Source of the DNA: a virus
Reading direction: 5' to 3' (one strand)
UHGV virus genome: UHGV-0394570
DNA: 13,411 bases
The notes under the pieces were generated by a model. That model searched no databases and was not told the origin of the DNA. It saw nothing but the letters and a program-made list of their open reading frames with translations. The position numbers and the translations under genes were made by a program. Positions 1-13,411 of the stretch are shown one piece after another. How positions within the stretch are numbered: position 1 is the first letter of the stretch; each line of letters opens with the position of its first letter.

Positions 1-140
1 CCGGCACTGATTTTTTCAGCGGCCCTTTTGTCAATCTGGCTACGCCAGAAATTACGGACAGCTTTAAAACCACCGGAAAGCAGCACCAGCACACACACCA
101 CCGTACAGAAGTACAGCAGGAATTGTTGAATAAAAGTCAT
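1..140 (-). CDS. Small membrane protein, N-terminal part only (continues beyond window start); holin-like position downstream of nanS-p
   Basis: ATG at 140-138 on minus strand with GGTGGAA SD-like motif upstream. Translation MTFIQQFLLYFCTVVCVLVLLSGGFKAVRNFWRSQIDKRAAEKISA has a hydrophobic N-terminal segment followed by basic residues. Absent from ORF track because truncated by window edge. Confidence 0.4.
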   Translation of the reverse strand, partial: MTFIQQFLLYFCTVVCVLVLLSGGFKAVRNFWRSQIDKRAAEKISA

Positions 141-224
141 CGTTCCACCGTATTGTGCATAATGATGAAAAACGTCAGAATAAACATGACTTCATTGATG
201 TATGTTTCATTAGCATTCTTCACT

Positions 225-255
225 CCCCTCCCAGGATACCGGAGGGGCTTTTTTT
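225..255 (+). terminator. Hairpin plus T-tract, oriented as a plus-strand intrinsic terminator
   Basis: CCCCTCC (225-231), 9-nt loop, GGAGGGG (241-247), then CTTTTTTT (248-255). On the minus strand the A-run precedes the hairpin, so it is not a canonical terminator for the minus-strand genes. Confidence 0.4.
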
Positions 256-264
256 ATAAGAGCA

Positions 265-2253
265 TTACGCAGATGCCGGGCTGTTCACTTCCACTGTCAG
301 CGTGTCAATCCACGTTTCATACGTGGCTGTATTCGACGCATCCGTCAGAATAAGCGTGTTTTCCTGTCCTTCATATTTAAAACAGGACAGCTGTGTGGTC
401 GGGGCTTTTACCGTATCCACGTATGGCGTCACCGTGTTCTGGCCTCCTCCCGGATATACCAGCTCCAGTGTGTGCCATTCACTGTTCAGCGTACCGTATC
501 CCGCAACACGCGTCTGCGCTGCACCATTGTGCATCAGACTGAGTTTGCCATCCGTTTCTGTCTGCAGATAGAACGCCACCAGGAACGGATGGGTACCGTC
601 CGCCTTATTGGCAAATTCCACACCTTCCGGGATATCGTTTTCCTTCAGCTGCAGATACATCGCCAGGGCTATCTGTTTTCCGTTCGCACTCCCTGGTATT
701 TTAAAGCGACAGGTGATTTTGCCGCCGTTTTTCAGCAGTTCCGCCGCATTTGCCACTTCACGGGTCAGCTTCAGGTTCATTGCTTCATCCTGGCTCAGTT
801 TCAGCGCCCGCCCGGAAGTACTGCTTTCATCCTGTACCACTTCCGCCTTACCTTCGCTCAGCGTCCAGCCCTGTTCGGCATAAGCACCTTCACTTTCTGC
901 ACCGCTGTACAGGGTGGTAACGTTACTCTTCGGTTTTGCCGGTTCCGGATAGTTTTCCGTTATATCTCCACCGGCAAGGAACGGTCCGTTACGCCCTGCA
1001 TGGGTCAGGATTGCGGTGGCTATACGGTCCGGCAGGATGCCGCGACGGGCCCAGGAACTGAAATGCATGGCGCGTGTCGGGTTCGTCCAGTTACCCGCCG
1101 TGCGTGATGCTGCACCGTAATAATTTGCTTCGGGCACATCCGGATCTTCTGCCGGGTTATTGGTCGGAACATTCGCACCGGTCTCATCCTTCATGAGTTC
1201 GACAAAATGCACATTCGGCTCACTGTTTTTACGGTACGCGCCATAAACCAGGCTGTATTGTGTCGGGTACTGCTGCTTCCACCAGAAGGTGGTATCACCA
1301 CATACCCACGGTACGCGGGCCGCATCACCACCCAGACACTGACCGGCATATGCCGCCAGATCGGTACGGAACTGCTTCACCATGGCCGTAAACAACGCCG
1401 GATGCCCCGTGTAACCTGAAGACATACAGTCACCCTCGCCCTGCATCCAGTACACGGCCAGCAGGACGTTTTTCGCGTTCTTTTCAAGGGCGGCCTTCGT
1501 GCGGGCAATTAAATCCATGTACAACGGTTTACCCACACCCCAGCGGGAGGAATCCGCTGTTGCCCCCGTCTCCGGGTTATAGGTACCCTCATCACGATCG
1601 GTAAACGCAGAGCCGCCACGACTGCACGGCACAATCAGGATCCCCGCATTAACCGGAATATAGGGCAGAAGACGTTTGGCAATATGCAGGCCGTGCCCGA
1701 CACAACCATACTGACCACGGGAAAGGTCCGCGTTGGGGTGATTTTTGGCACTCATGTCTTCAACGTCATGGAGACAGTGATCGGCCTCAATCACATCGTT
1801 GTATTTACAGGCAGCACCACCCGGTCGGACCACACTGCGGCGGGCCAGCTGCTTAATGCGTGGATCGGGACGGTCGTAGCTGTCAGGCAGGGGCATACCT
1901 TCGCCGGTTGCCATATTGTTGGACTGACCTGCGGTGACCAGCACATAGTAATATTCAGGCTCACGGGTCGGCTCGCTCACCACCGCACCGCCTTCCTCCG
2001 GTGTCACCACGACAGGCGTGGTGACATCCCCTTCTGCGGCAATCGCCTGCATCAGGGTATAAGGGGTAATGGCGACCGGGCTGCCAAACGGCTGCCAGCC
2101 TTCCTTCAGTTTTTGNNNNNNNNNNNNNNNNNNNNNNNNNNNNNNNNNNNNNNNNNNNNNNNNNNNNNNNNNNNNNNNNNNNNNNNNNNNNNNNNNNNNN
2201 NNNNNNNNNNNNNNNATCAACTTGCTGAATTGTGAGGTATTTAAAAATTTCAC
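265..2253 (-). CDS. nanS-p: NanS-p-like prophage sialate O-acetylesterase (SASA/SGNH-type esterase), interrupted by assembly gap
   Basis: Long minus-strand ORF with esterase signature TAGQSNNMATGEG (GQSN serine motif) and a C-terminal beta-rich domain. Lies downstream of the tRNA triad as in Stx-phage late regions. The 5' end is uncertain: track start is GTG at 2253 and codons 13-46 fall in the N run. Confidence 0.75.
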   Translation of the reverse strand: MKFLNTSQFSKLXXXXXXXXXXXXXXXXXXXXXXXXXXXXXXXXXXQKLKEGWQPFGSPVAITPYTLMQAIAAEGDVTTPVVVTPEEGGAVVSEPTREPEYYYVLVTAGQSNNMATGEGMPLPDSYDRPDPRIKQLARRSVVRPGGAACKYNDVIEADHCLHDVEDMSAKNHPNADLSRGQYGCVGHGLHIAKRLLPYIPVNAGILIVPCSRGGSAFTDRDEGTYNPETGATADSSRWGVGKPLYMDLIARTKAALEKNAKNVLLAVYWMQGEGDCMSSGYTGHPALFTAMVKQFRTDLAAYAGQCLGGDAARVPWVCGDTTFWWKQQYPTQYSLVYGAYRKNSEPNVHFVELMKDETGANVPTNNPAEDPDVPEANYYGAASRTAGNWTNPTRAMHFSSWARRGILPDRIATAILTHAGRNGPFLAGGDITENYPEPAKPKSNVTTLYSGAESEGAYAEQGWTLSEGKAEVVQDESSTSGRALKLSQDEAMNLKLTREVANAAELLKNGGKITCRFKIPGSANGKQIALAMYLQLKENDIPEGVEFANKADGTHPFLVAFYLQTETDGKLSLMHNGAAQTRVAGYGTLNSEWHTLELVYPGGGQNTVTPYVDTVKAPTTQLSCFKYEGQENTLILTDASNTATYETWIDTLTVEVNSPASA
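2116..2215. other. Assembly gap (100 N)
   Basis: Run of exactly 100 n characters. True length and reading-frame continuity across it are unknown. Confidence 0.99.
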
Positions 2254-2432
2254 CAGCTAACTGATACCAGGCTAACCGTCTGGTGTTTTCTTTTTCAGCA
2301 ACGGGAAAACAACAACCACAACACCAGCCACCAGCATCCCATCTGCCAGCACTGACATTATCCGGCTGCTGAAGTCCACCATCACGACAAGAAACAGCAG
2401 AACTACCACAATGGCCAGGCGCAGTTTTACCG

Positions 2433-2864
2433 TCACAGGTGATTCTCCAGACGAAGGCCCAGAACACCGGCTATCTCTTCCAGCACCTTGCGCTCTTCCG
2501 GCTCAATTTCGCCATCTGATTCCGCAATGGCCACCGCCACATCCAGTACATCTTCCGCTTCTCGCATATCGTGTTTCACGTCCTCGATCTCACGTAACGC
2601 TGCACGACGACCTATTTTGAAGTTGGTGTCCAGCTGACCAGTGATGGTTGCGCTAATCGCATTAATTTCTGACGTAAACGCTGACAATGCAGGTTGGTTA
2701 CGCAGTACCTGTTCGATCTTCGCTTTCTCGGAAGCCTCACACTCACCATCTGCATAAGCCACCAGGTATGCAGCGTTAATCACCGCCTGGGCCAGATCGC
2801 GTTTTTCAAACTTTTTAATTTCCGCTGCCGCTCTGCGGGTTTTCTTTTTGAAGATTCCAAACAT
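2433..2864 (-). CDS. TerB-like (tellurite-resistance TerB domain) protein, 143 aa
   Basis: ATG at 2864-2862 with SD AAAGGAACG upstream; the track start at 2936 is a non-ATG extension. Two ADG...E motifs typical of TerB domains (AYADGECEASEKAKI and AESDGEIEPEERKVLEEIA). Confidence 0.65.
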   Translation of the reverse strand: MFGIFKKKTRRAAAEIKKFEKRDLAQAVINAAYLVAYADGECEASEKAKIEQVLRNQPALSAFTSEINAISATITGQLDTNFKIGRRAALREIEDVKHDMREAEDVLDVAVAIAESDGEIEPEERKVLEEIAGVLGLRLENHL

Positions 2865-2994
2865 CGTGACGTTCCTTTGGGTGGGTGAGCCAACGCCCGG
2901 GAGCGATCTGCCCACAGAGAAAGTCACACTGACCACTCCGTAAGCTCACCCCCGAAAGGCTCTGTGGTTGATATGCGCCGGGCGTGGCGCGGAT

Positions 2995-3019
2995 ACAAAA
3001 AAGGCCGCCAATAGCGACC
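2995..3019 (-). terminator. Intrinsic terminator after the 68-aa ORF
   Basis: Minus-strand RNA GGUCGC-UAUU-GGCGGCC (one G-U pair) followed by UUUUUUGUAUCC. Core shares 15 identical nt (GATACAAAAAAGGCC, 2992-3006) with the terminator at 3588-3613. Confidence 0.55.
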
Positions 3020-3053
3020 TCAGTTACGGGATTATTCTGGGGTTAAACGACTG

Positions 3054-3260
3054 TTACTCCCAGACAAAATCATCACTTCCTGTTCGATGCGAGCCATAGT
3101 GAACCTCGTACTTATCTCCCATCTTTCTTGCTTCCGTTTCTGCGTCTTCCTCTGTCGCAAAAACCCCAACAAGATGCCAGGGCGAGCTTCTTACCACAGC
3201 CCAACCTTTAACCCATCCTTTGTTGTCCTTATCTTCCATTAACACTTCAGAAACAAACAT
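3054..3260 (-). CDS. Hypothetical small acidic protein, 68 aa
   Basis: ATG at 3260 preceded by AAGGAG with 6-nt spacing; stop TAA 3054-3056. Translation MFVSEVLMEDKDNKGWVKGWAVVRSSPWHLVGVFATEEDAETEARKMGDKYEVHYGSHRTGSDDFVWE. No family recognised. Confidence 0.5.
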   Translation of the reverse strand: MFVSEVLMEDKDNKGWVKGWAVVRSSPWHLVGVFATEEDAETEARKMGDKYEVHYGSHRTGSDDFVWE

Positions 3261-3312
3261 ATTTATCTCCTTGTGGGTACCCGGAGATATTTTATGATTG
3301 CTCCCGGTCAGA

Positions 3313-3537
3313 TCAATAAAGTGGCTTCAATTTTGCCTTAATGATCAAATCAGGGTGATTGACGGAATCGTACACCACCTCAATATTTTCATCCGTGGCG
3401 TCGATAAGATATTCTTTTACATAAGGACCTGTTGATTTTCCATGAAATACATCTTCAACAAGTACACTCTCCCCCTGAACAACACGAAAACTAACTTCTG
3501 TTTCGAACGGACCAATCGTCACCATCAGTTTTTTCAC
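3313..3537 (-). CDS. Hypothetical small acidic protein, 74 aa (GTG start) or 70 aa (ATG at 3525)
   Basis: AGGAGG 4 nt upstream of GTG at 3537; in-frame ATG at 3525. Translation MKKLMVTIGPFETEVSFRVVQGESVLVEDVFHGKSTGPYVKEYLIDATDENIEVVYDSVNHPDLIIKAKLKPLY. No family recognised. Confidence 0.5.
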   Translation of the reverse strand: MKKLMVTIGPFETEVSFRVVQGESVLVEDVFHGKSTGPYVKEYLIDATDENIEVVYDSVNHPDLIIKAKLKPLY

Positions 3538-3587
3538 ATAGCCTCCTGATAAGCACTCGATTTATTAGTTAATGGTGTAACGCAGAT

Positions 3588-3613
3588 ACAAAAAAGGCCC
3601 GCAAAAGCGAGCC
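3588..3613 (-). terminator. Intrinsic terminator directly downstream of the tRNA cluster
   Basis: Minus-strand RNA GGCUCGC-UUUU-GCGGGCC (7-bp stem, one G-U) followed by UUUUUUGUAUCUGCG. Near-repeat of the 2995-3019 terminator. Confidence 0.6.
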
Positions 3614-3626
3614 AGGTAAATAAATA

Positions 3627-3703
3627 TGGCGCGTTGTACTGGATTCGAACCAGTGACCGATTGCTTAGAAGGCAATTGCTCTGTCCGGCTGAGCTAACAA
3701 CGC
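3627..3703 (-). tRNA. argO: tRNA-Arg (anticodon UCU, reads AGA/AGG)
   Basis: Minus-strand sequence GCGTTGTTAGCTCAGCCGGACAGAGCAATTGCCTTCTAAGCAATCGGTCACTGGTTCGAATCCAGTACAACGCGCCA: 7-bp acceptor stem, anticodon loop CTTCTAA, T-loop TTCGAAT, encoded CCA. Third gene of an ileZ-argN-argO-like triad. Confidence 0.85.
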
Positions 3704-3716
3704 AGGGTACGGATAA

Positions 3717-3793
3717 TGGACCGCCATCGAGGACTCGAACCCCGCGCAACCAGCTTCGAAGGCTGGCGCTCTATCCCGATGAGCTAATGGCGG
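3717..3793 (-). tRNA. argN: tRNA-Arg-like (anticodon read as UCG); unusual C1-G72 and U73
   Basis: Minus-strand sequence CCGCCATTAGCTCATCGGGATAGAGCGCCAGCCTTCGAAGCTGGTTGCGCGGGGTTCGAGTCCTCGATGGCGGTCCA: perfect 5-bp anticodon stem CCAGC/GCTGG, loop CTTCGAA, T-loop TTCGAGT, encoded CCA. Isotype by anticodon only. Confidence 0.7.
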
Positions 3794-3800
3794 TATGTGA

Positions 3801-3876
3801 TGGTGGCCCTTGCTGGATTTGAACCAGCGACCTGGCGATTATGAGTCGCTCGCTCTCACCACTGAGCTAAAGGGCC
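3801..3876 (-). tRNA. ileZ: tRNA with CAU anticodon; closely resembles E. coli tRNA-Ile2 (lysidine, reads AUA)
   Basis: Minus-strand sequence GGCCCTTTAGCTCAGTGGTGAGAGCGAGCGACTCATAATCGCCAGGTCGCTGGTTCAAATCCAGCAAGGGCCACCA: anticodon loop CTCATAA, encoded CCA. Strong resemblance to recalled ileX-type tRNA-Ile2 rather than elongator or initiator Met. Confidence 0.85.
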
Positions 3877-3916
3877 GGGCGCAGAATAATAACGGTGCGT
3901 CACTGATTCTGCAATA

Positions 3917-4975
3917 TCATCCGTTCTGACTGATAAAATCCTGAACTTCCCTGACTGTCTGCTCAAAACGTCCGGTCTCCAGCTCAACACCAATCGCCCG
4001 ACGTCCCAGTGACAGCGCCGCTTTTACCGTTGAACCTGACCCCATGAAAAAATCTGCAATCAGGTCACCCGGACGACTGCTCGCACTGATTATCTGCCGC
4101 AGCATTTCTGCCGGTTTTTCGCACGGATGTTTCCCGGGATAGTACTGCACCGGTTTATGCGTCCACACATCCGTGTACGGCACCTGCGCCGTCACGCCAA
4201 AATACCGCCGCAGATGCTTATATTCACTCTGCAGTTCCGCATACTGCCGGTTCAGTGAAGTATACGTCTCCAGCAGCTGGTGGTGGGGCTTTTCCAGTTC
4301 ACCCCGCTGATGCTTCTCTTCTGCCACCCGGGCAAACAGCGCCTGTAATTTCAGATAATCACTTTCGTCCGGTAGCTGCCACTGACTGGCACTGAACCAG
4401 TGCGACACCATGTTTTTCTTTCCTGTGGCATCCACTATCTGTTTTGCCGTTATCCCCAGGGCAGCGCGCGCATCACGAAAGTAAGCAATCAGCGGGGCCA
4501 TCACATGCTGTTTCAGTGCCCTGCCCTTCGCCTCATACCCGGCATCTTTCGGACGATACGGCCCCTGATAATGTTCCGCGAACAGAATGCGCTCTGTGGC
4601 GGGGAAATACGCCCTCAGGCTTTCCTTGTTGCACCCGTTCCAGCGTCCGGACGGCTTCGCCCAGATGATATGGTTCAGTACGTTAAACCGCTCACGCATC
4701 ATGATTTCGGTGTCAGATGCCAGGCGATGCCCACAGAACAGGTAAAGGCTTCCGGCAGGTTTTAACACCCGCCAGAACTGCGCCAGACACTGGTCCAGCC
4801 ACTTCAGGTAATCATCGTCGCCCTTCCACTGGTTATCCCAGCCCTCAGGCTTCACTTTAAAGTACGGCGGGTCCGTGACTATCAGGTCAACAGAATTTTC
4901 GGGTAACGACCGGATAAATTCCAGGCAGTCGGCGTTGATTAACTCACAACTGGATATTTTTACAGTATTAAGCAT
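3917..4975 (-). CDS. DNA methyltransferase, beta-class (N6-adenine or N4-cytosine), 352 aa
   Basis: ATG at 4975; stop TGA 3917-3919. DPPY motif near the N-terminus (LIVTDPPYF) and AdoMet-binding FxGxG motif near the C-terminus (DFFMGSGST). No adjacent restriction endonuclease gene visible. Confidence 0.85.
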   Translation of the reverse strand: MLNTVKISSCELINADCLEFIRSLPENSVDLIVTDPPYFKVKPEGWDNQWKGDDDYLKWLDQCLAQFWRVLKPAGSLYLFCGHRLASDTEIMMRERFNVLNHIIWAKPSGRWNGCNKESLRAYFPATERILFAEHYQGPYRPKDAGYEAKGRALKQHVMAPLIAYFRDARAALGITAKQIVDATGKKNMVSHWFSASQWQLPDESDYLKLQALFARVAEEKHQRGELEKPHHQLLETYTSLNRQYAELQSEYKHLRRYFGVTAQVPYTDVWTHKPVQYYPGKHPCEKPAEMLRQIISASSRPGDLIADFFMGSGSTVKAALSLGRRAIGVELETGRFEQTVREVQDFISQNG

Positions 4976-5111
4976 GGATCATTAAGCCTGTCTCTGATAG
5001 GCTCATTCTGCTTTTGCGCAAAGCAGTGGGCCTGAGGTTTGCTTGTGATCCGGACGCATGAGCAGATGGCTGGTGAGTGCCCCTAACACCCACCAGCCGC
5101 CCATTTACCAC

Positions 5112-5139
5112 AAATAAAAAAGCCTTCAGGACTGAAGGC
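5112..5139 (-). terminator. Intrinsic terminator overlapping the stop of the 65-aa ORF, upstream of the methylase gene
   Basis: Minus-strand RNA GCCUUCA-GUCC-UGAAGGC (7-bp perfect stem) followed by UUUUUUAUUUG. Confidence 0.65.
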
Positions 5140-5323
5140 GTCTGTAACAACCAAACTGATAGTCTGCCAGACCCGCCATAACCAGCTGGGTCAGTATTAA
5201 CTGGCAGCGTTCGCGTGAAAGGTAAGTATTCTGCGCAATCTCCCCGACTGTCGCCGGGTCGGTAACGCTTAATTCATTAAACACCACTCTGGCGGTTTCT
5301 GTCATATCCTGCTGTTTTAGCAT
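5126..5323 (-). CDS. Hypothetical small protein, 65 aa, between tR'-like terminator and methylase
   Basis: ATG at 5323 with weak SD (AAAGGGA); stop 5126-5128 sits inside a terminator hairpin. Translation MLKQQDMTETARVVFNELSVTDPATVGEIAQNTYLSRERCQLILTQLVMAGLADYQFGCYRRLQS; possible small helix-turn-helix fold (guess). Confidence 0.4.
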   Translation of the reverse strand: MLKQQDMTETARVVFNELSVTDPATVGEIAQNTYLSRERCQLILTQLVMAGLADYQFGCYRRLQS

Positions 5324-5445
5324 GCCTTTTTTCCCTTTTCCGGTTAACGTGACATACCAATAACTCTTGTCGAAAAAGCCAGCAAGCTGAAAGAACGGTA
5401 TTAATAACCACCAGCGAATTTATTGCGCTGCTGTATATTACGGAC

Positions 5446-5468
5446 ACAAAAAAACCACCTTCCGGTGG
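5446..5468 (-). terminator. tR'-like intrinsic terminator downstream of the Q-like gene
   Basis: Minus-strand RNA CCACC-GGAA-GGUGG followed by UUUUUUUGUGUCC, about 100 nt downstream of the Q-like stop. Confidence 0.7.
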
Positions 5469-5530
5469 CTTCCTTGTGCGAAAAAAACTTGCGTTTCGCC
5501 TCGCGATACAGCTTTGCGAAGCTTACAGGA

Positions 5531-5560
5531 ATTCAAGCTGTTTCTGCGTAAAAAAGCAAG
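5531..5560 (-). promoter_or_regulatory. Candidate late promoter (PR'-like)
   Basis: On minus strand TTGCTT, 17-nt spacer, TTGAAT, located between the Q-like stop and the tR'-like terminator. Sequence match is weak; position is the main argument. Confidence 0.25.
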
Positions 5561-5566
5561 CTTTTT

Positions 5567-6109
5567 TTATCGAAATGAATCATGCATAGGTACATAAAGC
5601 ATGTGTTCAGCCACGGCTAACCAACCTGCAATACGTTTCTCACATGTGCTGAAGCACCATTCCGGGTGAGTACGATTTAAACATTCTGCCATTTTTCTCT
5701 TACTCATTCCCCGTCCTTCGTACCTTTGCCGGAGAATATTGATTAGCCCGGGATATTCCCCAAGCACCTCACTGATGACGCGATCAATAATCAACGCCTC
5801 TGTGTCTGTACAATGTGACAACCAGCTCTTCTGCTTCCCTCTGGTCATATCCCGAAAAAATGCCTCAAGTTCCGGTTTATCCAGCCCGGATTTCTTCATT
5901 CTGCGTAAAACCTCATTAACTGCTGTTTTTGTCAGCTTCTTCGAAACCAGTAACCGGTTAAACATATTTCCGGATTTACCCCCACCTATATACGACCACC
6001 GCCCCCACATCCGTAATTTCCCCTGGATCCAGACTGCTTCCAGCGTGTTCAGGCGTAAATGTTCGCCGCTTTTGCCTGTAATTTCCGGATATATCATATT
6101 TACGCTCAC
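5567..6109 (-). CDS. Putative late-gene antiterminator (Q-like)
   Basis: Basic 176-180 aa protein placed between rusA and a promoter/terminator pair, the canonical Q position in lambdoid phages. Track start is GTG at 6109 overlapping the rusA stop (GTGA); alternative ATG at 6097. Family assignment rests on position and recalled resemblance to Q21-type proteins, not on a verified motif. Confidence 0.55.
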   Translation of the reverse strand: MSVNMIYPEITGKSGEHLRLNTLEAVWIQGKLRMWGRWSYIGGGKSGNMFNRLLVSKKLTKTAVNEVLRRMKKSGLDKPELEAFFRDMTRGKQKSWLSHCTDTEALIIDRVISEVLGEYPGLINILRQRYEGRGMSKRKMAECLNRTHPEWCFSTCEKRIAGWLAVAEHMLYVPMHDSFR

Positions 6110-6465
6110 TCACTCTCAATTTTGTAAATCTTCACACCCAGCCGTCCACCAGATACTGGCTGACCACGTACAATATTGATTTCATCAAACTGCTCGTCAT
6201 CAATGAGCACTCCCGCATGCGTCAGCGCATCCAGCGGTGCTTTCAGAATATTGTCCAGGTCGCGACGGCGCTTATCCGGTGGCTCTGCAATCACCTTTAT
6301 CGCCAGCCTTCCGGACAGGCTTAATTTCAGCCGCTGCTGGCGAACAATAAGCGCCACTGCCCGGCGATAACGCTCCCCGGCTTTTGATACAAAATATGTG
6401 CTGCCACGGCGTCGCCAGTAAGTGTTCACTGTCGGCGGATAAGGTAAAACCAAATCTATGAGCAT
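6106..6465 (-). CDS. rusA: RusA-type Holliday junction resolvase, 119 aa
   Basis: ATG at 6465 with SD AAGAGGTGA. Translation MLIDLVLPYPPTVNTYWRRRGSTYFVSKAGERYRRAVALIVRQQ...DLDNILKAPLDALTHAGVLIDDEQ matches the recalled RusA family (conserved acidic residues), in typical nin-region position before Q. Confidence 0.9.
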   Translation of the reverse strand: MLIDLVLPYPPTVNTYWRRRGSTYFVSKAGERYRRAVALIVRQQRLKLSLSGRLAIKVIAEPPDKRRRDLDNILKAPLDALTHAGVLIDDEQFDEINIVRGQPVSGGRLGVKIYKIESE

Positions 6466-6477
6466 CAGTCACCTCTT

Positions 6478-7560
6478 TTACCCGAGCACGCCAGTTGCAA
6501 AGGCGTGATCAAGAAAACGAAAAATTAACTCAACCTGGGAGCCGTACTTTTTCTCAAACTCCAGCGGGTCAGCATGAAGTTCGTTGTGATGTTCCCGGCA
6601 CAACGGTAGCGTGAAAATATCGTGGGCCTTTGTTCCCATTCCCCCCTGACCATGACCAATCAGGTGATGCGGATCGTCAGCTGGCTTACCACAACACGCA
6701 CACGGCTGTGTCTTTACCCAGCGCGTGTATTTCTCATTAACCCAACGGCGACGTTTAGGCCGCCTCATGAACGATTCAGGAGACTCCGGATCAACGGCGA
6801 TACTGACAACCGTTTTTTTCTGTGGTGGATTTTGTTGCTGGTGGACGTGAAGTGGCAGCGCAATATTTTTTGTGCGCTGCTTCAGTATGCTGATGGCTGT
6901 CTGTTCTCCCGGTACGATGTCACTCTCACGGTATACGGAGCGGATTTTTTCCGCTGGTAATCCCAGCGAACGACGCGCTACTGCCTCAGGTAGTGCATCC
7001 ACCACCTGATTGCAGGCCGCCCACCAGGATAATTCGGCCAGCGATAACTCCCTCTCCTGCGTACCGCTTATTGCGTGACGGATGACGTCAATCATCCAGG
7101 CAACCAGATTCTGTTGAGCAAGTAGCTCCAGTGAATCAGATGTCTGCTCCCGCAGGTGGTTGTCGCAGTGCCAGCACAACACCATCGCGCCGGTACCGTA
7201 ACGGTGAATGACGGTTTCGCTGTGATGATAATCGCCGTGTGGCCACTGGCAGGATTTCACGTGACGTAATAACCAGTCAGACAGTGCACCAGCGCCACCC
7301 GCAGCACGGATCACCCGCTCATCGATGAAAAATGGCAGTAATGATTTATCTTCCGCCAGCGGCTGGCGAACGGCAGGTACAACCCCGGACGGCAGAGCAC
7401 GCATGCTTTTCGGTTCCGGCTCCACCAGCACCCTGCCGCAATGAAAAACCGGCAGTGATTCACGACCGGGCGTAAGGACCACCAGCCCGAGTTCCGGAAC
7501 CAGAACAGGTCGAAGTAATACCCGCACATTACCTCCAGACGCGCTGACGGTAGCAGGCAT
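6478..7560 (-). CDS. DUF968-like prophage protein with C-terminal HNH/zinc-finger-like motif
   Basis: Track ORF starts at GTG 7581; first ATG at 7560. C-terminal Cys/His cluster CACCGKPADDPHHLIGHG...LCREHHNELH. Start overlaps the upstream ORF by at least 32 nt. Confidence 0.65.
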   Translation of the reverse strand: MPATVSASGGNVRVLLRPVLVPELGLVVLTPGRESLPVFHCGRVLVEPEPKSMRALPSGVVPAVRQPLAEDKSLLPFFIDERVIRAAGGAGALSDWLLRHVKSCQWPHGDYHHSETVIHRYGTGAMVLCWHCDNHLREQTSDSLELLAQQNLVAWMIDVIRHAISGTQERELSLAELSWWAACNQVVDALPEAVARRSLGLPAEKIRSVYRESDIVPGEQTAISILKQRTKNIALPLHVHQQQNPPQKKTVVSIAVDPESPESFMRRPKRRRWVNEKYTRWVKTQPCACCGKPADDPHHLIGHGQGGMGTKAHDIFTLPLCREHHNELHADPLEFEKKYGSQVELIFRFLDHAFATGVLG

Positions 7561-7801
7561 GTGTCCGTGGCAGATGTGCACGAACAGGAAGATATACAGA
7601 AACGGTCCAGGTCAGACGGTCAGCGTTCAGGCTCCGCTCCACACGGACACCGCGACGCCAATACGCCTGTTGAAGCATATCGGCCTCATCGGTCGAACAG
7701 AACAGATAATGAAACCAGCCATACTGAGGCACACGGAAACGCCGCCCCTGCTTAGTAGTCGGGGCGGCTTCGGAATTGTGGGATTTTATATGTTGCGCCA
7801 T
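7529..7801 (-). CDS. Hypothetical protein, about 90 aa
   Basis: ATG at 7801 with SD GGAGAAG; the track ORF begins at TTG 7864. Translation MAQHIKSHNSEAAPTTKQGRRFRVPQYGWFHYLFCSTDEADMLQQAYWRRG... No family recognised. Confidence 0.4.
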   Translation of the reverse strand: MAQHIKSHNSEAAPTTKQGRRFRVPQYGWFHYLFCSTDEADMLQQAYWRRGVRVERSLNADRLTWTVSVYLPVRAHLPRTHACYRQRVWR

Positions 7802-7880
7802 CGGCTTCTCCGGTGACGCAGCAGGTGCCAGTTGTTCAGGCTGACGGCGCGAATTGTAAGGCAATACGCCGGAATGTACA

Positions 7881-7906
7881 AACAGAAAACCCGTCAGTAA
7901 GACGGG
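7881..7906 (-). terminator. Intrinsic terminator after the YgiW/BOF gene
   Basis: Minus-strand RNA CCCGUC-UUACU-GACGGG followed by UUUUCUGUUUGU, 16 nt after the stop at 7922. Confidence 0.6.
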
Positions 7907-7921
7907 GATAACCAGAACCGG

Positions 7922-8269
7922 TTACTTTAATAATTTCAGCGTTTTTACATCCAGTTCAACACTGTTCAGGTCTTTATCAAGTTCACCCTCGATTATTACC
8001 TTATCTTCCGGAGACACATTCTGCCCGGCCCATACACTTTCATCGATATCCGTGACAATGGTTCCGCTACTGTCGCGAAACTCATAACGATCATCACCCA
8101 ATTTTTTAACGATGTGCCCTTCAAGGATAACCCATGCCTCGTCCTTCTGTTCTTTTGCCTGCACTACTGTTGTTGAACGCTCTGCTTCAGACCCCAGAAA
8201 ACCTCCCTGTTGTGCAAAAACGCCAAAAGACACGCAGGAAAAAAGGGCTGCGATTAATACTTTTTTCAT
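7922..8269 (-). CDS. YgiW/YdeI (BOF, bacterial OB-fold) family periplasmic protein, 115 aa with signal peptide
   Basis: ATG at 8269 with SD AGAGGA; track start 8350 is an upstream extension. Signal peptide MKKVLIAALFSCVSFGVFAQQ followed by an OB-fold-like body. Low-GC gene with its own terminator. Confidence 0.75.
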   Translation of the reverse strand: MKKVLIAALFSCVSFGVFAQQGGFLGSEAERSTTVVQAKEQKDEAWVILEGHIVKKLGDDRYEFRDSSGTIVTDIDESVWAGQNVSPEDKVIIEGELDKDLNSVELDVKTLKLLK

Positions 8270-8386
8270 TATCGTCCTCTTCAAGAAATTAACATGAACA
8301 CTTGCATTGCAGCATATAAAATGCGGGTGCGTTGAGGATGCCTGACACATCAGAGGTGGCGAGGGATTTCTCCCTCGCCTGGTCTC

Positions 8387-8542
8387 TTACTTCTCAGATT
8401 CGTAGTCTACGAAGACAGCGACCTCCGTCTGGCCGGTTCGGATTCGTACCTCGCAGAGGTCTTTCCTCGTTACCAGTGCCGTCACTATGACGGTTAAACA
8501 GATGACAATCAGGGCGATTAACATCGCCTTTTGCTGCTTCAT
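8387..8542 (-). CDS. hok: Hok/Gef-family type I toxin, 51 aa
   Basis: MKQQKAMLIALIVICLTVIVTALVTRKDLCEVRIRTGQTEVAVFVDYESEK: N-terminal TM helix and conserved Cys pattern, near-identical to recalled HokD/RelF. The track ORF (8599) is an in-frame 19-codon upstream extension from another ATG. Confidence 0.85.
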   Translation of the reverse strand: MKQQKAMLIALIVICLTVIVTALVTRKDLCEVRIRTGQTEVAVFVDYESEK

Positions 8543-8787
8543 AGCCTGCTTCTCCTTGCCTTTCGGCACGTAAGAGGCTAACCTACATGTGCAAAGCATG
8601 AAATTGGCCTCAGATTAATGTTAAGCGTCTTGCCGGACGCGTAATGTTAACTGGGGCTTTTCTCTGTCTGCCTTACGGTGGCATGCCCGAGGCAGACAGC
8701 CTCAAGCACCCGCAGCAATTCTACTTAACTCTCGCTTTACCGCAAACCGTTTTTACCCGATATGGGAATCCCCATATCGCAATGAAA

Positions 8788-8892
8788 TCAGTTTCCCATC
8801 CGATCCATCAAAAACACAACCAGGCAGTAAACGCCCACAACAGAAATAACGGCCAGCGCGCCTTCCATTGCCAGTGAAAGATCATCCGACAT
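8788..8892 (-). CDS. Unannotated hydrophobic micro-ORF, 34 aa (single predicted TM)
   Basis: ATG at 8892-8890 preceded by AAAGGAGGG (4-5 nt spacing); stop TGA 8788-8790. Translation MSDDLSLAMEGALAVISVVGVYCLVVFLMDRMGN. Below the ORF-track length cutoff. Confidence 0.4.
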   Translation of the reverse strand: MSDDLSLAMEGALAVISVVGVYCLVVFLMDRMGN

Positions 8893-8927
8893 ATTCCCTC
8901 CTTTGGTGTGAATCCCGGCGAACGTTT

Positions 8928-9011
8928 TTACTCCCACCGACAAATAACATATACTAAAAAAGCGATAGCCATAGCAACGCCTGTAATTGCAAAGGCTTCA
9001 GGCCAGTTCAT
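8928..9011 (-). CDS. Unannotated hydrophobic micro-ORF, 27 aa, translationally coupled to the upstream 101-aa ORF
   Basis: ATG at 9011-9009 overlaps the TGA stop (9008-9010) of the upstream ORF (ATGA overlap); stop TAA 8928-8930. Translation MNWPEAFAITGVAMAIAFLVYVICRWE. Confidence 0.4.
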   Translation of the reverse strand: MNWPEAFAITGVAMAIAFLVYVICRWE

Positions 9012-9313
9012 CGTAAAACATCCTCCACACTTATCAGTCCATTTCGCTTCAGATAGTCCATCGCCTTATCCGGTAATTTGCAGTCCAACTTCGCTTTCTT
9101 CAGATGCCTGGCTAACTGCTTTACCAGCATGGTTAACTCGTAGACCGAACGTTGATACTCCACTGGTTTGTATTCATGCAATTTACCAACTGGCTCTGCT
9201 TCCAGCAATGCCAGTGCAATCCGTGCCAGTTCCATTTGTTCGCCACGGGTAAGTCCGTTATCAAGCGGATTTTTAATGAATAATTCGATACGTTCTTTGG
9301 TAATAGAATTCAT
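9008..9313 (-). CDS. Hypothetical protein, 101 aa
   Basis: ATG at 9313 with SD AAGGTG, 1 nt after the TAG stop of the upstream 63-aa ORF. Translation MNSITKERIELFIKNPLDNGLTRGEQMELARIALALLEAEPVGKLHEYKPVEYQRSVYELTMLVKQLARHLKKAKLDCKLPDKAMDYLKRNGLISVEDVLR. No family recognised. Confidence 0.55.
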   Translation of the reverse strand: MNSITKERIELFIKNPLDNGLTRGEQMELARIALALLEAEPVGKLHEYKPVEYQRSVYELTMLVKQLARHLKKAKLDCKLPDKAMDYLKRNGLISVEDVLR

Positions 9314-9314
9314 G

Positions 9315-9506
9315 CTATTTCACCTTAATCTCAACATTTCGCAGCTTTAACTCTATTGGTAGGTCTGACTTTCCTGTTAATGCTAATGCGAGATTTTCAG
9401 GAGTAATGAGAGCAGTTATTGTTTTCCCCATCGCCAGACGAATAATCATTCGTATTTCGCGATCGTCACATGCTCCTGGTCGAACAATTGATATTTGTCC
9501 GTTCAT
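9315..9506 (-). CDS. Hypothetical protein, 63 aa
   Basis: ATG at 9506 preceded by a strong SD AAAGGAGAG; the track ORF (GTG at 9563) is an upstream extension. Translation MNGQISIVRPGACDDREIRMIIRLAMGKTITALITPENLALALTGKSDLPIELKLRNVEIKVK. Confidence 0.5.
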   Translation of the reverse strand: MNGQISIVRPGACDDREIRMIIRLAMGKTITALITPENLALALTGKSDLPIELKLRNVEIKVK

Positions 9507-9563
9507 CTCACTCTCCTTTGATGCGAATGCCAGCGGTAATTGAAGCCTGATAGCTAATTTCAC

Positions 9564-9986
9564 TCACAGTACCGCCTCCTGAAAATTACCCTGATAGAAA
9601 GCCAGTACACGCCGCATAGCTTCGCTCTTCCGGCACTCGCGACAGATTATGTTCTGTCGTCTGTTGTAACGACGTATTTCTCCGTCTGGTAATGACCAGA
9701 TAAGCTCAGGATCAACCACAACCGGTTTCTTCACCTTTGCCCTTGATAGTTTTTTGCGGGCGTTTTGCCATTCTTTACGCGCCTGCTCAGACGGGAATAA
9801 TCCGTAGCCTGAATTGTAAACATCACCACTGGCAACCAATTCTCTGGCGAGAGTGCTTATGTAATACCTTGATGCACCGGTTTTAGCCTCCAGAGCCCGT
9901 AACGTCTCGCGACCGCTCAGACGTACAAGTTCAACAACCTGCCCTTTAATTTTTTCCCGCTCTTCTGGTGTAAATACTTTTTCCAT
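9564..9986 (-). CDS. Hypothetical protein, 140 aa, with probable N-terminal winged-HTH-like segment
   Basis: ATG at 9986 with SD GGAGG; track start is TTG 10001. Translation MEKVFTPEEREKIKGQVVELVRLSGRETLRALEAKTGASRYYISTLARELVASGDVYNSGYG...; basic C-terminal half. Confidence 0.55.
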   Translation of the reverse strand: MEKVFTPEEREKIKGQVVELVRLSGRETLRALEAKTGASRYYISTLARELVASGDVYNSGYGLFPSEQARKEWQNARKKLSRAKVKKPVVVDPELIWSLPDGEIRRYNRRQNIICRECRKSEAMRRVLAFYQGNFQEAVL

Positions 9987-10001
9987 AGGTGCCTCCGGCA
10001 A

Positions 10002-10727
10002 TCACTTTTCCGACACAATACGACTGGAGGAATCGAAAATCTGTCGAACAATATCCCGGTGCGTGTTCAGCTCCCGCAGCGCAGCACAGACGCGTTCCCA
10101 CTTCTGGACATCACTTTTCGCCCGGCGCAGCTCGCGGTTAGCCACATGCAGCGATGGTAGAATCAGGTCATCTGCTTTCATTTCGCTGAGCGATGGCTGT
10201 AACTTCACAATGTCTTCCACGATTTCTGTTTTCATTTCCTCCTGTGCCGTCGTTTCCTGGACTGGTAACGCAACACCTGCTGGCTGAGGAAAGGCTTTAC
10301 CCTCCGTTTCCGCTACGGATGCAGCTTCCGGCTCTGCCGGTAAATCAGCGCCCGGTATGCAGTAACGAAATTTACCGCCCTGATTCACGCGAATCAGACG
10401 CCCTTTGCTGATTGCCATCGCCAGCGATGAATTCGCCCGGCGGGAGGTAATTCCGAACATCAGTGCCAGTTCATCCGCCGTTTGTGGGCCATGTTGTTCA
10501 ATCGCCTCTGTCAGCATTTGCGCAGTCACTTTCGGTACCGGTGACACCGATTCACTTTCACCAGCCTGAGTCAGCCACCACATCGACCCCTTGTTATCCG
10601 CTTCACCGCGGCGCTTCAGTTTCCACAGTTCGTTGACCGCCTCTTCACGGCTGATTCCAAGGCGCGATGCCACTACCTGTGAAGAGGCTTTTTTCAGTGC
10701 TTTCAGTGCGTCAAATACGGTTTCCAT
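10002..10727 (-). CDS. Hypothetical prophage protein (DUF1627-like by recollection) with two HTH-like repeats, 241 aa
   Basis: ATG at 10727 with SD GGAGGACG; track start TTG 10745. Two similar segments ([25 protein letters not shown] and [29 protein letters not shown]) followed by an acidic linker. Confidence 0.55.
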
Positions 10728-10748
10728 TAAAACGTCCTCCGACAAAAA

Positions 10749-11495
10749 TTACTTCACAACCCTCTGATTGCTGACATTTGGACGCCAGCTATCCCAGTTA
10801 AACGTCACCCATCGACCACCGTTCATGGTCATGCGGTCCATAATCCTCTCACCGAGAAGCGTACTCATTGCGGCATGATTCAGGTTTGTTAACATCCCGA
10901 CACTGCACAGTGATGCTGTCCGGCGATCAATTATCTGGTGCAATACCACCTGCTCGTTTTTCGTCTCACGCTGAACGCCTATTTCATCCAGGACCAGCAA
11001 ATCAACCCCGCAAAGCTCCTGTAAAAATTTTTCCCCGGACTGGCCGTTGTCGTAGCTGTCATGCAACACACTCATGACGTCAGACACGGTGACGATAATC
11101 ACGCTGCTCCCCTTCGCCATCAGCCGGTTGCCCATCGCCGCTGCAAGGTGATTTTTCCCGGTGCCGGTTTTACCGCTGAACACAAAATTCGTGCACCCGG
11201 TCATCAGTTCGTCAGCGATGGATTTTGCCTGGCTCAGCGCGTGTTTTTGCCCGTCGTTCTGCACCTGATAATTCGCAAACGAGCATTTGCTGTGCAGAGG
11301 CTGGATGCCCGAACGATTCAGGATTTTTTCCACCCGCAACTGGCGATTCTGGCGGTTAATCTCCTCGCTGCGTTTTCGTCCTTCAGCAAGCTGCCATTCC
11401 CGCCACTCCTCCACCGTCCGGTACGGTGGAACCGCCCCCTGTGGTGCAAGTCTGCGAATACGTTCAAGAACCCCGGCTGCCGCAATGTTTTTCAT
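10749..11495 (-). CDS. DnaC-like replicative helicase loader (AAA+ ATPase), 248 aa
   Basis: ATG at 11495. Walker A-like FSGKTGTGKNHLAAA and Walker B DLLVLDEIG, matching the recalled DnaC/IstB pattern; immediately downstream of the O-like initiator. Confidence 0.85.
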   Translation of the reverse strand: MKNIAAAGVLERIRRLAPQGAVPPYRTVEEWREWQLAEGRKRSEEINRQNRQLRVEKILNRSGIQPLHSKCSFANYQVQNDGQKHALSQAKSIADELMTGCTNFVFSGKTGTGKNHLAAAMGNRLMAKGSSVIIVTVSDVMSVLHDSYDNGQSGEKFLQELCGVDLLVLDEIGVQRETKNEQVVLHQIIDRRTASLCSVGMLTNLNHAAMSTLLGERIMDRMTMNGGRWVTFNWDSWRPNVSNQRVVK

Positions 11496-11501
11496 GCCAC
11501 G

Positions 11502-12464
11502 TCACCCCCTGAATCCAGGCGGTATTTCAGTGTCCGGTTCAGAAATGTGATTCACGCAACGATGCTCGGGCGAACGCCCCAGGCGGATAACCAGTTCATC
11601 CCATTTTTCCCGGAGTTTTGCCGGACTCATGATGTTTTTTACCCAGAACGAATCCCGCTGGACACGCCCAAACATTTCACAAATCTGCCGGTGACTACGT
11701 CCATCCAGCATCCGCATTGTGCGCACGTCATTGGCCCATGCTGTCCAGTTGGGTTCTTTCGGTCTCGTGATCTCGCCATCATCGCTGGCCGCCTGCTCGT
11801 AAAGACTCACGATTCGTCCCCAGATCCACTGTGCGCACACCAAATCTTCCTGACTTCCCCACTGGCGTTTTTTCGCACTGAACACAACCGCGTCAGGGTG
11901 TCGGGTTAAAAAATCCTGTTCAGCCGTCTGCGGGTCCGGTTGCGAAGCGTCCGGACAAGAAGATCTTTTCTCTGACGGATCAGGTTTTAATACTGACGGA
12001 TCGGGGTCAATCATCGCCCCCCTAATCGGCAGTTTTTTATCAACAGTTGATCCATCAAAATTTGACGGGTCAACCGTTGAGGGGTCAATATTTGACGGGT
12101 CAACTGTTAACGGGTCATTTTTTGCCGGGCTAATTTTTCTTTTCGGTTTATATGCCTCACGCGCCGCAGTTGCAGCTGCTTCGAGTTTTTCCACATTAAG
12201 CCGATAGATATTGCTTACATTACGCCCACCGACCTTACGCTCTTCCTTCGTCAGCCAGCCCTCTTTCGCCAGTTCTGCAATAGCAGATTTAACGGTGGAT
12301 TCACTTCTGGCACCGATCTGACGCCGGATAGTTTCAATGGCAGGCCATGACACGCCCTCGTCATTGCTGTAGTCTGCTAGACGGGCCATCACTGCCACCC
12401 GGGATAAGATCATGCCGGTGAAGGCGCATCCTTCCCAGACAAGACCATGAAGCTTGCTGCTCAT
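11502..12464 (-). CDS. Replication initiator (lambda O-like), with origin iterons embedded in the coding sequence
   Basis: Track start is GTG 12479; first ATG 12464. N-terminal HTH-like domain (GMILSRVAVMARLADYSNDEGVSWPAIETIRRQIGARSESTVKSAIAELAKEGWL) and a central low-complexity repeat (DPLTVDPSNIDPSTVDPSNFDGSTVD) encoded by the DNA iterons. Confidence 0.75.
   Translation of the reverse strand: MSSKLHGLVWEGCAFTGMILSRVAVMARLADYSNDEGVSWPAIETIRRQIGARSESTVKSAIAELAKEGWLTKEERKVGGRNVSNIYRLNVEKLEAAATAAREAYKPKRKISPAKNDPLTVDPSNIDPSTVDPSNFDGSTVDKKLPIRGAMIDPDPSVLKPDPSEKRSSCPDASQPDPQTAEQDFLTRHPDAVVFSAKKRQWGSQEDLVCAQWIWGRIVSLYEQAASDDGEITRPKEPNWTAWANDVRTMRMLDGRSHRQICEMFGRVQRDSFWVKNIMSPAKLREKWDELVIRLGRSPEHRCVNHISEPDTEIPPGFRG
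11973..12150. repeat. Phage replication origin: iteron array plus adjacent AT-rich tract
   Basis: Repeated GACGG(G/A)TCA cores: TGACGGATC at 11973-11981 and 11993-12001, TTGACGGGTCAAC at 12062-12074 and 12092-12104, plus partial GGGTCA copies. Adjacent AT-rich run CATTTTTTTGCCGGGCTAATTTTTCTTTTCGGTTTATAT at 12117-12150. Confidence 0.7.
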
Positions 12465-12486
12465 AAAACCCCCGAACACCGTGCTG

Positions 12487-12912
12487 TTAGTGCATCACCA
12501 CGGCATTTCCTGCCGGGCCGCCGCGATTCATCTGGTCATACAAAACAACCGCTGACGCAACAAAATCGTCGACATCCTTCACCAGCCGATCACGCCGTTC
12601 GACAATCTCCCGGTAATACTCAGAACTGTGACTGCGCATACGGGCCACCAGCAAAGGCGGCATCGCCTTTTCGATCGCTGGTAACAGAGCCTGAATTTTT
12701 TCAACAGCATCAGGGGTGTCTTTATCCAGCCAACGGAAAATTTTCTGGGTATTACGGGCCAGGGCTTCCGGATGACTGTCGTCGTACAGTTCCGGGAACG
12801 TCATCCCCAGCTCGAAATACGCTTTGGTAATTTTCGCAGCCGGTACTTTTTCGCCGTCCGGATGCGCCCAGGCATTCATCGCCATGCGGATGTGCTCATG
12901 CTTGATTTTCAT
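12487..12912 (-). CDS. YdaT-like (CII-position) prophage protein, 141 aa
   Basis: ATG at 12912 overlapping the upstream stop (ATGA). N-terminus MKIKHEHI and second position in the Cro-like operon resemble the Rac-type ydaS-ydaT arrangement (recollection). Confidence 0.6.
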   Translation of the reverse strand: MKIKHEHIRMAMNAWAHPDGEKVPAAKITKAYFELGMTFPELYDDSHPEALARNTQKIFRWLDKDTPDAVEKIQALLPAIEKAMPPLLVARMRSHSSEYYREIVERRDRLVKDVDDFVASAVVLYDQMNRGGPAGNAVVMH

Positions 12913-13211
12913 GAATCAACTCCATCAGATAAGCATGTACTACAATCACCTTCAGCATGAACTGCATGCGTTTGCCCCAAACGAATTCCGTTCGCATACT
13001 CAGGCCAAATAAGCTCCCAATCATGGGGTCGTAGCTCCGCCCTACTTACTTGGCCTTCTGTCGCAGATTCGATCATAAGGGCGCGGGTTGGAGATATAGC
13101 TGCTCGTCCAGACGCCATTTGCGATAAGTAAGATGGCGATACACCAAGTCTGGCCGCGAATTTCTTAGCGTCACCAACCTTCAATGATTTAATAAACTCT
13201 TTTAATGTCAT
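12909..13211 (-). CDS. Cro-like HTH regulator (YdaS family), 100 aa
   Basis: ATG at 13211 with SD GAGGAAGG. HTH segment FAARLGVSPSYLSQMASGRAAISPTRALMIESATEG. Divergent from a plus-strand repressor gene across an operator-rich intergenic region. Confidence 0.7.
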   Translation of the reverse strand: MTLKEFIKSLKVGDAKKFAARLGVSPSYLSQMASGRAAISPTRALMIESATEGQVSRAELRPHDWELIWPEYANGIRLGQTHAVHAEGDCSTCLSDGVDS

Positions 13212-13307
13212 ACCTTCCTCGGTTTAGTGTTTTTTTTGAGTTTAGTGTTTAATAAACCATTAAGTCAAGTATTTGCTTGTTTAGTGATTACTAAAGATAA
13301 TTACCGC
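13212..13307. promoter_or_regulatory. Genetic-switch intergenic region: operator repeats and divergent promoters
   Basis: Three direct copies of TTTAGTG(T/A)T (13223-13231, 13241-13249, 13280-13288) and a near-palindrome TTTAGTgattACTAAA (13280-13295). Plus-strand promoter TTGCTT (13273-13278), 17 nt, GATAAT (13296-13301) ending 6 nt before the ATG at 13308. Minus-strand candidate TTGACT -35. Confidence 0.6.
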
Positions 13308-13411
13308 ATGCAAAAAAAAGAAATTCGCCGTTTACGTCTCAAGGAGTGGTTTAAAGATAAAACTCTGCCACCCAAAGAGAAGAGCTACCTATCTCAACTA
13401 ATGAGCGGGAG
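13308..13411 (+). CDS. Phage repressor (cI/RacR-like), N-terminal part only; likely leaderless mRNA
   Basis: ATG at 13308, translation MQKKEIRRLRLKEWFKDKTLPPKEKSYLSQLMSG with the start of an HTH; runs off the window end. No SD; the -10 lies immediately upstream. Confidence 0.6.
   Translation, partial: MQKKEIRRLRLKEWFKDKTLPPKEKSYLSQLMSG

Follow-up and report, generated by a model that had tools for sequence, protein, structure and literature searches.

A conserved pseudoknotted leader predicted to pair with the Shine-Dalgarno sequence of a phage TerB gene and of other late-operon cargo

Why does a phage gene for a small TerB-domain protein carry a long structured leader, and does that leader have anything to do with TerB? 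The question arises in a 13,411-nt stretch of the virus genome UHGV-0394570 (the window), for which the initial annotation described a stand-alone TerB-like gene and suggested regulated expression of a stress or phage-response function. Checked on the minus strand, the sequence features claimed there are real and their coordinates correct. The leader measures 126 nt and occupies window positions 2990-2865 (minus strand) ahead of the TerB gene (Table 1). Our preferred reading, to which we give a probability of roughly 0.6, is that it forms a cis-acting pseudoknotted 5' leader in which the Shine-Dalgarno sequence (SD) is held in a long-range helix that would control translation of tciA and tciB.

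Table 1. Features of the leader and of the tciA/tciB cassette (window coordinates)
Feature	Position	Strand	Remarks
Terminator-like hairpin and T-run	3001..3021	-	Found by scan; 9-pair stem, then TTTTGTAT; directly upstream of the leader
H0 hairpin GCGCC-ACGCCC-GGCGC	2975..2990	-	Loop 2984-2980 supplies the 5' arm of kissing helix K
P1 5' strand CCACAGAG	2960..2967	-	Pseudoknot with 2912-2919; inverted repeat I3
Anti-SD strand CCTTTCGG	2952..2959	-	Pairs with SD AAAGG and with CC two nt upstream of the SD
P2 5' strand GGGTGAGCT	2943..2951	-	Arm 1 of the repeat in the initial annotation; inverted repeat I1
P3 5' strand CGGAGTGGTC	2931..2940	-	3' part alternatively in small apical hairpin P4 (2934-2922)
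P1 3' strand CTCTGTGG	2912..2919	-	Within the apical loop of the P2/P3 stem
P3 3' strand GATCGCTCCC	2899..2908	-	Alternative partner: P2 5' strand (a:b)
K site GGGCG	2894..2898	-	P3/P2 junction; partner is H0 loop CGCCC; inverted repeat I2
P2 3' strand GGCTCACCC	2883..2891	-	Arm 2 of the repeat in the initial annotation
Shine-Dalgarno AAAGGA	2873..2878	-	Pairs with CCTTT in the conserved fold
tciA, 143-aa TerB-domain protein	2433..2864	-	ATG 2864, stop 2435-2433; Pfam, PHROG and PDB matches
tciB, 54-aa DUF3927 protein	2272..2436	-	Two hydrophobic stretches; Pfam PF13064, PHROG 1470

The TerB gene is ordinary phage cargo, one half of the known tciA/tciB (TerB + DUF3927) pair, and since PGAP and PHROGs already assign these names the protein side is routine annotation. 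Its TerB identity was confirmed by a significant match to Pfam PF05099 (59.1 bits against a cut-off of 24.4, E=6.6e-16; residues 26-138 on profile positions 2-109 of 118), by a full-length match to PHROG 632 (positions 1-143/143, E=9.7e-69) and by a match to the TerB structure PDB 2JXU (E=5e-8, residues 14-137 on 20-144). Of the two ADG...E motifs originally named, the first is as described (YADGECEASE, residues 36-45), whereas the second has SDG rather than ADG (ESDGEIEPEE, residues 115-124). The gene does not stand alone: the GTG start of a DUF3927 ORF (2436-2272) overlaps the tciA stop (GTGA), the product of that ORF matches Pfam PF13064 (E=5.8e-22) and PHROG 1470 'TciB-like' (E=1.1e-23), and a TciB-like ORF lies immediately 3' of TerB in 225 of 258 loci. 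No room is left for a tciC-like third ORF in the gap after tciB, where only 18 nt separate its stop (2272) from the next gene start (2253). It is correct that other ter genes are missing nearby, as there is no terZ/A/C/D/E/F gene among the window ORFs (13.4 kb) and the annotated homologous region of prophage Sp10 of E. coli Sakai contains phage genes only, without terZACDEF. A defense-system assignment was dropped: PADLOC defense models gave the TerB protein a best score of 14.3 bits (E=0.0038, PDC-S48, 35 residues) and the DUF3927 protein no match, and NCBIfam returned only a sub-threshold DjlA hit (27.6 versus 162 bits). The TerB-type cassette is present in 824 of 5426 complete E. coli genomes.

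Phages P1, P7 and D6 likewise have a TerB gene with an overlapping DUF3927 gene beside phage tRNA genes (tciA-tciB(-tciC)). The TerB fold and the acidic DG...E motifs are common to the window protein, to these phages and to TerB of the terZABCDEF operon (Klebsiella, PDB 2JXU), but the terZ/A/C/D/E/F partners of that operon are missing at the window cassette, as is the third small gene, tciC, of P1. The P1 genes tciA/B/C were non-essential in a CRISPRi screen and are dispensable cargo (PMC10695390), and their names, 'tellurite/colicin resistance/inhibition of cell division', rest on homology only (PMC9603915, PMC10695390). The soluble TerB-fold domain and the small tciB protein probably act jointly at the inner membrane, late in infection.

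We then turn to the leader. As modeled, its fold comprises six helices, with two pseudoknots and an SD:anti-SD helix among them. The H0 loop would kiss the P3/P2 junction (K), the strand upstream would pair with the apical loop (P1), and the stacked P3-P2 stem would extend into the anti-SD:SD helix (CCTTT:AAAGG). Two elements had been recognized at the outset, an 8-bp inverted repeat ending 4 nt from the SD and a GC hairpin right after the upstream terminator, and both are present. The repeat core is GGGTGAGC at 2951-2944 and GCTCACCC at 2890-2883, the latter separated from AAAGGA by ACCC, with the ATG standing 8 nt past AAGGA; the hairpin (GCGCC-ACGCCC-GGCGC, 2990-2975) follows the terminator-like hairpin at 3021-3001. 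The description of a structured leader is supported, but it was incomplete, since the repeat and the hairpin are two (P2 and H0) of the six helices. Beyond I1, the leader contains the perfect 8-nt inverted repeats I2 (2893-2900/2978-2985) and I3 (2912-2919/2960-2967), and P2, K and P1 are thus three inverted repeats of at least 8 nt visible in the window sequence itself. We estimate that about 130 nt would contain an 8-bp repeat by chance ~0.1 times and a 5-bp hairpin ~0.5 times. Singly, the repeat and the GC hairpin are non-significant, and their reality therefore rests on conservation and covariation among homologues.

To assess covariation, we scored a 44-pair pseudoknotted model on our main alignment of 40 distinct leaders (A3) against 500 shuffles. 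In A3, 95.7% of cells are paired (89.8±0.3 in shuffles), 27 of the 44 pairs change on both sides (11.3±1.6) and 113 cells carry double changes (30.8±4.1); none of the 500 shuffles matched any of these values, with the reservation that the leader sequences are related and shuffle tests overstate significance. Slid controls on the same alignment are 31-48% paired. A3 was segmented by hand in 12 sequences, because indels of the divergent groups end up in the wrong place under plain MAFFT and covariance-model alignment, and we checked the resulting bias against unfitted alignments. RNAalifold predicts H0 and the SD:anti-SD helix on an unfitted MAFFT alignment (A1). On a model-made alignment of 83 distinct sequences (A4), whose covariance model had no P1 or K, these two helices reach 96.3% pairing and 53 double-change cells (versus 9.1±2.4). 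Considered singly, H0 is 99.5% paired on A3 and has double-sided change at 5/5 stem pairs (GCGCC/GGCGC, ACATC/GATGT, CTGTC/GACAG, GCGTC/GACGC, CCGCC/GGCGG). P1 is 98.1% paired on A3 and 94.9% on A4 (CCGTAGAG:CTCTACGG, CCATGGAG:CTCCATGG, CCGCAGA:TCTGCGG, CCACAA:TTGTGG, CACAGAA:TTCTGTG), and the corresponding values for K are 98.0% and 98.6% (CGCCC:GGGCG, CGCTC:GAGCG, GGCTC:GAGCC, TGCCC:GGGCA, TTCTCG:CGAGAA, TCTCAC:GTGAGA). On A3, P2 is 96.6% paired, and P3 is 87.3% paired with double-sided change at 9/10 pairs and 32 double-change cells (13.2±2.8 in shuffles), figures that are inflated for both helices in the 12 divergent members, which were gapped with the model in mind. P2 is almost invariant across the TerB leaders; the repeat is conserved and co-varies in the wider family, with compensation before HNH genes (AAATGAGCC:GGTTCATTT, ATGAACC:GGTTCAT) and before ant (GATGA-CC:GGTTCATC). 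P1 directly adjoins the anti-SD strand, without a linker, and P1, P3, P2 and the SD helix may all together be sterically strained in the model; to accommodate them, the fold may have to bend where P3 meets P2.

By sequence comparison, the leader is a member of a widespread structured RNA family that is also found ahead of ant, KilA-N and HNH genes, with covariance-model scores of 141 bits for the window and 73.8, 72.2 and 50.7 bits for the KilA-N, ant and HNH leaders, respectively. It is present in Stx phages (933W, Sakai Sp prophages, BP-4795), in P22-like Salmonella phages and, ahead of TerB, in virulent Erwinia and Salmonella jumbo phages (Machinavirus). Its TerB type occurs in 824 and its ant type in 820 of the complete E. 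coli genomes (set of 5426), and Sakai prophage Sp10 has two leader copies within one late operon, at chromosome positions 1940997-1941129 and 1945420-1945557. The predicted fold is conserved and compensated across the lambdoid prophages and the Machinavirus jumbo phages. Not every phage TerB gene has the leader: with search filters off, none was found at tciA of P1, P7, D6 and pJN2-26, and TerB loci 30-50% identical (Serratia, Pseudomonas and others) have none. Since tciA of the phage-P1 type, unlike that of the window, does without the leader, it is not required for TerB function. Because the same leader stands before ant, KilA-N and HNH genes, its logic would concern late-operon cargo rather than a TerB-specific stress response. 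Thus, of the function first suggested, the regulated leader is supported and the TerB-specific logic is not.

This distribution also bears on the idea that the conserved element acts as DNA, either as a boundary or linker that helps lambdoid phages to recombine homologously and exchange cargo, or as a protein operator, with RNA structure incidental. Conserved boundary sequences are a known idea in lambdoid phages, and the leader does mark exact homology break-points: it is ~83% identical before TerB alleles with 40-44% protein identity, homology ends at the ATG, and the same leader is joined to divergent TerB alleles and to other genes. In addition, a truncated copy (H0 and P1a only) stands ahead of a different gene at locus L155, and in PPompW prophages ISEc20 (IS110 family) adjoins a truncated leader at about window position 2949. 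However, a linker should keep its sequence, whereas the arms here change on both sides with complementarity kept (the 27/44 pairs above), G-U pairs are tolerated in the mRNA-strand sense only, and the leader is also found in virulent jumbo phages with other flanks. We consider a DNA-level role very improbable.

The helix most directly connected with translation is the SD helix. It is 98.9% paired on A3, with compensatory changes at 2/7 pairs (CCTTT:AAAGG to CTTTT:AAGAG, plus R:Y covariation; pair counts CG35/UA3/UG2 and AU27/GC10), and it is kept in the ant, KilA-N and HNH variants. As the SD would be unavailable in the conserved fold, cargo translation would be off by default, and opening of the fold would turn it on. 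In a candidate open state, the G-rich strand 2957-2947 would pair with the pyrimidine strand 2906-2896 instead of GGCTCACCC, freeing the SD; the trigger might be a protein, an RNA, an RNase or the kinetics of co-transcriptional folding. The open and closed states are near one another in computed energy. The nested MFE is -57.3 kcal/mol compared to -46.6 for the nested part of the conserved fold, outside of which the pseudoknot duplexes P1 and K have energies of -12.2 and -10.0 kcal/mol. This alternative pairing (a:b) is 92.3% paired versus 44-57% when slid, with 6 double-change cells only and changes that are almost all one-sided (G-U/G-C), and it could arise simply because two G-rich strands lie opposite two pyrimidine strands. 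A single-sequence nested MFE fold (-70 kcal/mol, z=-2.24) was dropped, its central helix GCUUACGGAG:CUCUGUGGGC being 72% paired across homologues; its outer helix GAGCC:GGCUC is invariant and hence uninformative, and we retain its a:b helix solely as a candidate for the alternative state.

Translational control by structure at the initiation region has phage precedents. Lambda cIII mRNA adopts two alternative structures, of which RNase III favors the translatable one, and the leader of T4 gene 32 contains a pseudoknot. The window leader resembles both in that an alternative or pseudoknotted structure at the initiation region would set translation, but their sequences and architecture are different and each serves one gene, whereas the present family is shared by four or more classes of gene, with a maximum of two genes per operon. 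For Gifsy-1 IsrK/anrP, Hershko-Shalev et al. reportedly described in 2016 an inactive antirepressor mRNA that is activated in trans by an sRNA. There a prophage antirepressor is silenced by mRNA structure, and the ant-type leaders likewise precede antirepressor genes; in contrast to IsrK/anrP, for which alone an activating sRNA is identified, the ant leader is without any Rfam match. If SD pairing does control translation, late-operon cargo would have its own layer of control below Q-dependent transcription, and such cargo includes antirepressors able to induce co-resident prophages.

From what transcript would the leader come? A promoter scan from 3000 to 2864 found no promoter-like site, and a sigma-70 promoter of the leader's own was dropped, the sequence TTGTAT-17 nt-CATATC being weak by eye, unconserved and missing in jumbo phages. 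Because the stretch from the upstream terminator to the ATG contains no sigma-70-like promoter, we infer that the leader RNA is made within a read-through transcript, which would be the Q-antiterminated late transcript in lambdoid phages and the tRNA-cluster transcript in jumbo phages. The only intrinsic terminators that the scan found on this strand are at 3021-3001 and 3613-3596. No attenuator was found in the leader, where P2 runs into ACCCAAAGGAAC and no U-tract terminator precedes the start codon. A coding leader or N-terminal extension (GTG 2936, 167-aa ORF) was rejected, as most variants have in-frame stops, in most cases 1-20 codons ahead of the ATG, and frame-breaking indels. Among family members, a stable hairpin with a T-run ends just before H0 in 65 of 76 distinct upstream contexts, and in the jumbo phages tRNA-Cys takes the place of the hairpin and T-run. 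That a terminator hairpin, long hairpin or tRNA nearly always precedes the leader would also suit an element for RNA processing or stability, that is, a cut site in the late or tRNA-cluster transcript (RNase III in the long P2-P3 stem, RNase E or P beside the upstream hairpin or tRNA) or a protective 5' structure for the cargo mRNA, in which case SD pairing would be relieved through cleavage, not refolding. The interrupted stem of roughly 25 bp in the leader and the service of unrelated genes in polycistronic late operons fit such a role, and RNase III-dependent activation has precedents in T7 early mRNAs and in the cIII and N leaders of lambda. A simple RNase III site, however, needs neither the pseudoknots K and P1 nor a compensated SD helix, and we judge this explanation unlikely.

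Another explanation is a true riboswitch, in which binding of a metabolite, ion or nucleotide signal to an aptamer would lock the SD-occluding fold (OFF) and gate the cargo by host state. Compact pseudoknotted folds that integrate the SD are known from OFF switches of the SAM-II and preQ1-II type, and the leader is like SAM-II, SAM-V and preQ1-II/III in having a compact pseudoknot with the ribosome-binding site in a conserved helix, implying a translational OFF switch. The strong covariation of a conserved structure, the two near-isoenergetic states and the occurrence in temperate and virulent phages alike point the same way. In contrast to those classes, the leader has no sequence or model similarity to them and no conserved unpaired pocket: conserved positions lie nearly all in helices, with the C of TTTC as the sole unpaired exception among invariant columns, and junctions j2, j3 and j4, the bulge and the linker vary in sequence and length. 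The near absence of invariant unpaired nucleotides counts against a small-molecule pocket. Moreover, the genes behind the leader (TerB, Ant, KilA-N, HNH) are functionally unrelated, without a common metabolic theme, and the Rfam riboswitch models give no match, even with the cut-off relaxed to E<=10. Altogether we find a metabolite-type riboswitch doubtful.

The leader family is absent from all 4227 Rfam families, and we found no paper describing it; at the gathering threshold, Rfam 15 has no match in the window or in four related loci, and at E<=10 it gives noise of 10-14 bits only. As a tentative extension of translational control by SD pairing, which we regard as possible if still rather unlikely, the leader could found a new class of sensor RNAs in phages, as a double-pseudoknot switch through which a signal from host or phage, be it a small molecule, an ion, a protein or an RNA, would gate translation of unrelated late-operon cargo, sometimes of two cargo genes per operon. 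Were this so, there would be a post-transcriptional checkpoint after Q antitermination, including on antirepressor synthesis and hence on prophage cross-talk, and it would extend to ~15% of the complete E. coli genomes and to Shiga-toxin phages, 933W among them. The leader bears on how EHEC prophages silence such genes and how phage 'morons' are expressed. It is small and modular (~130 nt, two pseudoknots), and the novelty lies in the RNA, not the protein.

Finally, a double-pseudoknot architecture typifies the twister and HDV-like ribozymes, and ribozymes are abundant in phages, so the leader might be taken for a self-cleaving ribozyme or else for a small RNA that is freed from the 5' UTR and acts in trans. 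This appears extremely unlikely, as there is no conserved unpaired catalytic core, no Rfam ribozyme or sRNA model matches and the 3' end of the leader is without a terminator. In addition, Hfq-CRAC has no peak at either leader copy of Sakai Sp10, in cultures that were presumably not induced. In favor of a small RNA, the moron region is rich in them, with the AgvB/AsxR anti-sRNAs lying there downstream of Q and PR' (PMC4104026) and STnc100 directly following tciB at locus L078. TerB is listed as a conserved neighbor of PasA and PasC (bioRxiv 10.64898/2026.05.13.724894). AgvB/AsxR, PasA-D and STnc100 share the neighborhood of the leader downstream of Q and PR', but they are short, terminator-ended, Hfq-bound and trans-acting and lie after a moron CDS or beside the holin gene, whereas the leader lies 5' of the gene it precedes, lacks a terminator of its own and does not appear in those lists. 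Identity with AgvB/AsxR/EcOnc, Pas or STnc100 is excluded by their differing positions, and no EcOnc peak is found at the Sakai Sp10 leaders. Duplexes of the leader with STnc100, computed without a control, have energies of -19 and -14 kcal/mol.

Every coordinate in the initial annotation proved correct when we re-checked the sequence, and its observation of a TerB-like gene behind a long structured leader is confirmed. The GC hairpin and the 8-bp repeat (GGGTGAGC at 2951-2944, GCTCACCC at 2890-2883) lie where it placed them, with AAAGGA 4 nt further on, and the 143-aa ORF runs from ATG 2864, 8 nt after AAGGA, to the stop at 2433. Its interpretation was partly right. The leader is structured, but the gene is not alone: a 54-aa ORF (2436-2272), starting at a GTG that overlaps the stop of TerB, had been missed, and the TerB gene sits in the known tciA/tciB cassette. 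Of the two ADG motifs described, the second is actually SDG. Two further perfect 8-nt inverted repeats were found by repeat search in the same 130 nt (2893-2900 with 2978-2985; 2912-2919 with 2960-2967). By our estimate about 0.1 such 8-mer pairs are expected by chance; single repeats are not beyond chance, and the case for the leader therefore rests on comparative evidence.

The ~126 nt from terminator to ATG are nearly constant upstream of TerB genes (101 loci compared), and they stay so where identity of the encoded TerB falls to 40-44%, for instance in Citrobacter, Pseudescherichia and Klebsiella phages. BLAST with the leader only gave ~83% identity before divergent TerB alleles, with homology stopping at the start codon, and 73-77% in Machinavirus jumbo phages of Erwinia and Salmonella, where it is flanked by tRNA-Cys and a terB-DUF3927 pair. 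A profile search of 258 loci found 226 leader copies, 100 of them distinct. Of 76 distinct contexts, 65 have a hairpin with a T-run that stops immediately 5' of hairpin H0; in jumbo phages a tRNA is found there. The leader is absent from P1-family tciA genes (P1, P7 and D6 searched).

Six helices were recognised by eye among the variants and then by counting (Table). P2, P3 and the helix that holds the Shine-Dalgarno sequence (SD) are nested, and K and P1 cross them to form two pseudoknots.

Table. Features of the window and helices of the leader (minus-strand sequences; helix counts from A3, a hand-segmented alignment of 40 distinct leaders), with leader copies before other cargo genes
Feature	Position	Strand	Observation
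Q antiterminator	6109-5567	-	upstream, with replication genes
DNA methylase	4975-3917	-	after Q
Three tRNA genes	3876-3627	-	after methylase
Terminator	3613-3596	-	after tRNAs
Two small ORFs ('the cassette' of the initial annotation)	3537-3313 and 3260-3054	-	between two terminators
Second terminator	3021-3001	-	terminator scan; just 5' of leader
H0 hairpin (GCGCC-N6-GGCGC)	2990-2975	-	99.5% of cells paired; 5/5 pairs change on both sides
K	H0 loop CGCCC 2984-2980 : GGGCG 2898-2894	-	98.0% paired; 5/5 change on both sides
P1	CCACAGAG 2967-2960 : CUCUGUGG 2919-2912	-	98.1% paired; 5/8 change on both sides
P3	2940-2931 : 2908-2899	-	87.3% paired; 9/10 change on both sides
P2 (repeat of the initial annotation)	2951-2943 : 2891-2883	-	96.6% paired; 1/9 change on both sides
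SD helix	CCUUU 2959-2955 + GG 2953-2952 : AAAGG 2878-2874 + CC 2881-2880	-	98.9% paired; 2/7 change on both sides
Sialate O-acetylesterase (nanS-p/yjhS-type)	2253-265	-	after tciB
P22_AR_N-type antirepressor, downstream of endolysin	L078 6138-6275		covariance model 72 bits
KilA-N protein, P22-like Salmonella phage	L113		covariance model 74 bits
HNH endonucleases	L148 3015-3154; L109		covariance model 51 bits; 20 bits

On A3, 95.7% of cells were paired under the whole model versus 89.8±0.3 after shuffling, 27 of 44 pairs changed on both sides versus 11.3±1.6, and double-change cells numbered 113 versus 30.8±4.1 (0/500 shuffles each), figures that are not probabilities since the leader sequences are related. 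Sliding the partners by 1-3 columns lowered pairing to 31-48% of cells. Compensation is seen in H0 (GCGCC/GGCGC, ACATC/GATGT, CTGTC/GACAG, GCGTC/GACGC), K (CGCCC:GGGCG, CGCTC:GAGCG, GGCTC:GAGCC, TGCCC:GGGCA, TTCTCG:CGAGAA, TCTCAC:GTGAGA), P1 (CCACAGAG:CTCTGTGG, CCGTAGAG:CTCTACGG, CCATGGAG:CTCCATGG, CCGCAGA:TCTGCGG) and the SD helix (CCTTT:AAAGG and CTTTT:AAGAG). Because gaps in 12 divergent rows of A3 were placed with the model in mind, alignment bias was checked in two independent ways. When a covariance model built from the nested helices alone, with P1 and K left out, aligned 83 distinct leaders, P1 and K were 96.3% paired, with 53 double-change cells versus 9.1±2.4 (0/500). On a plain MAFFT alignment, RNAalifold predicted H0 together with the long-range SD:anti-SD helix rather than the minimum free energy (MFE) fold of the single sequence. 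Such diversity of pair types at each position, together with register specificity, would be hard to explain without RNA structure, and we put the probability that the leader is a functional structured RNA at about 0.9.

Judged by this strong covariation, the leader is a real RNA family, and apparently an undescribed one. Rfam 15 gave no family match to it at the gathering threshold or at E<=10, and we found no description in the literature searched, coverage of which was partial, so that an earlier account in a subscription journal is possible. Identity with a published moron-region sRNA was rejected on position: AgvB and AsxR sit after the moron CDS (PMC4104026) and Pas sRNAs flank esterase and holin genes (bioRxiv 10.64898/2026.05.13.724894), whereas the present element is a 5' leader preceding tciA. 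No Hfq-CRAC orphan peak falls at the leader coordinates of the Sakai prophage Sp10, and a peptide-coding role was ruled out. SD-occluding structured leaders are a known kind of element; what is new is the architecture, the breadth of cargo genes and the distribution.

The same leader precedes antirepressor, KilA-N and HNH genes. These diverged copies retain H0, K, P1 and SD pairing and provide the P2 compensation missing in the TerB set (AAATGAGCC:GGTTCATTT, ATGAACC:GGTTCAT, GATGA-CC:GGTTCATC); the originally noted repeat is conserved, its arms changing together in antirepressor (ant)- and HNH-type leaders. Leaders of the ant type were found in 307 phage records, including 933W/EDL933-Stx, Stx2 II and BP-4795, and 820 of 5426 E. 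coli genomes carry them. Both types are present in the late operon of Sp10 (E. coli O157:H7), an annotated equivalent of the window with the same order (antiterminator, tRNAs, 'TciA/TerB-like protein', esterase, holin, endolysin, antirepressor): one before tciA (140 bits, chr 1940997-1941129; L262 4998-5130) and one before antirepressor ECs_1965 (74 bits, 1945420-1945557; L262 9421-9558). Two leaders in one operon suggest a shared regulator for several cargo genes.

The conserved fold places the SD within a compensated helix stacked on P2, and K and P1 link the P2/SD stem to H0 and the 5' flank. Since the SD is unavailable in this fold, the cargo genes would be translationally off by default, and the leader probably controls translation by SD occlusion. 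Such default silence would suit genes for an antirepressor, a nuclease and a membrane-active pair. The leader has neither a U-tract terminator of its own nor a sigma-70-like promoter (terminator/promoter scan). As no promoter follows the upstream terminator, leader RNA would be present on read-through transcripts, presumably made by Q-modified late transcription in lambdoid phages and, in jumbo phages, by transcription of the tRNA cluster. In a candidate ON state, the G-rich strand 2957-2947 would pair with the pyrimidine strand 2906-2896 (helix a:b) instead of GGCTCACCC, leaving the SD free. This helix is register-specific (92.3% paired versus 44-57% when slid), with changes nearly all one-sided G-U/G-C. 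The nested MFE is -57.3 kcal/mol and the nested part of the conserved fold -46.6, to which P1 (~-12) and K (~-10) duplexes are added before pseudoknot penalties; the two states are close in computed energy. We regard a two-state switch through a:b as tentative, and the SD might be freed by processing, for example an RNase III cut in the P2-P3 stem, instead of by refolding. Small-molecule riboswitch control ranks below kinetic, protein, RNase or RNA control, because invariant positions are confined almost wholly to helices, with variable junctions between them.

The 143-aa product is a TerB-domain protein, as first proposed (Pfam PF05099, 59.1 bits versus a cut-off of 24.4), and no other ter gene lies nearby. 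It matches PHROG 632 'tellurite resistance' end to end (E=9.7e-69) and the solved Klebsiella TerB (2JXU; E=5e-8). The 54-aa protein, with two hydrophobic stretches, is DUF3927/PHROG 1470 'TciB-like'. Together the two genes make up the tciA/tciB cassette, a name that comes from phage P1 and is used by GenBank for phage JLK-2012; PGAP names the products 'tellurite resistance TerB family protein' and 'DUF3927 family protein'. Of 5426 complete E. coli genomes, 824 carry the cassette (median 4 copies per positive genome), a TciB-like ORF lies directly 3' of TerB in 225 of the 258 loci collected, and 131 phage records contain a single-domain TerB gene, including P1/P7/D6, N4-like, Vibrio, Pseudomonas and jumbo phages. 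The TerB gene is ordinary, already known phage cargo. PADLOC returned no defence-system match; in P1 all three tci genes are non-essential by score (PMC10695390), and their names rest on homology only (PMC9603915). Translation of the soluble TerB-fold domain would be coupled to that of its small partner, which has two hydrophobic stretches; this partner, and the occurrence of the pair in both temperate and virulent phages, suggest that the pair acts at the inner membrane in lytic growth and does not serve the lysogen alone. A role in tellurite resistance as such is unsupported. In P1, P7 and D6, tciABC also lies amid phage tRNA genes (Asn and Thr upstream, Ile downstream), and TerB-tRNA linkage recurs in P1-type phage-plasmids, lambdoid phages and jumbo phages.

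The window comes from a lambdoid, Stx-phage-like prophage and covers its early-right to late region; every gene is encoded on the minus strand. Neither small ORF has a Pfam family above cut-off. The first (3313-3537) looks like a gene remnant, judging by a PHROG 2571 match confined to positions 100-171 of 291; the second (3054-3260) is PHROG 4280, a family of unknown function. The tciB stop is 18 nt from the esterase start, and a plus-strand terminator-like hairpin was called at this junction (2263-2287). At this spot (2254-2290 in the window) related prophages carry convergent sRNAs: AgvB/AsxR (PMC4104026) and, by Rfam scan, STnc100 in L078 (3659-3857, 149 bits). The Rfam scan of the window found no such sRNA. 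The 5' part of the esterase gene is broken by an assembly gap of exactly 100 N (2116-2215), giving an X block in translation. A hok/sok-type toxin-antitoxin locus lies at 8537-8711 (minus strand; Rfam sok, RF01794, 117 bits), its sok match overlapping the 5' region of a 70-aa ORF (8387-8599, minus strand) that resembles a Hok toxin in its C-terminal part (MKQQKAMLIALIVICLTVIVTALVTRKDLCEVRIRTGQTEVAVF...).

In PPompW prophages (LC567818-LC567841) the leader is matched only over its 5'-most 52 nt (window 2949-3000), at a site annotated as ISEc20 (IS110 family); the leader appears to be cut at about 2949, inside the P2 5' strand. In L056 a different sequence stands upstream of the TerB gene, and an intact leader is found 2.5 kb off (331-463). 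The leader may be a preferred IS110-type target. A shortened copy (L155 797-871: terminator, H0, the P1 5' strand, then unrelated sequence) stands directly before another gene starting MDLSKDVVDRYFSYDPKSGVLYCK and looks like a recombination scar. A T-to-G change at the equivalent of window 2948 (the T of GGGGGTGAGC) recurs in three leader backgrounds (L030, L066, L070, L072, L078, L080, L084). It turns GGGGGTG into a run of at least 7 G (13 in L066) with the loss of one P2 pair, and could stem from slipped-strand variation, recombination or sequencing error.

Follow-up and report, generated by a model that had tools for sequence, protein, structure and literature searches.

The interval between Q/PR' and the lysis genes is the place where lambdoid phages carry Shiga toxin. 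Tree et al. 2014 called the site 3' of PR' the 'moron insertion site', and this site contains stx2 in Sp5 (PMC4104026). What, then, occupies the site in a prophage of this type that has no toxin genes, and how could it have come there? We analysed a stretch of 13,411 nt of UHGV-0394570 (hereafter the window), in which every gene of the region lies on the minus strand (Table 1). An earlier note on this DNA had proposed that the slot holds a cassette of two small genes, OrfA and OrfB, bracketed by two terminators, T1 and T2.

Table 1. Positions of the cassette, its signals and its neighbours in the window.
Feature	Position	Strand	Description
Q-like DUF1133/antitermQ	5567-6109		
N6/N4 methylase	3917-4975		
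tRNA array	3627..3876	minus	CAT-anticodon ileZ-like, Arg-TCG argN-like, Arg-TCT argO-like; ARAGORN and Rfam
T1, intrinsic terminator of the tRNA module	3585..3613	minus	Hairpin and T-tract
OrfA leader	3538..3584	minus	AGGAGG at 3542-3547
OrfA	3537-3313	minus	74 aa, GTG start, pI 4.97, PHROG 2571
Candidate regulatory hairpin, OrfA-OrfB spacer	3265..3288	minus	
OrfB	3260-3054	minus	68 aa, ATG start, pI 4.90, PHROG 4280
T2, intrinsic terminator of the cassette	2992..3021	minus	Hairpin and T-tract
TerB leader	2865-2991	minus	
TerB/TciA-like gene	2433-2864	minus	Pfam TerB 1.8e-15
DUF3927/TciB-like gene	2272-2436	minus	Pfam DUF3927 5.8e-22
SASA/DUF1737 esterase	265-2253		

The cassette comes after Q/PR' and the tRNAs and before nanS-p and the lysis genes, and the gene order of the window is that found in O26 11368 and SMN013SH2. 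In E. coli O26:H11 11368 the cassette is at 2201492-2201978 of NC_013361. The tRNA array and the ileZ-argN-argO region of Stx2 phages share ~95% identity; the array is the upstream neighbour module and stands outside the cassette. The flanking genes named in the earlier note (Q-like gene, methylase, tRNAs and esterase) were all found, but the TerB/TciA-like and DUF3927/TciB-like genes before the esterase had been overlooked. These two genes match PHROG 632 and 1470 in the PHROG search and, together with the TerB leader (2272..2991), are the resident cargo of the slot. The slot contains four accessory genes, OrfA, OrfB and these two, and its description as a two-gene slot had to be given up. 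The 5' end of the esterase is masked by an N run of about 100 bases from 2116. In the comparison of the whole window with complete E. coli genomes, no record covered at least 80% of it, and the prophage as a whole is therefore an unsampled mosaic. Rfam over the whole window returned only the tRNAs and sok, and thus no known sRNA in the cassette.

Both reading frames are small and acidic and have a Shine-Dalgarno sequence, as had been noted: AGGAGG stands 4 nt upstream of the GTG start of OrfA, and AGGAG 7 nt upstream of the ATG start of OrfB. The OrfA leader is near-identical in Salmonella prophage L015. The lower GC content was also reproduced, with 39.1% for OrfA, 45.4% for OrfB and 42.6% for the whole cassette, against 50.5% for the window and 51-54% for the adjacent genes (TerB, 50.7%; methylase, 53.6%).

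Whether the cassette is a discrete unit was judged from the empty site. In phage Evi, Sakai Sp12 and E. coli genomes this site is contiguous, running from tRNA-argO through one terminator into the TerB leader, and in phages Evi and JLK-2012 the tRNAs are followed directly by TciA and TciB. The empty site was present in 755 of 5426 complete E. coli genomes and the filled site in 93. Relative to the empty site the cassette measures 593 bp, and these alignments show it as a discrete insertion relative to a much commoner empty state. On the right, the junction lies immediately 3' of the T2 core. Three different right flanks start directly after this core, and in a Salmonella prophage with the same cassette the right flank switches exactly there; the right boundary of the cassette is shown by these comparisons to be the end of the T2 core. 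On the left, Stx2 phages diverge about 2-6 nt from the cassette's junction at T1, where the sequence reads TATCTGCGCC before stx2 and GTATCTGCG before the cassette. The left boundary is thereby shown, at the level of the alignment, to lie no more than a few nucleotides from the start of the stx2 cargo. Stx2 phages have neither TerB/TciB nor the T2 core on the right side of the slot, so that the comparison with the junctions of stx2AB covers the left one. The proposal of a discrete, swappable cassette is borne out, and that of a Stx cargo position is supported by gene order and by this left junction.

The claim of a near-identical terminator bracket was only partly sustained. The 15-mer GATACAAAAAAGGCC has two exact copies in the window, at 2992 and 3585, against a chance expectation of 0.01, and is no chance repeat; beyond this exact core match the similarity of T1 and T2 runs on imperfectly over about 45 nt. 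In T1 the core (3585-3599) adjoins the stem GGCTCGCTTTTGCGGGCC (3596-3613), which is followed by T6 and GTATC and folds with -13.8 kcal/mol (z -3.1). In T2 the core is at 2992-3006 and the stem at 3001-3021 (-12.7 kcal/mol, z -0.9). The bracket is asymmetric, however. The T1 terminator also occurs at the empty site of phage Evi and ahead of stx2A. Common to the empty and the stx2 state as well, T1 belongs to the tRNA module. A terminator stands 3' of OrfB in 17 of the 18 distinct paired loci, and a T2-like stem (GGTCGC..GCGGCC-Tn) is kept 3' of OrfB in Xenorhabdus. T2 is, judging from these loci, a terminator that travels with the cassette.

Comparison with other genomes was informative about the genes themselves. 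Intact homologues were found across genera down to about 31-36% identity for OrfA and at about 44-60% for OrfB, the relatives of which reach other proteobacterial classes; the evolutionary rate of OrfA is about double that of OrfB. The dN/dS values of both genes are 0.1-0.5 (0.11-0.49 for OrfB). Both frames are conserved intact, and the comparisons show, as far as substitution patterns can, that OrfA and OrfB are real genes under purifying selection. OrfA was located within 200 nt upstream in 99 of 121 OrfB copies, a set that was not dereplicated and was drawn largely from prophages of Enterobacterales and from viral contigs. Of the loci examined in Enterobacterales and in viral contigs, nearly all have the two genes as a pair, with a gap of 52-75 nt and no overlap; each gene also occurs alone elsewhere. 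The pair stands after Q, before holin or after Rz in the relatives. The aligned loci show the two genes plus terminator at several sites of the late region in different Enterobacterales. In a phage collection of 50,697 records, seven contained OrfB homologues, none of them an Stx phage, and no record had the cassette at the tRNA/T1 slot. In two relatives the neighbourhood of the pair contains Acb2/Tad1-family and SIR2 genes, and related prophages carry the toxin-antitoxin systems HicAB, ParDE, RelE and hok/sok nearby.

Single copies were also seen. OrfB-like genes stand alone in Pseudomonas, Azotobacter and alphaproteobacterial contigs; the two such loci that were inspected showed no evident prophage context, and this speaks against a role strictly confined to phages. 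In Stx1, Stx2a and Stx2c phages an OrfA-like gene stands by itself, overlapping the stop codon of Rz by 4 nt. The upstream partners of OrfB in Pseudomonas phage YMC11/02/R656 and in Superficieibacter were considered as divergent OrfA and rejected; they are undetected by the OrfA profile and look unrelated.

Neither protein gave a match above threshold in Pfam (also searched with whole alignments), NCBIfam or PADLOC, and the PDB sequence-profile searches with both yielded only E >= 0.49. In PHROG, OrfA matched family 2571 (E 1.9e-26) and OrfB family 4280 (E 2.3e-40), both annotated 'unknown function'. The earlier statement that no family could be assigned is accordingly correct for the former databases and has to be amended for PHROG, where families exist with their function unassigned; neither ORF belongs to a structural or housekeeping family. 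Fold searches against BFVD and PDB gave no significant match, and no papers were found on the RefSeq accessions, the PHROG ids or DUF7336. The sequence and structure searches thus assigned no function, and spoke neither for nor against the anti-defence, exclusion or conversion role suggested in the earlier note. An exhaustive HMMER search with OrfA against 1.84 billion representatives returned 11 matches, of which two large ones (MBG-repeat and LRR proteins) were judged to be repeat-amplified chance matches, and no PADLOC profile matched OrfA. Its AlphaFold2 model (pLDDT 91) is confidently a generic six-strand beta-sandwich, and the PDB fold matches were generic beta-sandwiches only. OrfB has the conserved motifs SPWHLxGV and YGSHRxGSDDF and, at the 3' end of its gene, a poly-G tract of variable length. 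Its AlphaFold2 model, made from 13 sequences, is weak (pLDDT 57, beta-beta-alpha-beta) and was kept out of the fold search. The sole recurring Pfam signal of OrfB was DUF7336, at a sub-threshold E of 0.005; the best PADLOC match, Cas7c (E 0.014, 26 residues), was judged to be due to chance. No toxin similarity beyond generic beta-sandwich matches was seen in Pfam, PDB or fold searches, and no signal sequence or hydrophobic segment was evident in either translation. It is unlikely that OrfA and OrfB are secreted toxins or components of the virion.

A candidate regulatory hairpin was newly noticed in the spacer between the two genes. Its 5' arm AUCUCC (3283-3288) is followed by a self-complementary loop octamer GGGUACCC (3275-3282), the linker ACAA and the 3' arm GGAGAU (3265-3270), which overlaps the Shine-Dalgarno sequence of OrfB. 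Among 32 distinct leaders, 87% of cells pair versus 38-57% in slid controls, and compensatory changes occur in five hairpin pairs, while the 3' arm would be constrained anyway, being the Shine-Dalgarno sequence. In many relatives the stem covers the AUG of OrfB too, and in six aligned leaders the loop octamer is changed to GGUUAACC. The thermodynamics are weak (z from -2.05 to +0.18); the minimum-energy fold of the window includes the stem, with a z of only -2.05. The hairpin appears to be conserved and, as a candidate, would sequester the OrfB Shine-Dalgarno sequence. The palindrome GGGTACCC was discarded as a zero-loop RNA hairpin, which is sterically impossible.

How might the cassette be expressed? 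A consensus scan, which a weak or non-sigma-70 promoter could escape, gave no sigma-70-like promoter between T1 and OrfA. The sole promoter-like site of the cassette is upstream of OrfB (TTGATC-16-TAAAAT, 3316 to 3289, 9/12), and the region has 2 such matches against 4.7 expected by shuffle. Since there is no convincing promoter of its own and the cassette lies inside the late operon, we propose that it is probably expressed by Q read-through during lytic growth. Q-modified RNA polymerase would read through T1 and transcribe the cassette as it does stx2, and T1 and T2 would insulate the cassette while the prophage is repressed. The conserved hairpin, which would bury the Shine-Dalgarno sequence of OrfB, probably imposes a further control on the translation of this gene.

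Taken as a whole, we consider it rather probable that OrfA, OrfB and T2 form a self-contained, horizontally mobile moron at the PR' site of a stx-negative, Stx-phage-like lambdoid prophage. The module was probably moved by phage-phage recombination, in which the crossovers would lie in the shared tRNA/T1 sequence on one side and in the 15-nt microhomology GGCCTTTTTTGTATC common to T2 and T1 on the other. It would encode two small acidic proteins of the cytoplasm: OrfA, a beta-sandwich binding module that evolves fast, and OrfB, a better conserved small alpha/beta protein. Tentatively, the pair may have a target in the host or in a competitor at a late stage of infection, in counter-defence or host modulation; the guess of counter-defence is drawn solely from small size, acidity and the cargo-rich neighbourhood. 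More speculatively still, the two could be an uncharacterised lambdoid accessory system, such as a pair for counter-defence or host takeover, in which the fast-evolving OrfA recognises a target and the conserved OrfB is the active partner. The structured leader would then gate OrfB synthesis, its loop GGGUACCC/GGUUAACC being read by a dimeric factor, possibly OrfA or OrfB.

The nearest parallel is stx2AB of Stx2 phages (933W/Sp5 type; Stx2a_WGPS8, AP012540), which is found at the same place downstream of Q and ileZ-argN-argO and behind the same terminator. It is likewise a two-gene cargo within a Q-dependent late transcript (PMC4104026), as the cassette would be. In contrast to stx2AB, OrfA and OrfB have no Stx similarity and no signal peptide, and the cassette ends at its own terminator followed by TerB/TciB, whereas the cargo of Stx2 phages is separated from nanS-p by about 860 bp of non-coding sequence. 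Morons are characterised by differing GC and by their own promoter and terminator (PMC3594210). The cassette shares with classical lambdoid morons (Juhala et al. 2000; Cumby 2012; e.g. HK97 gene 15) the presence of extra DNA between otherwise adjacent genes, a deviating GC content and its own factor-independent terminator. It differs from them in having two genes rather than one and no promoter detectable by the consensus scan; it is also embedded in the late operon, and its expression is therefore probably lytic and not that of a repressed prophage. In the PeSL cassettes of T4-type phages, repeated stem-loop terminators flank small ORFans and are recombination points (Arbiol et al. 2010, PMC2839356). 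The 15-nt core repeated at both junctions resembles this arrangement, but PeSLs carry a strong early promoter and have many copies per genome, whereas the cassette has two terminator copies only, no promoter element and a temperate lambdoid host phage.

TciA/TciB (TerB and DUF3927) of JLK-2012, Evi and P1-like annotation occupy the same slot in stx-negative lambdoid phages and are likewise annotated as a moron of uncertain function; their proteins are unrelated to OrfA and OrfB, of which they are the neighbours in this window. For the hairpin, the sdi structure of lambda S is a precedent, in which a phage translation-initiation region is buried in a leader hairpin. The Shine-Dalgarno sequence of OrfB, and often its AUG, similarly appears to be paired with an upstream complementary segment. 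The OrfB leader differs in the self-complementary octamer of its loop, for which we know of no counterpart.

Other explanations should be weighed against the mobile moron transcribed in the late operon. The pair might serve lysogenic conversion or superinfection exclusion: with a weak promoter of its own that is active under repression, it would protect the lysogen or alter its phenotype. The moron-like architecture with lower GC and its own terminator would fit, the neighbouring TerB/TciA and TciB are annotated as a host-phenotype moron, and the 9/12 site upstream of OrfB could be such a promoter. However, the interval between T1 and OrfA has no promoter-like site, and the regional matches are fewer than shuffling predicts. 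Known exclusion proteins mostly act at the envelope, and the translations of OrfA and OrfB show no obvious signal peptide or hydrophobic stretch; we regard this explanation as unlikely. Less likely again is an accessory role in the lysis or late-morphogenesis programme, for example as a modulator of lysis timing. The pair always adjoins the lysis cassette (before holin in Salmonella, directly after Rz in mEp237 and metagenomic phages), and the overlap of OrfA-like singletons with the Rz stop suggests translational coupling. Nevertheless, membrane segments are not evident, and OrfB homologues occur in contigs without an evident lysis cassette or prophage context. The module is, moreover, absent from most related phages, and the excess of empty over filled genomes indicates that it is dispensable.

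A toxin-antitoxin-like or abortive-infection pair, with OrfB as a harmful effector whose ribosome-binding site is sequestered and OrfA as neutraliser or sensor, seems to us improbable. Two small co-directional genes are kept as a pair, the second has a Shine-Dalgarno-sequestering hairpin as many toxic genes do, and OrfA evolves the faster; toxin-antitoxin systems also lie near the pair in related prophages. Against this, both proteins are acidic, the genes are spaced apart rather than overlapping, OrfB is widespread without OrfA and OrfA-like genes also occur without OrfB, and no toxin-antitoxin family or defence profile in Pfam, NCBIfam or PADLOC was matched. It is hardly credible, finally, that the ORFs are chance frames or decaying remnants in a spacer, with the repeated terminator a local duplication. 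Their small size, the lack of a Pfam family and the AT-richer setting would fit, but the intact homologues and the dN/dS values refute this reading, and the PHROG matches and the confident OrfA model also speak against it.

The module is real, conserved and mobile, but an ordinary kind of phage cargo. Members of the OrfA and OrfB families occur widely among prophages of EHEC-type E. coli, Salmonella, Xenorhabdus and their relatives; for functional screening the two proteins are reasonable but unremarkable candidates. The hairpin on the ribosome-binding site of OrfB provides a small, directly testable hypothesis. The locus also offers a clean comparison of three states, empty, OrfAB and stx2AB, at nucleotide resolution, and the junctions point to short terminator cores as crossover points. 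Cargo other than Shiga toxin at this site, and its exchange, bear on how toxin-converting phages gain or lose their toxin genes.

The region is the late region of a lambdoid prophage, read on the minus strand (Table). None of 5426 complete E. coli genomes covered 2220-13411 to at least 80% in one place, the best match reaching 90-95% identity over 73-75% of it, so the mosaic that makes up this prophage has no representative among those genomes. All the elements listed in the earlier note (the ORFs, Shine-Dalgarno sequences, acidity, low GC and repeated core) were found in the sequence. OrfA has AGGAGG 4 nt upstream of its GTG, a start supported by the fact that every homologue begins with MKKL, and in OrfB an AGGAG precedes the ATG by 7 nt. 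The predicted products are acidic (pI 4.97 and 4.90, respectively), and the GC contents of the genes are 39.1% and 45.4%, against 50.5% for the whole window. The two ORFs are, however, not the only contents of the slot, since the cassette is separated from the esterase by TerB/TciA-like and DUF3927/TciB-like genes, previously unmentioned.

Features of the window and of comparison loci (L002, E. coli O26 11368; L013, Stx2a phage EH1846; L015, Salmonella prophage; L018, Xenorhabdus)
Feature	Position	Strand	Remarks
Q-like antiterminator	6109-5567	-	DUF1133 1e-110, Phage_antitermQ
N6/N4 DNA methylase	4975-3917	-	
Three tRNAs	3876-3627	-	CAT, Arg-TCG, Arg-TCT
Terminator T1	3613-3596	-	hairpin + T-tract
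OrfA	3537-3313	-	74 aa, GTG start
OrfA-OrfB spacer hairpin	3288-3265	-	
OrfB	3260-3054	-	68 aa, ATG start
G-tract at OrfB 3' end	3054-3070	-	length varies between loci
Terminator T2	3021-3001	-	hairpin + T-tract
TerB/TciA-like gene	2864-2433	-	
DUF3927/TciB-like gene	2436-2272	-	
Terminator-like hairpin	2263-2287	+	DUF3927/esterase junction
SASA/DUF1737 NanS-p-type esterase	~2253 down to 265	-	
N run	2116 to ~2215		~100 bases, scaffold gap
sok antitoxin RNA	8537-8711	-	Rfam RF01794, 117 bits
Repeated 15-mer ATTTGACGGGTCAAC	12060, 12090 (region 12060-12104)		two copies 30 bp apart
CACCGGGAGGCACCCGGCA copies	L002 9503-9521; L004 6863-6881; L015 5435-5453 and 6274-6292; L001 5164-5182		also in 33 other loci
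Terminator upstream of Xenorhabdus OrfA	L018 ~5640-5670		aaggctgcgcatggcgtggccttttt
TciB/nanS-p intergenic terminator	L002 ~9585-9615		ccggctgcgcatggcgtggcctttttttt
OrfA paralogue	L013 3001-3225		74 aa, ~41% identity

The site was compared in three states. In phage Evi (LR597642), tRNA-argO is followed by one terminator (ggctcgcttttgcgggccttttttgtatc), then TGCGCCACGCCCGGCGCATATCAACC... and TerB; this empty site is the T1 stem fused to the sequence found 3' of T2 in the window. A 161-nt probe for the empty junction was contiguous in 755 of the 5426 genomes, among them those of Sakai (in prophage Sp12) and of O26:H11 11368 (in a second prophage). The filled site was present, at a cut-off of at least 80% coverage, in 93 (O26, O145, O157 and bovine isolates), where the genes are annotated as hypothetical (WP_000735807, WP_000498121/2). 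These comparisons show that the OrfAB segment is a discrete, swappable insertion, a reading that the earlier note had put forward for testing. Stx2 phages share these tRNAs and this terminator, after which come ...TTTTTTATATCTGCGCC, then gggtctgg... and stx2A, so that the stx2 and OrfAB cargoes start ~2-6 nt apart. This position, which lies 3' of the Q-antiterminated PR' promoter and is occupied by stx2 in Sp5, was called the 'moron insertion site' by Tree et al. 2014 (PMC4104026). The right sides do not correspond: in Stx2 phages ~860 bp without coding sequence precede nanS-p, whereas the window has TerB/TciB. In Evi and JLK-2012, both stx-negative, the resident cargo of the slot is TerB/TciA and TciB.

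Two terminators with an identical core do bracket the segment, but they belong to different units. The 15-mer GATACAAAAAAGGCC occurs in the window only at 2992 and 3585 (0.01 expected by chance), and the likeness extends imperfectly over ~45 nt, through the hairpin stems and ~11 nt past the core. The T2 fold (-12.7 kcal/mol, z -0.9) is less distinctive than that of T1 (-13.8 kcal/mol, z -3.1). T1, which all three states (empty, stx2 and OrfAB) have in common, is part of the tRNA module. T2 is the cassette's own: a hairpin and T-tract follows OrfB in 17 of 18 distinct gene-pair loci, and the Xenorhabdus stems GGTCGCAAATGCGGCC-Tn are recognisably the T2 stem GGTCGCTATTGGCGGCC-Tn. A Salmonella prophage has argO, T1, OrfAB (93% amino-acid identity) and T2 in order, and after ...GGCCTTTTTTGTATCC the sequence gives way at once to another, unrelated flank, which runs on to the holin. 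Three right-flank families start where the T2 core ends, as seen over 29 loci that have this core. The simplest account, we infer, is that the cassette moved by recombination between phages, with one crossover within the common tRNA/T1 sequence and the other within the 15-nt microhomology of T2 and T1. Stem-loop cassettes are known as shuffling points (PeSLs) in T4-type phages (PMC2839356).

Other junction sequences were also seen. Module junctions in lambdoid late regions repeatedly carry the 19-mer hairpin motif CACCGGGAGGCACCCGGCA, which may be a boundary or recombination sequence: it stands 3' of stx2B, in the TciB/nanS-p interval and, in Salmonella, right behind the T2 core. The motif was not found in the window, whose copy was probably lost in the N gap. 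The Xenorhabdus terminator upstream of OrfA is nearly identical to the O26 TciB/nanS-p terminator, and terminator sequences appear to be common to different genera and modules. The N run also hides where the esterase truly starts, along with some of the sequence between DUF3927 and the esterase, and the ORF at 265-2253 is therefore read through the gap. Since the interval from the moron coding sequence to the conserved downstream ORF contains, according to Tree et al., convergent genes for anti-sRNAs of the AgvB/AsxR type, the plus-strand hairpin, which lies opposite the late operon and matched no Rfam family, may be the terminator of such an RNA. Elsewhere, the sok RNA places a type I toxin-antitoxin locus, hok/sok, in the prophage early region, and the repeated 15-mer, which has an inverted repeat, may be an operator or origin iteron.

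Homologues of OrfB, 59-72% identical, are found in Xenorhabdus, Yersinia, Pseudocitrobacter, Scandinavium, phage mEp237 and many viral contigs, with the invariant motifs SPWHLxGV and YGSxRxGSDDF. Of 121 OrfB copies, counted without dereplication, 99 have an OrfA homologue (31-45% identity) at 52-75 nt upstream. The dN/dS values are 0.14-0.51 for OrfA and 0.11-0.49 for OrfB, with about twice as many non-synonymous changes in OrfA across the same comparisons. The frames are conserved intact across genera. Chance ORFs were excluded, and the two are real genes that usually travel together. Their place in the late region varies: in the window they follow Q and the tRNAs, in Salmonella they have a HicAB pair on one side and the holin on the other, and in mEp237 and metagenomic phages they come after Rz, ahead of the terminase. 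These observations establish the architecture, mobility, conservation and position of the module.

The partnership is not obligate. OrfB-like genes without OrfA occur in Pseudomonas, Azotobacter, Ralstonia, Bordetella and alphaproteobacteria, the inspected loci having ordinary chromosomal neighbours and no evident prophage context. Conversely, many Stx phages (Stx1a, Stx2a and Stx2c phages and H-19B; EH1846 in the Table) have a Cys-rich OrfA-like singleton with a 4-nt overlap at the Rz stop codon and no OrfB-like gene near or downstream. The OrfB tail also varies, past the conserved SDDFVW only: the G-tract is G3 in the window (...FVWE*) and G7 in SMN013SH2 and Salmonella (73 aa, ...WGGVTVV*), and the O26 11368 product has 69 aa (...WGE*). 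The tract length in this gapped assembly could be a sequencing error.

Neither protein had a meaningful match in Pfam, NCBIfam, PADLOC or PDB sequences. Both matched PHROG families annotated as of unknown function, and the searches placed neither in a structural or housekeeping family. An exhaustive OrfA search returned only a small family of 70-90 residues and two C-terminally extended forms. AlphaFold2 confidently predicted OrfA, from a 41-sequence alignment, as a six-strand beta-sandwich (pLDDT 91.4, pTM 0.78); it is best described as a putative small beta-sandwich of binding type, to which no specificity can be assigned. For OrfB the model was poor (pLDDT 57), with a beta-beta-alpha-beta outline. 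Inspection of the translations by eye revealed no signal peptide or hydrophobic segment.

The OrfA-OrfB spacer reads AUCUCC-GGGUACCC-ACAA-GGAGAU, in which the OrfB Shine-Dalgarno sequence pairs with an upstream complement; many relatives have extra CAU:AUG pairing at the start. Among 32 distinct leaders, 87% of cells were paired, against 38-57% with the partner slid, the 3' arm being already constrained as a ribosome-binding site; 0-2 of 500 shuffles reached the observed values. Both-sided changes occurred at five stem pairs, such as C-G to U-A in a Xenorhabdus leader, where the Shine-Dalgarno sequence has turned into GGAAA, and U-A to C-G where it is GGAGG. The loop octamer is self-complementary and remains so on change, from GGGTACCC to GGTTAACC in six aligned leaders (Yersinia, Scandinavium, viral contigs), while in X. 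beddingii it has become GAGTATTC, which includes one G-T wobble; pairing of this palindrome within a single RNA is not possible. Folding z-scores were weak (-2.05 to +0.18). We regard the structured leader as a candidate.

A consensus scan found no sigma-70-like promoter between T1 and OrfA, and the pair always lies in the late operon; read-through by Q-modified polymerase is therefore probable. By analogy with stx2, this polymerase would pass T1 during lytic growth and transcribe OrfAB, whereas in the lysogen T1 and T2 would insulate the genes, and the leader hairpin would further restrict OrfB translation. As to function, the leading guess, made with low confidence, is that OrfAB is a late-acting accessory against a host or competitor target, in counter-defence or host modulation; this guess draws only on small size, acidity, faster OrfA evolution and cargo-rich neighbourhoods. 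In two relatives, Acb2/Tad1-family and SIR2 genes lie near the pair. A lysogenic conversion or exclusion function, a toxin-antitoxin-like pair and a lysis accessory each have some support and each meet specific objections.

The cassette is a moron, its site being one already known for morons, and it has three of the four classical features (PMC3594210); the fourth, an own promoter, is absent as far as the consensus scan tells. Given the 93 genomes and the PHROG families, the sequence is not new, and elements of this kind are already well known. New in this analysis are a comparison, at nucleotide level, of the empty, OrfAB and stx2AB states, the attribution of T2 to the cassette (its core being a putative crossover point), the conserved gene pairing, the fold predicted for OrfA and a candidate leader structure for OrfB.

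Follow-up and report, generated by a model that had tools for sequence, protein, structure and literature searches.

Type I toxin-antitoxin systems have their textbook example in hok/sok, and the closest known systems to the locus described here are the hokW-mokW-sokW cassettes of the Stx2 phages 933W and Sp5 (VT2-Sakai). Annotation of the hokW-sokW type in phage 933W dates from 1999, and its experimental characterisation in Sp5 from 2021 (PMC8621323). In Sp5, HokW is located in the inner membrane and causes growth arrest (Takada et al. 2021, PMC8621323), and the sokW RNA counteracts HokW with an activity that is partly dependent on RNase III and Hfq (PMC8621323). The antitoxin protection was lost when a promoter-less sokW construct was used, and Sok was gone after prophage induction (PMC8621323). 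The reported role of the Sp5 cassette is a faster phage release at induction, whereas that of the hok/mok/sok locus (parB) of plasmid R1 is plasmid maintenance, and Hok of R1 is more distant, with only about 44% protein identity (PMC8621323).

Here, we annotated a copy of this system in the virus genome UHGV-0394570, and the whole stretch of 13,411 nucleotides that was analysed is referred to as the window. Judging from its sequence, there is little doubt that a lambdoid, Stx-phage-like prophage carries here, as a moron in its nin region, an intact type I hok/mok/sok toxin-antitoxin cassette, and that this cassette belongs to the hokW-sokW (HokD-like) type. The cassette is of an already known kind and is an ordinary prophage copy, and the outcome of the analysis is a precise annotation of each regulatory element in this copy, including the role of a hairpin after hok and a predicted TadA site.

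Results

The cassette and its genomic context

The annotation of phage 933W (AF125520) lists mokW, hokW and a sokW antisense RNA in the homologous region; this DNA is 91% identical to the cassette of the window, and the two can be aligned without gaps from the hok promoter to the fbi element. The 551-bp locus matches 102 phage records and is matched by sequence in 4,728 of 5,426 complete E. coli genomes, with the best matches (98% identity) found in prophages of E. coli O121. The Rfam family RF01794 hits the minus (hok-sense) strand at 8711-8537 with 117.2 bits (gathering score 59, E = 1.1e-26), and the match spans model positions 1-157 of 157. This family is named 'sok', yet its model runs in the hok sense from the mRNA 5' end (GGGUGCUUGAGG) to the hok AUG, and it therefore describes the hok leader. 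For the comparative analysis, an alignment of 31 loci from 5 genera was used together with a wider set of about 40 homologous loci, which were drawn from Escherichia, Shigella, Kluyvera, Photorhabdus, Pantoea and Citrobacter.

The surroundings on the minus strand correspond to the early-right and nin regions of a lambdoid prophage. The cassette is preceded, in this order, by genes for a YdaT-like protein, an HTH replication protein, a DnaC/IstB-like protein, DUF1627, DUF977 and small ORFs, and it is followed by YgiW/BOF, DUF968, RusA, a Q-like antiterminator, a DNA methylase, three tRNA genes, TerB and a NanS-p-like esterase; an stx gene is absent from the window. Homology to 933W is limited to one block (8755-7878, 88.8% over 885 bp), and its start at 8755 lies just upstream of the hok promoter hexamers. 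The shared module of about 880 bp thus comprises the hok/sok cassette and, as its passenger, the gene for a YgiW/BOF periplasmic OB-fold protein with an intrinsic terminator (7880-8269, minus strand; Pfam BOF, E = 2.9e-30, and terminator scan), in which the gene occupies 8269-7922 and the terminator stem at 7906-7890 is followed by a U-tract to 7880. The Sok promoter hexamers, the Sok hairpin and terminator, and the downstream YgiW/BOF gene with its terminator are common to the window and 933W. However, the module is inserted at different sites, namely between the replication genes and DUF968/RusA/Q of the nin region in the window, and beside attR on the int/PL strand in 933W.

The hok toxin and the mok reading frame

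The hok toxin gene (8387-8542, minus strand) encodes the 51-aa peptide MKQQKAMLIALIVICLTVIVTALVTRKDLCEVRIRTGQTEVAVFVDYESEK. The preliminary description had assigned this ORF to the Hok family, and the assignment is well supported by the matches to Pfam HOK_GEF (PF01848; E = 9.8e-23, 79.9 bits with a cut-off of 22) and to PHROG 251 'MokW-like host killing' (E = 1e-32). The protein has the same sequence as HokW of 933W (100% identity), and by analogy with this identical protein and with the sokW allele of Sp5, the peptide would be expected to be toxic and to be neutralised by its own Sok. HokD (relF, of the Qin prophage of E. coli K-12) and HokC (gef) belong to the same Hok subfamily with 92% and about 80% protein identity, respectively, and their loci share with the window the terminal hairpin, fbi and an editable Tyr codon in a UACGAA context. 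The C-terminus reads VDYESEK in the window and TAYEPEE in HokD.

The hok SD (GGAG) is located at 8555-8552 on the minus strand. Upstream, the ATG at 8599 opens a frame of 70 codons (8387-8599, minus strand) that overlaps hok in frame, and the 70-aa form that had been noted earlier is the canonical mok frame, as it is also annotated for mokW of 933W. The mok SD (GAGG, 8608-8611, minus strand) is located 8 nt upstream of the mok ATG and is invariant in the 31 loci. In most of these loci the mok ATG is exactly 57 nt upstream and in frame, while in five of them (L012, L013, L020, L024 and L025) it is out of frame at 58 nt. Compared with R1, mok of the window is in frame with hok, and the cassette is borne by a prophage instead of a plasmid.

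The putative hok promoter and the leader

A putative hok/mok promoter was read from the sequence at 8718-8746 on the minus strand. Its -10 hexamer is TAGAAT (8723-8718), and the -35 hexamer may be TTGCGG (8745-8740, 16-nt spacer) or TTTGCG (8746-8741, 17-nt spacer). The -35 is poor, matching the consensus at 3 of 6 positions, which counts against a functional reading. When the locus was scanned for generic consensus promoters with a 4-of-6 rule, the hok and Sok promoters were both missed, since both are below this rule, and the scan is thus uninformative for the locus. The hok mRNA probably starts near 8711, where the alignment to RF01794 places model position 1 (with an uncertainty of about 2-3 nt), so that the hok 5' UTR would be about 169 nt long, its last 57 nt being mok coding sequence. 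The leader of roughly 245 nt that had been proposed corresponds to the whole intergenic gap; the 76 nt by which this gap exceeds the 5' UTR contain the putative hok promoter together with an unrelated 9-bp palindrome (8758-8779).

The 5' end of the mRNA is formed by the tac element (GGGUGCUUGAGG, 8700-8711, minus strand), which is invariant or covarying in the 31 loci. The same element is also the 5' arm of a local hairpin (8709-8683; -18.4 kcal/mol, z = -4.9), which we take to be the metastable hairpin of nascent hok transcripts known from the Gerdes-laboratory literature. The ucb element (anti-SD, AGCCCC, 8653-8658, minus strand) was assigned from its partners in the full-length (FL) and truncated (Tr) folds and from the Rfam consensus structure, and it is predicted to bind the mok SD in the closed RNA and tac in the open one. 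In a constrained fold, the partner of the mok SD in the open form is dcb (8577-8574, minus strand).

The predicted Sok antisense RNA and its promoter

An antisense regulator had been predicted on the plus strand opposite the leader, and alignment to the annotated 71-nt sokW of 933W places a Sok RNA of about 71 nt at 8591-8661 on that strand. Its promoter (8556-8584, plus strand), which lies in a stretch identical in 933W, consists of the -35 hexamer TTGCCT (8556-8561), a 17-nt spacer and the -10 hexamer TAACCT (8579-8584), and Sok starts 7 nt after TAACCT. In the Sp5 study, the primers YO-421/YO-422 change AGGTTAG to CCGGCTCG on the hok strand (PMC8621323). This change hits exactly the TAACCT/AGGTTA hexamer, and the stretch is invariant between the window and 933W. 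Because the Sp5 mutation falls on the conserved TAACCT, the pair of hexamers that the preliminary description had regarded as a weak candidate is the real Sok promoter by homology; its -35 hexamer needs to be moved from 8557-8562 to 8556-8561. We therefore regard TTGCCT-17-TAACCT as the true Sok promoter of the window on this homology. The complement of its -35 (GGCAAG) is invariant in the 31 loci, and R1 has its Sok promoter, TTGCGC-17-TATCCT, at the same position. Another promoter-like site on the plus strand (8295-8322) was rejected, as such sites occur at chance level (0.7 expected per region) and this one is unconserved in 933W.

Sok is predicted to begin with a single-stranded 5' tail that can base-pair with the region of the mok start; a long hairpin follows, and then a U-tract to about 8661. 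The RNA folds with -31.6 kcal/mol (z = -5.3). The hairpin has a 16-nt extension over the Rfam consensus.

Predicted pairing between the ends of the hok mRNA

The fold-back inhibitory element, fbi (CCUCAACGCACCC, 8325-8337, minus strand), is complementary to tac with one bulged C; it is located 20 nt downstream of the hairpin that follows hok, and is itself followed by the U-rich UUUUAUAU (8321-8314). The two elements contain a 9-nt perfect inverted repeat, 375 nt apart. Long-range pairing of the 5' and 3' ends had been expected from other hok loci, and folding of the full hok transcript had been suggested as a check. The minimum free energy (MFE) fold of 8711-8318 indeed closes the 5' tac (8711-8700) on the 3' fbi (8337-8325), with -169.6 kcal/mol and z = -8.4, and in this full-length fold the mok SD (GAGG, 8611-8608) is paired with ucb (8656-8653).

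The alignment of the 31 loci from 5 genera points in the same direction. Over the whole structure, 82.3% of the cells are paired compared with 36-44% when the partners are slid, and changes on both sides are found in 36 pairs compared with 14-20 in the slid controls. These include a U-A to C-G change in tac/fbi, where 18 loci have U-A and 11 have C-G at pair 4/403 (tac position 4). As judged from these aligned sequences, compensatory change supports the tac/fbi pairing. The paired cells amount to 89.5% in tac/fbi and to 96.4% in the helix of the terminal hairpin, but a 1-nt bulge and unequal stem lengths among subfamilies blur column-wise counts of this kind in the hairpin and in the distal half of tac/fbi. 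Many cells scored as 'other' are register artefacts, and for this reason folds of the individual sequences were used for the hairpin.

When the open tac-ucb stem is enforced, the predicted energy rises by 12.4 kcal/mol for the full-length RNA but by only 0.2 kcal/mol for an RNA that ends just past the hairpin, and in the constrained open form of the truncated RNA the mok SD switches from ucb to dcb (8577-8574). The leader of the window agrees with the open-form consensus of Rfam. In the truncated RNA the open form is, by constrained folding, iso-energetic with the MFE and not uniquely favoured, and when folded without constraints, the truncated RNA and the isolated 5' domain adopt the local 5' hairpin (8709-8683) at their MFE and not the open tac-ucb form. 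These modelled energetics of full-length and truncated RNA match the R1 model summarised in PMC9841398.

A terminator scan found no canonical terminator between fbi and the BOF gene in the window. In 933W, too, fbi has no canonical terminator behind it, and only GCAUUUUAUAU follows fbi in both. In contrast, complete homologues of the hokD type carry a canonical terminator (ACCCGC-TTCG-GCGGGTTTTT) directly behind fbi.

The terminal hairpin after hok

A 9-bp GC-rich hairpin with a GAAA loop (8358-8379, minus strand) is the homologue of the terminal stem-loop of the truncated R1 hok mRNA. In the mRNA sense it reads GGCGAGGGA-GAAA-UCCCUCGCC, with a perfect 9-bp stem at 8379-8358 and no T-tract directly 3' of it in the sequence, exactly as had been described; the gap from the stop codon, which had been given as 8 nt, is 7 nt (GAGACCA, 8386-8380). 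With its flanks, the hairpin folds with -21.8 kcal/mol (z = -4.9), and none of 200 shuffled sequences folds as well. An equivalent GC-rich hairpin of 7-9 bp is found at the same offset after the stop in all of the about 40 homologous loci, usually with a GNRA-like tetraloop, which shows that the hairpin is no product of chance. Compared with 933W, the hairpin of the window shows one compensatory pair change, as the fifth stem pair is A-U in the window and G-C in 933W with a G-U intermediate in L006, and the loop is GAAA instead of GUAA. A compensated change is also found in the tac stem.

In R1, the 3' UTR substitutions that cause loss of function disrupt this stem in 19 of 22 cases, and the truncated mRNA is then lost (Le Rhun et al., PMC9841398). 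By analogy with R1, the hairpin at 8358-8379 is the protective 3' stem-loop of the processed, translatable hok mRNA, which would act as a barrier to 3' exonucleases. The missing T-tract follows from this role as the 3'-end barrier of a processed mRNA, with the role of a terminator excluded. The earlier placement of the hairpin at the 3' end of the locus would thus be right for the mRNA after exonucleolytic processing, but in the primary transcript the hairpin is internal, with fbi further downstream.

A predicted TadA editing site

Folds and covariation also point to a small hairpin within hok (8395-8409, minus strand). Its 4-bp stem carries the 7-nt loop CUACGAA (8405-8399), which displays the Tyr47 codon UAC (8404-8402), and A8403 is predicted to be a TadA A-to-I editing site that would change Tyr to Cys. 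UACGAA is invariant in the 31 loci, and the stem pairs covary (CG in 15 and UA in 14 loci for one pair, GC in 20 and AU in 8 for another). The loop letters are those of the anticodon loop of E. coli tRNA-Arg(ACG). In TadA substrates, the edited A lies within a UACG motif in a hairpin loop that is similar to this anticodon loop. Editing at the corresponding Tyr has been reported in hokC, hokD and hokE (PMC5630033).

Discussion

Every defining hok/sok element is, as far as its sequence can tell, intact and contiguous in the copy of the window. The architecture is that of plasmid R1, with a tac/fbi closure, a Sok promoter at the corresponding position, a terminal stem-loop for the truncated mRNA and a U-rich stretch behind fbi, and the mechanism proposed here is also that of R1, with ucb/dcb switching and the coupling of hok to mok as predicted steps. 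From homology we infer the transcript ends, the Sok expression and the toxicity of the cassette. The steps of the following mechanism were demonstrated for R1 hok/sok and partly for Sp5 hokW-sokW, and they are transferred to the window by homology and folding. The weak promoter (-10 at 8723-8718) would produce a stable hok mRNA from about 8711. In the full-length RNA, tac (8711-8700) would pair with fbi (8337-8325) and the mok SD (8611-8608) would be locked on ucb (8658-8653), and this closed RNA would allow neither translation nor binding of Sok. Slow trimming by 3'-to-5' exonucleases would remove fbi and halt at the GC-rich hairpin (8379-8358), which would become the protective 3' end. With fbi removed, tac would be free to pair with ucb, the mok start would be exposed, and translation of mok (from 8599) would be coupled to that of hok. 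The unstable Sok (8591-8661, promoter 8556-8584) would pair by its 5' tail with the mok start of the truncated mRNA, whereby translation of mok and hok would be blocked and the duplex cleaved. If the replenishment of Sok ends, Hok (51 aa) would enter the inner membrane and kill or lyse the cell.

Three other readings of the locus have to be weighed against this one. Chromosomal hok loci are often inactive (PMC5630033; bioRxiv 10.1101/2025.08.07.668861), and the locus could accordingly be a decayed remnant without function, comparable to hokD/relF of the Qin prophage in K-12, in which the upstream regulatory part is missing, or to hokA, hokC and hokE, which are interrupted by IS elements. Decay of this kind is visible among the homologues, in which relE sequence replaces the leader (L008 and L027), the hairpin is interrupted (L015) or tac is mutated (L007). 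However, the window differs from the two relBE-linked hokD copies, which are without the mok/sok/tac leader, in that it retains tac, fbi, ucb, dcb, both SDs, the mok frame and the Sok promoter in intact form. Its elements are contiguous and align free of indels to hokW-sokW, a type with experimentally shown function, its Hok is the same protein, and neither an IS nor a frameshift occurs in the locus, which makes decay highly improbable. It also appears improbable that the 70-aa in-frame Mok, as an N-terminally extended Hok, is itself the relevant toxin isoform and more than a device for translational coupling. The in-frame product does include the whole Hok sequence, and the in-frame 57-nt layout is kept across genera in most of the 31 loci; but the mok ATG is out of frame in the five loci named above, the 51-aa hokW ORF is toxic by itself (PMC8621323), and in R1 it is the translation of mok that counts and not the Mok product (PMC9841398).

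The last of these readings regards the 9-bp hairpin as a transcription terminator, or as the primary 3' end of the hok transcript, as the title of the preliminary description implies. Such a reading could be suggested by the strong GC-rich stem-loop 7 nt past the stop codon, and by the terminator scan, in which a canonical terminator is otherwise absent before the next gene. Against it, the hairpin is without a downstream U-tract, and the conserved fbi, which is needed in the transcript for the 5' pairing, is located 20 nt further downstream. The canonical terminator of the homologues sits after fbi and not at the hairpin, and the equivalent R1 stem is the 3' end of the processed and not of the primary mRNA (PMC9841398). 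We give hardly any credence to this reading, and continue to regard the hairpin as the protective end of a processed hok mRNA in an intact cassette.

The orientation of the cassette touches the question of how induction removes Sok, and comparison with the early operons suggests an answer. In the nin region of the window, the cassette shares its strand with the early rightward (O/P-to-Q) operon. In 933W and Sp5, where it is located beside attR on the int/PL strand, the cassette would sit, after excision and circularisation, downstream of the N-antiterminated PL transcript; the sib region of lambda is likewise located downstream of the PL transcript after circularisation. With either layout, antiterminated transcription of the early genes would run across the cassette in the hok sense; such read-through would occlude the convergent Sok promoter or collide with it, and would supply a surplus of Sok target. 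That prophage induction switches hok on by such transcriptional read-through is a tentative proposal, which we consider rather unlikely at present. If true, it would account for the RecA- and induction-dependent loss of sokW RNA and the appearance of HokW in Sp5.

In addition, the two phage copies differ in the part of Sok that would contact its target. The Sok 5' tail covers mok codons 2-4, where Mok reads MLCTC in the window and MLNTC in 933W, and about 8 of the first 19 nt of the tail differ from sokW. The tail is perfectly complementary to its own target, since Sok is encoded in cis. The tail is hypervariable, with three alleles among six otherwise near-identical loci, and these alleles could define specificity groups that do not cross-react among the up to ten copies per E. 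coli genome.

Predicted editing of hok and divergence of Sok

The hok gene (8387-8542, minus strand) contains a short hairpin within its coding sequence (8395-8409), and its loop holds the Tyr47 codon UAC with the predicted edited base A8403. The letters of the 7-nt loop, CUACGAA, are equal to those of the anticodon loop of E. coli tRNA-Arg(ACG), and the loop is closed by a 4-bp stem. Across the 31 aligned loci from 5 genera, the UACGAA stretch showed no variation, and the stem exhibited covariation within the coding sequence. TadA-mediated A-to-I editing, which changes Tyr to Cys, is known from hokC, hokD and hokE (PMC5630033), and the hairpin in our locus fits this modification. Among the hok genes of K-12, full loop identity to the tRNA has been reported for hokB only, and because the predicted site of the hokW type, A8403, has this full identity, it may be edited efficiently.

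The most divergent part of the whole cassette is the first 19-20 nt of the antisense RNA Sok. This 5' tail (8591-8612, plus strand) lies opposite mok codons 1-5, which are read from the minus strand. Compared with sokW of the Stx2 phage 933W, approximately 8 of 19 positions differ in the tail, and the following 52 nt are identical. Three alleles of the tail were found in six otherwise near-identical loci, one shared by the window and locus L003, one by 933W and L009, and one by L005 and L006. Up to 10 copies of the locus reside in a single genome. The tail alleles could represent specificity groups, by which copies residing together would avoid acting on one another.

Rfam RF01794, which is named 'sok antitoxin (CssrC)', matches 8537-8711 on the hok-sense strand, from the 5' end of the mRNA to the hok AUG, and this family therefore models the hok leader rather than the Sok RNA. 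If the Rfam match were used for annotation, 'sok' would be assigned to the incorrect strand, at 2.5 times its proper length.

Genomic setting of the cassette

The hok/sok cassette and the downstream YgiW/BOF gene with its terminator form one mobile module of approximately 880 bp (7878-8755 in the window, compared with 933W; 2501-3380 in L001). The module occupies different positions in the two phages: in the window it is located in the nin region on the strand of the PR operon, whereas in 933W it adjoins attR on the int/PL strand (AF125520 1-9000, L050). In all 12 related loci examined, which are not independent and in which ORFs were called crudely, the nearest ORF upstream of hok was on the same strand as hok.

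In hokD-type copies, a canonical terminator (ACCCGC-TTCG-GCGGGTTTTT) follows the fold-back inhibitory element fbi (8325-8337, minus strand), and it is absent in the window (8314-8324) and 933W (homologues compared, L005-L011 and L020). Since the first intrinsic terminator 3' of the hok promoter only follows the BOF gene (7906-7880), hok may be co-transcribed with this gene, or the helix between fbi and tac, the 5' end of the mRNA (8700-8711), may act with the U-rich stretch as the terminator. A promoter-like site on the plus strand (8295-8322; TGAACA, 16 nt, TAAAAT; 9 of 12 matches) would read into the hok 3' UTR in the antisense direction. This site is probably non-functional, because one occurrence is about what chance would give (0.7 expected) and its conservation in 933W is poor.

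Elsewhere in the window (265-3876, minus strand), three tRNA genes with CAT, TCG and TCT anticodons lie downstream of a Q-like gene and a DNA methylase gene, and they are followed by a TerB-family gene and then by a gene for a 662-aa NanS-p-like sialate esterase. No stx genes lie between these genes, and the layout is that of a Stx-phage-like prophage that lacks the toxin. The TerB gene carries a pseudogene annotation in the closest O121 prophage.

Between the hok promoter and a small upstream ORF, we also observed a perfect 9-bp palindrome, CGATATGGG-GATT-CCCATATCG (8758-8779), which folds with -14 kcal/mol on either strand, has a U-tract on neither, and is found in the O121 prophage and missing from 933W. 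Immediately upstream of hok are two very small hydrophobic ORFs on the minus strand (8788-8892 and 8928-9011), neither of which gave an informative family match. One encodes 34 aa, MSDDLSLAMEGALAVISVVGVYCLVVFLMDRMGN; it is preceded by a good SD sequence, and its annotation in the O121 prophage is hypothetical. The other encodes 27 aa, MNWPEAFAITGVAMAIAFLVYVICRWE. In 933W, ORF L0139, located immediately upstream of hokW, finishes with a similar C-terminus (…VYSICRWR).

Follow-up and report, generated by a model that had tools for sequence, protein, structure and literature searches.

Two short reading frames lie immediately upstream of the hok toxin gene in the virus genome UHGV-0394570, and they raise the question of whether they are genes and, if so, whether their hydrophobic products act with hok, kill the host by themselves or play some other role. 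The whole stretch of DNA analysed, called here the window, is 13,411 nucleotides long. Both frames, named ORF-A and ORF-B, are found on its minus strand between genes of the DUF977/DUF551 type and hok. The initial annotation had picked them out for their translation signals, for the overlap of the ORF-A start with the preceding stop and for one transmembrane helix in each product. All of this was borne out: each frame has a Shine-Dalgarno sequence (SD), the overlap is seen at 9011-9008, and each peptide contains one strongly hydrophobic 17-residue window predicted as a transmembrane helix (Kyte-Doolittle mean 2.48 for ORF-A and 2.80 for ORF-B). The two frames and their start signals are the following.

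9008..9313, minus strand: chimeric 101-aa gene 5' of ORF-A (open reading frame list and PHROG matches)
9021..9026, minus strand: SD of ORF-A, GGAGGA, 9 nt 5' of the ATG (sequence)
8928..9011, minus strand: ORF-A, 27-aa micro-gene MNWPEAFAITGVAMAIAFLVYVICRWE (open reading frame list and homologs)
8896..8904, minus strand: SD of ORF-B, AAAGGAGGG (sequence)
8788..8892, minus strand: ORF-B, 34-aa micro-gene MSDDLSLAMEGALAVISVVGVYCLVVFLMDRMGN (open reading frame list; match to XECs145 / ECs_5710)

The start of ORF-A is built into the gene that precedes it. Its ATG (9011-9009) shares bases with the TGA of the upstream gene (9010-9008), giving ATGA, and its SD is embedded in the final codons of the same gene. 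The C-terminal half of the 101-aa upstream product resembles phrog_660/924 and the N-terminal half phrog_60/3323; the homologous stretch in NZ_CP091840 is labelled by PGAP as a partial DUF551 pseudogene.

Homologs of both frames were sought by exact-sequence look-up, tblastn and pattern scans. For ORF-A, tblastn retrieved 99 phage records (E. coli, Shigella, Salmonella and Klebsiella) with ORFs 52-69% identical, and the family was present in 196 IMG/VR stretches. Four IMG/VR scans and the phage records together provided 93 distinct contexts and 44 distinct peptides. The family consists of peptides of 21-29 aa that begin with MxWP(E/T/D)AF and continue with G11, A13, A15, A17 and a basic residue, and the peptide of the window, with its MxWPxAF N-terminus and a basic residue after the helix, shows all these features. 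Outside the search motif, G11 is retained in 43 of the 44 peptides, A13 in 36, A15 in 39 and A17 in 37, and these four residues plus the C-terminal basic one are kept across genera. The arrangement of the start is equally constant: it overlaps the preceding stop in 92 of the 93 contexts (74 ATGA and 18 TAATG/TGATG) and an SD stands ahead of it in 90. The preceding gene is variable, the proteins encoded there being mutually unrelated, and many of these unrelated proteins end in EV(K/R/N/Q), which corresponds to GGAGGTG. The contigs of a collection with one genome per species provided only two matches to the family, a 431-bp contig labelled "Xanthomonas pisi" and a weak match of 15 residues, so the family is not broadly chromosomal. 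A tblastn search of plasmids with a 24-aa variant (E up to 1) gave no match, but in a database of 7.3 Gb so short a query is uninformative on absence. Phage lambda contains no homolog of either frame; its orf28, an unrelated acidic peptide, was ruled out as one.

The initial annotation had also asked whether frames and starts are conserved and whether synonymous changes prevail, and the answer was positive for both peptides. By tblastn and inspection of loci, frame, start and SD are conserved in each. The pN/pS of the ORF-A frame was 0.345, with synonymous sites near saturation, in a set whose retrieval by motif and tblastn biases it to protein-level conservation. When only codons 9-27, not covered by the search motif, were taken, the ratio was 0.38, with pS of 0.72-0.84 and pN of 0.20-0.37 between the window and other subfamilies. 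Four of the five other frames gave values of 0.9-2.2 and one antisense frame 0.43, the latter being interrupted by stops in 15 of 52 sequences. Two plus-strand ORFs that overlap the region (77 aa at 8644-8877 and 114 aa at 8908-9252) were discarded as genes, the frames antisense to ORF-A carrying stops in 15-29 of 52 members. A small sample anchored on DUF551, and therefore blind to ORF-A, had the ORF intact in 14 of the 15 contexts that contain ORF-A-homologous DNA. Two copies (L004 and L296) have a 1-nt deletion in codon 2, which could be either a sequencing error or a sign that ORF-A is dispensable.

ORF-B has a much narrower distribution: it is an ORFan confined to E. coli prophages, with only six cluster representatives among 1.84 billion proteins. 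The description of both frames as unannotated and systematically missed applies to ORF-A, which every inspected phage and RefSeq record leaves out. It does not apply to ORF-B, a hypothetical protein for PGAP (WP_077779993.1 in a record with 99.4% identity, WP_001278450.1 in prophages of STEC and, in strain Sakai, ECs_5710) that is annotated as such in more than 1000 contigs. Its SD is conserved at all inspected loci. The alleles differ by 21 synonymous and 17 nonsynonymous changes, the latter mostly conservative, and the variable columns are distributed 9/5/17 over the three codon positions. A divergent version (~40% identity) is found in mEp460-type loci, where the gene has no ORF-A on its 5' side. 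ORF-A and ORF-B were rejected as tandem paralogs, since the hhalign probability of 19% reflects generic likeness of transmembrane helices.

A cassette of ~178 bp, made up of SD, ORF and a 22-bp palindrome, carries ORF-B and separates ORF-A from the hok promoter. This part of the window is organized as follows.

8914..8931, minus strand: direct repeat copy 1, GTAAAAACGTTCGCCGGG, covering the stop codon of ORF-A, left edge of the cassette
8758..8779, no strand assigned: 22-bp palindrome or RNA hairpin CGATATGGG-GATT-CCCATATCG, 3' end of the cassette
8740..8756, minus strand: direct repeat copy 2, GTAAAAACGGTTTGCGG, right edge of the cassette, reaching the hok -35 region
8718..8745, minus strand: inferred hok promoter, TTGCGG, 16 nt, TAGAAT (sequence reading)
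8387..8711, minus strand: hok/sok unit (Pfam HOK_GEF 9.8e-23; Rfam RF01794, 117 bits)
8537-8711, minus strand: hok mRNA leader with sok (Rfam model boundary 8711)
8387-8599, minus strand: mok/hok ORF, with hok at 8387-8542, 51 aa (HOK_GEF match on 8387-8599)

The alignment shows a repeat of ~18 nt flanking the cassette, and in 933W and AVS0093 AAAACGGTTTGCGGG and the hok promoter come straight after the stop codon of ORF-A. The cassette is present in the window and in Sakai, and absent from 933W, AVS0093 and 689R5, in which the ORF-A stop runs to the hok promoter. The palindrome is kept in ORF-B loci, most of them with the perfect form CGATATGGGAATTCCCATATCG, the mEp460-type locus lacking it. 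A 66-nt RNA fold over it has -24 kcal/mol (z -4.0) and is not followed by a U-tract. No sigma-70 consensus for either frame was found on the coding (minus) strand of the window or of mEp460, and the cassette may be transcribed simply through the early operon transcript.

Ribosome profiling in lysogens, which the initial annotation had proposed as a check, is already published for ORF-B and shows it to be translated. The frame matches XECs145 of E. coli O157:H7 Sakai (Hücker et al. 2017, PLoS One, PMC5597208, S2 Table), a predicted inner-membrane protein with one transmembrane helix. In LB the RNA RPKM was 79.1, the RIBOseq RPKM 346.1, the RCV 4.35 and the coverage 0.99, and in BHI the values were 121.3, 150.1, 1.14 and 0.84, respectively; these footprints are assigned to an ORF of 162 nt, 60 nt of which precede the ORF-B ATG, and the assignment of reads is ambiguous because the module is multi-copy in Sakai-like genomes (PMC5597208). 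The strong footprints come from growing, uninduced cells (PMC5597208), which hints at a prophage-independent transcription of ORF-B, without giving the position of a promoter. The Sakai study, the sole one that covers the locus, excluded ORFs shorter than 30 aa (PMC5597208), and ORF-A, at 84 nt, falls outside its set for this reason. A full-text literature search for the peptide strings retrieved no paper, ORF-B being found in one supplement only.

The sequence comparisons suggest that both frames are true and conserved phage genes, each coding for a membrane peptide with one helix. That one or both are non-functional as peptides, either as chance frames or because translation itself is what matters (for example, ribosomes preventing Rho polarity before the downstream genes), is very improbable in our view. 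Short ORFs are certainly frequent here, with 22 of at least 20 aa within 1.4 kb, and when the 281-nt stretch was shuffled an ATG-initiated ORF of at least 27 aa appeared in 45% of the shuffles, so that an open frame by itself means little. The two frameshifted ORF-A copies and the restriction of ORF-B to E. coli prophages point the same way. However, only 8% of the shuffles had also an SD, and SD together with a GRAVY above 1 was reached in merely 0.7% (for a single ORF). The comparative data are stronger evidence of gene status than this chance test: amino-acid sequence, length and start of the peptides are kept while synonymous sites approach saturation, the small residues and the basic end of ORF-A are shared across genera, and the substitutions in ORF-B are conservative.

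Two other alternatives concern the neighbouring toxin. The initial annotation saw in these peptides host-targeting or membrane-depolarising effectors, and nothing in the data shows such an activity. Both could in principle be membrane-depolarising toxins, type I-toxin-like or holin-like, that are made at induction and kill the host or shut it down; both are small and highly hydrophobic, with one helix each, the adjoining hok is a genuine membrane toxin, and many small phage membrane proteins are toxic if over-expressed. We consider this unlikely, and killing by membrane depolarisation is probably not what they do. The heavy translation of ORF-B in growing, uninduced Sakai argues against a potent toxin, and neither ORF matches Hok/Gef or another toxin family. 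Besides, 49 of the 93 ORF-A contexts have neither hok nor ORF-B and are ordinary operons distant from lysis or toxin-antitoxin genes, which makes the closeness of ORF-A to hok incidental. A holin, antiholin or spanin was also discarded, as the ORFs lie in the nin region, ahead of Q (5567-6109), and not in the lysis cassette past Q/pR'. Rather less probable still is that ORF-B is a functional component of hok/sok, either a membrane peptide that modulates Hok or, with the palindrome, an insulator of the hok promoter from early-operon read-through. The 5' motif of the hok mRNA does keep a fixed spacing from the end of ORF-B in 28 of 30 distinct contexts long enough to judge, as a rule with 77 nt past the stop (43 nt in the mEp460 type), and the palindrome is directly 5' of the hok -35. 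Yet loci with a replaced or truncated hok (L061, L022 and L137) still have an intact ORF-B, most hok loci lack it (a query with the hok leader matches 4281 genomes, mostly by the leader alone, and the 252-bp module 674), and 933W-type phages have ORF-A and hok with neither ORF-B nor palindrome. The proximity is tight physical linkage, and linkage alone accounts for the 77-nt adjacency. Both micro-ORFs are outside the hok/sok RNA unit, whose boundary is at 8711 and which is a neighbour; the inferred promoter, in a region 93% identical to the sokW/hokW locus of 933W, stands between them and this unit. They do not appear to take part in hok/sok function.

On balance we favour, by a modest margin of belief, that both frames are coding micro-genes of the rightward early (nin-region) operon, likely encoding single-pass inner-membrane accessory modulators, ORF-A being translationally coupled and ORF-B a separate cassette. 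Ribosomes finishing the upstream gene at the TGA would restart at the overlapping ATG of ORF-A, helped by the SD hidden in the last codons of that gene. SD and ORF-A form a portable module, joined to the 3' ends of many unrelated phage genes, such as those of the DUF551/Ea22 type, L0139 of 933W and others in P1-like and Klebsiella phages. ORF-B is a distinct insertion, with its own strong SD, between ORF-A and the hok promoter. An N-out/C-in topology in the membrane is predicted from the acidic N-terminal tails (E5 in ORF-A; D3, D4 and E10 in ORF-B) together with a basic residue that follows each helix. The peptides may bind a host or phage membrane protein helix-to-helix, working as accessory modulators or exclusion-type factors; this is suggested in ORF-A by the conserved face of small residues (G11/A15 and A13/A17) and in ORF-B by Y22-C23 and L28, which do not vary, and by an MDR conserved past the helix. 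Neither peptide had a match above noise in Pfam, NCBIfam or PADLOC, and PHROGs gave weak matches to families of unknown function only.

A more ambitious possibility, which we put forward tentatively and regard as rather doubtful as a whole, is that ORF-A represents an undescribed and widespread class of phage micro-proteins, a helix of 21-29 aa with an MxWPEAF head and a G/A packing face, carried as a portable tail and directed to a specific inner-membrane target. The tail of SD, ATGA and ORF would have joined unrelated early genes of lambdoid, P1-like and Klebsiella phages, and the target might be an inner-membrane protein conserved in Enterobacteriaceae, serving exclusion or takeover of the host. 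In a rarer variant of this idea ORF-B, at its fixed distance from the prophage hok, would modulate the Hok toxin at the protein level.

The 252-bp module is found in 674 of 5426 complete E. coli genomes (~1 in 8), at 1469 places, often in several copies, and is concentrated in Shiga-toxin-type prophages. The accessory regions in which ORF-A occurs are nin and exo-xis, the latter being reported to influence the lysis-lysogeny decision of lambda and Stx phages (PMC10834534). ORF-A is a clear case of a conserved phage gene escaping both annotation and the size cut-offs of Ribo-seq, as an ORF of 84 nt is too short both for the usual minima of gene callers and for the 30-aa limit applied in Sakai. 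The ATGA/TAATG junction after DUF551/Ea22-type genes provides a simple rule to locate it. If it proves true that ORF-A binds a host membrane protein, this would be a new and readily testable phage-host interaction.

The closest known counterpart is in prophage Sp6 of Sakai, where ORF-B is represented by the same gene, XECs145 / ECs_5710 (~91% identity, 31 of 34 residues), placed as in the window: a 27-aa ORF-A precedes it, and the hok mRNA begins 77 nt beyond it. The gene 5' of ORF-A differs, being a complete DUF551 protein in Sakai and the 101-aa chimera in the window. For XECs145 the longest frame was taken, which has 54 aa and begins 60 nt further upstream at a codon other than ATG (PMC5597208), whereas PGAP and conservation favour the ATG preceded by the SD. 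With Hok/Gef (PF01848) the two peptides share being small hydrophobic membrane peptides of prophages, next to hok itself. However, they have no HOK_GEF match, no described antisense RNA (Rfam) and no mok-like leader ORF, they are shorter than the Hok of the window (27 and 34 aa versus 51), and they have an accessible strong SD or coupling where type I toxins have a translation-blocking leader and antisense RNA. In the terms of a type I toxin-antitoxin locus, a hydrophobic peptide is there, but neither a described RNA antitoxin nor a blocking leader was found, as no Rfam family falls within 8712-9011. The ORF-B cassette resembles a lambdoid moron in its variable presence between ORF-A and the hok promoter of otherwise collinear phages, flanked by a short direct repeat; a consensus scan found no promoter of its own, and its stable hairpin has no U-tract. 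A last comparison is with AcrZ, MgtS, KdpF and CydX of E. coli and MgtR of Salmonella, single-helix proteins that bind and modulate larger membrane proteins. Proteins of the AcrZ type have ~20-50 aa and one hydrophobic helix, are frequently encoded within or at the end of operons with coupling, and are routinely left unannotated. ORF-A and ORF-B have no sequence similarity to these five proteins and no curated family match, and they are phage accessory genes rather than subunits of host operons, but they share with them the size, the single helix, the placement in an operon and the omission from annotation.

Every gene in the part of the window around the two micro-ORFs is encoded by the minus strand, and the gene order is that of a lambdoid early-right operon:

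(-), cII-like, O-like and DnaC-like P genes, first in the gene order
10002-10745 (-), DUF1627 gene
9564-10001 (-), DUF977/Ren-like gene
(-), 82-aa gene, between the DUF977/Ren-like gene and the 101-aa gene
9008-9313 (-), 101-aa gene, directly upstream of ORF-A
8928-9011 (-), ORF-A, 27 aa
8788-8892 (-), ORF-B, 34 aa
8537-8711, hok/sok RNA unit (Rfam)
(-), hok/sok, then the YgiW/BOF gene, DUF968, RusA and Q, downstream of the micro-ORFs
5567-6109, Q

ORF-A starts in an ATGA junction, where its ATG shares bases with the stop codon (TGA) of the 101-aa gene; a Shine-Dalgarno (SD) sequence, GGAGGA, lies 9 nt 5' of this ATG, and ORF-B is preceded by its own SD, AAAGGAGGG. The coordinates, the overlap and the translation signals described in the initial annotation were correct on re-reading the window. 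An open frame of this size is unremarkable alone: shuffles of the stretch contained an ATG-ORF of at least 27 aa in 45% of cases, with an SD in 8%, and with an SD and GRAVY >1 in 0.7%. Since such frames are common in shuffles, gene status has to be argued from the comparison with related sequences.

The 101-aa gene itself appears chimeric, with residues 1-52 resembling the N-termini or middle of phrog_60/3323 and residues 52-101 the C-termini of phrog_660/924. In NZ_CP091840, a 99.4% identical record, its counterpart is a partial DUF551 pseudogene according to PGAP, with an IS5 just upstream. Downstream of Q and a DNA methylase (3917-4975) there are three tRNAs (3627-3876; Met-CAT, Arg-TCG, Arg-TCT), which is how Stx phages are laid out. 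The usual stx position is occupied by two small ORFs (74 and 68 aa, no Pfam match) and a TerB-domain protein (2433-2936), so that the prophage is Stx-phage-like but lacks stx. A masked run (N, read as X) at about 2080-2180 breaks a 662-aa ORF (265-2253).

A tblastn search of 50,697 phage records found ORFs with 52-69% identity to ORF-A in 99 of them, including 933W, VT2-Sakai, many Stx1/Stx2 phages, BP-4795, Shigella POCJ13, Klebsiella prophages and the P1-like Salmonella phage SJ46. In the four records opened, the match started where the annotated upstream gene ends, with a 4-nt or 1-nt stop overlap, and none of the four had the homologue annotated. IMG/VR pattern scans detected up to 196 related stretches and, together with the phage records, provided a family set of 93 distinct contexts and 44 distinct peptides (21-29 aa). 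The start codon overlaps the preceding stop in 92 of the 93 contexts (ATGA 74, TAATG/TGATG 18) and an SD lies upstream in 90. The window's exact ORF-A sequence has no match in a collection of 15 billion proteins, where a near variant is annotated on just 5 contigs. No curated family covers it (Pfam, NCBIfam, PADLOC), its PHROG matches are weak only, and full-text search of the searchable literature did not turn up the sequence. Neither ORF was found in phage lambda. ORF-A belongs to a conserved family of genes that annotation nearly always misses. A 933W-type version, 59% identical to that of the window, is also encoded in a 431-bp record labelled 'Xanthomonas pisi' (NZ_JPLE01000323.1), probably by enterobacterial phage contamination of the assembly.

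The proteins preceding ORF-A are mutually unrelated across the family. Many have the DUF551 motif WMPLPEPPQEVRQ as their C-terminal end; others are 933W L0139, DUF977-like, or of Klebsiella and P1 type. Many have ..EV(K/R/N/Q) as their last residues, the translation of the SD GGAGGTG. ORF-A therefore moves as an appended module, an 'SD + overlapping start + ORF' unit joined to different genes. In a less biased sample, 80 loci fetched by the DUF551 protein alone and giving 24 distinct contexts, 14 had ORF-A intact from the overlapping ATG, one had a frameshifted copy, 8 a different overlapping gene and 2 no overlapping ATG. Nor is ORF-A bound to hok: 49 of the 93 contexts have neither hok nor ORF-B, as in the exo-xis/int-proximal region of Stx2a_WGPS2, the int-proximal end of Klebsiella prophages and a P1-like operon. 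ORF-B with hok downstream is present in 25, hok without ORF-B in 12, and ORF-B with hok undetected in 7, several of them cases in which the fetched DNA ends early or hok is lost or truncated.

The ORF-A frame is under purifying selection, with pN/pS of 0.345 over 28 distinct 27-codon alleles, and 0.38 for codons 9-27 alone, which lie outside the search motif. Four of the other five frames gave 0.9-2.2; the remaining antisense frame gave 0.43, but is interrupted by stops in 15 of 52 family members. When the window allele was compared with other subfamilies, pS was 0.72-0.84, near saturation, and pN 0.20-0.37. Outside the search motif G11 is kept in 43 of 44 peptides, and A13, A15, A17 and a basic residue past the helix are also conserved. 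Only two disrupted copies were seen, in comparison records of different subfamilies, L004 (~1734, -) and L296 (~788, +). Each lacks 1 nt in codon 2 (ATGAnCTGG to ATGACTGG), so that the WPEAF frame, intact apart from this, is no longer in phase with the ATG; the lesion may be a sequencing error, recurrent inactivation or something else.

ORF-B is already known. PGAP annotates it as a hypothetical protein (WP_077779993.1 in NZ_CP091840, WP_001278450.1 in STEC prophages, ECs_5710 in prophage Sp6 of E. coli O157:H7 Sakai), and its exact sequence is found in 172 contigs, the STEC variants in about 1000 or more. Having been overlooked by annotation, as initially claimed for both, is therefore true of ORF-A and not of ORF-B. 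Furthermore, ribosome footprints are already published: XECs145, MCYLSVGVKTFAGIHTKGGN-MSDDISLAMEGALAVIAVVGVYCLVVFLMDRLGN, listed in the supplement of Hücker et al. 2017 (PMC5597208) and predicted there as an inner-membrane protein with one TM helix, is ORF-B in a longer frame. Its values were RNA RPKM 79.1, RIBOseq RPKM 346.1, RCV 4.35 and coverage 0.99 in LB; 121.3, 150.1, 1.14 and 0.84 in BHI; and 73.3, 1.1, 0.01 and 0.37 under cold/osmotic stress (PMC5597208). ORF-A was not examined in the Sakai Ribo-seq because of the 30-aa cut-off of that study (PMC5597208). Among 15 distinct ORF-B alleles the variable columns by codon position were 9/5/17, with 21 synonymous vs 17 nonsynonymous changes, the latter mainly conservative (V/I, A/S, I/L, F/L, D/E). 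The ORF-B family is very small: HMMER, run in full on 1.84 billion representative proteins, gave six clusters, all at least 74% identical. The sole relative by tblastn was a divergent unannotated 30-aa (M)VLVLKCALAITAVMAIYCLAIVLMDRLSD of mEp460-like phages (mEp460_ev081, record 35611-35703; 695-787 of L248, our comparison stretch), with a GTG start after AGGAGG and without ORF-A or palindrome. Phages Evi and Tritos have similar unannotated matches. No paralogy was detectable between ORF-A and ORF-B.

933W, AVS0093 and 689R5 pass straight from the ORF-A stop to AAAACGGTTTGCGGG and the hok promoter. In the window and Sakai about 178 bp are inserted there, comprising the SD, ORF-B and a 22-bp palindrome, flanked by two copies of GTAAAAACG(G)TT(C/T)GC(C/G)GG (8931-8914 and 8756-8740). 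With the hok/sok RNA unit at 8537-8711, both micro-ORFs lie upstream of the hok promoter, putatively TTGCGG-16-TAGAAT (8745-8718), and an Rfam scan of 8712-9011 detected no RNA family. ORF-B is closely linked to hok: of the 30 distinct contexts whose downstream sequence reaches far enough, 28 have the hok mRNA 5' motif at a constant spacing from the ORF-B stop, usually 77 nt (43 nt to the hok mRNA start for the mEp460 type). ORF-B is intact in three contexts with hok replaced or truncated (L061, L022, L137), and it is missing from most hok loci: a query containing the hok leader matched 4281 genomes, mostly by the leader alone, versus 674 for the 252-bp stretch with both ORFs. Linkage through adjacency is the simplest explanation; a functional link is possible but unsupported. 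In L137 (IMGVR_UViG_2778261453_000015) the hok leader breaks off after ...AATCTGAGGCA and gives way to a gene resembling a C-5 cytosine DNA methyltransferase (FRVIDLFCGAGG motif), with ORF-A, ORF-B and the palindrome all intact upstream. The palindrome (8758-8779), just upstream of the hok -35, is in most relatives a perfect CGATATGGGAATTCCCATATCG with an EcoRI site; its stem is near-invariant and its loop variable, and there is no U-tract behind it. Possible roles are protein binding, RNA stabilisation or processing as a hairpin, or insulation of hok from the early operon.

Both micro-ORFs are conserved coding frames with strong initiation signals in an early operon, and published Ribo-seq shows that ORF-B is translated in lysogens (PMC5597208). 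They are real genes, as initially proposed, and probably encode membrane peptides, each having one predicted TM helix. ORF-A is arranged for termination-reinitiation coupling with the preceding gene. The positive-inside rule is a guide to membrane topology; acidic N-tails and a basic residue past the helix suggest by this rule that both peptides are N-out/C-in. In ORF-A the conserved small-residue face (G11/A15 and A13/A17) is typical of helix-helix packing, as are in ORF-B the Y22-C23 and L28, which are invariant, and the conserved MDR. The host-targeting or membrane-depolarising effector role put forward in the initial annotation is hypothetical, and a depolarising toxin is argued against by the high translation of ORF-B in healthy cultures, the unrestrained initiation signals of both ORFs, the lack of antisense RNA or leader structure and the lack of likeness to any toxin family. 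Given the conserved packing-type residues we favour accessory peptides that would act as modulators or exclusion-type factors by binding an inner-membrane protein of the host or the phage. ORF-A and ORF-B are of the same familiar kind as other small single-helix membrane proteins of phage accessory regions.
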